Assembly (NCBI GenBank): GCA_018238155.1 | Contig: JABCTZ010000006.1 | Coordinates: 1 to 64,000 of the forward strand | Source: Candidatus Heimdallarchaeota archaeon | GTDB lineage: Archaea > Asgardarchaeota > Heimdallarchaeia > JABLTI01 | Length of the DNA: 64,000 nt | Direction: 5' to 3' | Shown: in pieces, positions 1-64,000 of the stretch | How positions within the stretch are numbered: the stretch's first letter is position 1 | Layout of the letters: each line of letters opens with the position of its first letter | Made by a program: the position numbers and the translations under genes | The notes under the pieces: generated by a model | What the model was told of the DNA's origin: nothing | Databases searched by the model: none | What the model saw: the letters and a program-made list of their open reading frames with translations, nothing else

Positions 1-116
1 TCCCCTTTCATAGCATTTTGTGCAGAGGTTGTTACAATAGGTATTGCTAAAAAAACGATCATAATAAATACCATTAACCCTGCTTTCTTTCCAAATTCTT
101 TCCAAATTCTTTCCAC
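1..116 (-). CDS. 5' end of a secreted/membrane protein running off the window edge (partial)
   Basis: Manual minus-strand translation from GTG at 116: VERIWKEFGKKAGLMVFIMIVFLAIPIVTTSAQNAMKG. Basic N-region, hydrophobic core and a T-S-A site look like a Sec signal peptide. Alternative ATG at 74. Confidence 0.5.
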   Translation of the reverse strand, partial: MERIWKEFGKKAGLMVFIMIVFLAIPIVTTSAQNAMKG

Positions 117-367
117 TCCTCTGAATAATTCAAGAAAAAGAACTATTCAATAGATACAAAGTGAAGATACAATAATAAATATTTCTGAGAAAAACTATTT
201 ATGTCGGGAGACAAAAAATATCTGCTGAAAATTTCTAATTCATGTTTTGCTTCACTTGAATTGACATTGTAACAAATTCTTACAGAGAAATAATGCTGCC
301 AATCTTATTTGTTGTTATCGAATAGACCTCTATAAGTTTTGGTTTTTGAAGTCTTAAGGAACGATTA

Positions 368-607
368 GTGAAAAACAGTTCTGAGTTCTTACCTGAAATA
401 TTATCAACAGACAAGTTAATTGTCAGCCATACTCACGTGCCTTTTTTTGATATGGATAACGGTGTTTTCGTTACTGGTTCATTGCTAATCAAAGAGAAGC
501 TGAGGGAGAATGAATATTTCATTAAGAGAAATATTGGTGTATTCTTAGTTATTGATGATGAAGATAGACATGATCCCATAAAGATGAAGAGATTCTTCCA
601 ACTTTGA
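368..607 (+). pseudogene. C-terminal fragment of a calcineurin-like metallophosphoesterase
   Basis: IVSHTHVP resembles the GHTH motif and VFVTGS the N.GS motif. The N-terminal DxH/GD/GNH motifs are absent from the 79-aa ORF. Confidence 0.4.
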
Positions 608-928
608 CCTCCTAAAAGATAAGTATGCTTTTGTTCTATTTATCCACAAGAAAACAACAAAAGTTAAATAACCTTTATTTAATGTTTTAGAAATCCAAAA
701 TGTGAATGTGAATCATATCAAAGTGTATACAAAACCTCTTATAAAAAAGAATTTCTAGTCTCTGGTTATTTTTCCACTAGTTTCTTCTCTAGAAATCTTT
801 CAACTATTTGGAAAAGCTTTTATTCTTCTTTTTTTCATTTGAAATGACGAAATCTTAATAATACTCTGTCAGTAAGATTTTAAATATGGAGTAGCTCATA
901 ATAACTCTGAGCATATCCTAATAGGAAG

Positions 929-1183
929 ATGAACATATCTATGTCAACATTCAATTCACATCCGATTAACCGACTTCGAAAAGCATATGGTAATATGATT
1001 TGCATTCGATTAAAAGACGGTCGAGAATTTCGAGGCTTATTAGAAGCACAAGATCAACATATGAATATGGTTTTGACTAATGCTGTTGAATACTATAAAG
1101 GCGAAAAGGTTGCTGCATTCGGTAAAATATTCATTCGAGGAAATAATATTCTCTGGATACAAATTGATATCCCAGCAGAATAA
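929..1183 (+). CDS. Sm-like (LSm/SmAP) RNA-binding protein
   Basis: Sm1 motif LKDGREFRGLLEAQDQHMNMVL and Sm2 motif IFIRGNNI. Confidence 0.92.
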   Translation: MNISMSTFNSHPINRLRKAYGNMICIRLKDGREFRGLLEAQDQHMNMVLTNAVEYYKGEKVAAFGKIFIRGNNILWIQIDIPAE

Positions 1184-1293
1184 CATCTTGACTCATTTTC
1201 CATTCTGGAATAATTAATTGCTCAAAAAAACTCTTCTCATTTTTTGCTCTTCTAGTGGATAAAAGGTGTTGAAGACAATATAGTTATTTCTTT

Positions 1294-3453
1294 CTAATCT
1301 AAATCTATCTCTTTTTTCTCAATTGTTTTGATTGGTAACTTTGGAGGTGCTCGGTTTTTTTCACTCCGTTTCTTTTGGTATATTTGTTTTAGTTCTTCTC
1401 TTCTCTCACTTTGATATTCTGCAATGAGTAATCCTAATTTTTTCTCAGTTTTCTCACTTTGCAATCTTTGCCTTTGCTCTTCCCAATCAGTAATAGCTTG
1501 TTCTAATTCTTCATAGAAGGTTACGGCAATATCATCTATTTGTCTAATTGGTACCTCAAAAAGTACGGGTATATTTGCTTGAATGAATGCTTCCATTGCT
1601 TTATTTGAAATAATATTCTGTGAACAAACAACTGCTCTTACTTCTCTTTCAATAAGCATTTCAGCTGTTTTTTGTCCTCCTCCAGAAGGGTTGAGCAACA
1701 AAACAACATCGAATGGTTCTATGTTCACTCTTTCAATTGTTTTTTCAATTCCTTCTCGAGAGAATTCATAAATTACTTTCATTGGAACAACGATGTGATT
1801 GGAGTTCATTACGATCATTCGTTTGAGATCAGATATTATTTCCTTCACTTTTCCAAGATCTTTTTCCAAGAATTTTACTTTGCCTCTCAGTAATCTTAAT
1901 TCATCATCGCGAGTTTTGATTGCTCTCTCTCGTTTCAACTCTTGATTTTTTTCATTCGTTAATTTGCTTAATTTTTTGTTGAGTTCTTTATTTTCATTTC
2001 TCGTATTGGTCATACCATCAAATAATCCTTCATTTAAATCTTCGAGATTTTCAATTTGTGTTGTTTGTCTGATGATAAGTTCATTCAATGCAGCTATTTT
2101 TTCTGTTAACGTTACTTCATTTTCTGTTAATGCTATTTCTTCTTCTACTTTTATTTCAGGACGTTCCACTTTTTGAGTGCGTTTTTTTGCCTTTGCAATA
2201 GCATCATGGATATTCATTTCTTCTTTAATGACAATTTGTTTTACCATATTTCGTAGTTGCATTTCTTCTGGGCTTGAAAGTGCTCTATTGATTCGATCAA
2301 ATAAATCGCTGAATTTTTGATATGCTATTATCGCTGCACTAAGAGCATCTCTTTTATGTGAGCCTTTGATCCTAGCTCCAATGCCGTTTGAGAAATCATT
2401 TACAATTTGGCTCTTTACATCTGCACTAAGTAACCTTTCAGGAAAATGAAGTCCTGTATTAAGCATCTTAGCTATTTTAACAACGAAGTTTGGTGGAGGT
2501 GTTACGTCAGCAGCGATTATAGTTGGATCCCCATATGTTGTTATTAATCGAATGATATCTCCTCTCGCAGCACTTCGCATCGAATCAACTAGTAGTATAT
2601 TGCCCGTGAAATTTAGTATCGCAATACCGGTATTTGGACCTGGATTGACACCAATAATTAAACCACGGTTAGATTTTCTTTTTATTCCTAAGGAACCACT
2701 ATTTCTTCCCCCTGTCGCAGGATAAAATTCTAATCGCTTTTTTCTAATTGGTGAGATACTTACTCTTGAGAGCTCTCCTCTAAATGGCTTAACAATTTTC
2801 CTTAGTGGTGCAAATGAAGTATAGATTCTAAATACTGCATTATCATACCCATATTCTGTTTTTCGCACTTCCAAATCAAAATCTATGTTATGATCCAGTA
2901 ATTGTTTTTCTATCTCTCGAGTAAGGTTTAATATTTCTCCTCGCATCTTTCGTGCATATCTTTGTTGTGACCAACCACCAGGACCAATTGATCTTGCTCG
3001 AGAGATTTTTACTTCAGACTCCTCTTCAAAAGGTATTAAAATATAACCAACACTTTTCTCTGCTAAGTGACAAATTATTTCTGCTGTTTGTAATGGATTT
3101 GCATGTTGTGAAGGATATGGAACCTCATGTCTTCTTGCTAACCTATTTAGTGATTCGAAACCATCTGGTGGTGCACCCGTCACTTGAAGTATCTTTGTCT
3201 CGAGAGGGAGTTGGCTGCAAAATTGGATTATTCTTGTAGAGTTTGTTTCAATTTCAAAGATGTTATCTACACCCAAAAATATTGGTTCATGAACTTTGCA
3301 TAATTTTACTAGATTTTTCGTGGAGAGAGAATTATGGCTTTCAATTACTAGCCCGTTTTCCATAACAACTGCCGCAAATTTATTTGCACGATTTGATGGG
3401 CGTTTTTGAGAAGATGCACCTGCTAAAATATCTATACCAATCACTTTAGGCAA
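1294..3453 (-). CDS. DUF460 family protein (RNase H-like domains plus coiled coil, COG2433-like)
   Basis: VIGIDI, GVDNIFE, SRARSIGPGGWSQQRY, IIGVNPG..TGIA and HKRDALSAA motifs, followed by a long heptad region. Confidence 0.85.
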   Translation of the reverse strand: MPKVIGIDILAGASSQKRPSNRANKFAAVVMENGLVIESHNSLSTKNLVKLCKVHEPIFLGVDNIFEIETNSTRIIQFCSQLPLETKILQVTGAPPDGFESLNRLARRHEVPYPSQHANPLQTAEIICHLAEKSVGYILIPFEEESEVKISRARSIGPGGWSQQRYARKMRGEILNLTREIEKQLLDHNIDFDLEVRKTEYGYDNAVFRIYTSFAPLRKIVKPFRGELSRVSISPIRKKRLEFYPATGGRNSGSLGIKRKSNRGLIIGVNPGPNTGIAILNFTGNILLVDSMRSAARGDIIRLITTYGDPTIIAADVTPPPNFVVKIAKMLNTGLHFPERLLSADVKSQIVNDFSNGIGARIKGSHKRDALSAAIIAYQKFSDLFDRINRALSSPEEMQLRNMVKQIVIKEEMNIHDAIAKAKKRTQKVERPEIKVEEEIALTENEVTLTEKIAALNELIIRQTTQIENLEDLNEGLFDGMTNTRNENKELNKKLSKLTNEKNQELKRERAIKTRDDELRLLRGKVKFLEKDLGKVKEIISDLKRMIVMNSNHIVVPMKVIYEFSREGIEKTIERVNIEPFDVVLLLNPSGGGQKTAEMLIEREVRAVVCSQNIISNKAMEAFIQANIPVLFEVPIRQIDDIAVTFYEELEQAITDWEEQRQRLQSEKTEKKLGLLIAEYQSERREELKQIYQKKRSEKNRAPPKLPIKTIEKKEIDLD

Positions 3454-3546
3454 ATGTATTAGCGCTCCACAATAGTTAATAATTACTTATCCGGCAAAAG
3501 GAAAAATATATCGTCAATACTCAAAGAGAACCTTCCTTACTACTCT

Positions 3547-4341
3547 TTATTTTTTGGACAGTTCTTTCAATAAATTGTCAACGATGTCACTCATTGTTTG
3601 AGTAAATTTAACATTTGCCGCATCATCAAATATTAGATTACCATGTAACAGATTTAAAGCAATTCCACAATCACATAGAATAATACCAATGGTTTTCACA
3701 TTGAGTGTTTTCTTAAAATGCTTTTCCCAATTTGCAATAAATTTCTTGGGTGTACCTACTACTACTTGGTTGAATATCATAAAGTCTTTTCTCTTCAATG
3801 TTCCAAGCATTGAATAAAGTTCTTTGAGTAAAAAGGTAGTTCCAGAAATACCATATTGATTTGGTCTCAAAACCATAACTGTTGCATCAGCAATTATAAT
3901 CGCATTAACAGATGCTAAAGTCATAGATGGAGAGGTATCCATTATAAGATATTGATATCCAAGTTTTTCGAATTCCTTTTTGGATTGAATTAATTTTTTC
4001 AATGCTTTTGTATGCAAATTTTTATCCATACTTAGAAGCCCTTGACCGAATTTTGGTTTTGGGTCTGCAAAGATAATATCTAATTTTGGATCAATGCCAG
4101 AATTTGTTGGCAAATCTTCAGGTTTGAGAGCATTTTGAGCATTTTTTTGTTCTTCAAATAGATCATTAAAACGGAATTTGGGTTCTATTCCTGGAAAAAT
4201 GCTGTCAAAGGTTGGAGCATTCAGATCTGCATCAATTACTAGGGTCTTAAAACCTCTATGAGCTAAATTTATCGCTGTATTTAATGCTAAAGTTGTTTTA
4301 CCAGTGCCACCTTTATATGAATGAAATACTATGACCTTCAT
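3547..4341 (-). CDS. MinD/ParA family ATPase
   Basis: Deviant Walker A HSYKGGTGKTT, IDADL and Walker B LIMDTSP. ATG at 4341 has an upstream GGAGG (ORF open to 4365). Confidence 0.9.
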   Translation of the reverse strand: MKVIVFHSYKGGTGKTTLALNTAINLAHRGFKTLVIDADLNAPTFDSIFPGIEPKFRFNDLFEEQKNAQNALKPEDLPTNSGIDPKLDIIFADPKPKFGQGLLSMDKNLHTKALKKLIQSKKEFEKLGYQYLIMDTSPSMTLASVNAIIIADATVMVLRPNQYGISGTTFLLKELYSMLGTLKRKDFMIFNQVVVGTPKKFIANWEKHFKKTLNVKTIGIILCDCGIALNLLHGNLIFDDAANVKFTQTMSDIVDNLLKELSKK

Positions 4342-4365
4342 CTTTGTTATATCCTCCAAATGCAC

Positions 4366-5118
4366 CTAATTTGCTTTATACAACATTTCTTTACTTTCAT
4401 CTTCATGAGGAATAATAATAACTAATCCTTTGGCAATTAGTTTATCAAGAATAACCAATTCTTTTCGTTTATTACGTTTTGTGATTGCGCAAATATCTTT
4501 TATCTTTGCTCCTTGTTTTTCAGTGTTAGTCATGATATCCATTATTGCCCTTGCAGTAAGATTTTCATCTTGTGGTAGTGCGAGTAAGATTGTGATATCA
4601 AACAAACTTTCTATATCTGTTAAAGGTTGTTTAAAATTTCTTACTGAATTAAGAAGCGATTGAATGAATTTATTGTAATTCTTTGTTAATCTTTTGATGA
4701 ATTTCTCAGTTAAAGCATCAACAGATAAAATATTTAGCAATTGTTCTGCTAGAAAATGTTCTGTTTCCAAATAAAATCTGCGAATAAGTTCTAATCCTTT
4801 TTGGTTTGCTATTATGCAAATGATTCCTATTCTATTGATACGCATTCGATGGTCTTCTTCCGTTCCTAATCCTTTCATATTGTGATCAAAAGCAACGGCA
4901 TAACTCTCCGTAGAAGGTATTTGTAAAATACCTCTGATTTTTCCCGGACCATGTTCTTCGCGCTCAAAACCTGTCATAAATGCTGTAAAACCTTTCACTG
5001 CTAAATACATTTGAGCAATTTCATCTAAATTTGAATTATTAATGTACGTTTGTGGACCTGCTTCAGTCATCATTACAACTGCGATACCGATTTCAGAGGG
5101 TTGTTCAGTTTCTGTCAT
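4366..5118 (-). CDS. Hypothetical protein: N-terminal longin/uDENN-like domain plus C-terminal winged HTH
   Basis: IAVVMMTEAGPQ resembles the uDENN/longin strand-xxx-GP start. C-terminal AKIKDICAITKRNKRKELVILDKLIAKGLV looks like a wHTH. ORF open to 5163. Confidence 0.55.
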   Translation of the reverse strand: MTETEQPSEIGIAVVMMTEAGPQTYINNSNLDEIAQMYLAVKGFTAFMTGFEREEHGPGKIRGILQIPSTESYAVAFDHNMKGLGTEEDHRMRINRIGIICIIANQKGLELIRRFYLETEHFLAEQLLNILSVDALTEKFIKRLTKNYNKFIQSLLNSVRNFKQPLTDIESLFDITILLALPQDENLTARAIMDIMTNTEKQGAKIKDICAITKRNKRKELVILDKLIAKGLVIIIPHEDESKEMLYKAN

Positions 5119-5428
5119 TACTTTTATTTCCGATTTCTTCTTTACACACAGCAGCTTTACCATTCACTGCAATATATTTAGTCTTTCTATTTGGACACAT
5201 TCAATCTCTAACAGAGAAACTGTTATTTCACTTGTTAGAATTTTATTTATACTTCTAAATGATTTTAGAAGCGTAAAACACTCGAACCCAATTAAAATAA
5301 ATTGAAACTATAAGAAAAACTTCTAAAACATTAAGGAAAGAAATTATTCACTTTAACAGAAAAAATAAAATAGGTGCTGTTTAGCATACTGTCATATAGA
5401 CACGGAGAAAAGTTTCGAGGCATAACTA

Positions 5429-5743
5429 ATGAGTATAGAAAAAATACGCAAAGCAGAAAAACAAGCAGAAAGAACAATTGTTGGTTCAAGAAAAAAGTCT
5501 CAAGAACAGATAAGAGACGCACAAATAGAATCAAAGAAAATGCTAGAAGATGCTCAGAGAGATGCTCAAAAAGAACTTGATAAACTAAAAGATCAATCTA
5601 CAAAGAATATTGAGAAAGAACGGAAAAAATCACAAACTGTTGTAGAGAAATCTATCGCAGAAATTGACGAATCTAGCAAGAAAAAACAGAAAGAAGCAAT
5701 AAAGATTATTGTTGATGATGTTACAACAATAAGTCAAATTTAG
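5429..5743 (+). CDS. A/V-type ATP synthase peripheral stalk subunit H (G-like)
   Basis: 104-aa charged coiled coil starting IEKIRKAEKQAERTI and ending KEAIKIIV, adjacent to subunit F. Confidence 0.75.
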   Translation: MSIEKIRKAEKQAERTIVGSRKKSQEQIRDAQIESKKMLEDAQRDAQKELDKLKDQSTKNIEKERKKSQTVVEKSIAEIDESSKKKQKEAIKIIVDDVTTISQI

Positions 5744-5746
5744 AGA

Positions 5747-6124
5747 ATGATTCTAGGATTGAATAATATGAAAATTGTAAGCATGACTAGCGCTGATATC
5801 GCAATGGGTTTGCGGTTAGGTGGGTTAAAAGATTGCCATGTCGTGGAAAACCCGGAAGAATGTGATAATTTACTTATAGAGTTAACACAGGATACTGATA
5901 TAGGCATCTTACTAATAGATGATAGTATTGCTAGATTTCATCATAAATTGATAGATCAAATCAGAGCAAACAAGAAAACTTTTCCGATTATTGTCGCAAT
6001 TCAAACAACAGCAAAAACAGAAGCTGGTGAAGGTATTGACCCTCTCACGGATCTTATTAAACGAGCAATAGGTGTTGATATCTCTGTCGAGAAAGAGCAA
6101 GAAAGTCAAACATCATCAATTTAA
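5747..6124 (+). CDS. atpF: A/V-type ATP synthase subunit F
   Basis: MKIV..TSADIAMGLRLGG, DIGILLID, PIIVAI and LIKRAIGVDI motifs. Likely start at ATG 5768. Confidence 0.88.
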   Translation: MILGLNNMKIVSMTSADIAMGLRLGGLKDCHVVENPEECDNLLIELTQDTDIGILLIDDSIARFHHKLIDQIRANKKTFPIIVAIQTTAKTEAGEGIDPLTDLIKRAIGVDISVEKEQESQTSSI

Positions 6125-6230
6125 TAGTATCCGCTATTAAATTCTTTTTTACACTAGCTTTTTTCTTTATTTTTTATTTTAGCATTTAACACCAAATTAG
6201 TCAATAAACAAAGTTCCAGGTTGAAAAGAC

Positions 6231-8261
6231 ATGCACAAGAGAAAAATTAACACTAAACCATTTTTGGGTGCACTTAAACTCAATTGGTGTAATCAATGTA
6301 ATCTGCCGATTCTAGATAAAAAACGATGTGGAAAATGTGGCTCTGAAACAAGAAAAGTGAAGCATGCCCCACCTGGTGATGTTCGCCCAGCATTCGAAAA
6401 AGATCTAGTAAGAATAAGTTCGATAATTGATGATAAATATGGAGCTGGAAGCTCTGAAGCTCTCGGATTAAATCGACAAAGACTAGTTCTATTGAATGGA
6501 GTCGGTTTTGATGATTTAATGGATGAAATAATCATTGATGGTGTTGTTGTGGGTTCCATCAGATATCTTTTACAATTAGAAGATTGGGATTTCTTTCCAA
6601 GATTAATTGGTGCTCAAAGAATTTTTGAACGAGATTCTCCACCAAAGAAAAAATATGTAACGGTAGATGAAGGTGCAGTAAAATACATCGCAGATGGAGC
6701 AAATGCACTAGCTCCGGGTATTAAGGATTTAGATCCTCATCTGCGAAAAAGCGAAGCAGTAGTAGTCCTCAGTCCCAAAGGAAAAGTCCTTTCCACAGGA
6801 ACAATGAGAATAAACGCCAAAGAACTGAAAGATAAGAAGAAAGGTACTGTGGTGAAACCAAAACACTTTCTGAGGAAAAAACCAGAAGAAATAAGTGTGA
6901 ATATTACTGCTGCAAACCAAACTTGGGATGAAGCAGTAGTAGCAAATACTGTTACACTGCAAGAATATGAAGTTAGAGCGTTAAGAGGAATACAAAGAGT
7001 TATTGACAGAAATCCTAAATTGCCTCTCTCTGTTTCATTTAGTGGAGGTAAAGATTCTCTTGTCTGTTTAGGATTAGCTCGTAAGTTAACTGATATTGAT
7101 TTCAAAATCATTTTTTTGAATACAGGTCTAGAATTTCCAGAAACTTTGCAATATATCGAAGAATTTATTTCTAAATACAATTATAATGATCGTTTCTGTC
7201 GAATGGATATTCCTACAGAAAAATTCTGGCAAAATGTGGAAAAATATGGTCCCCCGGGTAAAGATTACCGTTATTGTTGTAAAATATTAAAAATTGGTCC
7301 AATTAATGATTTGATTGAAAAGTGCATCGGACAGAAGACACTGAGTTTAATTGGGCAAAGAGCTTATGAAAGCAGAGCAAGATCTGAAAGCAAAATTGTG
7401 TGGACTAATCCATGGATACCAAACCAACTAAATTTCACTCCAATTCAAAAATGGACCGCTCTACATGTTTGGTTATATATTTTCAAAGAAAAATTACCTT
7501 ATAATCCGTTATATGAACGAGGTTTTGCACGAATCGGGTGTTGGTTATGTCCCGCAAGTAATCAGGGAACGTTTGAAATAATCAAAGATGTTAGCCCAAA
7601 TCTTTGGTCTGAATGGAATAGTTTTCTAGAAAATTGGCGCGAAAAAAATGATTTGCCAAAAGAGTGGCTCACTTGGGGTTTGTGGCGTTGGAAGAAATTG
7701 CCAAAGAAAATGTTTGATCTCGCAAATGAACAAAATATCATCTTGGATTATGAGAAGCGCGTTCAAAAAGAGCCTGGTGACTGGGATTTGCAGTTTCAAT
7801 TGATAGAGGGTTTTGCTACTTGTAAATCTGGTGACTTGATTTTTGAGGGAACCTTTGATTCAGCTCTAAATCTCACCCGTTTGCAACAATTCTGGGGAAT
7901 ATTCAGCGAAACTGATTATGATGAAAATCTAGGAATTTTGAGAGGTGTTACATCTGATGATACCTCAGTTACGCTTTCTGCAGATGGAGCTATAACTGCA
8001 AGTGGTAGAGATGCAAGAAAGATTGAAGATTTTTTGAAAAAACTCATTCTAGAAGTTTTTCGATCTGAAGAATGCACCGGTTGTCGTGTTTGTATATCAC
8101 ATTGTCCTACAAAAGCAATTGTTATGAATGAAGATTATAATCAAGTGGAAATTATTGAAGAGCTTTGTAATCAATGCGGTGACTGCCATAGAAAATGTCC
8201 AGTAATAAAATTCGGTCATACTGAAATTGAAACAATTTTCATAGAAGATGAGAAAGAGTAG
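6231..8261 (+). CDS. PAPS-reductase family protein with Zn ribbon, PUA domain and C-terminal 4Fe-4S dicluster
   Basis: WCNQC..CGKCG, PUA (VDEGAVKYIADGANALAPGI), PP-loop SFSGGKDS, CC, RIGCWLCP and two CxxCxxCxxxCP motifs. Confidence 0.88.
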   Translation: MHKRKINTKPFLGALKLNWCNQCNLPILDKKRCGKCGSETRKVKHAPPGDVRPAFEKDLVRISSIIDDKYGAGSSEALGLNRQRLVLLNGVGFDDLMDEIIIDGVVVGSIRYLLQLEDWDFFPRLIGAQRIFERDSPPKKKYVTVDEGAVKYIADGANALAPGIKDLDPHLRKSEAVVVLSPKGKVLSTGTMRINAKELKDKKKGTVVKPKHFLRKKPEEISVNITAANQTWDEAVVANTVTLQEYEVRALRGIQRVIDRNPKLPLSVSFSGGKDSLVCLGLARKLTDIDFKIIFLNTGLEFPETLQYIEEFISKYNYNDRFCRMDIPTEKFWQNVEKYGPPGKDYRYCCKILKIGPINDLIEKCIGQKTLSLIGQRAYESRARSESKIVWTNPWIPNQLNFTPIQKWTALHVWLYIFKEKLPYNPLYERGFARIGCWLCPASNQGTFEIIKDVSPNLWSEWNSFLENWREKNDLPKEWLTWGLWRWKKLPKKMFDLANEQNIILDYEKRVQKEPGDWDLQFQLIEGFATCKSGDLIFEGTFDSALNLTRLQQFWGIFSETDYDENLGILRGVTSDDTSVTLSADGAITASGRDARKIEDFLKKLILEVFRSEECTGCRVCISHCPTKAIVMNEDYNQVEIIEELCNQCGDCHRKCPVIKFGHTEIETIFIEDEKE

Positions 8262-8263
8262 TC

Positions 8264-8282
8264 CTAGATCACAACGATCTAG
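8264..8282. terminator. Hairpin between convergent genes
   Basis: CTAGATC-acaac-GATCTAG. Confidence 0.4.
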
Positions 8283-8303
8283 TCCTATTATTTATTGATA
8301 GTC

Positions 8304-8645
8304 TTATTTTGATTTAAGAAACATGATTGCTTTTGCCATATCTCCATCACATTCAAGAAGAGCATTTTCAGCTTCGTCATCTGTAGCTCCTGTTTGTGAG
8401 GCAACTAATGCAACATCTTCATCTGAAATTTCAATTTCAATAATTTCTACGTCAGTTCTATTTCTTTTTTTTGCATTTCCCGAAATTTGATATATTTCTT
8501 GACCCATATTCATTTTTGTAACTTCTGCTCTTTGGATTGCTAGTTCATAGTCAGAAAAACGTATGATTACTTCTTCAACACCTTCGAGTTCCTGCATTTT
8601 CATTTTTTTCATCATTTTTTGAATATCACGTGGATTCATACCCAT
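8304..8645 (-). CDS. nac: Nascent polypeptide-associated complex protein (archaeal NAC)
   Basis: MNPRDIQKMMKKM..ELEGVEEVIIR and UBA tail EDVALVASQTGAT..A..AL....GDMAKAIM. Confidence 0.93.
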   Translation of the reverse strand: MGMNPRDIQKMMKKMKMQELEGVEEVIIRFSDYELAIQRAEVTKMNMGQEIYQISGNAKKRNRTDVEIIEIEISDEDVALVASQTGATDDEAENALLECDGDMAKAIMFLKSK

Positions 8646-8799
8646 TTTATATCGCCTTTAAGTTTCGTCTTTTTCTAATTCCTACATCAAAGTTATTTCT
8701 ATTTTTAGTTTTCCCTACTTATGACTATCATTTTGAATATTTGTTTAAAAAAATCTGCAGAAGTAATTTTTCTCTATTATACTAGATGAATCTTTACTT

Positions 8800-9177
8800 C
8801 TAATATGATGCTACATCAACACGCCATTCATCATTGTCATCTTTATCTTTGACTACATGAATAGGTACTTGACCTGAACCTTGTTTCTTCCCTTCCTTAT
8901 TCAAACGATGGAAGAAGAATTTTATTTTATTATTCGAGCTCTGTCTTTCATCTTTAAGTTTGAACTTGTAAGAGTATTCCAGTTCATCAACATATTTTCT
9001 ACCTGTTTTCCAATAAAAATCCGGAGAAGAACCGTATCTGTCCGCTTGCTCTTGATGGAATTTTCGCATGGTTTTCAACCATTCGTCTCTATCGTCTTCC
9101 ATGAGTAGCTTATAATGAAGAGTAGCGATTTCTTCGGGGTTCATCCCTGGTTTAACTTTATCACCCATGATAATCAA
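8800..9177 (-). CDS. Hypothetical protein (possible NTF2-like fold)
   Basis: 125-aa ORF with normal composition, starting PEEIA...L and ending EWRV. Fold guess is weak. Confidence 0.6.
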   Translation of the reverse strand: MIIMGDKVKPGMNPEEIATLHYKLLMEDDRDEWLKTMRKFHQEQADRYGSSPDFYWKTGRKYVDELEYSYKFKLKDERQSSNNKIKFFFHRLNKEGKKQGSGQVPIHVVKDKDDNDEWRVDVASY

Positions 9178-9238
9178 CTAAATTAATTATCAAAAAATAA
9201 ACTAAAAACCTTTGCCATAATGCATTTGTTGTGAAAAT

Positions 9239-10351
9239 TCATTCGAAAAATTGTCTAATTGATTTTTCGAGCGGTTGTTTCAATATCTTTGTTGGAGTTA
9301 TTATACCAGTTATATTCTTTGCTGGAGTTATATCAAAAGCCGGATTGATATTTTGTGAAAATGGATGATGAATAATTCTTCTTTTCGCTTTTGTTTCATT
9401 TATTGCATCTACACTCATTGCTGTGCGAATTTCTTCTCCAGAGCGTTCTTCAATAATTACGTCTTTACCAGATGTGGTTTTTAAATCAAAAGTACTTCTT
9501 GGAGCAGCAACGTAAAATGGTATCTCATGTTCTTTACAGAGAACACTTAGAGTATATGTGCCAATTTTATTTGCAAAATCTCCATTGCTTACTATTCTAT
9601 CTGCTCCAACAATGACCATATCGATTTTACCTTGACTAATTAGATGACCTGCTGCTCCATCTGCATTTATGTAATGATTAATCCCTTCATTGTGTAATTC
9701 CCAAGCAGTTAGTCTTCCACCCTGAATTCTAGGTCTTGTTTCATTGACATAAACAGTAATTTCTTTTCCAACTTCATTTGCCTTTCTGATTGGTGCTAAT
9801 GCGGTTCCAAAATCGATAGTAGCTAGTGCTCCTGCGTTACAGATAGTCATTATTGTACACTTTTCTGGAATTAATTGATTGCCAATATCACCTATTCCTT
9901 TGCATTCCTCTAGTGTTTCCTTAGCAATGGATTCAACAGTTGCTTTAATCTGTTCGATATTTTCACTTACAGAAATTGATGAATCTAAAATTGATTCGAT
10001 ACGATTCAAAGTATTGAATAAATCAACAGCGGTAGGACGAGTTTTTGATAGTTCATTGGAAGCATTTTTCACAATCTTCTCAAGTTGGAGAAAATTTTCG
10101 ATGATACCGGTATTCACTACTTGTTGTAAACCAAATGCAGCAGTAACTCCAATTAAAGGCGCTCCACGTACAACCATTTCTTTAATTGCAAAACAAGTTT
10201 GTTTAAGATTACTAGCTTCGAAAATTTCAAATGAAAAAGGCAATTTTCGTTGATCGATCATATTGATTATTCCTTTCTCATTCCACCAAATAGATTGGAA
10301 ATTTTTTGTCTCTTTGTTTATAATAACTTTCAAATTTGAATAACCTACCAT
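9239..10351 (-). CDS. mtnA: S-methyl-5-thioribose-1-phosphate isomerase (eIF2B-alpha family)
   Basis: IDQRKLP, MVVRGAPLIG, TRPTAVDL, TICNAGALAT, ETRP, GADRI, NKIGTY and NPAFDITP motifs. Confidence 0.93.
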   Translation of the reverse strand: MVGYSNLKVIINKETKNFQSIWWNEKGIINMIDQRKLPFSFEIFEASNLKQTCFAIKEMVVRGAPLIGVTAAFGLQQVVNTGIIENFLQLEKIVKNASNELSKTRPTAVDLFNTLNRIESILDSSISVSENIEQIKATVESIAKETLEECKGIGDIGNQLIPEKCTIMTICNAGALATIDFGTALAPIRKANEVGKEITVYVNETRPRIQGGRLTAWELHNEGINHYINADGAAGHLISQGKIDMVIVGADRIVSNGDFANKIGTYTLSVLCKEHEIPFYVAAPRSTFDLKTTSGKDVIIEERSGEEIRTAMSVDAINETKAKRRIIHHPFSQNINPAFDITPAKNITGIITPTKILKQPLEKSIRQFFE

Positions 10352-11095
10352 TTACTCTTCATCTATTGGTAACTCACAAAAGATATAGGTGTTTTTCTCA
10401 CCAACCTCATCACTGAATTTATTCATAGATGGTTTCCACTTGTTTCCTATTCCTGCTAAAATAAAAATGCCCCCAACTTTTGCCATAGACTTCTTAACCA
10501 GCTCATACATCATTTCTAAGGTTGTACCAGTACGGCAACTATCTTCAATTATTAAAACTCGGTCATCCAAAGTTAGTAATCCTTTTGGGAGATTTAAGGA
10601 CAAAAGTTCTCCTGTTGATTCCTGCGGATAATGAACTTTGATGAATTCCCTTACACCAAGGTCACGTGTCCGTTTTGCAATTGCAATATCAACACCCAAT
10701 TCTGTTGCTAAATGAACACCCATAGGTAATCCTTCTGGTGCAACTACTCCAATTTTAGTGATACCTGCTTCTTTGAAATTATCTGCAACATATTGGGCTA
10801 CGAGCTTAAGCAAAGAAGTATTTCCTAATAACATAGTAGTATCAAAATATCCTCTGAAAAATACTAGCTGATCTTTTACTAGTTGTACAACATTGAGATT
10901 TTTTTTCGCTATAACAATTATTTCATCCGCTCGTTCTGATGCAGGAAGAACATGACCTTTGATATATCTATTTAACACTACCTTGGAATAACCCATGATT
11001 GAACTTAATTGTTCGTATGAATGATAACGCTTTAGCATCCTAAGGAGTTCAATCGAGCGAATTCTTTTTCTAATGTCATTCAGATAAGTTGTCAT
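10352..11095 (-). CDS. HTH-phosphoribosyltransferase (archaeal PurR-like/APRT-family regulator)
   Basis: N-terminal HTH YSYEQLS..MG..VLNRYIKGHVLP-like segment and PRPP-loop variant RVLIIEDSCRTGTT. Confidence 0.85.
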   Translation of the reverse strand: MTTYLNDIRKRIRSIELLRMLKRYHSYEQLSSIMGYSKVVLNRYIKGHVLPASERADEIIVIAKKNLNVVQLVKDQLVFFRGYFDTTMLLGNTSLLKLVAQYVADNFKEAGITKIGVVAPEGLPMGVHLATELGVDIAIAKRTRDLGVREFIKVHYPQESTGELLSLNLPKGLLTLDDRVLIIEDSCRTGTTLEMMYELVKKSMAKVGGIFILAGIGNKWKPSMNKFSDEVGEKNTYIFCELPIDEE

Positions 11096-11303
11096 AATTA
11101 TCTCTCACTTGAGGTTATTTAAACTGGAATATTCTTTCACAGAAGATGAAGTTAAATTAACACTTTCATGTAAATAAATGAACTTGTTTGTATTAAATAT
11201 TTATTCAAAATGGGGTTATTTTTTTACTTTTGGGAATCTTTTTTACTTCTAACGTTCCATATCAACCAATTTGATTTGCTATCATAAAGCTTGCTGTGAT
11301 AAT

Positions 11304-12476
11304 ATGTTTGAAGAACAAGAGAAAATTTTGAAGGAAGAATTTCCACAATTACTTAATAGAGTTTGGTTGAACAGTTCTGCTTTTGTACCTCATGCAAAAT
11401 CAGTTGTAAAAGCAATGCATCAATTCATCAATTATATTCATGATCCAATTATTGGGGAAGCAGTAGATAACCACTTTCGAGCTGTTACAAATGATACTAT
11501 GGTTGGTGCTTCAAAACTATTCAATTGTAAATCAGATGACATTTCTTTAGTAATTAACACTGCTCACGGATTGAATTTTCCTTTACAGGGGATTGATTGG
11601 AACAAAGGAGATAATATTGTTACAAGTGAATTGGAGTTTCCAACAAATTACTACCCATGGAAGTATATTGCTAGAAGAAAAAGAGTTGAACTACGTGAAG
11701 CAAAGATAAATGAGAAAATACAAATCAACGAAGATGAGATTATAGAACTGATTGACGATAAAACCAAACTAGTTGCTCTTTCATTGGTTCAATTTAATAC
11801 TGGTCAAAGAGTTGATGCTAAGAGGATCACTAAAGTAGCACATGATCATGGGGCGTTAGTTGCATTTGATGCCATCCAAGCTTGTGGAGCAACTGAAGTT
11901 TATCCCAAGGATATTGGTGCTGATTTTCTCAGTGCAGGTGGTCCAAAATATTTGATGGCTCCATTAGGAATTGGTCTTTGTTATATAAGTCCGGAAGTAG
12001 TTGAATCAATGGAACCGCCAATGCAAGGCACTGGTAATTATGATTTTACAGATGCTGATTGGATGAATAGAGAAAAACCTTATCACAAAGGAGCTAAGCG
12101 TTTTCAAAATGGTACAGTACCGTTCTATTGTGTAGCTGGATTAGCTGCCTCATTGAAATTGATTAATTCGATTGGCATAAAAACAGTAGCGAAACACAAT
12201 CACTCTCTAATAGAGCAACTGATAGAAGGCTTGGAAGAGCTTGATTTACAAATTATCACTCCTCATGAATCTTCACGAAGAGGTGTTCTGGTTTATGTTC
12301 GCGTTGTTGATAAAAGTAAAGATTTGAATAAAATTGTTGAAATGATGGAGGAAAAACACAAAGTAACTATTTCGGCGAGATTTGGCGGATTGCGATTCTC
12401 TGTTCATTTATACAATACAGAGGAAGATATTCAGAAGTGTCTTGTAGCTCTTAAAGATACATTGATGGAAATTTAA
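11304..12476 (+). CDS. Class V PLP-dependent aminotransferase
   Basis: WLNSSA, NTAHGLN, LEFPTN, VQFNTG, FDAIQACG, PLP-Lys in AGGPKYL and LRFSVHLYNT. ORF open from 11271. Confidence 0.88.
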   Translation: MFEEQEKILKEEFPQLLNRVWLNSSAFVPHAKSVVKAMHQFINYIHDPIIGEAVDNHFRAVTNDTMVGASKLFNCKSDDISLVINTAHGLNFPLQGIDWNKGDNIVTSELEFPTNYYPWKYIARRKRVELREAKINEKIQINEDEIIELIDDKTKLVALSLVQFNTGQRVDAKRITKVAHDHGALVAFDAIQACGATEVYPKDIGADFLSAGGPKYLMAPLGIGLCYISPEVVESMEPPMQGTGNYDFTDADWMNREKPYHKGAKRFQNGTVPFYCVAGLAASLKLINSIGIKTVAKHNHSLIEQLIEGLEELDLQIITPHESSRRGVLVYVRVVDKSKDLNKIVEMMEEKHKVTISARFGGLRFSVHLYNTEEDIQKCLVALKDTLMEI

Positions 12477-12603
12477 CTTCCCATCTCAATTATTTTTGTC
12501 GCTACATTTACTTACTTTTTTAAGTGCTTTAATGGATAATTCATTTATAGAGTCAGACATAATTAAGAATAGACTAACTGATTAACTTTAATGAGGTTCT
12601 GAG

Positions 12604-13512
12604 ATGAAACAAAAAGTCGAAATAAATACTATGATAGCTAGAAATGTCTATACATCAGAGTCATTAGATTTTGTTAAAAAAGTAATAGAAACTTTTTGTC
12701 ATGATTCTATCCCAGAAAAAGCAAGTGAAATTCACCGTCAAAATAAAGCCAATCATTATACTGATGAATTTCGACTATATGGAACTAAAGAAAAGGGCAT
12801 TAAATATCACTCATATTATAAGATTACAGAAACTAAACAAATTAAATCAAACATTTACACTCATTCTAATGAAACATTTGGTTATATCGATTTTTGGATA
12901 AAATTCACCATAAGTTCCCACAATGGTCTTATTCTTGAAATAGATGTTAAGGACAAACAAAAAACAAAAGAAATTATTGAATTATTCGAAAAGAAATTTG
13001 GCTATAGTCGAGAACAAACAAAGGAAGAAGTATTTGATGAAATTATTCACGAGCTTCGAACTAGGGGTTCTGAACGGAATGGACAATATGGAATTGAAAT
13101 GGGTTTAACAGCTATCAAAATATATCCAAATGATTTCTGGGCACAATTCTATCTGGGTTTATCATATGCTTTAAATAATCGCCACAAAGAAGCTATCACT
13201 CATTTAGAGACTGCAACGAAAATTGATTCAAAAAGTTACGATGTTCTTTATAATTTAGCAAAGAGTTATTTTGATGTAGGTCAATTAGAAAAAGCTAAAA
13301 AAGTAATCATGAAAGCAAAGTCTCTAACTGAAAATAATCACGTAATCATCTATCATCTTGCATTAATTCTTGATAAAATGGATGATAAAGAGGCTGCAAT
13401 AAAATATTACAAGAAGGCTTTGGAAACATCACCTGAGAAAAAAATAGATGATAAACGAACAAGTAAAAGTTTTCTAAAAGAAGCTCAAAAGCGATTAAAA
13501 GAATTAGAATAA
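12604..13512 (+). CDS. TPR-containing protein
   Basis: C-terminal TPRs: AQFYLGLSY, VLYNLAKSY, IYHLALIL...AIKYYKKAL. Confidence 0.8.
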   Translation: MKQKVEINTMIARNVYTSESLDFVKKVIETFCHDSIPEKASEIHRQNKANHYTDEFRLYGTKEKGIKYHSYYKITETKQIKSNIYTHSNETFGYIDFWIKFTISSHNGLILEIDVKDKQKTKEIIELFEKKFGYSREQTKEEVFDEIIHELRTRGSERNGQYGIEMGLTAIKIYPNDFWAQFYLGLSYALNNRHKEAITHLETATKIDSKSYDVLYNLAKSYFDVGQLEKAKKVIMKAKSLTENNHVIIYHLALILDKMDDKEAAIKYYKKALETSPEKKIDDKRTSKSFLKEAQKRLKELE

Positions 13513-13543
13513 AGAAAAATAAATTGAAAGTGAGGAGATTGAT

Positions 13544-13942
13544 TTATTCAATTCCTCTGAGATCCTGATGTTGTAAGTACTTGTTTTGGACACTTTTACT
13601 TAAATCACCAATATTTGATGATGATAAAACGCTTAATTCTGCTTTCACGCCGATTCGTTCTCCATTTGTTATTAGCATTCCAGATCTGCTTGCGGTGTCT
13701 GCACGTCTTCGTGCAGTTCTTTGTGTGACAATTCCTGAGCCTTTGGCATAAATCAATGTCCATTTGTTTTCTGATTTCTCAAATAACAATACTGCATCAG
13801 AACCATTTTGACTGGCATATGTCTCCAATTTATTCGGTTCATTGCTAAGGTAAGTGAAATATTGTTCTGCAACGTCAGATTTCTCGATTTCTTTGAATTC
13901 GTCCTTATCTCTTGTGTAGATAAAACAGTGTTTATTACTCAT
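13544..13942 (-). CDS. Hypothetical protein, possible divergent gelsolin-like single domain
   Basis: AVLLFE...KWTLIYAKGSGIVTQRTARRRA gives a strand-strand-G-long-helix pattern. The ORF is clear; the function is tentative. Confidence 0.5.
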   Translation of the reverse strand: MSNKHCFIYTRDKDEFKEIEKSDVAEQYFTYLSNEPNKLETYASQNGSDAVLLFEKSENKWTLIYAKGSGIVTQRTARRRADTASRSGMLITNGERIGVKAELSVLSSSNIGDLSKSVQNKYLQHQDLRGIE

Positions 13943-14134
13943 TGTAATTAGACTCCAAGTGGTTAATTTTTTAAGATCCTTTCAAATTGTTTTTCTGATA
14001 GATATCAAATGACTTTTGATAAAATCATTGACGAAATACTAATTAGAAAATGACCTTTTTAACATATTGCTTTCGGTAAATTCGAACAACAAGAAATTCG
14101 CGGATGTTTTTTCTAGAAAAAAAGAACGCTAAAT

Positions 14135-14485
14135 TTACGGTTCTCTTTCAAGCTCAAAACTAGTAACTCTATTTCTACTCGCATCATAGCGAACTTTTTT
14201 GAAAGGCATATGTTTTTTCAAGTGGTTTTTAAGGCAGCTGTTCTGACAATGGAAGTATTCTTTATGCTCTTCACAATAGAATAGAATTTCTTGATCTATG
14301 AAAGGCTTTCCACAGCATACACAGATTTTATCTTGAATTTCAATATAGCACTTAAAATGAACAGTTAGCTTTTCAGTAAGGTGCACTAAGTCCTCTTTCT
14401 GTATCTTTTGATTGCACATTGAACAAACCATTTCCTGCTTTTCTTGTTCAAATGCAAGCTCTGTGTTTTCATTGTACAAATTCAT
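14135..14485 (-). CDS. Small Zn-finger protein (half-LIM treble clef plus RING/PHD-like finger)
   Basis: CxxC-x18-HxxC, then CxCC-x12-CxxH-x4-H-x4-C-x3-H-x3-H. AGGTG RBS upstream. Confidence 0.7.
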   Translation of the reverse strand: MNLYNENTELAFEQEKQEMVCSMCNQKIQKEDLVHLTEKLTVHFKCYIEIQDKICVCCGKPFIDQEILFYCEEHKEYFHCQNSCLKNHLKKHMPFKKVRYDASRNRVTSFELEREP

Positions 14486-14769
14486 TCACCTACCTAACAT
14501 TGTCTTGTATTCACGCCAATTATATGATAAATTAGTCTTTATTTATTAAAGAGAACTGGGTTGGGAGACGACCGAATATATTCAGTAATTTCTAATCCTA
14601 AAATGAAATATTACCAAAAGAATATAAGGAAACATTTTCGACTTTAGTAAATATCTGATAAGGTAGAGTTGAAACTGAGTTCAGCTATATCATAGTCTTC
14701 GCAAAGATTTTTAAGCGAACTATTAACGCTTGAATATCAGAATAAAAAAGAATATTGGTGAAACAAGAA

Positions 14770-15213
14770 ATGCCAGGTAGTAAAAGCCCCAGAGGCGAGT
14801 TCGCAGGACGCCAAATCAAAAATAAAAGAAAGAAATTCCGTTGGAAGGATATTTATTACAAGAGAAAAATGTTAGGTTTAGATAAGAAAACCGATCCTCT
14901 TGCAGCTGCTCCTCAAGCATCTGGAATTGTAGTAGAAAAATACGGTGTTGAATCTAAGCAACCAAATTCAGCTCTTCGTAAATGTGTCCGAGTTCAATTA
15001 ATCAAGAACGGAAAGCAAATTGGTGCCTTTGTACCTCTAGATGGTGGGTTAACCCACATAGCTGAACACGATAGAGTTGTCGTAGAAGGCATTGGTGGTC
15101 CAAAAGGGGGCGCAAAAGGAGATCTTCCAGGAATCAAATGGCGTGTTACAAAAGTAAATGGTGTTTCGCTCACAAGTTTGATTTACGGAAAGAAAGAGAA
15201 ACCCGTAAGATAG
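14770..15213 (+). CDS. rps12: 30S ribosomal protein uS12 (archaeal/eukaryotic S23 type)
   Basis: [36 protein letters not shown] and [18 protein letters not shown]. Confidence 0.97.
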
Positions 15214-15223
15214 GTGAAATGAA

Positions 15224-16240
15224 ATGCCTAAAGATAAGAAAGACAAAAAGGTAGCTACTAAAGAAAAAGTAGACAAAAAAGAAAAATCTGCTAAGAAGAA
15301 GGAAGCTTCCAAAAAAGAAGATAAGAAAGCTCTAAAGAAAGAGAAAGCAGCTGCAGAAACAAAGAAAGATAAGAAGAAAACAAAGGATGCTCTAAAGAAA
15401 GATAAGAAGAAAACAAAGGATGCTCCAAAGAAAGAAGAAAAGAAGGCTCCTAAAAAAGAGAAAGCAGCAGCTAAGGTCGCTCCAAAAGAGACTTCTCCTA
15501 AACAAGAAGAGAAGAAACCTATAGCAACCAAAAAAGAGGAAGTTAAACCTGCAGTAGCAGATAAAGAAGAAAAACCAAAAGCTACCAAAAAAGAAGAAGC
15601 GCCAAAGACAGCTCCAAAGAAACAACCTAAAGAAGAAAAGGTTGAAGAAGAAAAGCAAGAGGTTTTACCAAATTATGATCATATCAAACTTTTCAATAAA
15701 TGGAGTTACAACGAAATCGAAATTATGGATCCCGGACTTAAAGCATATATTAGTCTTCGTCCAGTAATTATCCCTCATACAGGTGGCAGATACGCACATC
15801 GAAGATTCAAGAAAGCTGAAATGCCTATTGTTGAACGACTTGTCAACAAATTAATGAAAACAAAGAAGGGAACTGGTAAGAAAGTAAGAATGATTAAAGC
15901 TGTTAGAATTGCTTTTGAAATAATCAATTTACAAACTGGAAAAAATCCTCTTCAAGTTCTAATTGATGCAATTCAAAAAACATCTCCTAGAGAAGAAGTT
16001 ACTAGAATAACTTACGGAGGGATGGCTCAATTACAATCAGTCGATGTAGCACCTATGAGAAGAATTGATATTTCTTTGACAAACATTGTTGAAGGTGTAT
16101 ACAAGAAATCATTCAATAATATTCTTTCTTCAGAAGAAATTCTTGCAAAAGAATTAATTGATGCTTCTGAGAACAAAACATCAAGCTTTGCAGTTAGTAA
16201 AATGCAAGAAATTGAGCGTGTCGCTCTAAGTGCTAGATAA
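15224..16240 (+). CDS. rps7: 30S ribosomal protein uS7 with about 150-aa Lys/Glu-rich N-terminal extension
   Basis: Core IKLFNKWS, PHTGGRY, IVERLVNKLM, NPLQVLIDAI, PREEVTRI..GG and ERVALSAR. Follows rps12. Confidence 0.95.
   Translation: MPKDKKDKKVATKEKVDKKEKSAKKKEASKKEDKKALKKEKAAAETKKDKKKTKDALKKDKKKTKDAPKKEEKKAPKKEKAAAKVAPKETSPKQEEKKPIATKKEEVKPAVADKEEKPKATKKEEAPKTAPKKQPKEEKVEEEKQEVLPNYDHIKLFNKWSYNEIEIMDPGLKAYISLRPVIIPHTGGRYAHRRFKKAEMPIVERLVNKLMKTKKGTGKKVRMIKAVRIAFEIINLQTGKNPLQVLIDAIQKTSPREEVTRITYGGMAQLQSVDVAPMRRIDISLTNIVEGVYKKSFNNILSSEEILAKELIDASENKTSSFAVSKMQEIERVALSAR
15361..15426 (+). repeat. 33-bp coding tandem duplication (KKDKKKTKDA[L/P] x2)
   Basis: aaagaaagataagaagaaaacaaaggatgctc[t/c] occurs twice in tandem. 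Confidence 0.85.
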
Positions 16241-16261
16241 TTGATTCAGAAAGAAATCTCG

Positions 16262-16282
16262 TGCCCAGAAAGGGCATTTTTT
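16262..16282 (+). terminator. Hairpin plus T-run after rps7
   Basis: TGCCC-agaaa-GGGCA-TTTTTT. Confidence 0.5.
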
Positions 16283-16296
16283 ATTCTTTTTCATTC

Positions 16297-17550
16297 TCAT
16301 TCAATTATTTTCTCTTGTACAAAATCGGGAGTTACAATTACTTTTTTGCGTTCAATCCATTGATGTTTTCGATTTTGGTTTACTATAAGGAGAAGTGAGA
16401 GAATCATAAGACTTGCTAGATAAATGATTTCAATGAACCCTTCACCAAAAGAGAAATGGGACGTAATCGAGCTAATTCCAAATGGAATTAAAACAACCAG
16501 TCCGAAGTATCCAAGAATGAGAATAAACCATTCCGGACGTAAATTAATCTTTGTTTTCTTTTGTCGAATGTTTGTTTCTCGGGTTTTTGATTTCCTTTTT
16601 ATCTTTAGTGCGATAAGAATTATTCCAACAATAGTGCCAATCCCTGCTAAACCAATGATTACAAAATAAATAATAAAATAGACATTATTAAGGTTGTAAT
16701 AATTAAAAATTGCACTCAGTGAAATAATGAAATTCCAAGATGCATGTAGAATTATTGTTAGAATTATTTTTTCTGTTAGAAAATAGATTGCACCAAGAAT
16801 CAACCCAATTAAAAAAGTGATTATAAAATGGATGACAAAGTAATAGAAAGAAAAAGTAAGATTTACTGAGGAATGCGCAAAAGCAAATATCAGACTTGAG
16901 AACGTGATTGTAGCATATTTATTCATGCTTTTTTTCAAAGTTTGAATCAAAGACCATCGATAAAAAATTTCTTCAGCTATTGGAGCTGCAATAGAAACTA
17001 AAACAGTTGCAAAAATAATTATTCCAAGATTACCTGAATTAAAAAAGTCATATGGAGTTTCTACGGAAAAATCAGGGAAGAAATGACTTTCAATTTGTGA
17101 AATAATTGTTTGTAAACCTGCAACAATGAAAAATATTAGCGCTAAACCAAAGCTCAAGATTTTTAGGTCTTTCTTTGAGATATTTAATGATTTTTTAGAA
17201 GGAATAAATTTTGTTCGTCTATTCATTCCAAAAATCATAAAACCGATGATTATAGTTGCGATTAAATTAACTATTAAAAGAGCATAAATAACATTTGTAG
17301 AATTCGGGTCATAATGTCCATTAGCATCTACCTTGATGATTTGAAAAGTAAGCAAAATCATCAATAGAATTACTCCAAAAAGTGCACCTATAACTTGAAA
17401 TGATGAATAATAAAATACTGAGAACCAAAGACCAAAATGCGCGAAGAATTTCTTCACATCAAATTTTTCTTCTGGGTCATTAACAGAATAAGTATCAGTT
17501 TGAACCACAGCTGTTTCTTCTATCATTGGTTTAGACTCTTCGGGTAACAT
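16297..17550 (-). CDS. CPBP (Rce1/Abi, CAAX protease type II) intramembrane metalloprotease
   Basis: APIAEEIFYR, FAFAH and HASWN motifs in a multi-TM protein. Confidence 0.9.
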   Translation of the reverse strand: MLPEESKPMIEETAVVQTDTYSVNDPEEKFDVKKFFAHFGLWFSVFYYSSFQVIGALFGVILLMILLTFQIIKVDANGHYDPNSTNVIYALLIVNLIATIIIGFMIFGMNRRTKFIPSKKSLNISKKDLKILSFGLALIFFIVAGLQTIISQIESHFFPDFSVETPYDFFNSGNLGIIIFATVLVSIAAPIAEEIFYRWSLIQTLKKSMNKYATITFSSLIFAFAHSSVNLTFSFYYFVIHFIITFLIGLILGAIYFLTEKIILTIILHASWNFIISLSAIFNYYNLNNVYFIIYFVIIGLAGIGTIVGIILIALKIKRKSKTRETNIRQKKTKINLRPEWFILILGYFGLVVLIPFGISSITSHFSFGEGFIEIIYLASLMILSLLLIVNQNRKHQWIERKKVIVTPDFVQEKIIE

Positions 17551-17656
17551 GCTCGATCCTCGCTTTTTAAAAGATGTAGATAATAACAGCTATTTATTAG
17601 ATTACAATACATAAATGATGCAAGAGTTGATAATTCTTGTGGAGATTTGAAAAGTT

Positions 17657-17953
17657 ATGACCTATGATGTTCTATCTTCAATTTTAGGAAATAATGTACC
17701 AGTTAAACTCGTGGAATTCTTCTTAGTGAATACTGAAGGAATGTTTCAATTGACGGATATTGCTAAAATGATTGGTATATCACATTCAAGAGTTCACGAT
17801 TTGATCGATAATTTGGTGAAATATCGCATTGTATTTGAAACAAGACAAAGCAGAACACGGTTATTTGAATTAAATGAAAATAATCCTGTTGTTAAACAGC
17901 TCCTCGAATTATATAGAATAACAAGAGCATATAAACTTGCAAGTGAATATTAG
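17657..17953 (+). CDS. Winged-helix DNA-binding protein
   Basis: LTDIAKMIGISHSRVHDLIDNLVKYRIV...LFELNENNP. Confidence 0.85.
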   Translation: MTYDVLSSILGNNVPVKLVEFFLVNTEGMFQLTDIAKMIGISHSRVHDLIDNLVKYRIVFETRQSRTRLFELNENNPVVKQLLELYRITRAYKLASEY

Positions 17954-17999
17954 ATATTAACTATTTAGAATGGCAAAAAAATAAAGCAAGCAAGTAAGG

Positions 18000-18752
18000 T
18001 TGGAACAGATGGTTGAAGAAAACAAAGAAAAAAGGAATTTTTTACTTGATATGATAACAGATGCTCATTCACTCATCTATCAAGGAAAAAAAGATGAAGC
18101 ACTCCAATGTTTTGATAAAATATTGGAAAAATATCCGAGAGAAATATCTGCAGTATATGGAAAAGGAATGACTTATTTTGAATTCGGTGATTTAGAACAA
18201 GCAATAGAACAATTTGATATTGTTCTTGAGCTGGATTCCAATGAAATAGATTCATTATATGCTAAAGGAGCAATTTTGAGTAAGCTTGGAAAAAACAAGG
18301 AAGCATTTACGTTTCTTGATAAAGTGGTCGTGTTGGAACCCAAATTACATATTGCTTGGTTAGCAAAAGGGTATATTTTCCTAGATGAGACAAAGTATAA
18401 CGAAGCGCTAATTTGTTTTTCAAAAGTAGAAGAATTAGGACAAAAAGACTTAGTATATGTTGGGAAAGGGCATGCTCTTAGGAAATTAGGTAAATTGGAA
18501 GAAGCAAAAGCAAACTACAAACAAGGAATAGGTATAGATCCATATGATGCTGAGGCTTTGTTTGGTCTTGGAGCTATTGAATACAAAAATGATAATTTGA
18601 AACAAGCACTTGATTATCTTTACAGAAGTGTTATACAAGATGAAGAAATTGTGGATGCTTGGGAAATTTTAGTAGAGGTTTATAGGTTGTTGAAAAAACC
18701 TGATAAAGAAAAAATTGCTCAAGATAAATTGAACACCTTGAAAGAAAAGTAA
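18000..18752 (+). CDS. TPR repeat protein
   Basis: About six TPRs (YGKG..Y, LYAKG, AWLAKG, YVGKG, ALFGLG). Confidence 0.9.
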   Translation: MEQMVEENKEKRNFLLDMITDAHSLIYQGKKDEALQCFDKILEKYPREISAVYGKGMTYFEFGDLEQAIEQFDIVLELDSNEIDSLYAKGAILSKLGKNKEAFTFLDKVVVLEPKLHIAWLAKGYIFLDETKYNEALICFSKVEELGQKDLVYVGKGHALRKLGKLEEAKANYKQGIGIDPYDAEALFGLGAIEYKNDNLKQALDYLYRSVIQDEEIVDAWEILVEVYRLLKKPDKEKIAQDKLNTLKEK

Positions 18753-18867
18753 ACAATCTTTGAACTTTGCTGATCAAACCACGCTAAATTTCAACGAACA
18801 CAAAAAACTTATCTTTCACTAAGCTAAAAATAAATTGGAATCAAATTTCCAAGGAAAATAGATAATA

Positions 18868-19557
18868 ATGTTTGTTGTAAAAATTGGTGGTTCAATACTA
18901 TTTGATAAAGAGTATCAATTAAAACAAAAATTACTTTCAAATTATGCAAAAACAATTCGTAATATTTTTAGTGAATCCAAGAAAAAATGTGCTATCGTAG
19001 TTGGTGGCGGAAAGCTTGCAAGAAAATATATTGCTGTAACTCGTGCATTGGGTGCAAATGAAGCCTATAATGACATAATGGGTATAGAAGCGGCTAAATT
19101 GAACGCAAGATTATTTATTGGTGCTTTAGGTGATATTGCCTATCCAGAACCTCCTAATAATCTCCAGGAGTTTCATGCATTATTTAACGTAACAGATAAA
19201 ATCATCATTTGTGGTGGATTTCAACCAGGACAATCGACAAATGCTGTTGCAGCATCAATTGCTGAAATAGTAACTGCTGAGAAATTATTGAATCTCACAG
19301 ATGTTGATGGTGTTTATACTGCTGATCCTGATAAAGACCCAAATGCAAAGCTAATGAAAGAATTAGCAATAAGTGATCTCATATCATTAATCGCAAAACA
19401 GACAACAAAAGCAGGTCAATATCCTTTATTTGATAAAACTGCCGTACAAATTGTCCAAAGATCTAAAATCGTTTTGCAATTTATTAATGGGTCCGATCCA
19501 GAAAACTTGATGAAAGCAATAACTGGAAAACCAATTGGAACACTAATAACTCACTAA
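18868..19557 (+). CDS. pyrH: UMP kinase (archaeal type)
   Basis: VVKIGGS, VVGGGKLARKYI, GGFQPGQSTNAVAA and TDVDGVYTADP. Confidence 0.95.
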   Translation: MFVVKIGGSILFDKEYQLKQKLLSNYAKTIRNIFSESKKKCAIVVGGGKLARKYIAVTRALGANEAYNDIMGIEAAKLNARLFIGALGDIAYPEPPNNLQEFHALFNVTDKIIICGGFQPGQSTNAVAASIAEIVTAEKLLNLTDVDGVYTADPDKDPNAKLMKELAISDLISLIAKQTTKAGQYPLFDKTAVQIVQRSKIVLQFINGSDPENLMKAITGKPIGTLITH

Positions 19558-19640
19558 TTTGAAATTAAATTGTTAACTAGAAAAGCAACAATTATCTATT
19601 TTCTTTTTCCTTGGGTATTTGGAAAAAGGATGCAAAAATA

Positions 19641-21287
19641 ATGACTGTTGTAAAAAAAGAGGAAGAAGAACAAGATGAATCTTCAGCTGTTGTTGAAGAG
19701 GAATATGAAACCAAAAAACAAACCCCTCGAAAAAAAGAATTGAAACAAGAAAAAGAAAAAGTGAAAGAGGATTCTGATACTGCTCAAGAAATGGTTGCTG
19801 AAGATAATCTTGAAGGAGAAGAACAAGAAAAATCTGAGGGAGAAGTATCGCCCAAATTTGATAAAGATGAGTATATCTATCAAAAATTAGTTAAGAAACG
19901 AAATCATGTTTATTCTTGTATAGCAAATGTTTTGAAAAATTACAATAGAAAAAAGGTCCTAGATGCTTTTATTCCTGAGCGGGAGAAATTGGCCTTGAAT
20001 CTTGCAACTATTCTAATGACAAAGGATGGATTATCTGCAAGTGATTTCAGCAATTTATTAACCTACAGCTCAGAAGGTAAACAGGATATGCTGACAACAA
20101 ATGAAATAATAGCTTTATCCGCAATTAATTTTCTTATTAATCAAGTTCATTTTCTATCCAAAGAAGGTGAAGGGAAATTGGCGTTTTCAAAAGAAGCAAA
20201 AAAACACTTGATGGAATTGGCTATAGACTGGGCAAAATTACGTGATCAAGCATTTATGTTCTCAAACGGCATGATAAAATTGGAATATGAATTACATGAA
20301 GAACTTCACTTTATCAAAACGGAATTATATCATGAAACCGAATTGAAATTGAAAAGTATTGGTATTTCTCAAGATACAGGAGCAACTACGAAACTTCGTG
20401 AATTGCGAGATCAAAGACGAAAAATATCTGATAGAACAATTCAAGAATTGAATGATATGGTACGTTCTTGGCATAGTGAGATTGCTTATTTAAGAAGAAT
20501 CACTGAATTCTATGCCTCAATGAGACAATTAACAGAAGAAGAAGTTGAAGCATTATCCATCTTGTTTGAAAACTTTGGTAGCTTGATGTCCTTATCTAAC
20601 TTAAAGAAACCATTTAAAGAAATGAAGATGTCAGTGATAGACGATTTACGCAACAAAAGCAAGAAACTCAATCCTTTAGAGGAGATGCGATTATTACTCT
20701 ATGAAACAATAATAAAGTTTCAACTTGGTAGAGAAAACGTCCCATATTTCCTTTGTAGAAAAATAACAAAAAATAAAGAGGATTACTTACAAATACAAAT
20801 TATATCCTTATTGTTATTTTCACGATTCTGTAACTCTTATAGTGAAACAACTAGAAGTAAAAAAGCACACGACCTTGAATTGATAACTTCTGAAATTGCA
20901 ACACTATCTGGTTGGGAAATTGTTGATCAGAATGTGGAAATTCTAAGTGAAGGAGACACCGTAACAGAAATTGATATTATTATTAAACGGAAAAAAACCA
21001 CCATTGTTATTGAAGTTAAAGATTTAGCATTATGGCGTGGCTGGTATTTTGATCGAGAGAGTTTAACTAAAAGATATGAGATTTTCAATATAGCAGCAAA
21101 GAAATTAAGGGAACGTCGACTATTACTAAAACTCCCTACAGCTAAATTACTAATTGTAACAGCTTTAAGTGAGCGTTGGAAAAAGGCTGATAATTTACCA
21201 ATTGTCCCTCTAAAATCATTTCATAAATACTTGAAGAAACTAAAAAGATTAGAAAATAAACGCTCAAGTAAACCTAAGAGAAGATAA
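19641..21287 (+). CDS. Hypothetical protein with C-terminal PD-(D/E)xK/NERD-like nuclease domain
   Basis: Acidic/charged N-terminus and C-terminal E...QNV...TEIDIII.....IVIEVKD. ORF open from TTG 19611. Confidence 0.7.
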   Translation: MTVVKKEEEEQDESSAVVEEEYETKKQTPRKKELKQEKEKVKEDSDTAQEMVAEDNLEGEEQEKSEGEVSPKFDKDEYIYQKLVKKRNHVYSCIANVLKNYNRKKVLDAFIPEREKLALNLATILMTKDGLSASDFSNLLTYSSEGKQDMLTTNEIIALSAINFLINQVHFLSKEGEGKLAFSKEAKKHLMELAIDWAKLRDQAFMFSNGMIKLEYELHEELHFIKTELYHETELKLKSIGISQDTGATTKLRELRDQRRKISDRTIQELNDMVRSWHSEIAYLRRITEFYASMRQLTEEEVEALSILFENFGSLMSLSNLKKPFKEMKMSVIDDLRNKSKKLNPLEEMRLLLYETIIKFQLGRENVPYFLCRKITKNKEDYLQIQIISLLLFSRFCNSYSETTRSKKAHDLELITSEIATLSGWEIVDQNVEILSEGDTVTEIDIIIKRKKTTIVIEVKDLALWRGWYFDRESLTKRYEIFNIAAKKLRERRLLLKLPTAKLLIVTALSERWKKADNLPIVPLKSFHKYLKKLKRLENKRSSKPKRR

Positions 21288-21293
21288 TTCTTC

Positions 21294-22028
21294 TCAATCT
21301 TTATTTTCTTGATTAGATTCGATTTTTATTGGTGTTTCAATGTTATTTTTATTATCAATACTTTGCATGAAATCGAATCTTCGGAGTAGATCGAAGAAGA
21401 TTAAAATCTCAATCATACATGCAAGAAAAGCAAGTGTTCGCATAATTGAAAACGCTACTATGCTAGATTCGTAATCAACTTGAAGAAGATTTAGAAAATT
21501 TGAAATTGGATAAATTAAGGCAAGAACACCAAATATGTAAGGGAATAAACTTTTACCTCTGCCGATATTTGCTCTGCTCTTTAATCTTCTTTGGAATATA
21601 TCAAAGACAATGAATACTATAATCAAAAGTAAACTTGTAATTAACTCAAAGGTATAAAACGTATTGTTCATGTAGTCTTCGATGGGAACAGGTATTAGTT
21701 GTGTAAATTTGAAGGAAATATAAGCAATTTTGATACACACGTAGGAGAAAAGAGCTCCTGAAGCAATAACTGCTAATTTGCTAATTTTAATATAATGAAT
21801 GCTTAACATCAACATTCCAGTTGCTAGAACACAAGCAAATAACGTAAAGAGAACATTAGTAATTATGTTTTCAATAAGGTTGAATTTTGTAGCACTTTTT
21901 TCAACAAAAGTAGTATTATATAGAACAAATCGAATCAAAGTCCAAGCAGTATCTATAACTATTAACGGGATAAGCATTTGAGTTCCGATTTTTGCAGTTC
22001 TTTGTGCGTATTTGAAATTGATCCCCAT
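21294..22028 (-). CDS. Polytopic membrane protein, function unknown
   Basis: About six hydrophobic segments. Confidence 0.75.
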   Translation of the reverse strand: MGINFKYAQRTAKIGTQMLIPLIVIDTAWTLIRFVLYNTTFVEKSATKFNLIENIITNVLFTLFACVLATGMLMLSIHYIKISKLAVIASGALFSYVCIKIAYISFKFTQLIPVPIEDYMNNTFYTFELITSLLLIIVFIVFDIFQRRLKSRANIGRGKSLFPYIFGVLALIYPISNFLNLLQVDYESSIVAFSIMRTLAFLACMIEILIFFDLLRRFDFMQSIDNKNNIETPIKIESNQENKD

Positions 22029-22396
22029 TAATATCTTCCACCGATGAGTTGTCTTTCAAAACTATGAAGATAATATTAGCAAAAGATTTCAAGTTTTAGT
22101 ACTATTAAAATGATTTGCCTAGTGGTAAAATTCTATCAATCTTTAACCGATTTTACTTTACTTTCTAATATACAATAACCAAAATTTCATTAGAAAGTTA
22201 ATTCCTCACATAAAAATAATTACTCACATAAATAGATATATTTAAAACGTTTGTTTTACTAAAGAGAATTAGTAAATAAGAATAACTTATCAGTCAGAAA
22301 TTTTCTCAATTGAAGATACATTAAAATAACACTTGGTAAGAAAACTACAAAATAACAGAGAAAAACTGATTAAATGAAATAGGAGTAAGAAACACT

Positions 22397-23131
22397 ATGA
22401 CTGATTCAAATAATAGTGAGAAACAAAAAAACAATCAAATCAATGATTCTAAGGAAGAACTCATTACTACAAATGACAATAAATTTGAAGCTCATACAAG
22501 AATTCAAGAAATTTTGAAAAAAATCGACGAAACTCCTAAAGCAAAAAAACTCCTAAAAGAATTTGATGGAAAATTCAAAGATATTAGCATTAAGGATATA
22601 CTAGAAACTGATGAAAAACTTTTGGAAGAACTTCTAAAGGTTAAAAAAGAACGAAAGGAATACTTAGAATCTCTACAAAGATTCAAAGCAGATTTTGAGA
22701 ACTACAAAAAACGTGCGCAAAAACAAGAGGAAAGCAATATTCGGTATTCATCTGAAAGAATACTTTCCAAAGTCTTTGAGCCAATTGATGACTTGGGCAG
22801 AATTATTGATTTTGCAATTAAAAATAGTGAAGAAAAAGTACCCTTGGATGGATTAGAAATTACCTACAAAAAACTGTTAAGAATTTTGGGAGAAGAAGAT
22901 GTTTCAATTATTGATCCTCAACCTGGTGATTCTTTTGATCCAATGTTCCACGAGGCAGTTTGTGTTGACAATTCTGATAAATTCCGTGCTAATGAAATTG
23001 CTCAGCAATTTGAGAAGGGTTACAAGATAAAGGACCGAGTTATTCGAGCCTCTAAGGTCATGGTCTCTTCAGAAGAAAAGATCGAAGAAAAGATCGAAGA
23101 AAAGAAACAAAACGAAACAAAAAAAGATTAG
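22397..23131 (+). CDS. grpE: Nucleotide exchange factor GrpE
   Basis: [23 protein letters not shown] and [26 protein letters not shown]. Confidence 0.95.
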
Positions 23132-23159
23132 AATAAAAAAAATAATTGGTGAAAATAAA

Positions 23160-25037
23160 ATGGCAAAAGTTGTAGGTATAGATTTAGGAACAACAAATTC
23201 AGCAATTGCATTTATGGAAGGAGGTAATCCAACTATCATTCCAAATGCAGAAGGAGGAAGAATTACTCCCTCAATTGTTACTATTACAAAAGATGGAGAA
23301 CAAATAGTAGGTGAAATTGCTAAACGACAAGCAATCTCCAAGCCTGAGAGAACAATTCGTTCTATAAAACGGAAGATGGGTTCAACTTACAAGGTAACTA
23401 TTGACAAAACATCTTATACCCCACAAGAAATCTCAGCTATGATTTTACGTAAATTGAAAAAAGATGCTGAAGACTATCTTGGAGAGGAAATAAAAGAGGT
23501 AGTTATTACTTGTCCAGCGTACTTTACCGATAGTCAGAGACAAGCTACTAAAGATGCTGGAAAAATCGCTGGTCTCGAAGTTTTAAGAATCATTAATGAA
23601 CCAACATCAGCATGTCTTGCGTATGGTGTTGGAAAGAATAAAGAAGAAACAATTCTCGTTTTTGATCTTGGTGGTGGAACATTTGATGTTTCAATTCTTG
23701 AAACTGCTGAAGGACTTTTTGAAGTAAAAGCAACCAGTGGAAATACGCTCCTAGGTGGAGATGATTTTGATGATCGCATTATGAAAGCGGTATATGATTA
23801 TTTCAAAAAAGAAGCAGGAGTTGATTTGACTAAAGATGCTTCTGCTATTCAAAGAGTAAAAGAAGCCTCTGAAAAAGCTAAGATTGAGCTTTCCACTAAG
23901 CAAAGAGCAACAATTGATATTCCTTACATCACTGTCGATAAAAATGGCAAACCAAAGAATCTCAATTATGAAATTACAAGAGCACAATTCCAGGGAATGA
24001 CTGCAGATCTAGTAGAAAAAACCATGGGACCAACTCGACAAGCAATGAAAGATTCCAAGAAAAAACCTGCAGACATTGACAAAGTTCTGCTTGTAGGTGG
24101 CGCAACAAGAATGCCTGCAATCAGAGAGGAAATCGCTAAAATGTTTGGTGAAGAGAAAATCTTCAAAGGAATTAATCCTGATGAATGTGTTGCAGTAGGT
24201 GCAGCAATTCAAGCTGGCGTTATTAAAGGCGATGTAAAAGATGTTTTACTTTTAGATGTAACTCCATTATCATTAGGAATTGAAACCTTGGGACAAGTTT
24301 ACACTCCAATGGTTGATAGAAATACTACTATTCCTACAAGCAAGAGTCAAATTTTCTCAACTGCAGCCGAAAATCAACCAAGTGTTGAAATTCATGTGCT
24401 ACAGGGAGAACGAAAATTTGTTAAGGACAACAAAACCTTAGGGAAATTCCAATTAGTTGGCATTCCTCCTGCTCCAAGAGGCGTTCCACAAATTGAAGTA
24501 ACTTTTGATATTGATGTCAATGGCATTGTCTCAGTGAAAGCAAAAGACATGGGTACTGGAAATGAACAAAAGGTAACAGTAACTTCCCCAAGTGGAATTC
24601 ATAAAGATGATATTGAGCGAATGGTTAAAGATGCAGAACAATATGAAGCTGAAGATCAAATACGCTTAGATGCTGTGCAATTAAAGAACGAAGCTGATGC
24701 TCTTGTTTATGGTGTAGATAAAACTCTCAAAGATCTGGAAGGAAAAATCAGTGAAGATGAAGTGAGCCAAATCAAAGAAAAACAAGAAGAATTAAAGCAG
24801 GCACTGACCACTGATAACATCGATCAAATTAAACAGAAGAAAGATGCTTTGATGGAAACATTGAATGAAATCGTTTCAAAAGTTTACCAGCAAGCAGGTG
24901 GACAACCTGGAGCAGCTGGATTTGATCCAAGTCAATTTGCTAAAGATGCCGGCGCATCCTTTACTCCTCCTGGCACCTCAGCAGAACCTGAACATGTAGT
25001 TGATGTTGATTACGAAGTCACAGATGATGACGAATAG
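23160..25037 (+). CDS. dnaK: Chaperone DnaK (Hsp70)
   Basis: [39 protein letters not shown] and [11 protein letters not shown]. Confidence 0.98.
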
Positions 25038-25046
25038 AAATAATTT

Positions 25047-25066
25047 TGGAAGTAGAACTACTTCCA
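25047..25066. terminator. Inverted repeat between convergent dnaK and pyrK
   Basis: TGGAAGTAG-aa-CTACTTCCA followed by a T-rich tract. Confidence 0.5.
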
Positions 25067-25127
25067 TACAATTCTTTTTTATTATCTTTTTTTTAGAAAA
25101 TAATGATAGTTAGTGTTCACTTTGAAA

Positions 25128-25982
25128 TTACAGTGGAACTTTCTTACCATATTTATCTCGACCAAATTTTCCGAAATCAGATACCTTTTGAAGCTGATCT
25201 TGATTTAAAACAGGACCATCTATACATAACCGTAAACCGAGAGGATCTACAGTACATTGTCCACATAATCCTATTGCACATTTGAAATAACGATCGGCTA
25301 AACAAGCTTGAAATGGGATATTTCTTGCTTCTGTAATTTTGAATGCAGAGCACATCATTAATTCTGGTCCACAAGAATAAACATTATCGTATATTGCTCC
25401 TTCATCAAAACTTGATTCAAAACAACTGGTAGAAAAGCCTTCATATCCACATGATCCGTCATCAGTGCTTGGTTTATAGGTAAAGTTAGTATTTTTGTTT
25501 TCTAATTTTTCAAAATACTCTTTGTAAGCTAGTTCCTCTACAGCTCTTGCACCATGAAACAAAGTTACTTCTAGCTTATTGCTAAGAGCTTCTTTTACAA
25601 GAAATTTTGTTGGAGCTATTCCGGTGCCACCTCCAATAATGGCTACTTTTTTAGCTTTGAGAATGAAACCTTTGCCATATGGTCCTCGTATTCCTAAAAG
25701 ATCACCCTTTTTTAATCTATGAATTGCTTCAGTTGCTTTCCCTATTTTAGCAACAGCAAAAGATAAGGTTCCTTTAATAGGATTACAACCAGCTATTCCC
25801 ATTGGTTTTTCATCTACTCCATAAAGCCATAACATTGCAAATTGTCCGGGTGAAGCGAATTTAGCTATTTCAGGAATAGTTAAAGTGATTGATTTTATTG
25901 GCACCCTACAATCTTCTGGTGTAAGGTTGGTAATTTCATTAATAGGAGCAACTTTCAGTGATCCAAGTTTCTGTATCGTCAT
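25128..25982 (-). CDS. pyrK: Dihydroorotate dehydrogenase electron transfer subunit
   Basis: PGQFAMLW, IRGPYGKGF, GGGTGIAP, CGPELMM and CAIGLCGQC...CIDGPV. Confidence 0.93.
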   Translation of the reverse strand: MTIQKLGSLKVAPINEITNLTPEDCRVPIKSITLTIPEIAKFASPGQFAMLWLYGVDEKPMGIAGCNPIKGTLSFAVAKIGKATEAIHRLKKGDLLGIRGPYGKGFILKAKKVAIIGGGTGIAPTKFLVKEALSNKLEVTLFHGARAVEELAYKEYFEKLENKNTNFTYKPSTDDGSCGYEGFSTSCFESSFDEGAIYDNVYSCGPELMMCSAFKITEARNIPFQACLADRYFKCAIGLCGQCTVDPLGLRLCIDGPVLNQDQLQKVSDFGKFGRDKYGKKVPL

Positions 25983-25999
25983 TTTTTTTTCTCCCTGAA

Positions 26000-26929
26000 C
26001 TAATCGGTGTGTGCAAGTCCTATTAGATCTGAAGCTTTCTTGAACCCTTCAGTTCTCAAATATTGTCGTAATCCTTCTGCTAAATCATTGAATATTGATA
26101 TCTTCAGTGGATCTTGACAATATGCTAATGCTGTTCCTATTTGAACTGCAGAGGCACCTGCTAGCATAAATTCAACAACATCTTCCCATTTTGAAACTCC
26201 ACCTACACCAACTATTGGTATTTTTTCTCCGAAAGCTGAATAAAGATCAAAGATGCATTTCATAGCAATAGGTTTCACTGCAGTACCAGATAGTCCGCCA
26301 AATTTATTGGCAAGAATTGGTTTCCGGTATTTAATATCAATAGCCATCGCTCGAACAGTATTGATAACAACTAAGGCATCTGCACCACCATCAATTGCTG
26401 CTTGAGCTGGTATTGTAAGATCCGTTAAATTAGGAGAAATTTTAACCAAGATTGGTTTTGAAACAACCTCTTTGACTTTTTGAGTAATTTCCTTAACCAT
26501 ATCAGGATCTTGACCAATTATTGCTCCATAACGACCTCCATGTGGGCATGAAATATTCAATTCATAAGCATCTGGATTTCCTTTGGAAAGTGTTTTAGCT
26601 ACTTGAACAAATTCAGTAGCTGTCTTCCCAAAAATACTTGCTATTATTGGTACATTAGTACGATTCTTTGTTTCTTTAATTTCCTCATGAAAGGCATCGC
26701 AACCCGGATTTGGTAATCCCATAGCATTTAGTAGCGACCCATTACCTAATTCAACAACAGTTGGGTTAACATAACCCGATTTTGGTTCGGGTCCAATAGA
26801 CTTTGTAACAATAGCTCCACAACCCATTTCAGCAATGCGGGTCATTACAGAAGCTGTTACACCTAAAACACCAGAAGCTAGCATGAAGGGATTATTCATC
26901 TTAATATTGGAAAGGGTTGTTTTAATCAA
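26000..26929 (-). CDS. pyrD: Dihydroorotate dehydrogenase (family 1B catalytic subunit)
   Basis: NPFMLASG, VTKS, NAMGLPNPG, ELNISCPH, VKISPN, INT, GGLSG and GASAVQIGTA. Confidence 0.95.
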   Translation of the reverse strand: MIKTTLSNIKMNNPFMLASGVLGVTASVMTRIAEMGCGAIVTKSIGPEPKSGYVNPTVVELGNGSLLNAMGLPNPGCDAFHEEIKETKNRTNVPIIASIFGKTATEFVQVAKTLSKGNPDAYELNISCPHGGRYGAIIGQDPDMVKEITQKVKEVVSKPILVKISPNLTDLTIPAQAAIDGGADALVVINTVRAMAIDIKYRKPILANKFGGLSGTAVKPIAMKCIFDLYSAFGEKIPIVGVGGVSKWEDVVEFMLAGASAVQIGTALAYCQDPLKISIFNDLAEGLRQYLRTEGFKKASDLIGLAHTD

Positions 26930-27034
26930 CTACTAGTATCTCCTCTATAGAGAATTAAGCTCAACATTTAAAAAAATATTTGCGAGAAAATGAAAGAGAA
27001 AAAAAGAGAAAAGATGGTTGGAAAAACAATTACC

Positions 27035-28177
27035 TTAAGCAGATGTAACAGTTTGCCAAACATAGATATTATCATAATATGAATCATCATTTGCAAAACT
27101 CACAAAACCGATGAAACCGTGAGAGAGTTGACTGTCTGCCCATGATAAAGTTGCTGTCTCAGAGTTATCAATAAATAGAGCACCATTTGATCCATCTGCA
27201 ACAATTCTCCAAGAATACCAAACATTATTTGTTCTAGTCCAATCTGCTTCAGCAATTTTATACCAATTGAATCCATCTGCATCTCCTTCAACATAGTGAA
27301 TGGTAATTTTGTTTTCAACAATAATATCTCCTGGAGTTGCCCAATCAAAGTAGTCATGTCCGCCATCATGTGATGGGTTAGACGCGCCCGGATGGTTTCG
27401 TGTAAACCAAACACAGTAGAAATTTGGATAAGTACCTGAATCATCAAAACGATAAATGATTCCATTAGCATCATCGTCACCTGTTCGAAGATCATAAGTA
27501 ATATTGACATCATAGAAGTCGCGTAAAGGATCTTCTAAGACAATGAATTGACAATCGTTATTCGTACATTCAGCAAAATGATTTCCACCTTGCTCAGAAA
27601 TTTTCCAATCAGCAATTGTGTGTGTTCCACCACCATGAGTAGCCATAAGATAATGTGTCCATTCATTTAGGTCAATTGCAGATTCAAAATTATTTTCATA
27701 TTGCAAAACAAAATGACTGAATTTAGCAGAAACTTTGATTTCTATTTCTATTGTACTATCTTTGTCATATGCAAATGTAAATACCGCAAGCTCTCCATAT
27801 CCGAATTCATGTACAGCATCTGCCGCAGAACATTTAACATCAACACTTGACCCTTGAACAATTGAGTAAGCCTCAGTTTTCAAAGTCCAATTAACCGTTA
27901 CACCATTTTTAGTGACAACAACTTCACTAATTATTGCTTCAGCAGTACCAATGTTGTTAATTGAAACTGTTAAGGAATCTGCAAATGGAGTAGCATCTTT
28001 ATTCTCTAAATCATAATCCATAACAATGAGCTGACCATCCCCTTTAAGTAAGGGTACGACAACAAAATAGACAATAGCTGCAGCAGTCACAGTAAGTGCT
28101 ATTAATAATATCGTAGCAATTACAGGAGAAACTGCTTTTCTTCTTGCCCATAGACTTTTTACTTTGTTTGATATCAT
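27035..28177 (-). CDS. Archaeal type IV pilin-like protein (class III signal) with C-terminal concanavalin/TSP_C-like domain
   Basis: RRKA|VSPVIATILLIALTV prepilin motif, then an Ig-like stretch (NNIGT), then GDDDANGIIYRF...FYCVWF and GFIGF...YYDNIYV. Confidence 0.85.
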   Translation of the reverse strand: MISNKVKSLWARRKAVSPVIATILLIALTVTAAAIVYFVVVPLLKGDGQLIVMDYDLENKDATPFADSLTVSINNIGTAEAIISEVVVTKNGVTVNWTLKTEAYSIVQGSSVDVKCSAADAVHEFGYGELAVFTFAYDKDSTIEIEIKVSAKFSHFVLQYENNFESAIDLNEWTHYLMATHGGGTHTIADWKISEQGGNHFAECTNNDCQFIVLEDPLRDFYDVNITYDLRTGDDDANGIIYRFDDSGTYPNFYCVWFTRNHPGASNPSHDGGHDYFDWATPGDIIVENKITIHYVEGDADGFNWYKIAEADWTRTNNVWYSWRIVADGSNGALFIDNSETATLSWADSQLSHGFIGFVSFANDDSYYDNIYVWQTVTSA

Positions 28178-28342
28178 AATTGAACCTCAATAAAGAAATT
28201 TCGTTCTAATGTTCTTAAATTATGAATAAAAAACTATTTTTTAAGGCAAATTCGACTGAAAGAACACAATTTGGATGAAACATCAAAGGTAAACTGATTA
28301 TCTAAATTAAGTCGTTTGTTACGTTACAATAAAATATCTATA

Positions 28343-29164
28343 TTATGCTATTTTGTTAGCAATGTTAAGGGATTGCTGAACACCTTTTTTTGGGATAATC
28401 ACTTTTACCTCTGGAAAATGTTTCTCCATTTTTTGGAGAAAGTCATCTAAATTAACCTCATATGTTATGGGCGGGAATGTATCATCAATATGATGAAGCA
28501 TAATTGCTTTTGGTTTAAATGAGCGAATAACTTTCATGGTTTTTGGGATAATCCTTGAGCTACCCATTAACGGAAGTAATAAGAGATTTGTTGAAGATGA
28601 CCTAAACGTTTTAAGCTCATTTCTAGTTGTTCCCGCTGATCCCCAGTGATGCAAAACAAAGAGCTCATTATTATCTTCGTCACAATTGCTAATTCTAAAA
28701 CTAAAAACAGATCTTTTTGGATATTTTTTACTCAAAGTTAAAAATGGTTTCATTTCTCGAAGGAGGCCAATTTTCTTCTTTAATTGTCTCAAGATAAGTA
28801 ATGCATCTATATGAACGTGTGCAGATTTAATTGGTTTAACAGTTATTGACCCGAAACGGAAAAGCATACCTTTTTCTAAAACTCTCAGTTTTTGAGTAGG
28901 AACACCTAAATTTGTGAGATCTTTAGCAGTTTTTTTGGAACAATGAACTAGTATATCTCTCGAAGCAACTATTTCTGGAACAGAAAGAGAATGATCAAAA
29001 TGTCCATGAGTAAGAAAAATTGCTTCTGATTTGTCTGCAAATTTATTGATTATTGTTTTTTCAGAGGATAAAGCGGGATTCATAGGAAAAAAGGGATCAA
29101 TAAGGATTCCGTTTTCAGCTGCTGAAATGTGAAATCCTGCGGTACCCAACCAAGTGATCTTCAT
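28343..29164 (-). CDS. MBL-fold metallo-hydrolase (UlaG-like)
   Basis: ITWLGTAGF, ILIDPF and THGHFDH. Confidence 0.85.
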   Translation of the reverse strand: MKITWLGTAGFHISAAENGILIDPFFPMNPALSSEKTIINKFADKSEAIFLTHGHFDHSLSVPEIVASRDILVHCSKKTAKDLTNLGVPTQKLRVLEKGMLFRFGSITVKPIKSAHVHIDALLILRQLKKKIGLLREMKPFLTLSKKYPKRSVFSFRISNCDEDNNELFVLHHWGSAGTTRNELKTFRSSSTNLLLLPLMGSSRIIPKTMKVIRSFKPKAIMLHHIDDTFPPITYEVNLDDFLQKMEKHFPEVKVIIPKKGVQQSLNIANKIA

Positions 29165-29194
29165 AAAATTATTCCTTCAATTTTTGTTAAAAGA

Positions 29195-30139
29195 TTATTT
29201 CTTCTCTGCCTTTATATTTTTTTTCTCATCAAAGTAGAGGAGGTAATTTTCACCTAAAATGAATTTTATTTGATTATGTAATTCCGTATTTCTTTCTTTA
29301 AGCCAGCGGAGAGCATGTTTAAGAGTCCAAATTAGATAGAAATTTTCTGCTCCTAACTCTTTTTTGGTTTTTGAGGATAAATTATCAGTCACTGTAATTT
29401 CGGCTTCTTTAATCCATTCTCTTACTAAAGTTAGAATTTTCTCAGGCATATATTTCGTTAAATCTTTTAGATTGTTACCCACTGATTTTCTTACGTAAAT
29501 AGAAGAGTCAGCTTTGTTTAAGGCCAAAATCTCTAAAATACAATCGTTTTTCTTGGGATCCCTTAACCATTTTATGTCAGCAAGGGGACGTAAACTTTCA
29601 ATAGACAATCTCCTCAAATTGTCACTTTCTGATGTAGACCACTCTTTGAGAATTGCTAGAGATTTTATTGGAAAAACTTTCAAACCTTTTCTAATCACTT
29701 GTCCACTCATTTCTCTTATTTCCCAATGTGGATGCTCTGCCCAGATCTTTGTTTGGAGCATGGCTTTTTGAAAATTCTCTTCAGAAAAAGTTGCAAGTTC
29801 ACCCATTAAGGCTATAGCATAATTCTTCATATGGTTGTTCCGATTAGAATCTGGATGTGCAAAAAGAGCAGCTATGAATGCAAAGGAATCAATATGTTGA
29901 ACTTTGTGTAAATAATTCCCCGAAACCTCAGCAACAATCTTTGATATGTAAACGCTTCCTTTGCCTATCCGCTCTCTCTCAGGAATTAAATTATATTCCT
30001 TTTCTAAAAAAGATTCAATCTTCATGAGATTTTTATTTAACACAATGGTTTGGCAAATTTTTTCATTATTCAGAAATTTCATTGTTCTTTCTGTTATTTT
30101 CCCTTTAGAGCTAATTGATACCACTAGAAGACATCTCAC
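29195..30139 (-). CDS. HEAT-repeat DNA alkylation repair protein (AlkC/AlkD-like)
   Basis: WAEHPHWEIRE, WSTSESDNLRRLSIESLRP, DSSIYVRKSVGNNLKD and KHALRWL. Start uncertain. Confidence 0.82.
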   Translation of the reverse strand: MRCLLVVSISSKGKITERTMKFLNNEKICQTIVLNKNLMKIESFLEKEYNLIPERERIGKGSVYISKIVAEVSGNYLHKVQHIDSFAFIAALFAHPDSNRNNHMKNYAIALMGELATFSEENFQKAMLQTKIWAEHPHWEIREMSGQVIRKGLKVFPIKSLAILKEWSTSESDNLRRLSIESLRPLADIKWLRDPKKNDCILEILALNKADSSIYVRKSVGNNLKDLTKYMPEKILTLVREWIKEAEITVTDNLSSKTKKELGAENFYLIWTLKHALRWLKERNTELHNQIKFILGENYLLYFDEKKNIKAEKK

Positions 30140-30531
30140 AATATTTCTAATTAAGATAGTTCATATAAACTTGACTTTCAATTAAAAATATTCTGAATAA
30201 TTTTTTTCTATGAGATGTTAATGGACATCACAGAAAGAATCCAAAGAGCACTTCAATATCTGTGTAATGAATAAACAGAAATAGTCTCAAGGGACTGCTA
30301 AATTTTTGCTATTCCGATAGCTTCTGTTCCAGTTAATCTTTTTGAGGTTTCCAAAATAAGCAATTTAGATTTGGAGAGTCAATAAGCAGTATGGTTATTA
30401 TTTTGAATGAAAAATAGAGGAAACCATTCTTACTTCATTATTTGTAGTGTATTCAAAAAAAATAAAAAAGATTCGTAAGATAACAAAAAAATAAATTAAA
30501 TATTCTTTTAAAAACAAGAATGAAAAAAGCT

Positions 30532-30765
30532 TTATCCGCCCTCTGTACGGGCGATTAGATATACTTTTTCATAATCGGTAATTCCAACTTCTTCAAATGT
30601 TTCGTTATCATCAAGTTGTCTTCCACGGAAAACAACGATTACCGCACTTGCAGGAATTCTCTTTTGTCGTGAGATTTCCCTTTTCAATTCAGCAATAGTT
30701 GAATTGGGTTTCACTTCACAGTCGATAACCCCGCCACCAATTGCAGATACAACCCTGACAATCAT
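30532..30765 (-). CDS. Eukaryote-type ubiquitin-like protein
   Basis: 77 aa. EVKPNSTIAELK..I....IP......FRGRQLDD..T...I...VYLIARTEGG aligns by eye with ubiquitin and ends in a free GG. AGGTGA RBS. Confidence 0.9.
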   Translation of the reverse strand: MIVRVVSAIGGGVIDCEVKPNSTIAELKREISRQKRIPASAVIVVFRGRQLDDNETFEEVGITDYEKVYLIARTEGG

Positions 30766-30884
30766 TTTAATTTTTCACCTTAGTTTTAATTTTATATTAA
30801 CTGTATAGATTTTTTCTCTACTAGAGTTTTAGCTAATATACAATATAAACCATTTCAAATGGAACATTAGCTAATCACACCTAT

Positions 30885-31646
30885 TTATTCAGTAACTATT
30901 TCTTTATGTTTATTTATTAAAGCTCCCATCAAGCCTCCTCCAAAGCCATTATCAATATTTACTACTGCTACATTTGGTGCACAGCTGTTTAACATGGTTA
31001 GCATTGCAGAAATTCCTTTCATATTTGCTCCATAACCAATAGATGTTGGAACGGCAATTACAGGACAAGCAGCGAGACCTGCAACAACAGAAGGAAGCGC
31101 TCCTTCCATACCAGCTATGGCTACAATGGCATTCGCAGAGAATATCTTATCACGATGATGAAGCAAGCGATGTATGCCAGCAACTCCAACATCATAAATC
31201 CGAGTAATATTTGCACCCATTATTTCAGCTGTTAGAGCGGCTTCTTCGGCAACGGGAATATCTGCAGTACCGCCACAAATAATCAATAAAGAACCAACCT
31301 TTTTTCTTTGTATTCTATTAAGATATATTATTCTTGCTTGCGAACAAAATTGTAAGTTCTCATCAACTTTCTTCAATTCGATATAGATTTTCTCAGTTGC
31401 ACGTGTTAATAGAATATTCTCATTTCGCTTACTAAGAGAAGTATATATACCTTTGATTTGTTCTATAGTTTTTCCTGGACAATAAACAACTTCTGGAAAA
31501 CCTTTCCTTAAAGCTCGGTGATGATCAACTTTTGCATAACCAAGGTCCTCATAAGGAAAATCTTTGAGTCTTGCTAATACAGCGTTAAGAGAAACGCGGT
31601 CTTCTTTATACTCTTCCAATAATTTCTTCAATTTATTTTGATCCAC
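30885..31646 (-). CDS. larB: Nickel-pincer cofactor biosynthesis protein LarB
   Basis: AKVDHHRALRKGFPEVVY, GGTADIPVAEEA, DVGVAGIHRL, AGMEGALPSVV and NIDNGFG. Confidence 0.95.
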   Translation of the reverse strand: MDQNKLKKLLEEYKEDRVSLNAVLARLKDFPYEDLGYAKVDHHRALRKGFPEVVYCPGKTIEQIKGIYTSLSKRNENILLTRATEKIYIELKKVDENLQFCSQARIIYLNRIQRKKVGSLLIICGGTADIPVAEEAALTAEIMGANITRIYDVGVAGIHRLLHHRDKIFSANAIVAIAGMEGALPSVVAGLAACPVIAVPTSIGYGANMKGISAMLTMLNSCAPNVAVVNIDNGFGGGLMGALINKHKEIVTE

Positions 31647-31687
31647 GCTTTTATCACCTTAGAATTATTTTCTAATTTAAGCTATGT

Positions 31688-32491
31688 CTACTTCCGAGTT
31701 TTATTCATTGAACCCTTCTTATATCCATTTAAATCCAATGTCGTATAATCGAAACCAATTTCTTTAAATTTAGATGTTATTTTCTCGGCATTCTCAATGA
31801 GAAGTGAAAAATTATCCGGTGATACTTCAACTCGAACAAGTAAACCATGAACGCGGACACGAAGTCGAAGAATACCTAATTCTTTCAAATATTCTTCTGC
31901 TTCATAAACCATAGCTAACTTTTCTTTAGTTATTTTCTCTCCAAAGAAAAATCGCGTAGCTAGACATGGAGATGAAGGTTTGTCCCAGCAGGATAAGCTA
32001 AGCTGTTTTGAGAGTAATCTAATTTCTTCTTTCGTTAACCGTGCATCGATTAAGGGACTTTTAACAGAATATTCTTGAACTGCTTGATAACCTGGTCGAT
32101 AATCATCTAAATCATCAAAATTAGAACCTTCAATTAGTTGTCCGGAAATGCGTTGTGTTCTACAATATTGTTGAATCTCTTCAATAGCACCTTTCTTACA
32201 AATATAACATCTATTAGGAGGATTATTTTCAAACCATGAGTAATCCATTTTTGAAGAGTCAATAATTAGATGCTTTATGCCAATTTTTTTAGCAAGTATT
32301 TTAGCTTCTTCGAGTTCATGACTTGGAAATTGTGGAGTATCTAATGTTAGAGCAATCGCTTCATCACCTAACATATTAAAAGCAACTTGAGCTAAAAAAG
32401 TGCTGTCGACCCCTCCAGAGAAGGCAATTACTACCGCTTTCAATTCTGAAAGGATCTGTTCTAATTCATCTAATTTATTTGATGTATTCAT
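31688..32491 (-). CDS. larE: ATP-dependent sulfur insertase LarE (PP-loop)
   Basis: AFSGGVDS, NPPNRCYICK, DDLDDYRPG, KPSSPCLATR and DLNGYKKGSMN. Confidence 0.93.
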   Translation of the reverse strand: MNTSNKLDELEQILSELKAVVIAFSGGVDSTFLAQVAFNMLGDEAIALTLDTPQFPSHELEEAKILAKKIGIKHLIIDSSKMDYSWFENNPPNRCYICKKGAIEEIQQYCRTQRISGQLIEGSNFDDLDDYRPGYQAVQEYSVKSPLIDARLTKEEIRLLSKQLSLSCWDKPSSPCLATRFFFGEKITKEKLAMVYEAEEYLKELGILRLRVRVHGLLVRVEVSPDNFSLLIENAEKITSKFKEIGFDYTTLDLNGYKKGSMNKTRK

Positions 32492-32514
32492 GATGTATCA
32501 AACAACAGGGAACT

Positions 32515-33816
32515 TTATGCTGTGGAATTGGAGAAAATAAAGTAAATTGTCATTACATCATTCCATGTCTTACCAAATTTATTACCCAAGTGAGCAGTGG
32601 CACTGATAGAGTAATTACCTCCTTCAATTAGTAATCCATTTTCTATCCAAGAACCGATACCAACAGTTTTTTGACCCTCAAAATTATAAACAAGCGTCCA
32701 TCCACCTTCACCTAGAACTTCACCACTTGTCTGGTTAGTAACTGTTAAAGTGAAAGATTGGAACTTTTGATGCCAATGACCTGGATTATTTACAGTAACA
32801 GTCGTAAATACAAACCAATGTTTCCCTCCAGTAACATCATAGGAATCTGTTTTTTCGAATTTAAGATCAACAATTCCAAAATGTGAACCCCAAGTAGCAT
32901 CTAAAGTATCAACTATTGGAATTAAAATAACAAGTCCAAGAACAATACTTGGTAAAATAAAATGTTTCTTTTTCATTGCCTTTTTATAGAAATCTTTCAA
33001 AATACCTAAGAATGTTTTATCGCCATTTAATTCAACAGCTTCCTTTTTGGAAGTTTTTTCTTTAGTACTGGTTTTCTTTCCAAAAACTTTCTTATCGTCA
33101 AAAACATCCGATTCCTCGTCCTCTTCGTCTTTTGAGGTCATGCTAAGAACAATGGATAATAGAAAGACAATACCAACAACAACAAAAAGTGCCGTTCGAC
33201 CACCTGAACTTTGGAAATAGCTATAGATTCCACCAAGGTAGGGGATTCTGCCAACAATTTTACCTACTAATCGATCTTCATGGATATTTAATTCATCAAT
33301 TCTAATAAACTCAATAAATGCTTGATTGGTTTCCCAATTATCACCTTTTGTAGTGAACCAATAATCACCTGTGGCATCCTGATAAACACGCGTCACTCTG
33401 TGTACAATCGGGACATCAACATCCTCTGTGTGATTAACATAATTAAAAACAATTGCATCTCCAACCTTAATTGTAGATGGATCGACACCTCGGACAATAA
33501 GCATATCTTTTCTAATATCATTTTCTCCGCCAAAACTATCTCTATTTGAACCCCAATAAGATGGCTCCATAGATTCACTTGTAACTACAACGAGTGGAGA
33601 ACTTGTATTGAGAAAAGCTCCTAGGATTTGATTGAAACTAAGCACTAAGACTACTGCAATAATGATGAAGAATCCAATTTCAATGATGTCTTTTCTCCAA
33701 GTAGTTTTACTTTGCTTTTTAGACTTCTTTTCTGTTTTTTGTGACAAATTTGTTGGCGTCCTTTTCCTATGAATATAGGAGAATAATTGATACATGAATA
33801 AAATACTTTTCCACAA
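32515..33816 (-). CDS. Signal peptidase I (Sec11/ER-type) with extra C-terminal TM and extracellular domain
   Basis: VVVTSESMEP (Ser), IVHRV (His), TKGDN and GRIPYLG. Start uncertain. Confidence 0.87.
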   Translation of the reverse strand: MWKSILFMYQLFSYIHRKRTPTNLSQKTEKKSKKQSKTTWRKDIIEIGFFIIIAVVLVLSFNQILGAFLNTSSPLVVVTSESMEPSYWGSNRDSFGGENDIRKDMLIVRGVDPSTIKVGDAIVFNYVNHTEDVDVPIVHRVTRVYQDATGDYWFTTKGDNWETNQAFIEFIRIDELNIHEDRLVGKIVGRIPYLGGIYSYFQSSGGRTALFVVVGIVFLLSIVLSMTSKDEEDEESDVFDDKKVFGKKTSTKEKTSKKEAVELNGDKTFLGILKDFYKKAMKKKHFILPSIVLGLVILIPIVDTLDATWGSHFGIVDLKFEKTDSYDVTGGKHWFVFTTVTVNNPGHWHQKFQSFTLTVTNQTSGEVLGEGGWTLVYNFEGQKTVGIGSWIENGLLIEGGNYSISATAHLGNKFGKTWNDVMTIYFIFSNSTA

Positions 33817-33874
33817 TATTCCAAATATCGAGAGATAATAAGGATTATTAAGAGCTAACTAAATCTGTTTTCAT

Positions 33875-34429
33875 ATGAAACTTGAAAAGGCAATTGATGA
33901 GAAGTATAGTTTTATTCTTGTTGGATGTAATACTGTTAAAGAACGAGATGGTATGAGTGAATTATGGCATGTTCTAATTAAATATTGTAATATTTCTCCA
34001 ATAGAAGCATTTGAACTGCCAATAAGAGGTCTCTATTTAATTGCTATTACAGAAAACCCACAAGAAATTGTTGCAGTAATTGGTTCAATTGTCAAAGAAA
34101 AAAAATTTGTTTTCCAGATGAGTAGAAAACTCATTCCGATAGATCAAATAATTGAAAGCTCTTTGGATTTACTTGCAGAAAGAATTACTCCTTATCTTAA
34201 ACGAATTCACAAAAAAGATCAATGGAGAATCACAGTAAATAGAAGACATACTAATTTGAAAAAGGCTGAAATCATTGAAAAAATTGCTTTATTACCTCAA
34301 GCACCAAAAGGTAGAGTAAACTTATCAAATCCGGATTGGGAAATTATCATTGAGATTTTTGGCAGATGGATTGGATTTAGCGTATGCCCTACAAATAGTA
34401 TTTTAAAAATAGCTGAAAATGAAATTTGA
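33875..34429 (+). CDS. THUMP domain protein
   Basis: RKLIPID, WRITVNRRH and VNLSNPDWEIIIEIFG. Confidence 0.85.
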   Translation: MKLEKAIDEKYSFILVGCNTVKERDGMSELWHVLIKYCNISPIEAFELPIRGLYLIAITENPQEIVAVIGSIVKEKKFVFQMSRKLIPIDQIIESSLDLLAERITPYLKRIHKKDQWRITVNRRHTNLKKAEIIEKIALLPQAPKGRVNLSNPDWEIIIEIFGRWIGFSVCPTNSILKIAENEI

Positions 34430-34448
34430 AATCAAAGTAATTATCATT

Positions 34449-35066
34449 TCATTTCCATATATTAAGCAAAGCTGATTTCTCAATTGCTATTTTTTCTATT
34501 ATTTCATCTCGAGAGCTTTCTGATTTCTGGAGAAATAGATTTATTTCTTTCTCAGTTATTTCAAGATTTGCCAGAATTTTCTTTTCATTTCGCACTGAAA
34601 ACCCCTCAATATTTAACTGGAAATTAGAAACTACAATATTCCTCACTTTCAAGAACTCTTCAAAATCAAAAAATCCCTTCTTTGAAGGAGAATGATTCAC
34701 CTCAACATGATTTGATTTGATATGTAAGGTTATTACTTCTTTGGATTCAATATTTAATCCAACTTTCTCGATTGCTTTGCTAATCTGTCTATAACCTGAT
34801 AAATAAAGTAGAATTTCAGTATTCAATGTTTTAGCTAGATTATTCTTCTGTTTAAAAGCTTGTAACGAATAGTGTATGCATGCTTTTAGATGTTGAAATC
34901 CTGCTACACTTCCCGAATCAATGATTAAAAGATAATTGTGATCGCCAAGCATTTTTTTTTCTTCAAGGATCAGTTTCTTTACGATTTCAACAATCTGATC
35001 ATTGGAGATTTTTTTGGTAAAGGTTGCAAGAGAGATTTCTATATGATGGGAACCTAACAGTATCAT
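34449..35066 (-). CDS. cgi121: KEOPS complex subunit Cgi121
   Basis: VAGFQHL..CI...A, NLAKTLNTEILLYLSGYRQISKAIEKVG and EKSALL. Confidence 0.85.
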   Translation of the reverse strand: MILLGSHHIEISLATFTKKISNDQIVEIVKKLILEEKKMLGDHNYLLIIDSGSVAGFQHLKACIHYSLQAFKQKNNLAKTLNTEILLYLSGYRQISKAIEKVGLNIESKEVITLHIKSNHVEVNHSPSKKGFFDFEEFLKVRNIVVSNFQLNIEGFSVRNEKKILANLEITEKEINLFLQKSESSRDEIIEKIAIEKSALLNIWK

Positions 35067-35171
35067 AAACGTACACCATAATTTTCTTTACATGTGGTAT
35101 CAATATAAAAACTTTTAATATTCCTCTAAAGTTTGAATAAAACTAGAAGCATATAGAGATTAAATCAAAAA

Positions 35172-35759
35172 GTGAGCAAGATGTCAGACAATATTATAGT
35201 ATTTACACCTCAAAATATCTGGGATAAAATATTTGATTTAGCTCAAAATATCAAACAAGCAGAATTCTGTCCAGATATTATTATTGGGATCCTTAGAGGC
35301 GGGTTAGAGGTTACACGTACATTAAGTGATTTACTTGAAATAAAGCAAGTATCCACTATTGGTGTGGGTTTTTACAAGGGGATAAATGAAACTCTCAAGA
35401 AACCACAACTCACTCAGGAATTAATCTATGATGTGAAAAATAAGCATGTTCTATTAGTAGATGATGTGGCTGATACAGGGAAAAGCATGGCTTTTGCATT
35501 GAAATACATGGAAACAAAAAAAGCTAGCACCATTAGAACTGCAACGATTCACCACAAACCACATTCAATATTTAAACCCAACTTTTTTGTTGAAGAGACA
35601 TCAAATTGGATTGTCTATCCATGGGAGTACGTTGAGTTTTCAAAACTTTTTATTAATAAACAAAGAACCAATAAAAAAACATATTATCAAATCGCAATCG
35701 AGCTTAAAAAATTGGGCATTCCAAAAAAAGTAGTAGATAATATTTTGCCTGAAAAATAA
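35172..35759 (+). CDS. Purine phosphoribosyltransferase
   Basis: IIGILRGG, VLLVDDVADTGKS and WIVYPWE. Confidence 0.9.
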   Translation: MSKMSDNIIVFTPQNIWDKIFDLAQNIKQAEFCPDIIIGILRGGLEVTRTLSDLLEIKQVSTIGVGFYKGINETLKKPQLTQELIYDVKNKHVLLVDDVADTGKSMAFALKYMETKKASTIRTATIHHKPHSIFKPNFFVEETSNWIVYPWEYVEFSKLFINKQRTNKKTYYQIAIELKKLGIPKKVVDNILPEK

Positions 35760-35806
35760 TAAAAAAAAGTTAATTATTTACCCTCTGTTTTTCAGAGAGC
35801 AAATGG

Positions 35807-36604
35807 TCATGCTGTTTTTTCTTCTATTGGCAACTCTTTGTAGAATTTGCGTAAGAAATTTGGCATAACATAACCTAGATATGCAAATGAACACATTAGA
35901 ATCGCTGCAACGTAAGCAATATAATAGAATGGTGTAAATCCTTCTATTGAAAAGATAGGTATTAATCCTTCGCTAGCTGTCAAGAAGTCAAGAGCAAAAG
36001 AACTGTAAGTTATCACTCCAAAAACAGCTGAAAGGATAATAAATTTGAATCCTACTTTTTCCCATCTCAGATTTGCTTCTTGAAGTGGACGAATAGTGAG
36101 GAACATCAAAGTGAAGAACGATATGAAAGTTAATGCTAAATGATAAAGTGTTGGTGAAAGAGCATAAACTGGATTAGGCCAGGTATTAAATGTAGCTCCT
36201 ATTAATAAACCAATTGTGATACCATTTAATGCTCCAAAAATTATTGGAATAAGCATTTTCGTTCTTCGGAAAATGGGCGATTGTGAGAAAACAATAGCAA
36301 CAAATATCATAATGAATACATTACTAATAGCTGAAAATCCATAACCAATATTGATTCCAAGAGCACTAAAGCCAATAGTAGTATAATTTGTATTTGTAAT
36401 TATCTCATTATCAATTAGATATTGAATTAATTTACCAAGAAATAAACTAAGAGCTCCAATAACCCAGGCATTAAAAGCAATTGCTAATGTAAGTGCTGCA
36501 ATTCTCTTACGATCGAAATATCTATAGTATAAAGCTGCTACTACAAATGAAACAGCTAGAAAAGCAATTCCTTCTGTGATAACTGCTTCGAGTGGGATAT
36601 CCAT
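35807..36604 (-). CDS. Seven-TM membrane protein (paralog 2)
   Basis: Seven hydrophobic segments. Shares YFDR, GIN.GY.FSA.SN, FRRTK, LNGITIG, YHL.LTF, LRWE..GF and AYLGY.MP with its neighbour. Confidence 0.8.
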   Translation of the reverse strand: MDIPLEAVITEGIAFLAVSFVVAALYYRYFDRKRIAALTLAIAFNAWVIGALSLFLGKLIQYLIDNEIITNTNYTTIGFSALGINIGYGFSAISNVFIMIFVAIVFSQSPIFRRTKMLIPIIFGALNGITIGLLIGATFNTWPNPVYALSPTLYHLALTFISFFTLMFLTIRPLQEANLRWEKVGFKFIILSAVFGVITYSSFALDFLTASEGLIPIFSIEGFTPFYYIAYVAAILMCSFAYLGYVMPNFLRKFYKELPIEEKTA

Positions 36605-36605
36605 T

Positions 36606-37409
36606 TTAATTAACCTCCGGCTCTTTTAGTAAATTACGTATTCTCGTTGGCATAGCATATCCAAGATAAGCAAATGTGGACATTAGGATAGCAAATACCC
36701 AACCAAAATAATTAAAGACAGTATACCCTCTGCCAAATATCTCCTTGAAGAATAAAGGAAATATGAGGTCTAAAACGAACATAACATAAATCATTATACC
36801 TGAAAAACCATAAAGGATAATGAAGGTAAAACCTGCTCGTTCCCATCTCAAAGTAGCCTCTTTTCTTTCTTTAAAACTAAGAGCTAAGAGTAATGTGAAT
36901 GAAAAGAATGTTAAGAGCAAATGGTATATTGTTTGAGCAATTGGATATTGGGGATTATATAGTTCGGTTGGATCTACAGCGTCCAAGCTTAAAGAAAGAG
37001 TATTAATAATTAAACCAATCGTAATTCCATTAAGAATTGCATTCACTAGTGGTATTGTTTTCTTGGTTCGTCTAAACATTGGTGCTTGAGAAAAGATTTG
37101 TGATATGAACAAAACCATAAATATGTTACTTGCTGCAGAGAAAAGATAACCAAGGTTGATGCCATATCTTGCGTATTGTATTTCTCCTGCTAATTGTGGC
37201 ATATTAATGTAATGTAAAATAAAACCGAGAAATACTAAAATTCCACTTATCCCCCAGAAGAGGAAGGTTAATGCTAAAGTTAAAGCAGGTTCTTTTCTTC
37301 TATCAAAATATTTCATGAAAAGCATTATAACAACTGTAAATACAGCCAAAAGCACAAATCCTAATATAATTATTGATCCAAGTTTTGGATCTTGAGGTAA
37401 GTCTGCCAT
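36606..37409 (-). CDS. Seven-TM membrane protein (paralog 1)
   Basis: Same shared motifs; 1-bp gap to paralog 2. Confidence 0.8.
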   Translation of the reverse strand: MADLPQDPKLGSIIILGFVLLAVFTVVIMLFMKYFDRRKEPALTLALTFLFWGISGILVFLGFILHYINMPQLAGEIQYARYGINLGYLFSAASNIFMVLFISQIFSQAPMFRRTKKTIPLVNAILNGITIGLIINTLSLSLDAVDPTELYNPQYPIAQTIYHLLLTFFSFTLLLALSFKERKEATLRWERAGFTFIILYGFSGIMIYVMFVLDLIFPLFFKEIFGRGYTVFNYFGWVFAILMSTFAYLGYAMPTRIRNLLKEPEVN

Positions 37410-37424
37410 GATGTTTCACTCCAA

Positions 37425-37880
37425 TTACCAGAGAGCATCCTTCATTTTGTCAATTGGTGACAATTCCTTCTGGTGCCACTCGATCATTTCTAGCATAGAT
37501 TTCTTAAATTCAGATATTTTGACAATATCAAAATTATTTGGATCATAAACCTTCTCAAATTTTGTTGCTATTTCCTTAGCAACGCCTTCCCATTGAGATA
37601 ATATTTTATCATCCATGGATGTTTTAAAAACAAAAGTTACTGAAACTCCTTTTTCAGCACAAATTTGAGCTATTAGTTGATCATTTAGACCCAACTTGAA
37701 AATGCCTTTCTCAAGTTTCGTTGCAATGTCTTTTATTTGGTCAAGAAAGCCCATAAAAGTATCAGAATTTGGATCTATATCACCAATCTGAGTTGTAATT
37801 AAGGCTTCTCCACTATCTTTTGAGAAAATAATCGCGTTCTCGATCATAGTAGTTTTTTTCTCCATAAAATGGATAAACAT
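37425..37880 (-). CDS. Longin/roadblock-like small protein
   Basis: IENAIIFSKDSGEALI (beta-beta-G), helix TFMGFLDQIKDIATKL, strands, then final helix AKEIATKFEKVY. Probable start at 37865 or 37847. Confidence 0.6.
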   Translation of the reverse strand: MFIHFMEKKTTMIENAIIFSKDSGEALITTQIGDIDPNSDTFMGFLDQIKDIATKLEKGIFKLGLNDQLIAQICAEKGVSVTFVFKTSMDDKILSQWEGVAKEIATKFEKVYDPNNFDIVKISEFKKSMLEMIEWHQKELSPIDKMKDALW

Positions 37881-38027
37881 TTGTTTTTATATTTCCATTA
37901 GATACTAAAATATACTAGTCTCTAAGTAAATAAAGTTCACCCTATTAGCAAAACCGGGTGAAAATTCGTTAAATCAAAATTAGCTTTATTTAGGAGAGAA
38001 TTTATTGTTATTGATGTGATTTGGTTC

Positions 38028-39119
38028 ATGAGTAAAAGTAGCGAGTTTCAGTATTATTCTGCACCTGGAAGAGTGTGCTTCTATGGTGAACATCAAGATT
38101 ATCTAAAACTTAAGGTTGTTCCTGCTGCAATCAATCTTCGAACACTTATTGGGATTAAGGATAATGATCTAAAACGCATTCGAGTTAAATCACAAGATAC
38201 AGCTTCTTCAGATGATTTCTCCATTTCAAAGAAAATATCTTTGGTAAAAAATGAATTTGATTACCTTCGAGCGATAATAATTTCTTTACAAAAGGAAGAT
38301 TTAGTAGAAAATTTAACTGGATTAGATGTTACTATCAGCAGCAGTTTGCCAATTGGATCGGGCTTATCCTCTTCGGCAGCATTATTGGTTGCTTGGACCA
38401 CAGCACTCAATGATAGGTTCCAGTTAAATTTAAATAAAGAAGAAATCGCACTGTTGAGTTTCAAAGCAGAAAACAACATTCTTGGAGTGAATTGTGGTAT
38501 TATGGATCAATATTCCTCTTCACTAGGAGGTATTATTGGTCTTGATTGTGATGGTCCACCATATAAGATTACTAAGCATTCAACTGCTTTTTCAAGTTTA
38601 GTTCTTGGAGATAGTTGTGTAAGACGTTCAGCAAATGAACCATTAACTATTTTGAAAAATCAATTATATTCTGGGATTAAAAATTTGCAAAAAGTTGTAC
38701 CATTTAATTTGAAAGAAATTACTTTTGAGGAGCTGACGAGATTGAAATCAACTTTAACACCAAATGAGCAAAAAAGGTTGCATGGTGCAATAGTTATTCG
38801 AGACATAACCAAAGAGGCTCAACGAAATTTGTCTAAGAAAAGCAACCTGAATTTGCCTTTATTGGGAGAATTATTAACAAAACAGCATGATGCTCTGAGA
38901 GATTTATTAGAAGTATCAATTCCCATATTAGATAATATGGTTAATGCATCAATAAAAGCGGGAGCACTTGGAGCCAAGTTAACTGGAGCAGGATTTGGTG
39001 GTTGCATTGTAGCTCTTGCTCCTGGAAAAGAAAAAGAAGTTGCAGCAGCAATAGAACATTCCGGTGGAAAAGCAATAATTTGTCAAGTGGATTCCGAAGG
39101 TGGAAGAAAAGAGAAATAG
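38028..39119 (+). CDS. galK: Galactokinase / GHMP kinase
   Basis: SAPGRVCFYGEHQDY, LPIGSGLSSSAA, CGIMDQY and GAKLTGAGFGGC. Confidence 0.85.
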   Translation: MSKSSEFQYYSAPGRVCFYGEHQDYLKLKVVPAAINLRTLIGIKDNDLKRIRVKSQDTASSDDFSISKKISLVKNEFDYLRAIIISLQKEDLVENLTGLDVTISSSLPIGSGLSSSAALLVAWTTALNDRFQLNLNKEEIALLSFKAENNILGVNCGIMDQYSSSLGGIIGLDCDGPPYKITKHSTAFSSLVLGDSCVRRSANEPLTILKNQLYSGIKNLQKVVPFNLKEITFEELTRLKSTLTPNEQKRLHGAIVIRDITKEAQRNLSKKSNLNLPLLGELLTKQHDALRDLLEVSIPILDNMVNASIKAGALGAKLTGAGFGGCIVALAPGKEKEVAAAIEHSGGKAIICQVDSEGGRKEK

Positions 39120-39147
39120 TAAAAGTAACCTATTTCTCCAATGAAGA

Positions 39148-42100
39148 TTATTTCCTTCCAACTATTCTTGGATTGATTTTTCCTTCTAGAATTAAGTATT
39201 CAATTTCTCTCTGAATTGTTTCAGGTGGGAAGTTCATTTGGGTTGAAATTTTGTTAATGTCAATATTTCCAATGTCTTGATAACCTAATGCAAGCTTCGC
39301 GACTTCACTTCTGAGTTGAAGATATGAATAGAGTACTGTTGTGTCTTTATTAAATACTGCCATAAACTTTTGTGGAATGTATTCGATACGAATTACGCTA
39401 AGAATTTCATCTAACCGTAATTTTGTTTTATTAGCTAAATCTGCTACAATAGCTTTACCATTATCTAATAATTCTTTATCACACCAGTGCAATACTTCAG
39501 AAAGTATATCACTTGAAACAAAAAGACCAATTTTGAAGTACTTGCCTGTGATTTCTTTATGAGCATAAAGATCTTGAATTAGAACGTTGATTAAACGAGA
39601 TATTGGTTGATTTTCTAAATATTCATAAATACTAATTCTTCCTCGCTCATAAATATCTGCTCGAACTTGTTCCTTATAGATATCAATGAATTCTTGGATA
39701 TTCCTTTGGAATTTGATATTTACTAAGCTTGCTTGTTGTAGTGTGAGGGAAAGATTTCCTTCTTGAAGGGCAACCAAAGATTTCTTGAGTGCAATAAATG
39801 TCCTATTTTTCAAAACACGTTGGTCATTAATTTCTTCAATAATTGTTTGAATTGCTTTGAAATCCCAAATACGTAATTTCTTAAGTGAGGATCTGATTAG
39901 AAGATCTAAGAATAAGTTAATGATTTTTGAATCAGTAGTCGCTTTAAGATATTTGAACATTAAGTCATCATAAATTTTGGTTTCTTCTATAAAACTACCA
40001 GTGCGTTCGTAAATATCTGTTGCAGCAAAAACATATGGAATTGAATGGAAGATAAGATCCTTCTTACCTGATTTAAGCATCTTTTTAGCTTGATCCAATG
40101 CTTGAAAGGCAAGGTCTTCTGCTTGTTCAATCATATTTCTATTGGCATAAACCATTCCGGGAACAAGATAACAGATATACCCATCTTCAATGGGTACAGT
40201 GTTGAAGAGATTCTGGATAGTTGTTGCTATGATTTTTATGCTCTTCTCATCTTGAGAGAGTTCATAATTTTCAAGAGAAGTTGAATAATAATATAATCCT
40301 TCTTTGAATTTGTCTTCTTTAATTTTCTGATCGCCAATACTTGCACTTATCATTGCTACATCAGCAATTAAACGATTATCACCAAAGATTTCATATATTC
40401 TTCCAGCAGCTTTCAGGAAATTGATAGCGTCACTTAATTTATTTTTATCTGCTGCAAGTTGACCTAGAGCTATACAATGTTTTCCAAGGTCAATAATTCT
40501 GTCTCGTTGTCCAAAATTATTCATTGCCGTTGCCAAAGTTTCCATTAGGACATCAAGACCTTTGAAACGTTTTTTCGTTAAACTTTCAAGTATAACTAAT
40601 AATTCATCAATGATTGCAATTCCAATTTGAGTTTGTTTGGATAGAGATGCTAATCGCAATGCTTGGTCTTCAATTCTTATTGCTTTATCGAAAGTAGTTG
40701 ATTTTTGATGTAATAATTCAGCAGTCTGATGCCAAGCTATAATCATATTTGCATAATCCAAATTGCCAAGAATGGATAGAGGGTAATTTGAGTTGATAAT
40801 TGAGCTGAGTAATTTGATGATATTTTCTCTTGCAAAAATTACTAAGTCAACATTCTTTTCTTCAGATATATCTTGGTTTAATTGTATTAATGGAAATGCT
40901 ACTACAGGATAGAACTCTTTTTCTGATAAGTTGATAACTAGATTGATAGTTGTACTTAGTAATTTCATACCATCTTTTCTAGTTGAAGATTCTAGGCAAA
41001 GAATCCTTCCAGTTTGAGCTAATGTGCCAATAAACTTTCTACTTTCTTTGATATCATTGACTTCTAGATAGATACTTCTTGCTTGATTTACTGTTGCATC
41101 AATTAAGTCAAATTTCTTATTTTTAATTAAATAATTAACATGGTCTAAATAATTATTTGCAATATTAATCTTTAATTTAGAATTACTCGCTAAATCTGCT
41201 GCTGCATTTGCAGCATCTAAAATACCTCTGGCTATTCTTGGTCCACGTGAAATGAGTAATTTTTTACCATAATCAGTTAGTATTTTAGATAAATGTTCAA
41301 GACCTTTCTGATTTTTTGTTTGACTCAAGAATTTAGTTGTTGAATCAATAAATTGTTCAATAAGCTCTAATCGACTATCTTCATCTATTATGCTCTTTTC
41401 ATATTGTGCTCCTATTACTTGTGAAATGGTTTCAAGATAGTTAGCTCCTGCTCGAGAGGTTTTTTCGAGTTTAGTTTCATATTGTACGATAAGCTCACCA
41501 CCAGCATTCATAAATTGAATGCCTAAAATTGGGTCTCCTTCTTTAATTAATTTCAAACCAAAATCAATGCATCTGTTTCCTACTTTTGGCAGATAATTGT
41601 TTAAACCTGCTCTAGTAGAAAGTTCCATTGCTTTTGAGAAATAGAGAGCCGCGATATCGAAATTCCGTTCATTGAGCATTTTACCTCCTTGGTTGATAAA
41701 GATTTCAGAGATCACCATGATTCTTTCAGTTCGTTGAAGGAAGATATACAATCCACCGGCAAGCTCAACTAAAGGCATTCCAGTATTAATGTTATTATTA
41801 TCAATTTGTTTTCGACCTTCAGCAATGAGTTCATTAACAATATCTAATGATTCTTTGGTTAAGTTCCCTTGAGCTAAGAGATGAACACCATTTCTAAATG
41901 CTTCAACTGCAGCTGCCATTTCATTTCTTTGCATAAGAGTTCGTCCTAAATCAATACTGATTTGACCGATACCTGTAAGATCATTTATTGTACGGAGGAT
42001 GCCAATACCTGATGCAAGAATAACATGAGATGCTTCGAGTTTTCCATCTTCTCTAAGAATGATACCTTGATTTCTACATACAGTAGCTAAGTGCTTAATT

Positions 42101-45100
42101 GAAGATTCATCCGAGATTTGAGCTATTTTCTCCATGCCCTTGTCAATTAATCGGCTACCACCAACATTTCTTCCATAAGAAATCAATAGAGCTGCTCCAA
42201 CAAAACATTTCTCAACACCACCTGTCATCTCTCCTTTAGCAAAGAGAGCATCAATTGCTGTGTTGATTAAATGGAATCCTTCTTTGGCTCTTTCAGCTTC
42301 AATGTAATTCTTTGCATGTGTGAGTAGCCTTTCAGTGCCGAGGAACAAATCATCAGCAGAAGTCATTGCTTCAAAGGCAATTGGTAACATTTTGAATGCT
42401 ATGTCATATTCTCTTTTCTTCTGGAGGTCTGTGGCGATTTTAAATATAGAATTCGCTAGATGGATTAATCGATTATTCTTTCCGGTCCTTCTAAAGAGAG
42501 TAAAGCTTTCCTTGAATAATTCTATAGATTTCTCATGATTTTTAATCTCATAAAATGTTTGACCTTCAATCATACAAAGACGGCCTGTGAATTCTTCGCC
42601 AACTATAGCACCAATAGTAAGTGCAACTTCCCATAATCGTAATCCAGCATCAGGATTATTACTTTTGATATTTGCAGTACCAAAAGCCATGACCTTAAGA
42701 GCAGTTTCTTCTACTTCTTTCATACGGTTATTTTGTTCCAGAATTTTAGCTATTTTTGCATAACAGAGAATGCTATTTTCAATACTATTTGCAGCCATCA
42801 ATTGATCAACTAACTCTTCTAAAAATTGAATAGATTCATCCACACGTTTAATTTCAGTTAAGATTTCTGCTCCACGAATACCCCATGAAACAGCTACTTC
42901 GTTATTCTTTTGTTTGAGAAACTCTTCACAAGTATTGATACAGATGCCCGCAGCTTCAATATCTTTATTCACGCTTCGAAGAATTTCAATTGTGAGATTA
43001 ATGTAGTTTGTTGCTGGGAGGAGTTCACTTTCAACAATTAAATTACTTGAAATTATTGCTACTTCATTTGCAAGTTGACTAAGCTGTTTCAAATTTTGGG
43101 TTTGAATATATGCTTTGTAGGTTTTTTCTAAACTAATTAAAGCAGCATCATGTAGGTTTTCTTTTGAGAAAATTTGCCATTCTTTTAGTTTAATTTCTTC
43201 GTTAAGTTTTAAATCGTTATTTTGTAAAGCAAAATTTTCAGCTAACTGAAAGAATTCTTGGCTTCTTGTTGACCTAACTCCTCTATCTAATTTTATTGAA
43301 GGAATAATACCTTGAACAATTTCTGTTGCTATATCGATTATTTGGTTGATGAGTTTGGTTAATTTTTTATCTTTTTTTAGACTTAGAAAGATATCACCTG
43401 TTTCTCTGAATTTTACTAACCCTTCTTCCAAATTATTATTTATAATATGATATTCGCCCATTGAATTTTGTATTTCAGCAATTGATGAAGGATCTTTTAA
43501 AATAACGTACAATTCTATTGCTTTGTCTAAAAGAACAAGACCAAATTGAGGTGTGTAGCTTTGAAGGAATTTTTCACCTTCAATTCTTGCTGTTTGAGCT
43601 CCTTGGACAGTTTTATCTGCTTTATTGAGAGCTTCTATACCTAGAGTTATCATGCTATTCGATTCAACAAGCTTGTCTTTTTTGAAGAGATCTCTTCCTT
43701 TTTCAATAATTTCAGCACCAACTATAGCTGCGTGTCTAACTGATGAAGAAAGATACAAATCAATTGACTTTGAGTAATATTTTATCGAAAGACCAAATTG
43801 TTCTTTAGATAGAAATTCTTTTGCTGTTTCATATGAACGACCTGCTTCTGCCTCTGTGCTAACTGCTCCATCTATCTGAATGGCTACTTGAAATCCTTTT
43901 TCAGCGTTAACAAAATCACCTTTATTCAAGATGGTTGTAAATGTTTCAAAACAATGATTTGCTACACCCGGATAAATCTTACCTTTTTCGGGTATTTTAT
44001 TCTTTACAGAAGCAAGAAGGTAATATTCCAAACTCTTTTCGTGATTATCATGTTCAGAATGATATCTTGCTAGTGCTGAAAGAATTCTTGCTGCTTCTTC
44101 CGGTTGATCCGCTTTCGTGAATTCAACAGCTCCTTCCTCAAAAAGAGGGTCTGCATAATCAGTAAGATTCTTTCGCAAGAAATCAGCTGCAAAACTAACC
44201 ATAATTCTAGCAGCTCGTTCATATTCTCCTGCCTCTGAGAGTACTTTGCCACTCCCTCGAGCAGATGCAAGCGTGATATCATTTAGTTCTTCAATATTGA
44301 ATTTTCTGATATTAGTTATATGATCTTCAATAGTTTCTACTGCTGAATTGATATTTCGTTTAATTAAGGCTCTAGAGAGCGTTTCATTAAAATCACAAGC
44401 AGCACTCCATAATCCTTCTGCATTGATAATATCGCCATTTTTTATACACTGTTCTGAGTACTTCGTTGCCAACATCACTAATGGTTTGAATTTTTGTTCT
44501 TGGAGTTCTGCAGGAATTGTTTGAGCAGCAAGCTTTAATCGGTCTAATGCAGTATCAAAATGTCCTTCAACAAGTAGCTCATCTGCAAGCTTGAGGTAAA
44601 CATCTGCTGCGTCTTCGTTTTTGCCTGCTTTTATATAAGCTTCAGCTGCTTTTGTTGCTAAATCAATGCCTGTCTGAAGATTTCTAACTTTAAACATTGG
44701 TTTCCACGAAGAATCAAAAGTATCTGCTGCTAGCTCTATTTCTCCTAATTCCATAAAGAAATCCGCACAAAGACGATACATTATTTCAGCATAATGGAAA
44801 TCATTTTTATCAAAACGTTCTCGAGCGAGCTGTCGTATTTCACTGGGAATATCTACTCTTTCTTCGCTTTCAGGCAGTTCTTTTAATGGGTCAATCATTT
44901 TTTTGAAAGCTTCAGTTGCAAGTTGAAATTTGTTATATTTTAGTAGAAGCTCAGCTTCTTTCTTATAAACTAATACCTCAAAATTACGGTCAATTAATTT
45001 TCCAATTTCAATTGCAATATTAAAATAATCTCTGCCAATTGGATACTGTTCTATTGTGTGAAGTTGTAATCCCATAGAAATAATACTATTTCCAAATTCG

Positions 45101-46074
45101 ATGATATCATCTTTTTTACCAATTTCGATATAATATTCTTTGGCCATATTATAGTAGGGAATTGCTTCACTGTAAAGTTTCTTTTCAAAAATAGCTAATC
45201 CAATTAAAGCTAACTCACGTGCAAGAACGGTAATTGCGGGAATTGCATCACGAGAAATACAAATATCTTTTGCATGTTTGATTAAACGAACAGCAGTGCT
45301 ATTTTCATACTGAACTGCATCTGATTTTACAAGTATGTTTTCGGGGTCTAAAATCTCAGGGATTAAGGTTTCAATGTGCACGATAAAATTTTCCATTACC
45401 TTTTCAGCTGCCAAGATAATAATTTCCTTATTATCAGGTTTCATTTCAAGAAGTAGCTTTACAGCTTCATCAAGAGCTTTATCTCCTTTTTCAGCTTGCT
45501 TCCCATCAAAATATTTTTGAGAGAGTGAGGTGTAGAAATCAATAGACCCAATTTCATAATCAGCTTTTTTATAAAGTGCTTTTGCTTTCTCTAAATACTC
45601 TTCCCCAATTTTTTCTTCCTCGGTTTTTACTTTTACTTTTAACAATATTTGGATGACATTTTCACTATATGCTTTTGCTGCCTCTAAGTATTTTTCTTTC
45701 GGATCTTTGCCGATTTTTTCATATTGACTTGCAATTGTTTCATTTATTTTACCCACTAAATCATACCTGTTTTCTCTTGTCTGGAAAATTATGGCTGCTT
45801 TCTCTAAGAATTCTTCAGCACTAGTTTGAAATGTTTCAAAATTCGAATAGTCCAATTTTTCACTAGCATCAATAAAATAATTAATCGTTTGAATCAATAT
45901 TTTTGAATCATTTTTAATAACTACTGCTTCAGCTATTTCCAGTAATAATCGAGATGCTTCTTCATGATTATCTTTCTCAATCAAAGTATGAATTAATCTA
46001 AAGAATTCATCCACTGCTGCTCTTGTTGAACCAGAATTTAGGAGATGGCGTGCTTTTTCAATATTCTCAAACAT
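39148..46074 (-). CDS. Giant (2308 aa) SNAP/TPR alpha-solenoid protein with C-terminal winged-helix (UFL1/PCI-like) repeats
   Basis: Continuous helical repeats (AAEAYIKAGKNEDAADVYLKLA). C-terminal DKELLDNGKAIVADLANKTKL and ISTQMNFPPETIQREIEYLILEGKINPRI. Confidence 0.8.
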   Translation of the reverse strand: MFENIEKARHLLNSGSTRAAVDEFFRLIHTLIEKDNHEEASRLLLEIAEAVVIKNDSKILIQTINYFIDASEKLDYSNFETFQTSAEEFLEKAAIIFQTRENRYDLVGKINETIASQYEKIGKDPKEKYLEAAKAYSENVIQILLKVKVKTEEEKIGEEYLEKAKALYKKADYEIGSIDFYTSLSQKYFDGKQAEKGDKALDEAVKLLLEMKPDNKEIIILAAEKVMENFIVHIETLIPEILDPENILVKSDAVQYENSTAVRLIKHAKDICISRDAIPAITVLARELALIGLAIFEKKLYSEAIPYYNMAKEYYIEIGKKDDIIEFGNSIISMGLQLHTIEQYPIGRDYFNIAIEIGKLIDRNFEVLVYKKEAELLLKYNKFQLATEAFKKMIDPLKELPESEERVDIPSEIRQLARERFDKNDFHYAEIMYRLCADFFMELGEIELAADTFDSSWKPMFKVRNLQTGIDLATKAAEAYIKAGKNEDAADVYLKLADELLVEGHFDTALDRLKLAAQTIPAELQEQKFKPLVMLATKYSEQCIKNGDIINAEGLWSAACDFNETLSRALIKRNINSAVETIEDHITNIRKFNIEELNDITLASARGSGKVLSEAGEYERAARIMVSFAADFLRKNLTDYADPLFEEGAVEFTKADQPEEAARILSALARYHSEHDNHEKSLEYYLLASVKNKIPEKGKIYPGVANHCFETFTTILNKGDFVNAEKGFQVAIQIDGAVSTEAEAGRSYETAKEFLSKEQFGLSIKYYSKSIDLYLSSSVRHAAIVGAEIIEKGRDLFKKDKLVESNSMITLGIEALNKADKTVQGAQTARIEGEKFLQSYTPQFGLVLLDKAIELYVILKDPSSIAEIQNSMGEYHIINNNLEEGLVKFRETGDIFLSLKKDKKLTKLINQIIDIATEIVQGIIPSIKLDRGVRSTRSQEFFQLAENFALQNNDLKLNEEIKLKEWQIFSKENLHDAALISLEKTYKAYIQTQNLKQLSQLANEVAIISSNLIVESELLPATNYINLTIEILRSVNKDIEAAGICINTCEEFLKQKNNEVAVSWGIRGAEILTEIKRVDESIQFLEELVDQLMAANSIENSILCYAKIAKILEQNNRMKEVEETALKVMAFGTANIKSNNPDAGLRLWEVALTIGAIVGEEFTGRLCMIEGQTFYEIKNHEKSIELFKESFTLFRRTGKNNRLIHLANSIFKIATDLQKKREYDIAFKMLPIAFEAMTSADDLFLGTERLLTHAKNYIEAERAKEGFHLINTAIDALFAKGEMTGGVEKCFVGAALLISYGRNVGGSRLIDKGMEKIAQISDESSIKHLATVCRNQGIILREDGKLEASHVILASGIGILRTINDLTGIGQISIDLGRTLMQRNEMAAAVEAFRNGVHLLAQGNLTKESLDIVNELIAEGRKQIDNNNINTGMPLVELAGGLYIFLQRTERIMVISEIFINQGGKMLNERNFDIAALYFSKAMELSTRAGLNNYLPKVGNRCIDFGLKLIKEGDPILGIQFMNAGGELIVQYETKLEKTSRAGANYLETISQVIGAQYEKSIIDEDSRLELIEQFIDSTTKFLSQTKNQKGLEHLSKILTDYGKKLLISRGPRIARGILDAANAAADLASNSKLKINIANNYLDHVNYLIKNKKFDLIDATVNQARSIYLEVNDIKESRKFIGTLAQTGRILCLESSTRKDGMKLLSTTINLVINLSEKEFYPVVAFPLIQLNQDISEEKNVDLVIFARENIIKLLSSIINSNYPLSILGNLDYANMIIAWHQTAELLHQKSTTFDKAIRIEDQALRLASLSKQTQIGIAIIDELLVILESLTKKRFKGLDVLMETLATAMNNFGQRDRIIDLGKHCIALGQLAADKNKLSDAINFLKAAGRIYEIFGDNRLIADVAMISASIGDQKIKEDKFKEGLYYYSTSLENYELSQDEKSIKIIATTIQNLFNTVPIEDGYICYLVPGMVYANRNMIEQAEDLAFQALDQAKKMLKSGKKDLIFHSIPYVFAATDIYERTGSFIEETKIYDDLMFKYLKATTDSKIINLFLDLLIRSSLKKLRIWDFKAIQTIIEEINDQRVLKNRTFIALKKSLVALQEGNLSLTLQQASLVNIKFQRNIQEFIDIYKEQVRADIYERGRISIYEYLENQPISRLINVLIQDLYAHKEITGKYFKIGLFVSSDILSEVLHWCDKELLDNGKAIVADLANKTKLRLDEILSVIRIEYIPQKFMAVFNKDTTVLYSYLQLRSEVAKLALGYQDIGNIDINKISTQMNFPPETIQREIEYLILEGKINPRIVGRK

Positions 46075-46313
46075 CGTTAGTTTTACAACCCATAAAGCCT
46101 ATAGTATAGTTAGTATATGATACTTAATATTACTTTTTTATTGATTATAGACTGTTTATGTTTTATATACTTGACTCTTGCCCAAATAAAAATTGTGTTA
46201 ACGAAATTCTTCGAAGATTTAAGTGTCTTCAAATGGGCAAAGTAATTTCTTACAGTCAGTATTTATAAAAGATGAGTGTTTTATGTTATATAATTAAAAT
46301 AGGTGAATACACA

Positions 46314-47690
46314 ATGGATTTATCAGTTAGTTTTCATGGGGCAGTAGCAAGAACAACAGGATCCGCCCATTTAATTCGAGCAGGTAATAAACGGCTTTTA
46401 TTGGATTGTGGAATGATACAAGGGATACCTCACCATTATAATCGAAATTTTTCATTTGATCCAAAGTCCGTTGATGACATTATTTTATCACATGCACATG
46501 TTGACCATTCAGGTAGAATCCCTCTAATGTACAAACAGGGATTCGAAGGAAATGTCTATTGTACCGCAGCAACAAAAGATTTAGTGAAAGTTTTGCTTCT
46601 GGATGCAGTAAAAATTTCTCGGATAGAAATGAAGAAGGCTCGTTTCAGAGGTAGAAAAGCTTCTTTAAGCCCCTTATATGCAGAAGAAGATGTTTATAAT
46701 GCCTTGAAGCATTTTATTACTGTTCCTTATCATCAAGTTAAGAATATTGACAGAAAAATTTCCTTGAAATTTATTGATGCTGGACACATTCTTGGATCTG
46801 CACAAGTTATACTTGATTGTGATGGTACAATAATTACTTTTACCGGCGATTTAGGTCAAAATGGCATGCCATTGATTCGTAATCCTGATCCAATTAAGAA
46901 AACACACTATTTGATAACAGAATCAACATACGGAAATCGAATGCACACACCAATGGAAAAAGCAGCAAAAGCATTAATCAAATTTGCTAAGCATATTTAC
47001 GCCGAAGGAGGAAAATTAATCATCCCTGCTTTTGCAATTGGTAGAACACAAACATTGGTCTACTTTCTTAATGAAATATTTGAGAAAGGGGAAATCGATA
47101 AAATGCCAGTCTACATTGATTCACCTATGGCTATAGATGCAACAAAAATTTATCTAAAACATCCTGAATGCTTTGATAAAGAAACTTTGAACCTACTAAA
47201 ATCAGGCGATAACCCCTTGATATTTCCTGAATTGTCCTTTTCAAAAACACATCGCGATTCAAGAAGTATATTAAAAGGATGGGAAACATGTGTTGTTTTT
47301 GCAGGATCCGGAATGTGCACCGGAGGACGAATTTTGAGTCATTTAATTAATGAACTGCCTACAAGAAAGTCTATTGTTTTGATGGTAGGGTATCAAGCGA
47401 AAGGCACACTTGGACGAGAAATCTTTGAAGGAGCTAAATCTGTGAAGATTTATAACAAAGAAATCAAAATTCGTGCAAAGATAAGATCTATTGGAGGTTT
47501 TAGTGCACATGCTGATCGAAAAGAATTAATTGATCACATAGCAAAAATTAGAAAGAAACCAGCAAAAACATTTGTAGTGCATGGAGAAGCACAGCAATCA
47601 CTAACTTTTGCTGCAAACATAAGAAATTCTTTACGAATTTGGGCGCGTGTACCTGAACATAAGAAAGAGTATCGTCTCAAACCCTTGTAA
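46314..47690 (+). CDS. beta-CASP MBL-fold ribonuclease (YSH1/CPSF-like)
   Basis: LLDCG, SHAHVDHSG, AGHILGSA, FTGDLG, TESTYG, GSGMCTGGRI, FSAHAD and VVHGE. ORF open from 46272. Confidence 0.93.
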   Translation: MDLSVSFHGAVARTTGSAHLIRAGNKRLLLDCGMIQGIPHHYNRNFSFDPKSVDDIILSHAHVDHSGRIPLMYKQGFEGNVYCTAATKDLVKVLLLDAVKISRIEMKKARFRGRKASLSPLYAEEDVYNALKHFITVPYHQVKNIDRKISLKFIDAGHILGSAQVILDCDGTIITFTGDLGQNGMPLIRNPDPIKKTHYLITESTYGNRMHTPMEKAAKALIKFAKHIYAEGGKLIIPAFAIGRTQTLVYFLNEIFEKGEIDKMPVYIDSPMAIDATKIYLKHPECFDKETLNLLKSGDNPLIFPELSFSKTHRDSRSILKGWETCVVFAGSGMCTGGRILSHLINELPTRKSIVLMVGYQAKGTLGREIFEGAKSVKIYNKEIKIRAKIRSIGGFSAHADRKELIDHIAKIRKKPAKTFVVHGEAQQSLTFAANIRNSLRIWARVPEHKKEYRLKPL

Positions 47691-47703
47691 TAGAATGGCT
47701 TTT

Positions 47704-49464
47704 CTAAGATTGCCTTTTATAGACAATTGCGTTTGGTTCACCAGCAATATTTGCTACAACAACTAAGTCCTGTTGTAAAAAGAACTCATGAATATCAAAG
47801 TAATAATGAGTTACACTTTGAATCTCTGTTGTCCGAATAATGACATACGTACCTTTCATACTGTATAGCTCAATAAGATGACTATGATTCAGTCTCGCCA
47901 ATGGCTTTGTAATATGTAGACGAATAAAAGTAATTGTGATATTTTTATCCAGATAAGCATAGCCGCCTGTATACCAAACCATCTCAAGAACAATAACTCT
48001 TTCAGAATCCTCTTGTTCTCCTACCCAGTACATTGCATTACAGATACCCGAATTCCATTTCCACATATAATTTTTCTGAACTAAACTCATATACAGTGAT
48101 GATGTGCTTAATATTGCCAACATCAAACCTAAAACTGCATTTCGGTAATGTTTTCTTTTAACTATTTTCGAAAATTTGTAAATGCCATTAGCAACGAAAA
48201 GCATGCCAAGTGGGAGAAAGGTCATAATAAATCTAAACTCTTTATGAGCAATGGATGAGAAAATAGCTAGCCAATAGAACATTAAAAATAAAACGAATAC
48301 TTTTGATTTGGTCTTTTCCTTAAAAATAAGTCCAAAAATAAGCAAGATGAAAAAGATGAATATGAAGATAAAGGCAAAATCAGTGAAAAATCCGATAAAA
48401 TATTGATTCCAAGGTGAAATACCATGATATGCATTATTGCCTTCTATGATATTATACTGAAAATATTTGATAGGTGAGTGGAGAAAGGTGCCCCAGGTAA
48501 ACAAGTCTAACAATCCTTGGAAAAAGACCATCAAAAAAGCTCCTCCACAAAAACATGCTAGAGTTTTCAAAGAATCAAAATATTCTCTTTTACTCAAAGG
48601 TTGATATGCCTTCTCTTCTTTATTCGCCTTCAATGTTCTTCTTACATTCTCAGTTTTTCTATAAATATCAACAAGAGGTTTGTATACAATTGCGATTGCA
48701 AGAGGAATTCCCATAAGTGCTCCTGGAAATCGTATCATAAATGATAACCCTAATGAAATTCCTGCTATTATTGAAAGAATGATTTTCCTCTTCATTTTTT
48801 CATCTTTTATCATCTTGTAGACAAGAAAAATACTTAGAAAGAGAAAATCAGATGATAGAGAATCAGTCATTGTTCGACTCGCCCAAAAAGGGAAAAACCA
48901 CCAAGTACTACAAATAAAAGCACTTACTAAGCCTACGGTTTTATTGAACATTTCTTTACCAAATAGATAAGATACTACAACAGTAATAATTGAAAAAAGG
49001 GAAAGGAATAATCTAGCAAAATACATCAAAACCAATGGGTCAGATATTCCAAAGAGCATAACAAATTTGTAGACACCAACGAGCAGTAAAACAAATAACC
49101 ATGACCGTGCCCCTCCAAACCGATAATCAGAATTGTACTCCCAAGGAATTGTTTCTCCTGATCCATATTCTCCATAAATCCAATAATGAATCATTTCAAG
49201 CGTTTGAAAAACTTCATCAGGATGAACAAATCCCTGAGATTCTTGTGTTGCTAAGAAACGAAGAATAATGGATAAAATGATAATACTCGTCAAAGGTAAA
49301 TAGTTGAAAATTTTTTTAAAAAATGTTGTGTCAAAATACTCAGAGAAATTCTTTCTTGTGGTTATATGTTCACTCACTTTTTCTCTTTCGTGAATGGAGA
49401 ACTGAGTCTTAGTTTGTTGGTCTCCTTCAAGCAAAAAATTCTTCTCTCCAACATATGTATACAC
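47704..49464 (-). CDS. GT22 (ALG9/PIG-B family) GT-C mannosyltransferase, PIG-B-like
   Basis: HPDEVFQTLEMIH...YG...PWEY...GARSW, SRTMTDS, YNIIEG..AYHGISPWNQY and SSIAHKEFRFI in a multi-TM protein. Confidence 0.85.
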   Translation of the reverse strand: MYTYVGEKNFLLEGDQQTKTQFSIHEREKVSEHITTRKNFSEYFDTTFFKKIFNYLPLTSIIILSIILRFLATQESQGFVHPDEVFQTLEMIHYWIYGEYGSGETIPWEYNSDYRFGGARSWLFVLLLVGVYKFVMLFGISDPLVLMYFARLFLSLFSIITVVVSYLFGKEMFNKTVGLVSAFICSTWWFFPFWASRTMTDSLSSDFLFLSIFLVYKMIKDEKMKRKIILSIIAGISLGLSFMIRFPGALMGIPLAIAIVYKPLVDIYRKTENVRRTLKANKEEKAYQPLSKREYFDSLKTLACFCGGAFLMVFFQGLLDLFTWGTFLHSPIKYFQYNIIEGNNAYHGISPWNQYFIGFFTDFAFIFIFIFFILLIFGLIFKEKTKSKVFVLFLMFYWLAIFSSIAHKEFRFIMTFLPLGMLFVANGIYKFSKIVKRKHYRNAVLGLMLAILSTSSLYMSLVQKNYMWKWNSGICNAMYWVGEQEDSERVIVLEMVWYTGGYAYLDKNITITFIRLHITKPLARLNHSHLIELYSMKGTYVIIRTTEIQSVTHYYFDIHEFFLQQDLVVVANIAGEPNAIVYKRQS

Positions 49465-49564
49465 GATTAGAATTTTTAAACATAAAAACTATCCCATAAG
49501 CTACTTATAACACAAGAATTTAATAAATAATAGAACTGTTGGTATTATATACTGAGGTAGAAAG

Positions 49565-51766
49565 TTGAGCGACTATATACATACTATCAGCTTCAAAGTT
49601 CTCATAGACTCTGAAGTTGTAGACTTTACGTTTAGAGTTCCACGAGGAACACTGCTCATCCAAGTATTGGATGAACTCGAAACAACATTGAAAATTCAGC
49701 CAAGAGTAATTGCTACAGTAAATCATGATGGGGAAATAATGATTGTTGAAAACCATTATTCCACCATTGAGTATCTTATACAAAAATTTGGGACTGATTT
49801 TTATGCTGGTGGATCAAGTGTTGTGACATTCAATCATGGAGAATACATTGTTGATTTAGAAGTTCCAGAAGCAATTCCATTTGCTTCATCCTTTAGAACA
49901 GCGAGCAAAAGCTTCTCAATATTACCAAGAGATGTCTCTATTGAGAGACAAGATGGTCAAGTAATGGACTATGAAATATTTCGTTTGCCCACTGCTTTTG
50001 TGCTAAATTCTTGGGGAAATTTTTATCGAATAGTTGATCGCGAATTGGGTGATCCTTTAATAGATCCACCAAAAGTGGACGGAGAAGTATCCTCTCTAGA
50101 TTCAAATCAAACTTATGAAGAAAGAACAGAATCAGAACAAACTTCAATGGTCTACCCACCGAAATTTGATGGTTCGGAATCAACAGATACTGTTTCAGAG
50201 GTATCGGAATTAGATATTTTGACTGAACATTTTGTTGAATCCTCCTTACATGAAGATGATCAAGAAGAATCCGATTCTGAACATGTTGAGAGAACTTCTC
50301 CTTGGCAAAAAACGGAAGACGAGGAGCCCTCTTCAAGTTCAATTGAGCTTGAAGAAGAACCAACAATTGAATCATTGATGGATGAAATCCTCCTTGAAAG
50401 TAAAACAGATCAAAACGATGATGACGTCGACGGAGAATTTCTAACTCAAGCAATTGAAGAACCATTGGCAGATTCTGTTGTTACAGATGTTTCACAGTTT
50501 GATGAGGAATCTGATGACATTCCCCTAAGTGAAGTGATTGATTTTGGCGATGAAATAGATGCTTTAGAGGATGAAACAATTATTGATGAGACGGAAGAAG
50601 AAGATGCTTCAGAAATCCCTGCTCAAGATATTTATGAAGTATCAGTCCTCGAGGAAAATGGTTCAGAAGAACAAATTTTTGATGAATTTGTTGATGAAAC
50701 AGAAGAAATAGCTGCTGATCTTCCAATTGAAGAAACTTCTTCAACATTTGAGGAAATGATTACAACTTCTTTTACAGAAGAGAAAGAAGAACCTGAAGAG
50801 GAAGAAGAATCTGAGGAAGAAACATTTGTTTCTCAACCATTTGATGACGAGCAATTTATTGAATCCATCAAAGATCATTATGTTGCAGAAGATTCACGCG
50901 ATGAAATACTAACATCCACAGCTGAAACAGAAATAATTGAAGATGGTGTTGAAGAAGAATTAGAGAATGAACCTCAAGCATTAGATGATTTGACGGGAGA
51001 TTTGGTTGTTGAATCTGAAGATATTTTCGAATCTGTTGTCAAAGACATCGATGAAGCAATTGAACAATCTGAAATTACTCCTATTCTGAAGGATTTACCT
51101 TTAGATCAAAGACTGGAGATTAGAAAACAAGAGCTAGTTTCTCTTGAAAAAACTTTGAGTGAAGAAGAGAAACTAAAAGTGAAGATACAACAAAGAATGA
51201 TTTCCATTGATTATTACGAAAAAATGAATCCACGAAAAGTATATTCTATATCCGTGAAAATTTCACCTACTCTTTCAACTAAACAAAATGAACATAATAT
51301 TAAACTGAAGATTGTACCAATATTTCCAGGTTGCTATGTAACACCTCACCAAGAGATTGTTGAAATAAATGGTGAAAGTGATATTGATGTAGAATTTACT
51401 GTAACACCTCTAATTAGCCAAGGAACGGTCAACGGAAAACTTGGCATTTGGTATAAAGGAAGGAATATTCTTAATATTAATACTACTTCAAAAATAAGGA
51501 ATTATTCGGGTTGCATTGTTAGTAGTATATTGGCATTTCTATTTGGAATAATGCCTTTTCTATTTTTAATATTTAATTTTAATTTTAACAATGCTTTAGC
51601 AACAGGATTAAATAACATCTTTTCAACTACATTGACAGCTAATCTGTTTGTGATTTTTGAAATAATTTTGCTAGTAATTTTTCTTGGTCTAATGGTTGGG
51701 TTCATTTTCGTAGGGAAACCAACCAAACGAAAAATAAAACGCAAATTTTATCCTGTAGCTCCTTGA
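49565..51766 (+). CDS. Membrane-anchored protein: two tandem UFM1-like beta-grasp domains, acidic linker, beta-rich domain, two C-terminal TMs
   Basis: aa 7-83 and aa 84-162 resemble each other and UFM1 (SFK, VPE..PF, DG, G...RI..R..G). About 350 aa D/E-rich. TTG start with GAGGT RBS. Confidence 0.7.
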   Translation: MSDYIHTISFKVLIDSEVVDFTFRVPRGTLLIQVLDELETTLKIQPRVIATVNHDGEIMIVENHYSTIEYLIQKFGTDFYAGGSSVVTFNHGEYIVDLEVPEAIPFASSFRTASKSFSILPRDVSIERQDGQVMDYEIFRLPTAFVLNSWGNFYRIVDRELGDPLIDPPKVDGEVSSLDSNQTYEERTESEQTSMVYPPKFDGSESTDTVSEVSELDILTEHFVESSLHEDDQEESDSEHVERTSPWQKTEDEEPSSSSIELEEEPTIESLMDEILLESKTDQNDDDVDGEFLTQAIEEPLADSVVTDVSQFDEESDDIPLSEVIDFGDEIDALEDETIIDETEEEDASEIPAQDIYEVSVLEENGSEEQIFDEFVDETEEIAADLPIEETSSTFEEMITTSFTEEKEEPEEEEESEEETFVSQPFDDEQFIESIKDHYVAEDSRDEILTSTAETEIIEDGVEEELENEPQALDDLTGDLVVESEDIFESVVKDIDEAIEQSEITPILKDLPLDQRLEIRKQELVSLEKTLSEEEKLKVKIQQRMISIDYYEKMNPRKVYSISVKISPTLSTKQNEHNIKLKIVPIFPGCYVTPHQEIVEINGESDIDVEFTVTPLISQGTVNGKLGIWYKGRNILNINTTSKIRNYSGCIVSSILAFLFGIMPFLFLIFNFNFNNALATGLNNIFSTTLTANLFVIFEIILLVIFLGLMVGFIFVGKPTKRKIKRKFYPVAP

Positions 51767-51770
51767 TTTG

Positions 51771-51794
51771 ATGATTAACGCAGCCGTTAATCAT
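51771..51794 (+). terminator. Hairpin plus T-rich tract
   Basis: ATGATTAACG-cagc-CGTTAATCAT-tttc. Confidence 0.5.
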
Positions 51795-51867
51795 TTTCAT
51801 TTTCTAAATGCTCTAGAAAGATTTTAATATAAATTAAATAGAAAAGCAAGAGAAGGAGTAAGAACAT

Positions 51868-52086
51868 ATGAATGATTTCAACGCATTCCTTGGTCCAAAA
51901 GGTTTACTAGCATTTGCCATTATTTTTCTAATTTTAGGAATAGCCGCGTTCGCATGGTTGTTCATGTATCAAGAAGCAGACCCAGATAGAACATTTCGTG
52001 GTTCAGTAGCCCGAGCATTTTCTGCATCAATGTTTATGGGATTTTCAGTTTTCCTCTTTGTTGTCTGGAGTGGCGCAATAGCATAA
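51868..52086 (+). CDS. OST5/TMEM258-like oligosaccharyltransferase small subunit
   Basis: 72 aa, two TMs. G...AWLFMY and ASMFMGFSVFLFVVWSG match TMEM258 (AWFFVY; ASLFMGFGVLFLLLWVG, recalled). AGGAG RBS. Confidence 0.75.
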   Translation: MNDFNAFLGPKGLLAFAIIFLILGIAAFAWLFMYQEADPDRTFRGSVARAFSASMFMGFSVFLFVVWSGAIA

Positions 52087-52108
52087 TTTCATTAATGATA
52101 AGAAGAAG

Positions 52109-52126
52109 AGCGATCGTTCGATCGCT
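52109..52126. terminator. Inverted repeat between convergent genes
   Basis: AGCGATCG-tt-CGATCGCT. Confidence 0.5.
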
Positions 52127-52145
52127 AAATTAACTATTTATTTTT

Positions 52146-52892
52146 TCAATGATATTTAACATTTGAGCAATTGCTCTTAGATTTAATATTGAGCGTTTCA
52201 AAGAGCATTGAACCAATATCTATGAACAATAGGCTATTAATTAACAGTGGTTCTTCTTTTAGCATTACTCTAGTAGCTTCTGCAACTTGTAGGCTACCAA
52301 TTAACTGAATTATACTTGGATGAATACCTGTAATAGATGAAACTGGAAGTGTTTTATCATCAACATGACCAAATAAGCATTCAATACAAGTACTACCTCG
52401 AACAACAGTCATTGCATTCCCAGTTAAACCACTAACTGCACCAAAGAGGAAAGGTAAATCTTTTTCTAAACACTTTTTATTTATTGCAAATCTTGGTGTG
52501 AATCTATCTAAGGCATCAATAACAAAATCTACATTATCAGTCACAAGTTCAACATTTTTAGTAGTAATCTCTTCCTGAATGATTTTAATTTCAACATCAG
52601 GATTAAGATATTCTAAGAATTTTTTAGCTGCTTGTACTTTGGATTTGCCTACATCCTTTTCACGGTAAAGCATTTGTCTTTGCAAATTTGATAATTCAAC
52701 GACATCTTTGTCAATTAATCGCAAGTAACCTACTCCTAAAGCAGTAAGTTGAGTAGCAGTAACAGAACCTAGACCTCCTGCTCCAACAATAGAGACTCTA
52801 GCTCTTCGTATTTTTTTCATACCCTCAACACCAATTGACGGGAGAACAATAAAACGAGAATATCTGCCTGTAGTCAAGTCCTTTTCGTTCAA
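52146..52892 (-). CDS. ThiF/MoeB/E1-like adenylyltransferase
   Basis: RYSR, VGAGGLGS, DKDVVELSNLQRQ, DALD...R and CIEC. Confidence 0.9.
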   Translation of the reverse strand: MNEKDLTTGRYSRFIVLPSIGVEGMKKIRRARVSIVGAGGLGSVTATQLTALGVGYLRLIDKDVVELSNLQRQMLYREKDVGKSKVQAAKKFLEYLNPDVEIKIIQEEITTKNVELVTDNVDFVIDALDRFTPRFAINKKCLEKDLPFLFGAVSGLTGNAMTVVRGSTCIECLFGHVDDKTLPVSSITGIHPSIIQLIGSLQVAEATRVMLKEEPLLINSLLFIDIGSMLFETLNIKSKSNCSNVKYH

Positions 52893-52896
52893 AGTT

Positions 52897-53487
52897 TTAC
52901 TTCTCCTTTAGTAGCTCTTTTGCGAGCTTCTTGACTAAGTTAAATTCGTAATTGTCTACTTCTTTCTTGAAACTAATGAAAAAATCACTGAACATCTCTT
53001 TAGAGAGACCATTTTGAATATAATTATTCATCTGAAGGATAGTTTCCAGTCGATCTGCTTCAGAGACTATTCTTGCTTCAATAGATTTCTTATCTTGAAA
53101 CTCAGAGAAATATTCTTGCAGAATTTTTCCTTGCTCTGGTGGAAGTTTTTGAAATAATGAATTTGCTGCATTTTTGTCAAGGTCATGTTTGAAGGCATCG
53201 AATTTTTCTGGGGCGAATTTTCTTATACAACGGTTAATATCTTGAGATACACTTTCAGACAAGTCATGTATATGCGCCATGATTAATGCTTTTTCTAAAT
53301 TGATCTTTTTTCCATTAGCCTTTTCATCAAAACAGATTAACATAGTAATCATCGTTACAAACTGACTATGATCTGCAACACTTTCTACTTGTGATAGTGG
53401 AACACCAGAATATATCCATCCACTTCTGACTATTCGTTTCAAGCGGATAGATTCTTGTAAAAATGACAATAACTCTATTTCATGCAT
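52897..53487 (-). CDS. HD-domain phosphohydrolase (YfbR/HDDC2-like)
   Basis: LKRIVRSGW, ESVADHS, HIHDLSE and EARIVSEADRLE. Confidence 0.9.
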   Translation of the reverse strand: MHEIELLSFLQESIRLKRIVRSGWIYSGVPLSQVESVADHSQFVTMITMLICFDEKANGKKINLEKALIMAHIHDLSESVSQDINRCIRKFAPEKFDAFKHDLDKNAANSLFQKLPPEQGKILQEYFSEFQDKKSIEARIVSEADRLETILQMNNYIQNGLSKEMFSDFFISFKKEVDNYEFNLVKKLAKELLKEK

Positions 53488-53577
53488 TTGATATCACACA
53501 CATATACTAATTCATTTCAAATTAAAAATGATTGGCACTACTAATAAAAAAAGAGTTGGTTGGTTAATTGCTCCAAC

Positions 53578-54345
53578 CTAAGTATAAAAGGTGCTCTTTT
53601 TCCTTCCTTGTTGGGGCGATGCAGAAGACATTTCTTGTGTTTGATGAGCTAATTCTGAAAGTTTCTTTTTTATGGATTCAGATTGCTCAACCAAATTTTT
53701 GACTTGTACATCTAATTCTTTTAAATTATTGATAACCTTAATGAGCGCTGCAGCACCTCCCGGATCTGGGAGATTAGGTCTTGTACCTACAAGAAACGCA
53801 TATCCATCAACATCACTTATCATGGTTTTGTTCAAAATTGCTCCTGCAAATCCTTTAATAAATCCACTTTTCAGAGGGGGAATGTTCAATTTCTCAGCTT
53901 TGGCTTTAAGCTCTGGTTCTGCAACCATATACACTTTCCCTTCATCATTTTTATTGAGATAGCCGAATCCATCAAGGATAATAATTTCCTTTGCTCCATG
54001 TTTCTCTGTCCATTCCATAATAGTATTAGCAATGAAATAGGCAGCTTCCGGAGAGACAGCACTTTCACCAATGAATATTGCAATTTTCGAGCCTTTCTTT
54101 CCCATGATTCGATAAGGATGTCTTAGATACCCATCTAGGAAAACAGCTACAGGTGGTAATGCAACACCTTCTATAAAACCAATGGTTTCAAGGGCTAATT
54201 TTTTGCTTATATGTTGAGCAGCAATTGCTCCAGTTAACCCCATGCCCGGAAAACCAATAATAACTGTTTCTACATCAAAATCCGTTTTGCAGATACATCG
54301 AGCATACATCTCGGAATTATCAATTAAACTTCTATCATAACTCAT
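53578..54345 (-). CDS. PAC2 family proteasome assembly chaperone (PbaA/PbaB-like)
   Basis: IIGFPGMGLTGAIAA, PDPGGAAALI and a C-terminal FYT (HbYX). Confidence 0.9.
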   Translation of the reverse strand: MSYDRSLIDNSEMYARCICKTDFDVETVIIGFPGMGLTGAIAAQHISKKLALETIGFIEGVALPPVAVFLDGYLRHPYRIMGKKGSKIAIFIGESAVSPEAAYFIANTIMEWTEKHGAKEIIILDGFGYLNKNDEGKVYMVAEPELKAKAEKLNIPPLKSGFIKGFAGAILNKTMISDVDGYAFLVGTRPNLPDPGGAAALIKVINNLKELDVQVKNLVEQSESIKKKLSELAHQTQEMSSASPQQGRKKSTFYT

Positions 54346-54542
54346 TGTTCATTTCTCCAAGTGTTTTTGAAAATAAATCTTCAAATTATATGTTGTAAAT
54401 ATATACTATCTTTTACCATTATTTAGACTTGTTGTTTTTTGTTTAGAAAAAACTTTATCAAAAGTAAACTTTTAATAAAAATATCAATATTAAAGCAAAT
54501 AAAGGGTCGGAAAAATACCTCCGACAAATCGTTGTTTGAAAA

Positions 54543-55430
54543 TTACTTTTTCTTCTTAACAACTTCAATCATTTTCTTAATATGTTTAGTAGAAGTTCCA
54601 CAGCACCCTCCAATAACTTCTACGCCAAGTTTTTGGATTTCTAGCATATCATTAGCAAACCTAGTTGGATCGATTGGGTAAAGATTTTTACCCGCGACAG
54701 TCAATGGTGCTCCTGCAGTAGGTTGTATGATAACTGGTTTCGTTGCAACCTTTTTGATTTCCTTAGCTAATCCTATCATTTCAAAACTACCAAGTGTGCA
54801 ACCACAACCAACAACATCTGCTCCTGCTTTTTCTAAGCGAGTAATGGATTCTTTCACTTCAACATTATCCAATGGTGTTCGATATCCTTCAGCAAACTTA
54901 TCAAAAGTCATTGCTACAATAATTGGTATATCACTCGCTTCTTTGGCACTCTTGATGGCTTCTTCTGCTTCTTCGATATAATACATTGTTTCGATACTAA
55001 ACAAATCTACACCACCTTTCACTAGAGCTTCGATTTGTTCATCAAAAGCTTCTCGGAACATTGATAATGTATAATCTCCACCATCACGTTCTAAAAGCAC
55101 TGCATTTGGTCCAACATTTCCGGCAACAAAACCATTTTTTGGGCAGACACTTCGAGCAATCTCTACTTGACGAGTGTTGATTTGTTGAATCTTTCCTTCA
55201 AGTTTTTTTCCTAAACCTATAATGGTTGCACCATATGTATTTGTATGGATGGCATCAACCCCTGCATCAAAATATGCTTTATGTATTTCTGCAATAATCT
55301 CAGAAAAGTAAGCTGAAAATCTTTCAGCAGAATCGCCTAGTACCAATCCTTTCTCAAGGAGCTCAGTTCCCATTGCCCCATCAAAGAAAACGGTTCGTTC
55401 TTTTATTAAATCAAGTATTGTTTTCTTCAT
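54543..55430 (-). CDS. Homocysteine S-methyltransferase family protein (MetH N-terminal-like, standalone)
   Basis: FDGAMGTEL, HKAYFDAG..TNTYGA, IETM and IGGCCGTS. GGTGA RBS before ATG 55430. Confidence 0.88.
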   Translation of the reverse strand: MKKTILDLIKERTVFFDGAMGTELLEKGLVLGDSAERFSAYFSEIIAEIHKAYFDAGVDAIHTNTYGATIIGLGKKLEGKIQQINTRQVEIARSVCPKNGFVAGNVGPNAVLLERDGGDYTLSMFREAFDEQIEALVKGGVDLFSIETMYYIEEAEEAIKSAKEASDIPIIVAMTFDKFAEGYRTPLDNVEVKESITRLEKAGADVVGCGCTLGSFEMIGLAKEIKKVATKPVIIQPTAGAPLTVAGKNLYPIDPTRFANDMLEIQKLGVEVIGGCCGTSTKHIKKMIEVVKKKK

Positions 55431-55600
55431 ACATTTCACCAAAACTATAACTTCTTTTTTTCCCAAATGCTAATAGTTTATAGTTTTAAAAAACGTTCCT
55501 CAAAGGCAATAGGTGGAGAGAAACAATCAAAACTTTGTTAAGGTGAAATATGTTCTATTCTTAGTAGTGAAAATTTACCTCTCAATCCAAGTTGATTGCA

Positions 55601-57706
55601 ATGAAGAAATTAGTTATTGGCATTGATATAGGTGGAACATTCACAGACATTATTATTCAAAACAAAGATTCTGGTAATATCATTAAACAGCTAAAGGTTG
55701 CAACGACAATCCAAAACCCTGAAGAGGCCATAATCACTAGCTTACATCAAGAACTAACTGATGAAGAAATAGATTTTGTTCAACAAATCTATCATGCTAC
55801 TACGATTGGAACAAATGCTTTTCTTGGTCAAGTAAATTTAGAATTACCTAAAACAGCATTGGTTACAACAAAAGGTTTTAGAGATGTGCTGGAAATTGGT
55901 CGACAAAGAAGATCTTCTCTTTATGACTTCTCTTTTGAGAGACCAAAACCCATTATTCCTAGACGTTTTAGATTTGAAATTAAAGAACGATTAAATCATA
56001 GAGGAGAAATAATCTCTCCCCTCGAATTTGGTGCTTTGCCAAAAATCAGTGCTTTTATCAAACGAGAAAAAATCAATAGTGTTGCAATTACTCTTCTCCA
56101 CTCATACAAGAATTCAATTCATGAACAAAAATTAAAAGAATACTTTGAAAAAAATCACAAAGAGATTTTTGTTTCAGCAAGTTTTGAAGTATCTCCCGAA
56201 CACAGAGAATTTGAACGAACAAGTACAACAGCAATAAATGCGATCTTAATGCCAATAGTTTCTAGATACATAAAGTCATTGGTTGAATCATTTACAGAAT
56301 TTGGTTTTAAAGCTCCATTGTTTATCATGCAGAGCAATGGTGGAGTAAGTAAATCGGATCAAATACAAAAATTACCTGTTAGTATAATTGAAAGTGGACC
56401 ATCTGCCGGTGTAGTTGCATCCCGATTTTATGCTGAATTCCTTGATCTTAATAGAGTACTTTCTTTTGATATGGGTGGAACAACTGCAAAAGCAGGTTCA
56501 ATAGTAGATAAAATAATCACTCTAACCTCTGAATATGAAGTGGGTGGTGATCTTCATAGCGGACGAATTACAAAAGGAAGTGGTTATCCTGCAAGATTTC
56601 CATTTATTGATCTAGCTGAAATTTCCTCTGGAGGGGGGTCAATTGCGTGGGTGGATGAAGGAAATGCTTTGCGCGTTGGTCCGATTAGCGCTGGGTCCGA
56701 TCCTGGTCCCGCTTGTTATAATCAAAATGGTGATGCACCCACAATTACTGATGCAAATCTAATTCTTGGTCGGTTAAATCCTGAAGGCTTACTTGATAAA
56801 ACATTTAAATTATATCCTGAATTTTCAAAGAAAAGTATCAAGAAGGAAATAGCATCGAAAATAGATTTGAGCATTACAGAAAGTGCTCTTGGAATCATTG
56901 AAATTGCAAACATAAATATGAGTCGTATTTTACGAATTGTAACAGTTGAACGTGGATTAGACCCAAGAGGTTTCATTTTAATTGCTTTTGGTGGTGCAGG
57001 ACCATTACATGCATGTGCCTTAGCGACTGAGCTTGAGATGACCCACATAATAATTCCAAATAATCCTGGATTTTTCTCAACAATGGGGTTACTCTTCACA
57101 GATGTTAAACATACAAACATCAAATCAATTAGAGAAAAGATATCGAATCTCGATTATCTGATGATTGAGAATGCATTTGAAAATTTGGAAGGAAAAGGAA
57201 CTGATGTTTTAAATGAGGAAGGTTTCCAAGAAACAGATATAGTTCATCAACGATTTGCGGAATTACGGTATGTAGAGCAAGGTTTTGAATTATTGGTTCC
57301 ACTTTCAGAAGTAAAATTAGTTGGTGATAATGTCTCCTCAAATATTAAGAGAATTTTTAATGAGAACCACAAAGTAAAATATGGCTACATAATGGAAAAT
57401 GAAGAAGTTGAAGTGGTTAATATAAGAGTAAATAGTCTTGGTTTAATCAAGAAACCTGTTCTAAAGCCTATCAAATCTGGAAAGAAAAAACCAATAAAAG
57501 AAGCTATTGTTGGTTATAGGCAAGTGTTTTTCAACAGAGAAAAGGAATTTACTCAAACACCGATTTATGATCGAACAAAACTTCAAGCAAAGAATGAAAT
57601 TACTGGTCCGGCTGTCATTGAACAATATGATACAACAACAGTTCTTCCTCAAAACTGGATAGCAAAAGTGGATGAATTTGGATTGCTTCATTTGTGGAGG
57701 GTGTGA
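55601..57706 (+). CDS. hyuA: Hydantoinase/oxoprolinase subunit A
   Basis: GIDIGGTFTD, HATT, MQSNGG, ESGPSAG, DMGGTT, SAGSDPGPACY and FGGAGPLHA. Confidence 0.9.
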   Translation: MKKLVIGIDIGGTFTDIIIQNKDSGNIIKQLKVATTIQNPEEAIITSLHQELTDEEIDFVQQIYHATTIGTNAFLGQVNLELPKTALVTTKGFRDVLEIGRQRRSSLYDFSFERPKPIIPRRFRFEIKERLNHRGEIISPLEFGALPKISAFIKREKINSVAITLLHSYKNSIHEQKLKEYFEKNHKEIFVSASFEVSPEHREFERTSTTAINAILMPIVSRYIKSLVESFTEFGFKAPLFIMQSNGGVSKSDQIQKLPVSIIESGPSAGVVASRFYAEFLDLNRVLSFDMGGTTAKAGSIVDKIITLTSEYEVGGDLHSGRITKGSGYPARFPFIDLAEISSGGGSIAWVDEGNALRVGPISAGSDPGPACYNQNGDAPTITDANLILGRLNPEGLLDKTFKLYPEFSKKSIKKEIASKIDLSITESALGIIEIANINMSRILRIVTVERGLDPRGFILIAFGGAGPLHACALATELEMTHIIIPNNPGFFSTMGLLFTDVKHTNIKSIREKISNLDYLMIENAFENLEGKGTDVLNEEGFQETDIVHQRFAELRYVEQGFELLVPLSEVKLVGDNVSSNIKRIFNENHKVKYGYIMENEEVEVVNIRVNSLGLIKKPVLKPIKSGKKKPIKEAIVGYRQVFFNREKEFTQTPIYDRTKLQAKNEITGPAVIEQYDTTTVLPQNWIAKVDEFGLLHLWRV

Positions 57707-57710
57707 TTCA

Positions 57711-59354
57711 TTGAAAGAAAATCAAGTAGATGTTATTACTCGAGAAGTCATTCGTGGTGGATTAGAATTTATTGCAGAGGAAATGGGTATTATTTTGCGA
57801 AATGCTGCATATAGTACAAATATTAAGGAAAGAATGGATCACAGTTGCTCATTATTTGACTACAAAGGACGAATGTTAGCTCAAGCAGAGCATATACCTG
57901 TGCATCTCGGCGCTATGCCACTTGCTGTGAAGAGTGTTGTAACAACCTTTGAAGGAGAAATTAATCCCGGAGATTCATTTATTCTAAACGATCCATATTT
58001 AGGTGGAACTCACTTACCAGATATTACTATAGTTACACCAATCTTTTATCAAAAGGAATTGGTCGGCTATTCTGTAAATAGAGCACATCATAATGACATC
58101 GGTGGAATGGTTCCAGGATCAATGCCTGGAAATGCTACTGAAATTTTCCAAGAAGGCTTGAGGATTCCTCCTGTGAAAATAGTTCGAAAGGGGATTATTA
58201 ACAAGGATATTCTCGATATAATAATGATTAATTCCAGAACACCCAAGCTCCGTAAAGGTGATTTAATGGCTCAACTGTCTGCAAATTGGACTGGAGAGAA
58301 ACGATTAATAGAATTAATTCAAAGTAAAGGACTAAAAACATACAAATTAGCTGTTGATGAAATCTTGGATTATTCTGAAAGAAGATTTCTAGCTATTCTT
58401 GAAAACTTTCCCAACAAAGAAGCTGAAGGTATAGACTTCATGGATGACGATGGGATTAGTGATGAAAGAATCAAAATCGTCGTCAAAGTAAAGAAAACTA
58501 AAAACCATCTGACTTTTGATTTCACAGGCACTTCTAAACAAGTAAAAGGGGCTGTTAATTGCCCGTATGCTGTTACATTATCTGGTGCATATTTTGTATT
58601 ACGATCAATATCTGATCCTACAATACCTGCAAATGAAGGATTATATCGTCATTTAACAGTCATTATTCCGGAGGGATCAATTTTAAATGCTAAAACCCCT
58701 GCTGCAGTTGTTGGAGGAAATGTAGAAACATCTCAACGAATTGTCGATACTCTATTGAAAGCTTTTTCAAAGATAATTCCGGGTAAAATTCCTGCTGCAT
58801 CTCAAGGAACAATGAATAATCTCATTATTGGTGGGATGGATGCAAATAATCAACCATTTACTTTTTATGAAACAATAGGTGGTGGAAGCGGTGGCACTTC
58901 AAGTAAAGATGGAGTCGATGGAATTCATACCAATATGACTAATACTATGAATACACCAATCGAAGAAATCGAAGCAAGATATCCGCTAAAAGTTTTGGAG
59001 TATTCTTTGAGAAACAATAGCTCTGGAAAAGGCAAATATCGTGGTGGTATTGGGATAATCAGAACATTTCAAACGGAAGTTCCTGTTACAATTAGTCTTC
59101 TAGGTGAAAGGCAAAAAACTGCTCCTTGGGGGTTAGAAGGTGGAAAAGATGGAAAGCAAGGGGAATATTATAAAATCACAACAGCAAATAAAAAAGTAGT
59201 CTTACCAGGAAAAAGCACCTTTACATTGGAGGCAGGAGAGATAATCGTAATTGAAACACCAGGAGCAGGTGGTTACGGTGAACCACTGGAGAGAAGTGAA
59301 AAAAGAATAACTGATGATAAACTAGATGAGAAAGTTATTGAAAAAAAGACCTAA
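57711..59354 (+). CDS. hyuB: Hydantoinase B/oxoprolinase subunit B
   Basis: STNIKERMDHSC, HIPVHLG, NDPYLGGTHLPD, HHNDIGG, GNVETSQR and TPGAGGYG. TTG start after GGAGG (ORF open from 57672). Confidence 0.9.
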   Translation: MKENQVDVITREVIRGGLEFIAEEMGIILRNAAYSTNIKERMDHSCSLFDYKGRMLAQAEHIPVHLGAMPLAVKSVVTTFEGEINPGDSFILNDPYLGGTHLPDITIVTPIFYQKELVGYSVNRAHHNDIGGMVPGSMPGNATEIFQEGLRIPPVKIVRKGIINKDILDIIMINSRTPKLRKGDLMAQLSANWTGEKRLIELIQSKGLKTYKLAVDEILDYSERRFLAILENFPNKEAEGIDFMDDDGISDERIKIVVKVKKTKNHLTFDFTGTSKQVKGAVNCPYAVTLSGAYFVLRSISDPTIPANEGLYRHLTVIIPEGSILNAKTPAAVVGGNVETSQRIVDTLLKAFSKIIPGKIPAASQGTMNNLIIGGMDANNQPFTFYETIGGGSGGTSSKDGVDGIHTNMTNTMNTPIEEIEARYPLKVLEYSLRNNSSGKGKYRGGIGIIRTFQTEVPVTISLLGERQKTAPWGLEGGKDGKQGEYYKITTANKKVVLPGKSTFTLEAGEIIVIETPGAGGYGEPLERSEKRITDDKLDEKVIEKKT

Positions 59355-59463
59355 AAGCAACTTTTTATCAAAAAGTTCTAAATCATAAGACTTATTTTCT
59401 CATAACTGTCAAAATTGTGTAAGAAGCGTTTGAGTTTAGTGTTTCGTATTGGAGTAATGCATA

Positions 59464-61446
59464 GTGACCACGCCAGCTAAGGGGACGAAAGTAAAAATCA
59501 AAAAGACCTACAAGACCCACCCGAATCTTGATAGAATTCTTACAGATGGCAATTGGTACAGAAAACTCATTGAAACAATGGATGATGGGATTATTGCTAC
59601 AGATATGAATAGAAATATTATTTATGTTAATCCTGCTGTGTGTAAAAAATTGGGTTACACTGATGAAGAATTGCTTGGTATGAACTCTTTGGACATTGTT
59701 GTTGAAGAAGATCGCGATAGAGTCGCTCGAGAATCTGAAATACGTTTTAGTGAAAAAGTCTCTTCACAATATGAAATTACTTTCAAAACAAAAGTTGGTT
59801 CAAGATTACCAGTTCTTATTAGTGGCTCACCAATTTTGGATGAGAAGAATCAAACACTCGGGACTTACGCTTTAATTACAGATATCCGTGATAGAAAGGT
59901 TGTAGAAAAAGAGTTACGCGATAAGAATAATGAATTACAAACTCTTTATAATAATTTATTAGAACTATATCAACAGCTGGGTGCAATAATCGCTGAGACT
60001 ACAACAGTACCCTCAACAGAAATTTTACTTTTCACTTCCAAGCATTGTGTTTATTGTGCGCCTGCAGAAGAAGTTCTACAACAAGTACTTGCATCTTACG
60101 CCGGAAAAATTACTTACAGAAAAGTAGATATTGAAAAAGAACCTGAGCTTGCAGCTGAACATGATATTCTTTCCCTTCCTACAATAGTTATTGGAAAAGA
60201 ACAATTAACCTCTGTTCCAGATATCTATAAATTACATTCAGCTTTATTCAGTGCATTGGTACCTGAAGAAAAATTCAGAAGAACAAGACAAGAATTAGAT
60301 AATATTATCGACAATTCTCCGGTAGCTATTTTTACAATTAATTCTAAAGGAACGATTACTAAAAGCAATCCTCATGTTGGAATTATGACAGGTATGAAGA
60401 AACAAGATATTACAGGTCATAATGCTATAGAAGCAGATGACAATGAAGAAGAAATTTTCCCAAAATCACTAATCAAACTCTTTAAGAAAGGTCTAAAGGG
60501 CAAGAGAATCACTGAAAATCGTTTACGTATCAAAGATTATTCCTCTGAAAAAGCCGATCCATTTTCAATTGTAAGTTTCAAAGTAGTTCCTATGGCTACC
60601 AAGGAAGGAGATATAAACGAAATTCTTGTTTTATGTGAGGATGTTACTAAATTAGCTATGCAAGAAGAAGCCTTGAGTGAATCATATACAAAATTAGAAG
60701 AGCTGAATGACACGCTTTTACAATTAAATAAAGATAGATCAAATTTTGTTGAACTTACATCAACTAAACTTCTAGAGCCCTTAAGAAACTCGAGAGCGTT
60801 GATAGATACTATTCTCCGTGGGAAATTAGGTCTGTTGAGTGAAGAATTATTTGGAACAATGGAATTTTTAAGAAATAATTTGGATAAAGTATCCAAAAGC
60901 ATTTTCGGCATAATAGAATTTTCAAATATAGAAGCACAAGACTTTAGTTTGAAACTAAATGAAAATAATCTTAAGGAATTAATTTCACAAACAACCAGTT
61001 TAGTTGGGTCAGTAGGTATACAAAAGAGCTTTATTGGAACTGTAGATATTTCCAGCAAAGTAAACGTTTGGTGTGACTCCGAACAAATTATTCGTATTTT
61101 AAGAAACTTGATTTTGAATGCTATCCAATTCACACCATTGAATTGCACTATCCTCTTTACTGCTGAAGAAAAGAATGGTCTTGTTGCAGTTTCTGTGAAA
61201 GATAATGGTTTTGGTATTGCAAAGAAAGATCTCGAAATAATCTTTAATCAATATGTAAAAACCGACCCTCAAAGTCCTGGTTCGGGTTTAGGCTTATCTA
61301 TGGTAAGAAGTTTAGTAGAAGCTCATGGTGGAACCGTTAGAGCAAAATCTGAAGGTAAGAACAAAGGTTCAACATTCATATTTACTTTGCCGACCAATGA
61401 AGCATCATATGAAAAACTAATTTCTAAGAAAGAGAAATCAAAGTAA
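59464..61446 (+). CDS. PAS-thioredoxin-PAS histidine-kinase-like protein with degenerate H-box
   Basis: PAS (YVNPAVCKKLGY...DIRDRK), Trx (FTSKHCVYC...SLPT), second PAS, and HATPase (NLILNA, DNGFGI, GSGLGL). H-box reads TSTKLLEPL. Confidence 0.85.
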   Translation: MTTPAKGTKVKIKKTYKTHPNLDRILTDGNWYRKLIETMDDGIIATDMNRNIIYVNPAVCKKLGYTDEELLGMNSLDIVVEEDRDRVARESEIRFSEKVSSQYEITFKTKVGSRLPVLISGSPILDEKNQTLGTYALITDIRDRKVVEKELRDKNNELQTLYNNLLELYQQLGAIIAETTTVPSTEILLFTSKHCVYCAPAEEVLQQVLASYAGKITYRKVDIEKEPELAAEHDILSLPTIVIGKEQLTSVPDIYKLHSALFSALVPEEKFRRTRQELDNIIDNSPVAIFTINSKGTITKSNPHVGIMTGMKKQDITGHNAIEADDNEEEIFPKSLIKLFKKGLKGKRITENRLRIKDYSSEKADPFSIVSFKVVPMATKEGDINEILVLCEDVTKLAMQEEALSESYTKLEELNDTLLQLNKDRSNFVELTSTKLLEPLRNSRALIDTILRGKLGLLSEELFGTMEFLRNNLDKVSKSIFGIIEFSNIEAQDFSLKLNENNLKELISQTTSLVGSVGIQKSFIGTVDISSKVNVWCDSEQIIRILRNLILNAIQFTPLNCTILFTAEEKNGLVAVSVKDNGFGIAKKDLEIIFNQYVKTDPQSPGSGLGLSMVRSLVEAHGGTVRAKSEGKNKGSTFIFTLPTNEASYEKLISKKEKSK

Positions 61447-61528
61447 TTTGTTGATTTTTTATGCCCACTTTGATTTGTTAGTCAGAAATGTTTTATACCT
61501 ACGTAATAATTGCAATAATGTGATTAAA

Positions 61529-62662
61529 ATGCATTATCGTATGTTAGGTAAAACTGGACGAAAAGTATCAATACTTGGTTTTGGAGCAATGCGTTTGCCC
61601 ACAATAAAACCAGGAGAACAAGCAATCAAACATGATGAAGCAATAAACTTGATAAGAAGAAGCATTGATGCTGGTGTAAATTATGTTGACACAGCATATA
61701 ATTATCATAGTGATGAAAGCGAGCTTGTTGTAGCAAAGGCATTGAAAGACGGATATAGAGATAAAGTTACTCTCGCAACTAAAGCACCGATTTGGAAGAA
61801 AGAGTACGATAAAGAAGAAAGTTTTGATAAATATCTCAAAGAACAATTGAAGAAATTAGATGTTGAAACGATAGATGTGTATCTTTTCCATGCTCTAAAT
61901 GAAAAAACATGGAAGAAACTGAATGAAATAAAAGCAATTGAAAGTGCACAGAAAGCAAAAAAAGAAGGGAAAATAAATCACTTGGCTTTTTCATTTCATG
62001 ATAAACCAGAGCTTTTGAAAAAAATTATTGATTCTGATGCATTTGAGGTTATGTTGGTACAATACAACATTCTTGATACTGTAAATGAAGAAATGATCAA
62101 ATATGCATCTGAAAAAGGCATAGGTATAGTTATTATGGGACCCGTAGGTGGAGGTCGGCTTGCAGGTGAACCTCCTGAAGATCTAATAAAATATTTGTTA
62201 CCTGGAAAGAAAACTTTTGCTGATTTAGCTCTAAGGTATGTGTGGGCTAATAAATACGTTGATATTGCATTATCTGGAATGGGTTCAGACGAAATGCTAG
62301 ATGAAAACCTTTCATTGGCTTCTAATGAAGATTATACTTTGACTGATGTTCAAAAAGAAAAGGCGGATGAATTAGGTGTTGCATTCAAAAAACTGACAGA
62401 TAATCTCTGTACAAACTGTAAATATTGCATGCCATGCGAACAAGAAGTGAATATTGCTTTTATCTTTCAATCATTGATAAATTTCCAAGTTTATGGACAA
62501 GAAGATGCAGCTAAACGAAGATATAGTGCAATAGGCAAAGAAGATTGGGCTTCAGGAAAAAATACAGAAGCATGCACAGAATGCGGAGAATGTCTAGAAA
62601 AATGTCCACAGAAAATACCTATTATTGAACAATTAAAGAAATCACACAAAATTCTGACTTGA
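61529..62662 (+). CDS. Aldo/keto reductase with C-terminal 4Fe-4S cluster
   Basis: LGFGAMRLP, NYVDTAYNYH, LATK, FSFHD, CTNCKYCMPC and CTECGECLEKCPQ. ORF open from 61448. Confidence 0.92.
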   Translation: MHYRMLGKTGRKVSILGFGAMRLPTIKPGEQAIKHDEAINLIRRSIDAGVNYVDTAYNYHSDESELVVAKALKDGYRDKVTLATKAPIWKKEYDKEESFDKYLKEQLKKLDVETIDVYLFHALNEKTWKKLNEIKAIESAQKAKKEGKINHLAFSFHDKPELLKKIIDSDAFEVMLVQYNILDTVNEEMIKYASEKGIGIVIMGPVGGGRLAGEPPEDLIKYLLPGKKTFADLALRYVWANKYVDIALSGMGSDEMLDENLSLASNEDYTLTDVQKEKADELGVAFKKLTDNLCTNCKYCMPCEQEVNIAFIFQSLINFQVYGQEDAAKRRYSAIGKEDWASGKNTEACTECGECLEKCPQKIPIIEQLKKSHKILT

Positions 62663-62690
62663 TAGAAGATACAATAATAATAGAAAAAAT

Positions 62691-62712
62691 AGCAGTTGAA
62701 AAACTGCTTTTT
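62691..62712. terminator. Hairpin between convergent genes
   Basis: AGCAGTT-gaaa-AACTGCT-TTTT. Confidence 0.45.
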
Positions 62713-62725
62713 ACTTTCTTTTTTT

Positions 62726-63415
62726 TTATCTCATCCATTGCCCTACTTTGATTCCCTTCCAAGGTTTAATATCACCATTTCTCATACCAATGAAATCTGG
62801 GATCATTCTAATGATGATGAGTATTGTGCATCCCCAAGCAAAAACCATTATCGGCCAAGTATGCCAATAGGTTCCATTAAGTGTAGAAAATTGTCCTACC
62901 AAATAAAATATTGTGTATGTTGTTGCAACGGATGCAGTTGCCATTATACCCGCTACTCCACTGTATCTGATAATTATTAACCAAATAAGTAATGAACCCC
63001 ACCACACCAGAATACCCCAAGGATTGATAACAATCATTACTCCTGATAATGCTGCAAATCCTTTGCCTCCTTGAAACTTCATCCAAGGCATCCAGCAATG
63101 CCCGGCAAATACTGCAATGCCACACAGAGCTGCTAGTAAATCCAAATTTACGGGTTCTAAAGATGTTAGAGAACTAAAAAAGAAATATCTGGTTAATAAT
63201 GTACCGAGAAACCCTTTTGTAATATCTAAAGACATTGTTAAAGCTGCCCAACTATAGCCTGCTGTTCGGACAGTGTTTCTAGTGCTAACGGAACCTGAAC
63301 CTTCATTACGCACATCTTTTCCAGTAACCAATTTAACAATAATCCAAGCAAATGGAAGAGAACCGAAAAAGAAACCTATAATTGGTGCTAAAATAAATGG
63401 ATAAATCATTTGCAT
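62726..63415 (-). CDS. plsY: PlsY-family glycerol-3-phosphate acyltransferase (divergent)
   Basis: FFGSLPF, DVRNEGSG, DITKG and GHCW.....FQGGKG in a multi-TM protein. Confidence 0.8.
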   Translation of the reverse strand: MQMIYPFILAPIIGFFFGSLPFAWIIVKLVTGKDVRNEGSGSVSTRNTVRTAGYSWAALTMSLDITKGFLGTLLTRYFFFSSLTSLEPVNLDLLAALCGIAVFAGHCWMPWMKFQGGKGFAALSGVMIVINPWGILVWWGSLLIWLIIIRYSGVAGIMATASVATTYTIFYLVGQFSTLNGTYWHTWPIMVFAWGCTILIIIRMIPDFIGMRNGDIKPWKGIKVGQWMR

Positions 63416-63576
63416 AATCTCCTGTTACTGACGAATACTCTTGTTCATCTTTAAATAGATTATTCCCCCACTCTATGATGGTTCAAAGGTCCATTCTTTA
63501 ATAAAAGTAATTCTTTGGCAAAACCTAAAAAAGCAGAAGAGCTTAAGAAAGATAACAAACCAAATCGAAAGAGAGA

Positions 63577-63867
63577 ATGATTATCTTGGTGTCATGGAAA
63601 GAAGAATTTAAACAAGCTGGTTTAGAGTTGGGATTTGATCTATTATTAGTTGCACTTATCGTTTGTTGGGTAGCTGCCATTTTAACAGCTATTCTAGAAG
63701 TTTCTCTTTGGGTTGTCTTTGGACTTTTCTTTTTGGGTTGTGTTTTCTTATTTTCAATGTTCACTATCTCAAGAAATTCGGAAGAAGCAGAGAAAAAAGC
63801 TCTTGCACTAGAAAATGTTGAAGACACAGAGAATGAAGCTGAAGAAGAAAGTGATGATTCAGAGTGA
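63577..63867 (+). CDS. Small two-TM membrane protein with acidic tail
   Basis: Two hydrophobic segments followed by an E/D-rich C-terminus. Confidence 0.6.
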   Translation: MIILVSWKEEFKQAGLELGFDLLLVALIVCWVAAILTAILEVSLWVVFGLFFLGCVFLFSMFTISRNSEEAEKKALALENVEDTENEAEEESDDSE

Positions 63868-64000
63868 CCGTTTAATACAAAGGACAATAATTAGCTTCTT
63901 TTCTTTTCTGTTATTCCTATAACACAACACTTTTTTGTTCAAACTTCAAAATGATTCTAGCAGATAATTTGTTGTCAAAAATGAAATTGCCTTTATTGTA

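Follow-up and report, generated by a model that had tools for sequence, protein, structure and literature searches.

Gene content of the locus

The window analysed here is a 64,000-nucleotide stretch of Candidatus Heimdallarchaeota archaeon DNA (contig JABCTZ010000006.1), within which positions 39148–54345 had been singled out as a possible ancestral UFMylation-related neighbourhood. All eight open reading frames (ORFs) of the original prediction were present at the coordinates it gave, with the following features.

39148–46074, minus strand: 2308-aa all-alpha TPR-like solenoid (Pfam: TPR_12 only)
39148–39849, minus strand: C-terminal ~230 aa of the solenoid, about three winged-helix-like units (sub-threshold matches)
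46272–47690, plus strand: beta-CASP/RMMBL ribonuclease, aCPSF-type, without KH domains (Pfam, NCBIfam)
47704–49464, minus strand: GT22 (Alg9/PIG-B-type) lipid-linked glycosyltransferase (Pfam Glyco_transf_22, PF03901; 153 bits, 1.5e-44, over cut-off)
49565–51766, plus strand: 733-aa membrane-tethered tandem UFM1-like protein (ORF; TTG start, GAGGT ribosome-binding site upstream)
49565–49813, plus strand: UFM1-like domain 1 (aa 1–83), ending AGG, without a C-terminal tail
49814–50062, plus strand: UFM1-like domain 2 (aa 84–166), with an invariant Gly162-Asp163 where the C-terminal Gly of a modifier sits
50063–51124, plus strand: acidic linker (aa 167–520), 36% Asp+Glu, probably disordered (composition)
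51125–51529, plus strand: charged, probably coiled-coil segment and conserved beta-rich domain (alignment)
51506–51724, plus strand: two hydrophobic helices (aa 648–674 and 685–720) as a membrane hairpin, then a Lys/Arg-rich C-terminus (hydropathy scan)
51868–52086, plus strand: 72-aa two-helix Ost5/TMEM258 homologue (Pfam Ost5, PF05251; 31.8 bits, cut-off 27.4; hydropathy)
52146–52892, minus strand: 248-aa MoeB/ThiF-type adenylyltransferase (Pfam ThiF; 228 bits, 1e-67)
52897–53487, minus strand: HD-domain protein of the YfbR-like 5'-deoxynucleotidase family, 4 nt upstream of the ThiF gene (Pfam HD_3/YfbR, NCBIfam)
53578–54345, minus strand: PAC2-family (proteasome assembly chaperone family) protein (Pfam PAC2, PF09754; 123 bits, 1.6e-35; TIGR00161)

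The 733-aa protein begins with two UFM1-fold domains

The head of the 733-aa protein consists of two tandem UFM1-fold domains. By itself the protein matched no Pfam family at default thresholds, and its score against Pfam Ufm1 (PF03671) was 14.8 bits, under the gathering cut-off of 27. Across its family, Ufm1 was the sole consistent Pfam family, found in 24 of 24 members (best E 3e-5), and profile matches of the family to the PDB were exclusively to UFM1. The AF2 model of domain 2 (pLDDT 95.1) retrieved UFM1 chains at all of ranks 1–12 in Foldseek (TM 0.72–0.86, rmsd 1.5 Å) and UFM1 structures at ranks 1–11 in VIA (Z 10.4–12.3), with SUMO, ISG15 and UBX at or below 9.8, so that among ubiquitin-like proteins UFM1 is the nearest to this domain. 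Domain 1 aligned with stand-alone archaeal UFM1-like proteins over 82 columns (hhalign, E 1e-5) and gave reciprocal genome matches, and profile A6, which combines domain 1 with these stand-alone relatives, matched UFM1 PDB chains over almost their full length (E 0.015–0.2). The original prediction of a tandem UFM1-like membrane protein was therefore borne out by family, profile and fold, UFM1 being the top match for domain 2 in both structure searches. A model of the whole tandem head, built by AF2 with a shallow family alignment, reached a pLDDT of 48 and was set aside; feature neighbours of the head were beta-grasp families with scores below 0.9, which serve as leads only.

Superposed on eukaryotic UFM1 (PDB 5ia7, 5l95 and 5xda), domain 2 showed an rmsd of 1.1–1.8 Å at ~20% identity, with the strand 2/helix 1 segment best conserved and a Gly where mature UFM1 ends. 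This residue, Gly162, also shared a column with the last Gly of stand-alone modifiers that end in ...RGVVG (alignment A3). Unlike eukaryotic UFM1, the window protein has two tandem copies that continue into 570 aa of linker and membrane anchor, lies in a genome without a UBA5, UFC1 or UFSP partner, and carries its Gly internally, with ~570 residues downstream, so it does not have the exposed C-terminal Gly of a free UFM1 protein. The tail of domain 1 has been lost.

Architecture, distribution and relatives of the anchor module

In the protein, the two UFM1-like domains are followed by an acidic linker of 350 aa, then by a beta-sandwich and finally by the two-helix membrane hairpin. The linker, with its many acidic and aromatic stretches, differs between homologues (642–917 aa) in both length and sequence. 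Alignment of the anchor module revealed the motifs Y..M.P.K and P.FPGC.V.P ... F..TP in the beta-rich domain, together with an invariant Asn in the loop and an invariant Glu in helix 2 of the hairpin. About 40 homologues were recovered, every one from Heimdallarchaeota/Asgard MAGs, with heads 62–94% identical across the family, which rules out that the gene is an artefact; mean column identity was 74% in the head versus 48% in the anchor module. When 1.8 billion representatives were searched with an HMM of the head, only 17 clusters of this protein came up and, beyond its own family, just one weak repetitive match. The tandem protein is restricted to one GTDB family of the Heimdallarchaeia (referred to here as f1).

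The anchor module was found in families f1, f2, f4, f5, f6 (22 of 22) and f7, and elsewhere in the class it carries other heads, such as a Ras GTPase and a domain with a weak SPFH match. A paralogue with a different head is encoded in the same genome (contig C24, 49436–50758). The module matched nothing consistent in Pfam, and its feature neighbours were Asgard and Planctomycetota clusters without names. The protein encoded at 49565–51766 most likely belongs, as a lineage-specific member, to a larger family of Heimdallarchaeial membrane proteins of the 'head on a leash' kind. Their common layout is a head that varies, a linker that is long and disordered, a beta-rich domain that is conserved, and a membrane hairpin of two helices. 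The lack of a signal peptide and the positively charged C-terminus suggest that the head is cytoplasmic.

UFM1-tagging enzymes are found in sister families and missing from f1

UFM1 homologues have recently been reported from Asgard archaea (PMC12962969), and UFL1 and DDRGK1 have been proposed to be older than UFM1 (PMC10183829). A complete cassette of UBA5-like E1, JAMM, UFM1-like and UFC1-like genes occurred in sister families and was missing from 12 of 12 f1 genomes; the UFC1-like E2 in particular was present in f2, f3 and f5 and in none of these 12. In the window's genome (completeness 90.7%), Pfam UFC1, Peptidase_C78 and E3_UFM1_ligase gave no match over cut-off, tblastn with the UFC1-like E2, JAMM and stand-alone UFM1-like proteins of sister families as queries returned nothing, and no stand-alone UFM1 was found. 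The genome thus holds no cognate E1, E2 and protease set for a UFM1, and the caveat of the original prediction that neither UFC1 nor UFSP was visible in the neighbourhood extends to the genome as searched with Pfam and tblastn. A weak UFC1 match on contig C25 was interrupted by stop codons. Weak E3_UFM1_ligase matches on contigs C20 and C24 were unconvincing or set aside, the C20 region encoding unrelated proteins.

In sequence, domains 1 and 2 are most closely related to the stand-alone modifiers of the archaeal cassette (86–92 aa, C-terminus ...RGVVG). Whereas those are free modifiers encoded in one operon with their enzymes, the UFM1-like domains of f1 are part of a membrane protein.

Identity of the neighbouring genes

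The giant solenoid formed 20 homologue clusters, all in f1, with full-length homologues of 2306–2334 aa. Its tail showed sub-threshold Pfam matches to PCI in 9 of 19 members (best E 0.007) and to E3_UFM1_ligase in 6 of 19 (best E 1.9e-5), as well as weak matches to RuvB_C, FeoC, HTH_DeoR and Cullin_Nedd8, all of them winged-helix families. The window copy scored 13 bits against PCI (PF01399; cut-off 22), with neither the PCI nor the UFL1 (PF09743) cut-off reached, and the tail matched nothing meaningful among PDB sequences. The giant resembles PCI proteins, in which helical repeats are capped by a winged helix, and its weak PCI and E3_UFM1_ligase matches recall the winged-helix repeats of UFL1/DDRGK1. 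However, UFL1 is ~790 aa long with N-terminal winged-helix repeats, whereas the giant has 2308 aa and matches that lie below cut-offs and are common to generic winged-helix families. The claim of a giant with UFL1/PCI-like repeats therefore holds for the TPR-like solenoid and a putative winged-helix tail, the PCI and UFL1 assignments being sub-threshold. Complex prediction, run on this tail (A2) together with the tandem head (A1), returned 'no answer' (score 0.00), from which nothing is concluded.

The GT22 gene is divergent from the UFM1-like gene, with 100 bp between them. It had been called PIG-B-like; the GT22 assignment stood, at a level that does not separate PIG-B, ALG9 and ALG12, and there was no match to PDB sequences. 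Orthologues of at least 49% identity were confined to f1, and a paralogue lies on contig C7.

The gene at 51868 was correctly predicted as OST5/TMEM258-like: in addition to the Pfam match over cut-off, its profile (A5) matched human TMEM258 (6s7o_C) over the full length (E 0.006), the sole significant PDB match. Ost5/TMEM258 has already been reported from most Asgard classes (Eme et al. 2023, PMC10307638). The protein is like the eukaryotic OST subunit in its 72 aa and two helices, but its gene has no adjoining AglB/STT3, which is on contig C15, and adjoins a MoeB/ThiF gene in three families of the class. The 101-bp spacer between the UFM1-like and Ost5-like genes contains a hairpin accompanied by a T-rich run, as well as a TATA-like box that is AT-rich, and the Ost5-like gene probably has its own promoter.

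Pfam and NCBIfam searches agreed with the predicted convergent PAC2-HD-ThiF run and the intervening beta-CASP gene. The absence of the Cys from the E1-like protein was likewise confirmed, as a Ser occupies the position of Cys184 in alignment to E. coli ThiF and the second CxxC is incomplete; the cassette E1 of sister genome G051 keeps the catalytic Cys. In NCBIfam, MoeB, ThiF and UbaA each scored below their own cut-offs, and in the PDB, ThiF, Uba1 and MoeB ranked above UBA5. The best matches of the window ThiF in five sister genomes (36–41% identity, E 1e-46 to 1e-60) lie away from the cassette E1, which ranked lower (about E 1e-22). Judged by these sequence comparisons, the window ThiF is a paralogue distinct from the cassette E1 and not orthologous to it, with neither the UBA5-type Cys nor UBA5-type orthology.

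A tethered, non-conjugated docking head as the favoured explanation

In eukaryotes, HERPUD1/Herp, yeast Usa1 and TMUB1/2 combine an unconjugated cytosolic ubiquitin-like (UBL) head with a membrane hairpin or anchor and function at the ER membrane as adaptors for docking. We favour, with modest assurance, the explanation that the 733-aa protein is a lineage-specific variant of such a design. The UFM1-like head would stay attached to its own protein, as the UBL domains of Herp, Usa1 and TMUB1 do, and would not itself be conjugated; it may instead be a docking surface by which at least one UFM1-binding partner is brought to the membrane on its cytoplasmic side. As part of the same explanation, the neighbouring genes, which are genuine (GT22, beta-CASP, Ost5-like, PAC2 and the MoeB/ThiF-HD pair), would have separate functions, their adjacency being gene order inherited within one family. 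The resemblance to Herp, Usa1 and TMUB1/2 is one of layout, as no sequence relationship to them was found, and their heads are ubiquitin-type, single and without a 350-aa acidic leash.

The invariance of Gly162-Asp163 speaks against the docking-head explanation, since these residues would be needless in a purely structural domain and fit cleavage. The 733-aa protein might be a precursor, from which a protease (e.g., JAMM/JAB) cutting after Gly162 would free a two-domain UFM1-like modifier to be activated and conjugated, the membrane-anchored remainder being comparable to the C-terminal extension of a ubiquitin-fusion precursor. The alignment of Gly162 with the terminal Gly of stand-alone modifiers is in keeping with this, as is the natural fusion of a UFM1-like to a UFC1-like protein with a ...QVG|S junction in sister genome G010. 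The window's genome also encodes four JAB-type proteases (Prok-JAB), several E2s of the UQ_con type and three ThiF-family proteins; the proteases and a separate E1/E2 operon could in principle act on the head. ISG15/FAT10 and ubiquitin-fusion precursors offer parallels, with two beta-grasp domains in a row or a Gly that ends the second domain and is followed by a C-terminal extension, and C-terminal domains of ISG15 were among the fold matches of domain 2 (Z 9.2–9.7); all of these, however, are soluble and have known processing proteases and dedicated E1/E2 enzymes. Because the UFC1-like E2, the cassette-type JAMM and a UBA5-like E1 orthologue are absent from all 12 f1 genomes, the adjoining ThiF belongs to another orthologous group and is without the Cys, and domain 1 has no tail, we regard a precursor as unlikely; we know of no free form of the head. 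Slightly less probable still is that the head acts inside its own protein, binding a motif in the linker or beta-rich domain in an autoinhibitory or oligomerising manner with no outside partners. The acidic and aromatic stretches of the linker would suit such contacts, and the layout of head, leash and membrane-proximal domain is common to paralogues with other heads, but the linker sequence is unconserved beside a head of 62–94% identity.

A wider alternative, that the giant, GT22, UFM1-like protein, Ost5, ThiF, HD and PAC2 form one proto-UFMylation or ER-like membrane quality-control module, is equally doubtful. Its parts were correctly identified; the order giant, beta-CASP, GT22, UFM1-like was kept in every locus seen; the giant and the tandem protein are both confined to f1 and lie close together in every case, so that these two may be functionally linked; and the GT22 paralogue on contig C7 lies two genes from a DDRGK/UFL1/PCI-like winged-helix protein. 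The predicted synteny thus held within f1, but unrelated flanking genes (galactokinase, S-methyltransferase, hydantoinase and PAS kinase) were equally collinear there, so the conserved order amounts to plain collinearity. In the most divergent lineage the block ends right after the UFM1-like gene, Ost5, ThiF, HD and PAC2 having gone from the locus, and in another lineage two genes are inserted ahead of Ost5. Adjacency of Ost5 and ThiF also occurs in two families that have no tandem UFM1-like gene, and outside f1 the GT22 and Ost5-like genes are unlinked. The hairpin and TATA-like box ahead of Ost5, the location of AglB/STT3 on another contig, the non-UBA5 type of the ThiF and the absence of an E2 or UFSP likewise argue against the module. 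Because they are confined to one GTDB family, the tandem protein and the giant are derived, not ancestral. Overall, an ancestral, functionally linked module for membrane biogenesis, quality control or proto-UFMylation, as originally proposed, is not supported, and the neighbourhood at 39148–54345 should not be cited as one.

In the tandem protein the UFM1 fold is put to a different use, duplicated, strongly conserved and membrane-tethered in a lineage without the tagging enzymes of its sister lineages. The protein offers a concrete case for asking what archaeal UFM1-fold domains bind and how UFM1 came to be connected with membranes. More speculatively, and in our estimate improbably, the tethered head might recruit clade-specific winged-helix proteins (the 2308-aa solenoid and a 278-aa protein on contig C7) to the membrane, and perhaps ribosomes via them, the UFM1 fold having moved from a free conjugated tag to the membrane; such an arrangement would parallel ER-localised UFMylation without a covalent bond, the anchored and the soluble partner having traded places. 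The 278-aa protein is the better DDRGK/UFL1/PCI-like candidate of this genome, and its gene lies beside that of ribosomal protein P1.

Genes of the neighbourhood

The original prediction read positions 39148-54345 as a candidate proto-UFMylation or membrane quality-control module, and all eight long ORFs that it claimed there were present at exact coordinates. Pfam confirmed the GT22, beta-CASP and PAC2, HD and ThiF genes as named.

Genes at 39148-54345, with Pfam results
39148-46074 (-), giant protein, 2308 aa; TPR_12 the sole match
46272-47690 (+), beta-CASP/RMMBL nuclease; match
47704-49464 (-), GT22 glycosyltransferase; E 1.5e-44
49565-51766 (+), UFM1-like protein, 733 aa; no match at default thresholds
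51868-52086 (+), Ost5 homologue; 31.8 bits vs cut-off 27.4
52146-52892 (-), ThiF-family protein; match
52897-53487 (-), HD/YfbR-like protein; match
53578-54345 (-), PAC2 protein; match

The flanking genes had routine metabolic and signalling roles (galactokinase, homocysteine S-methyltransferase, hydantoinase A/B, PAS histidine kinase, aldo-keto reductase and PlsY). Contig C1, whose first 64 kb form the window, belongs to a 4.08 Mb genome (46 contigs, estimated 90.7% complete), and homologues of the window's proteins were labelled as Heimdallarchaeota or Asgard MAGs.

A tandem UFM1-fold head on a membrane tether

The UFM1-like protein comprised five parts. A 350-residue linker, 36% of it Asp or Glu, joined the 166-aa head to a short stretch of charged residues; a beta-rich domain came next, and the chain closed with a pair of hydrophobic helices (aa 648-674 and aa 685-720) and a C-terminus rich in Lys and Arg. 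No signal peptide was detected in the protein; we therefore infer that its two termini are most likely cytoplasmic. Its approximately 40 homologues (642-917 aa) had heads 62-94% identical, with a mean column identity of 74% in the head vs 48% in the C-terminal anchor module, and showed no conservation in the linker.

Plain sequence searching gave no link to UFM1, as the head profile retrieved only its own family from 1.8 billion representative proteins. Pfam Ufm1 was the only family found consistently (24/24 members; best E 3e-5), and UFM1 chains alone matched the head profile in the PDB, with the match spanning the strand 2/helix 1 segment at E about 0.3. Since the whole head folded with the shallow family alignment reached a pLDDT of only 48, a single-domain alignment (A3) was built from both head domains together with stand-alone relatives from sister genomes. 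Domain 2 folded with A3 at pLDDT 95.1 and pTM 0.83, and Foldseek placed UFM1 chains at ranks 1-12 (TM 0.72-0.86, rmsd 1.5 Å, about 20% identity), above SUMO, ubiquitin and NEDD8; VIA-align gave Z scores of 10.4-12.3 for UFM1 vs ≤9.8 for SUMO, ISG15 and UBX. Domain 1 aligned with the stand-alone proteins in hhalign (E 1e-5, 82 columns), and a joint profile including it aligned with UFM1 chains almost from end to end (E 0.015-0.2). Thus, the predicted tandem UFM1-like head was correct for both domains. A3 aligned the invariant Gly162 with the Gly that ends the stand-alone proteins, and domain 1 stopped short of their C-terminal tail.

The anchor module, consisting of the charged segment, the beta-rich domain (P.FPGC.V.P motif) and the membrane hairpin, corresponded to no Pfam family, with a weak DUF7363 match in one member. 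Among the GTDB families of the class (f1-f7; f1 is the window's), it occurred in f1, f2, f4, f5, f6 (22/22 genomes) and f7, and was not found in f3. Across the class it was always C-terminal in proteins of 420-630 aa with disordered, Pro- or charge-rich linkers and differing heads: genome G075 had a Ras-family GTPase there, G010 a domain weakly matching SPFH, and the other proteins had domains of no recognised family. The window's genome encoded a paralogue at C24:49436-50758, and further members lay at loci L066, L068, L071, L072 and L073. Given this class-wide anchor with varied heads and the paralogue in the same genome, the f1 protein is derived, with a duplicated UFM1-fold unit fused to an existing tether; it is not the ancestral arrangement that had been suggested, the tandem head being confined to f1.

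The free UFM1-type cassette

Across 400 genomes of the phylum, the tandem head occurred in f1 alone (10/11 genomes, two genera). Nine Asgard clades are reported to have UFM1 homologues, with multiple match regions in some of them (PMC12962969), and UFC1 has been regarded as eukaryote-only (PMC10183829). Instead of the tandem head, sister families f2, f3 and f5 had an 86-92-aa UFM1-like protein ending in ...RGVVG, in an operon with a ThiF-type, UBA5-like E1 carrying a crossover-loop Cys, a JAMM protease and a 195-aa E2 (Pfam UFC1, 27.3 bits vs cut-off 25).

Cassette loci in related genomes
L028-L035 (G016, G015, G031, G012, G011, G014, G051, G010), cassette operon; e.g. L031:425-3259
L035:1495-2331 (G010), modifier and E2 as a single fusion

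The cassette was patchy, being absent from f1, f4, f6 and f7, and a UFC1-like E2 was found in 0/12 f1 genomes. The absence of E2 (UFC1) and UFSP noted originally held genome-wide: in the window's genome, tblastn found no cassette JAMM, cassette E2 or free modifier, and Pfam UFC1, Peptidase_C78 and E3_UFM1_ligase gave nothing over cut-offs.

A further product of the cassette operon (239 aa) weakly matched EAP30/Vps36, and in G051 the operon was adjoined by an SPFH/Band 7 gene. At C13:25157-28502 in the window's genome, a Ub-type operon encoded a Zn-ribbon protein, a JAB protease, a ThiF-type E1, a UBL (103 aa, ending ...QVG) and an E2-like protein; C13 carried further UQ_con and ThiF genes.

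Ost5 and ThiF genes

The predicted OST5/TMEM258-like gene was supported by Pfam and by a profile of seven Ost5 homologues, for which human TMEM258 was the sole significant PDB match (E 0.006, full length). Such genes are reported in most Asgard classes (PMC10307638); AglB/STT3 was located on contig C15. An inverted repeat (51771-51794; GATGATTAACG ... CGTTAATCATT) lay directly after the UFM1-like stop codon with a T-rich run behind it, and ~40 nt ahead of the Ost5 start was an AT-rich box. This arrangement suggests that the two genes are transcribed separately.

The window ThiF was of generic MoeB/ThiF/UbaA type, with an incomplete second CxxC and, in line with the predicted loss of its Cys, a Ser aligned to E. 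coli ThiF Cys184. Its best matches in five sister genomes (36-41% identity) lay outside the cassette, whose own E1 ranked below them, so it was rejected as a UFM1-type E1. A ThiF orthologue with the Cys retained adjoined an Ost5-like gene in two further genomes.

Ost5-like and ThiF pairs (Ost5-like 72-73 aa, ThiF orthologue 371-376 aa, MBL-fold gene next)
L046:841-3029 (G010, f2)
L047:906-3042 (G051, f5)

The adjacency, in varying orientation, thus spans three families, including those lacking the tandem UFM1-like gene.

Linkage and interpretation

In f1 loci the order giant, beta-CASP, GT22, UFM1-like, Ost5, ThiF, HD, PAC2 recurred, and so, equally, did the genes beyond it: S-methyltransferase, hydantoinase, PlsY and the PAS kinase at one end, with galactokinase and additional ORFs at the opposite end. 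The block stopped directly after the UFM1-like gene in GCA_014730365.1, the most divergent lineage, where no Ost5-like ORF followed; another lineage had two genes inserted ahead of Ost5, and outside f1 GT22 and Ost5-like genes lay on separate contigs. The order is therefore as expected from inherited collinearity within one family and, contrary to the original prediction, lends no specific support to a functional module.

The giant was limited to f1, with full-length homologues of 2306-2334 aa. Its tail matched PCI in 9/19 members and E3_UFM1_ligase in 6/19 (best E 1.9e-5), all weakly, as it did the winged helices RuvB_C, FeoC, DeoR and Cullin_Nedd8. A winged-helix tail is thus a reasonable assignment from these profiles; the UFL1-like identity claimed for it was not established.

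The best-supported interpretation, towards which we lean, is a non-conjugated role, in which the long acidic leash would hold the UFM1-fold head against the membrane on its cytoplasmic side and the head would serve docking. The UFM1-like protein is a new head variant of the Heimdallarchaeial tether family in a lineage without the free UFM1-type cassette. That the protein is instead a precursor subject to cleavage seems rather unlikely, and is kept in consideration because Gly162-Asp163 is invariant; JAB proteases and the separate Ub-type operon are also present in the window's genome. The proposed quality-control module appears quite improbable: the narrow range shared by giant and head and the winged-helix tail offer weak encouragement, as does contig C7, where a second GT22 paralogue lies two genes from a DDRGK/UFL1/PCI-like winged-helix protein, yet none of the three rises above collinearity.

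Additional observations

Some f1 genomes encoded a second paralogue of the giant, about 2307-2318 aa long (1714 aa where the contig ended), whose winged-helix tail was distantly related (E 1e-14 to 1e-24); no such paralogue was detected in the window's genome.

Sites of the second giant paralogue
G082:C44:46972-47469
G090:C4:20529-21038
G084:C67:7509-8009
G091:C35:434-1075

The C7 locus (L023; C7:307450-310582) encoded the GT22 paralogue (552 aa), ribosomal stalk protein P1 and a 278-aa Lys-rich winged-helix-repeat protein scoring 26.7 bits for PCI (over cut-off), 22 for E3_UFM1_ligase and 17.8 for DDRGK, with close orthologues in genus g1 only, always near the GT22 paralogue. Three close-packed ORFs at 35807-37880 (-) (265, 267 and 151 aa) had no Pfam match; in the most divergent related lineage, ORFs of comparable size occupied the equivalent position on the far side of galactokinase (L078:18404-21859). 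The PAS histidine kinase at 59464-61446 (+) had a thioredoxin/glutaredoxin-like domain inserted ahead of its HATPase domain, a layout that recurred in related loci.

Follow-up and report, generated by a model that had tools for sequence, protein, structure and literature searches.

Within the window, a 64,000-nucleotide stretch of a Heimdallarchaeota genome, positions 39148 to 46074 of the reverse strand form a single open reading frame with an ATG start, encoding 2,308 amino acids (aa) and a stop. The frame is a real, conserved gene: its 23 homologs, all in Heimdallarchaeota/Asgard metagenome-assembled genomes, share 47 to 85% identity with it and are mostly 2,306 to 2,334 aa long, and 4 of the 5 shorter ones are marked partial or lie on short contigs. 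The preliminary description had read this giant protein as a SNAP-like solenoid ending in about three winged helices (WH), with which the frame, its conservation, and segmental AlphaFold2 (AF2) models of the last 330 aa and of residues 860 to 2050 all agree. The features of the gene and of one neighbor are as follows.

39148..46074, (-) strand: whole gene; 2,308 aa, 261 kDa, pI 5.5, without a transmembrane segment
39718..46074, (-) strand: helical-hairpin solenoid, residues 1-2119; residues 860-2119 modelled, residues 1-859 predicted from sequence and collinearity with the paralog
42388..42561, (-) strand: TPR_12 (PF13424) match, residues 1172-1229; E = 1.9e-8, 34.8 bits versus a cut-off of 30.1
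41425..42924, (-) strand: most conserved solenoid block, residues 1051-1550; column identity 71-88% per 50-residue window versus 69% overall
39718..40140, (-) strand: last solenoid hairpins, residues 1979-2119, SNAP-like; with WH1, a PCI-like unit
39514..39717, (-) strand: WH1, residues 2120-2187 (AF2 model); net charge +1
39325..39513, (-) strand: WH2, residues 2188-2250 (AF2 model); net charge -2
39151..39324, (-) strand: WH3, residues 2251-2308 (AF2 model); has three helices but no wing hairpin; net charge +1
49565..50089, (+) strand: N-terminus of a 733-aa neighbor, two UFM1-like repeats with PF03671 matches; putative link to the giant

Throughout its modelled part (residues 860 to 2119), the body is an uninterrupted TPR/SNAP-type helical-hairpin solenoid. 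The model of residues 860 to 2050 consists of 57 helices of 15 to 22 residues and nothing else (pLDDT, 87.8), with a pTM of 0.44 that leaves its long-range geometry uncertain, and the modelled part holds no domain besides the solenoid and the WH array. TPR_12 is the sole Pfam match over the cut-off, and an NCBIfam search returned no match; together with the helical-hairpin repeats, the TPR_12 match places the giant in the TPR family. For the body, Foldseek ranks long TPR scaffolds highest (Ski3/TTC37, Ctr9, and the IFT-A TPR subunits; E = 1e-11 to 1e-8, with Ski3 at 8.7e-11); their TM-scores of just 0.1 to 0.15 indicate generic repeat similarity. Like the giant, these proteins have an unbroken TPR-type solenoid of more than 1,000 residues, which in their case serves as an assembly platform, but none carries a terminal WH array or is related to the giant in sequence. 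The conserved block at residues 1051 to 1550 is the candidate for the main partner-binding surface.

The likeness to SNAPs noted earlier holds at the solenoid end, where a SNAP-type twisted sheet of hairpins is matched over residues 1979 to 2133 only. Here gamma-SNAP (2ifu) is the best match (VIA Z, 11.6; rmsd, 3.8; 146 aa), followed by Sec17 (Z, 10.8 to 11.2). The Pfam SNAP model (PF14938; cut-off, 25 bits) finds no match in the giant itself, but precomputed matches exist on several orthologs, and a paralog in the same genome, P0025, scores 47.7 bits (E = 1.9e-12). A twisted hairpin sheet is what the solenoid end of the giant shares with the SNAP family (alpha- and gamma-SNAP and Sec17) and HAP40. 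SNAPs, however, are about 290 aa long and act with NSF and SNAREs, whereas the giant reiterates this repeat type about 50 times, and no NSF or SNARE link was seen for it.

In the model of the last 330 aa (pTM, 0.75; pLDDT, 90), residues 2120 to 2308 fold into three tandem WH (pLDDT, 88 to 90), about the number expected from the letters alone, and their extent (39151 to 39717) agrees closely with the approximate 39148 to 39680 proposed at that time. WH1 and WH2 have the canonical order H1-b1-H2-H3-b2-b3, and WH3 stops directly after helix 3. Residues 2251 to 2300, within WH3, are among the best conserved stretches of the giant (87% column identity).

The best structural match of this array is the human UFL1-DDRGK1 chimera 8b9x, which ranks first in Foldseek (E = 1e-5) and reaches a VIA Z of 11.1 over 168 aa (rmsd, 5.7 Å), about 2 Z units over matches to single WH (BrxR, Z of 8.9), with a high rmsd. 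Native UFL1 on the 60S subunit matches the C-terminus at Z of 8.8 to 9.6 over 191 to 200 aa. By both Foldseek and VIA, the giant therefore has a tandem WH array with UFL1/DDRGK1 geometry. Language-model features point the same way: the E3_UFM1_ligase clusters come first for the giant (0.89; 184 of 256 features shared) and also for its 19%-identical paralog (0.90; 194 of 256), under ESM. The preliminary description had seen a likeness to UFL1 in this region, and these comparisons, with the PF09743 scores of two orthologs, uphold that resemblance. The matches of the C-terminus are not confined to generic transcription-factor helix-turn-helices, as UFL1/DDRGK1 and lid/CSN folds are among them; ESCRT-II, cullin WHB, and kite-protein tandem WH are absent among the matches listed.

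At the sequence level, the WH array has a weak but register-consistent link to that of UFL1. Against a PF09743 (E3_UFM1_ligase) gathering cut-off of 23.2 bits, the orthologs in genomes G073 and G082 score 22.1 bits (E = 1.4e-4) and 15.7 to 22.0 bits, respectively, rising to 23.3 to 23.8 bits once stretches in frame are summed, and 0 of 14 control genomes match at an E of ≤1e-3. Pfam places WH1 to WH3 on profile positions 29 to 227, and structure places them on UFL1 residues 29 to 236. Alignment of the array by hhalign with a small Asgard family resembling UFL1, DDRGK, and PCI proteins gives a probability of 80% (E = 1.4e-5). The giant itself has no PF09743 match at an E of ≤10; Pfam and PDB, searched with the C-terminus as a single sequence and as profiles (A1 and A3), returned nothing significant and no UFL1 chain, and family profiles did not recover UFL1 from the PDB sequences. 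Judged by sequence, the giant would not be classed as a UFL1 or PCI family member.

Both the giant and UFL1/DDRGK1 (PF09743 and PF09756; 8b9x, 8c0d, 8ohd, 8qfc, and 9gy4) have three consecutive head-to-tail WH, and both lack catalytic residues, but they differ in domain order. The array of the giant occupies its last 189 residues, after 2,119 residues of solenoid, whereas UFL1 begins with a UFC1-binding helix and the WH array and ends in a different, ribosome-binding helical domain. No counterpart of the UFC1-binding N-terminal helix is assignable in the giant.

The giant is confined to one Heimdallarchaeial family, as the survey of its homologs proposed at the outset revealed, and is present in all 11 of its genomes. 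A profile of the C-terminal 330 aa searched against 1.84 billion representative proteins found no distant relatives and no eukaryotic homologs; its matches were 10 in-family proteins and, marginally, a 787-aa protein with a Zn ribbon and tandem WH (E = 5e-4). Every genome of the family also encodes a collinear paralog of about 2,306 aa. That of this genome (P0025; 2,306 aa) aligns over 2,077 residues at 19% identity (E = 2e-42), has a strongly basic WH1 (+7; pI, 11.2), and sits elsewhere in the genome beside unrelated genes. An FG-GAP propeller gene always lies upstream of the paralog, but the whole neighborhood is syntenic within the genus, so this propeller-solenoid pairing is not evidence of a connection.

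The gene of the giant is monocistronic: it is convergent with a GHMP kinase gene and divergent from a beta-CASP RNase gene, which rules out an operon partner. A gene 3.5 kb away (49565 to 51766) encodes a 733-aa membrane protein with two UFM1-like domains. PF03671 (Ufm1) is the top family for its N-terminus in 9 of 9 orthologs, with a best E of 7e-4 that lies below the Pfam cut-off, and a genome-wide PF03671 search matched this protein alone (13 bits); a profile of the same N-terminus touches PDB UFM1 chains at an E of about 2. Its phyletic range is that of the giant (10 versus 11 of the 11 genomes of family f1), and a second genus (G082:C196) retains the order giant, beta-CASP, GT22, UFM1-like protein, ThiF E1. 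The E1 gene in this series (52146 to 52892) encodes a ThiF-type enzyme that scores higher as ThiF/MoeB (112 bits) than as UBA5 (86 bits), which excludes UBA5 identity.

The cognate UFM1 pathway (UFM1, UFC1, and DDRGK1) is not found in this 90.7%-complete genome, in which searches detected neither free UFM1 nor a UFL1 over the PF09743 cut-off; that for UFC1 (PF08694) gave only an 18.5-bit match in a 37-aa frame with stops. PF09756 (DDRGK) scores 17.5 bits in a 278-aa protein of the same genome (G000:C7), which is a better UFL1/DDRGK1-like candidate than the giant.

We consider that the giant is a cytosolic, nonenzymatic scaffold in which a TPR/SNAP solenoid is joined to a docking array of UFL1/DDRGK1-type WH (probability, about 0.6). 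About 100 helices in TPR/SNAP-type hairpins would form one continuous solenoid of this 261-kDa scaffold. Like Ski3, Ctr9, and SNAPs, the solenoid may bind extended peptides or partner proteins, above all in the block at residues 1051 to 1550. WH-WH or WH-surface contacts would let the C-terminal array dock the scaffold on another protein or complex, in the manner of UFL1-DDRGK1 and PCI subunits, with the wingless WH3 possibly completed or capped by a partner, and the two equal-length paralogs probably work as a pair. The protein had been proposed to be a scaffold-type E3 or a tether. The absence of UFC1, free UFM1, and above-cut-off UFL1 from the genome, and the C-terminal position of the array, leave the E3 half of that proposal unsupported, and we infer that scaffold or tether is a sensible reading.

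The giant could instead be part of an archaeal proto-UFM1 system, its WH array recognizing the UFM1-like domains of the neighbor or their E1-activated form and the scaffold being recruited to the membrane, as UFL1/DDRGK1 is at the endoplasmic reticulum (ER). The Ufm1 signal of the neighbor, its shared phyletic range and gene order with the giant, and the nearby E1 all favor this view, as do the Ufm1 homologs, some with several hit regions, reported across nine Asgard clades (PMC12962969). We nevertheless regard it as unlikely. The genome has no detected UFC1-like E2, the E1 is generic, the Ufm1 signal stays under the cut-off, and the UFM1-like domains lie within a membrane protein. Nor do the two genes form an operon, since they lie on different strands with unrelated genes between them; their synteny is shown in one family only, whose whole neighborhoods are syntenic, and the paralog is located elsewhere. 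The link between giant and neighbor is circumstantial. More doubtful still is the extension by which giant and paralog supply the scaffold arm of a UFM1-like system, pre-eukaryotic and possibly noncovalent, with their WH arrays reading the domains of the neighbor. If true, this would make a quarter-megadalton platform tethered to a membrane that also bears ER-type glycosylation enzymes, and the UFL1-UFM1 recognition pair would be older than UFC1 conjugation.

Two further readings turn on the C-terminus. The giant may be a PCI-type assembly subunit like those of the proteasome lid, CSN, and eIF3, with oligomerization driven by the solenoid-WH junction and the paralogs hetero-oligomerizing by WH edge pairing to yield a very large cage or platform. 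Rpn, CSN, and eIF3 subunits do match the C-terminal model (Foldseek E, 7e-4 to 1e-2; probability, up to 1.0), with Rpn12 at a VIA Z of 9.1 (rmsd, 7.9; 192 aa; model residues 1 to 215) and Rpn6-type chains at 8.8 (rmsd, 7.3; 171 aa), a Z range common for helical repeats; each genome has two collinear paralogs of equal length; and among 18 family members, 6 match the PCI model (PF01399), with E values down to 0.0089. On WH3 of the giant, however, that model is not significant (12.4 bits versus a cut-off of 22; E = 0.59), and it matches in 14 of 14 control genomes; the rmsd values are 6 to 8 Å, and no MPN partner is linked. PCI subunits (of the proteasome lid, COP9 signalosome, and eIF3; for example, Rpn12, Rpn6, and CSN1/2/4) also run from TPR-like repeats straight into a WH, but they have one WH followed by a bundle helix, whereas the giant has three without a terminal helix and is 5 to 10 times as long. 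The preliminary description had called the final WH PCI-like; the likeness to lid/CSN folds stands, but it resides in the solenoid end plus WH1, where it is weaker than the UFL1-DDRGK1 match to the array. Assembly of this kind appears improbable, and a nucleic acid-binding role appears more improbable again. Under the latter, the giant, a TPR protein specific to its lineage, would contact DNA or RNA through its WH and serve as a regulator or a nucleoid- or RNA-associated factor, with its UFL1 likeness the mere common geometry of tandem wHTH units. Single WH match transcription-factor wHTHs nearly equally well (besides BrxR, CapW at Z of 7.6 and Z-alpha at 7.7 to 7.8), the RNA-binding tandem WH of SelB appears at a Foldseek E of 7.6e-3, and WH1 of the paralog is basic. 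The near-neutral WH units of the giant (+1, -2, and +1) argue against nucleic acid binding, and PF09743 sequence scores, ESM features, and the fold of the whole array favor UFL1 over transcription-factor families; moreover, a 2,100-aa solenoid is no known regulator architecture.

As a docking scaffold, the giant would show the UFL1-type WH array to be a mobile docking module in Heimdallarchaeia. It is the longest TPR/SNAP-type solenoid found fused to such an array; it is duplicated and fixed in length, and its gene lies close to that of a UFM1-like membrane protein. An Asgard origin has been reported for UFL1 and DDRGK1, with a role that is unknown and possibly UFM1 independent (PMC10183829). 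Restriction of the giant to one family limits inference about the eukaryotic ancestor; with its UFM1-like neighbor, it nonetheless provides a concrete pair for asking whether UFL1-UFM1 recognition preceded UFM1 conjugation, and it is a new element in the archaeal prehistory of the eukaryotic UFM1 pathway.

The giant protein is encoded by a single open reading frame with an ATG start:

Window 39148-46074, (-) strand, giant gene, 2308 codons

The gene is monocistronic, convergent with a GHMP kinase gene and divergent from a beta-CASP RNase gene, within a window of 31 to 36% G+C whose gene content is archaeal (a class III signal peptide protein, CGI-121, PAC2, and an Alg9-like GT22). Its product is acidic (261 kDa, pI 5.5), with no hydrophobic segment of transmembrane (TM) quality. 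Among 5.8 billion proteins, a word-indexed search returned 23 homologs, all from Heimdallarchaeota/Asgard metagenome-assembled genomes. Because these are 47 to 85% identical and mostly full-length (2306 to 2334 residues; four of the five shorter ones are marked partial or lie on short contigs), the gene is, as judged by sequence conservation, real and strongly constrained in length and sequence. Elsewhere in the window, at 35807-37880 (-), a gene for a 151-aa protein with no Pfam match is followed by genes for two paralogous multi-TM proteins (265 to 267 aa), with gaps of 15 nt and 1 nt.

The sole Pfam match in the giant is TPR_12 (residues 1172 to 1229, E 1.9e-8), and an NCBIfam search gave no match. 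The AlphaFold2 model of the last 330 residues, built on an alignment of sequences from genome loci (10 orthologs, 8 paralogs), is confident (pLDDT 90, pTM 0.75). Helical hairpins of the solenoid extend to residue 2119 and are followed by three modelled winged helices (WH), all within one reading frame, as the preliminary description of a solenoid ending in winged helices had proposed:

Residues 2120-2187, WH1, complete H1-b1-H2-H3-b2-b3 order
Residues 2188-2250, WH2, complete H1-b1-H2-H3-b2-b3 order
Residues 2251-2308, WH3, ending twelve residues past helix 3, without the wing hairpin

A second model, of residues 860 to 2050 (16 sequences; pLDDT 87.8, pTM 0.44), consists of 57 helices of about 15 to 22 residues each, with three-residue turns between them, and contains no further domain. 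By extrapolation, the whole solenoid would comprise about 100 helices. Conservation among orthologs is highest in residues 1051 to 1550 (71 to 88% column identity per 50-residue window), 350 to 650, and 1901 to 1950 and in the final WH.

A query with the C-terminal 400 residues matched all 11 other genomes of the same family, including a second genus; in other families of the class its one result was a marginal match to a 518-aa frame that is unrelated (E 7.7e-4). When 1.84 billion cluster representatives were searched exhaustively with a HMMER profile, the module turned up in 10 own-family proteins and one marginal outsider. The sole out-of-family match of the C-terminal profile (E 5e-4) is P0035, a 787-aa metagenomic protein in which an N-terminal Zn-ribbon precedes a tandem series of some five PCI-like WH units. 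Genomes of the family also contain a second gene, of 2302 to 2316 codons, represented in the giant's own genome by a paralog:

L027:5218-12138 (contig 20, G000:C20), (-) strand, paralog P0025, 2306 aa

The two proteins are collinear across 2077 residues (19% identity, E 2e-42); within residues 1 to 859 the collinear alignment starts at residue 294. The WH array of the paralog lies at L027:5221-5790 (-), and its WH1 is basic (+7). The retention of an old duplication at equal length suggests that the giant and its paralog have equivalent structural roles and perhaps work as a pair. Encoded at L027:12274-14448 (-), on the paralog's strand and 135 nt upstream of its gene, is a 724-aa FG-GAP beta-propeller protein that has a zinc ribbon and matches BBS7/BBS2 propellers weakly. 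Seven genomes of the genus retain the two genes side by side, but the whole region is syntenic across the genus.

Among Foldseek matches of the C-terminal model to the PDB, the human UFL1-DDRGK1 chimera ranks first (8b9x; E 1e-5, probability 1.0), followed by PCI subunits of the proteasome lid and COP9 signalosome (E 7e-4 to 1e-2), with SelB (7.6e-3) and Sec17 (9e-3) also matched. Native UFL1 on the 60S subunit is likewise present (8ohd, 8qfc, and 9gy4; rmsd 5.5 Å over 174 to 181 columns). A second, independent structure alignment with VIA, run all against representatives, gave the following:

Gamma-SNAP, Z 11.6, model residues 1-155
8b9x (UFL1-DDRGK1), Z 11.1, rmsd 5.7 over 168 residues, model residues 155-328 (all three WH)
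Sec17, Z 10.8-11.2
HAP40, Z about 10
Rpn12, Z 9.1, model residues 1-215 (solenoid end and WH1)
Full-length UFL1, Z 8.8-9.6, 191-200 residues, UFL1 27-237
Single transcription-factor WHs, Z 7.4-8.9

In this modelled structure, the UFL1-DDRGK1 array is the best WH match, yet by just about 2 Z units over single-domain matches (11.1 versus 7.4 to 8.9). In language-model features, E3_UFM1_ligase clusters are the top three for the giant's last 209 residues (0.89; 184 of 256 features common) and again for the C terminus of the paralog, which is just 15 to 23% identical (0.90; 194 common); these scores do not exceed the tool's line of 0.9 and are taken as leads.

For residues 860 to 2050, Foldseek returned long eukaryotic TPR scaffolds (Ski3, 8.7e-11; IFT-A subunits; Ctr9; separase; clathrin), all with TM-scores of 0.1 to 0.15 that denote a generic repeat likeness. 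The SNAP likeness of the body is supported by a Pfam SNAP match in the paralog (residues 964 to 1119, 47.7 bits, E 1.9e-12), by precomputed SNAP hits for some orthologs of the giant, and by the gamma-SNAP and Sec17 folds of the last hairpins.

Pfam and HMM searches found no match to PF09743 (E3_UFM1_ligase) in the giant itself, and giant-family profiles did not find UFL1 among PDB sequences. A six-frame PF09743 scan covered 83 Heimdallarchaeia genomes and 14 control genomes, none of the latter matching at E <= 1e-3. The ortholog in genome G073 places WH2-WH3 on profile positions 109 to 227 (22.1 bits, E 1.4e-4), and that of the second genus (G082) places WH1-WH3 on positions 29 to 226; both attain the curated cut-off of 23.2 bits only with in-frame stretches summed (23.8 and 23.3 bits). 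This register is consistent with the structural one (UFL1 29-236 to WH1-WH3). Most PF09743 matches in Heimdallarchaeia are small proteins of 252 to 284 aa, which exceed the cut-off in many genomes of the class, and profile-profile comparison aligns the giant's WH array with this small family (80% probability, E 1.4e-5, 90 columns). The giant's array is probably a remote homolog of WH arrays of the Asgard/eukaryotic UFL1-DDRGK1 type, a relationship short of membership in the UFL1 family. The PCI HMM reaches E 0.59 on WH3 and matches 6 of 18 giant-family members (best E 0.0089), but adds little, because it also matches every control genome. The likenesses proposed in the preliminary description were recovered by fold comparison for SNAP (gamma-SNAP, Sec17) and PCI (lid and COP9 subunits) and, for UFL1, by the 8b9x match together with weak, register-consistent sequence signals.

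UFL1-type arrays also occur on other proteins:

L030:1273-2109 (G000:C7:309746-310582), (+) strand, small tandem-WH protein, 278 aa, Lys-rich N terminus, three to four tandem WH
L090:3266-7462, (-) strand, PF09743-positive tandem WH membrane protein, 1398 aa, TM segments, C-terminal zinc ribbon
L091:1684-4431, (-) strand, PF09743-positive tandem WH membrane protein, 915 aa, TM segments, C-terminal zinc ribbon

The 278-aa protein, a member of the small family in the giant's own genome, scores 26.7 bits for PCI, 22.0 for E3_UFM1_ligase, and 17.8 for DDRGK; its gene adjoins that of ribosomal stalk P1, and it probably corresponds to the UFL1/DDRGK1-like protein already published for Asgard archaea. 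UFL1 and DDRGK1 have been reported to have arisen in Asgard archaea, where they may act independently of UFM1 (PMC10183829). Since other Heimdall families carry such arrays on proteins of 800 to 1400 aa, the module is promiscuous and the giant fusion is a family-specific variant. Both translated examples are membrane proteins (915 and 1398 aa), with a layout that recalls membrane-anchored DDRGK1. TPR and HTH/PCI domains have been described in Asgard ESCRT-linked proteins (Makarova et al. 2024, PMC10936438); no description of the giant was found in the literature.

With a probability of about 0.6, the giant is a non-catalytic scaffold that would dock through its UFL1/DDRGK1-type WH array and would probably work with its paralog. 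A functional tie to a neighbouring UFM1-like membrane protein, near which an E1-like enzyme is encoded, is unlikely:

Window 49565-51766, (+) strand, UFM1-like membrane protein, 733 aa, acidic, C-terminal TM segments, two N-terminal repeats of about 80 aa
Window 52146-52892, (-) strand, ThiF-family E1-like enzyme, 248 aa, PF00899, E 1e-67

The 733-aa protein is the sole PF03671 (Ufm1) match in its genome, and for the N terminus Ufm1 ranks first among Pfam families in 9 of 9 orthologs, below the 27-bit cut-off (best E 7e-4; own, 0.031); a profile of these orthologs reaches UFM1 chains of the PDB with an E value of about 2. An invariant Gly-Asp pair lies past the second repeat, and in an ungapped comparison with human UFM1 its glycine would occupy the position of the conjugating glycine, which is no more than a lead. 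The protein is distributed like the giant, in 10 of 11 family genomes (the eleventh is 69% complete), and the order giant, beta-CASP, GT22, UFM1-like, ThiF is preserved in the second genus. Several observations argue against an operating UFM1 pathway. Synteny in one family counts for little because whole neighbourhoods are conserved within it, and the genes of this cluster are not co-oriented. The ThiF-family enzyme is nearer to E. coli ThiF/MoeB (112 bits) than to UBA5 (86 bits), with Uba1 at 104 bits, and no Ubl gene adjoins its gene. UFC1 was not found in the giant's own genome, and the earlier idea of a scaffold-type E3 is unsupported.

In another Heimdall family, free-standing ORFs of 95 to 99 aa (L069, G007:C1:533572-533811; L070, G006:C1:448820-449062) weakly resemble the first UFM1-like repeat (25% identity, E about 2e-3) and may be small Ubl proteins. 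A 2026 structural-modelling study (PMC12962969) reports that nine Asgard clades have Ufm1 homologs, some of which show more than one hit region. The docking scaffold remains our preferred reading of the giant; its functional tie to the UFM1-like membrane neighbour, if true, would be the interesting case.
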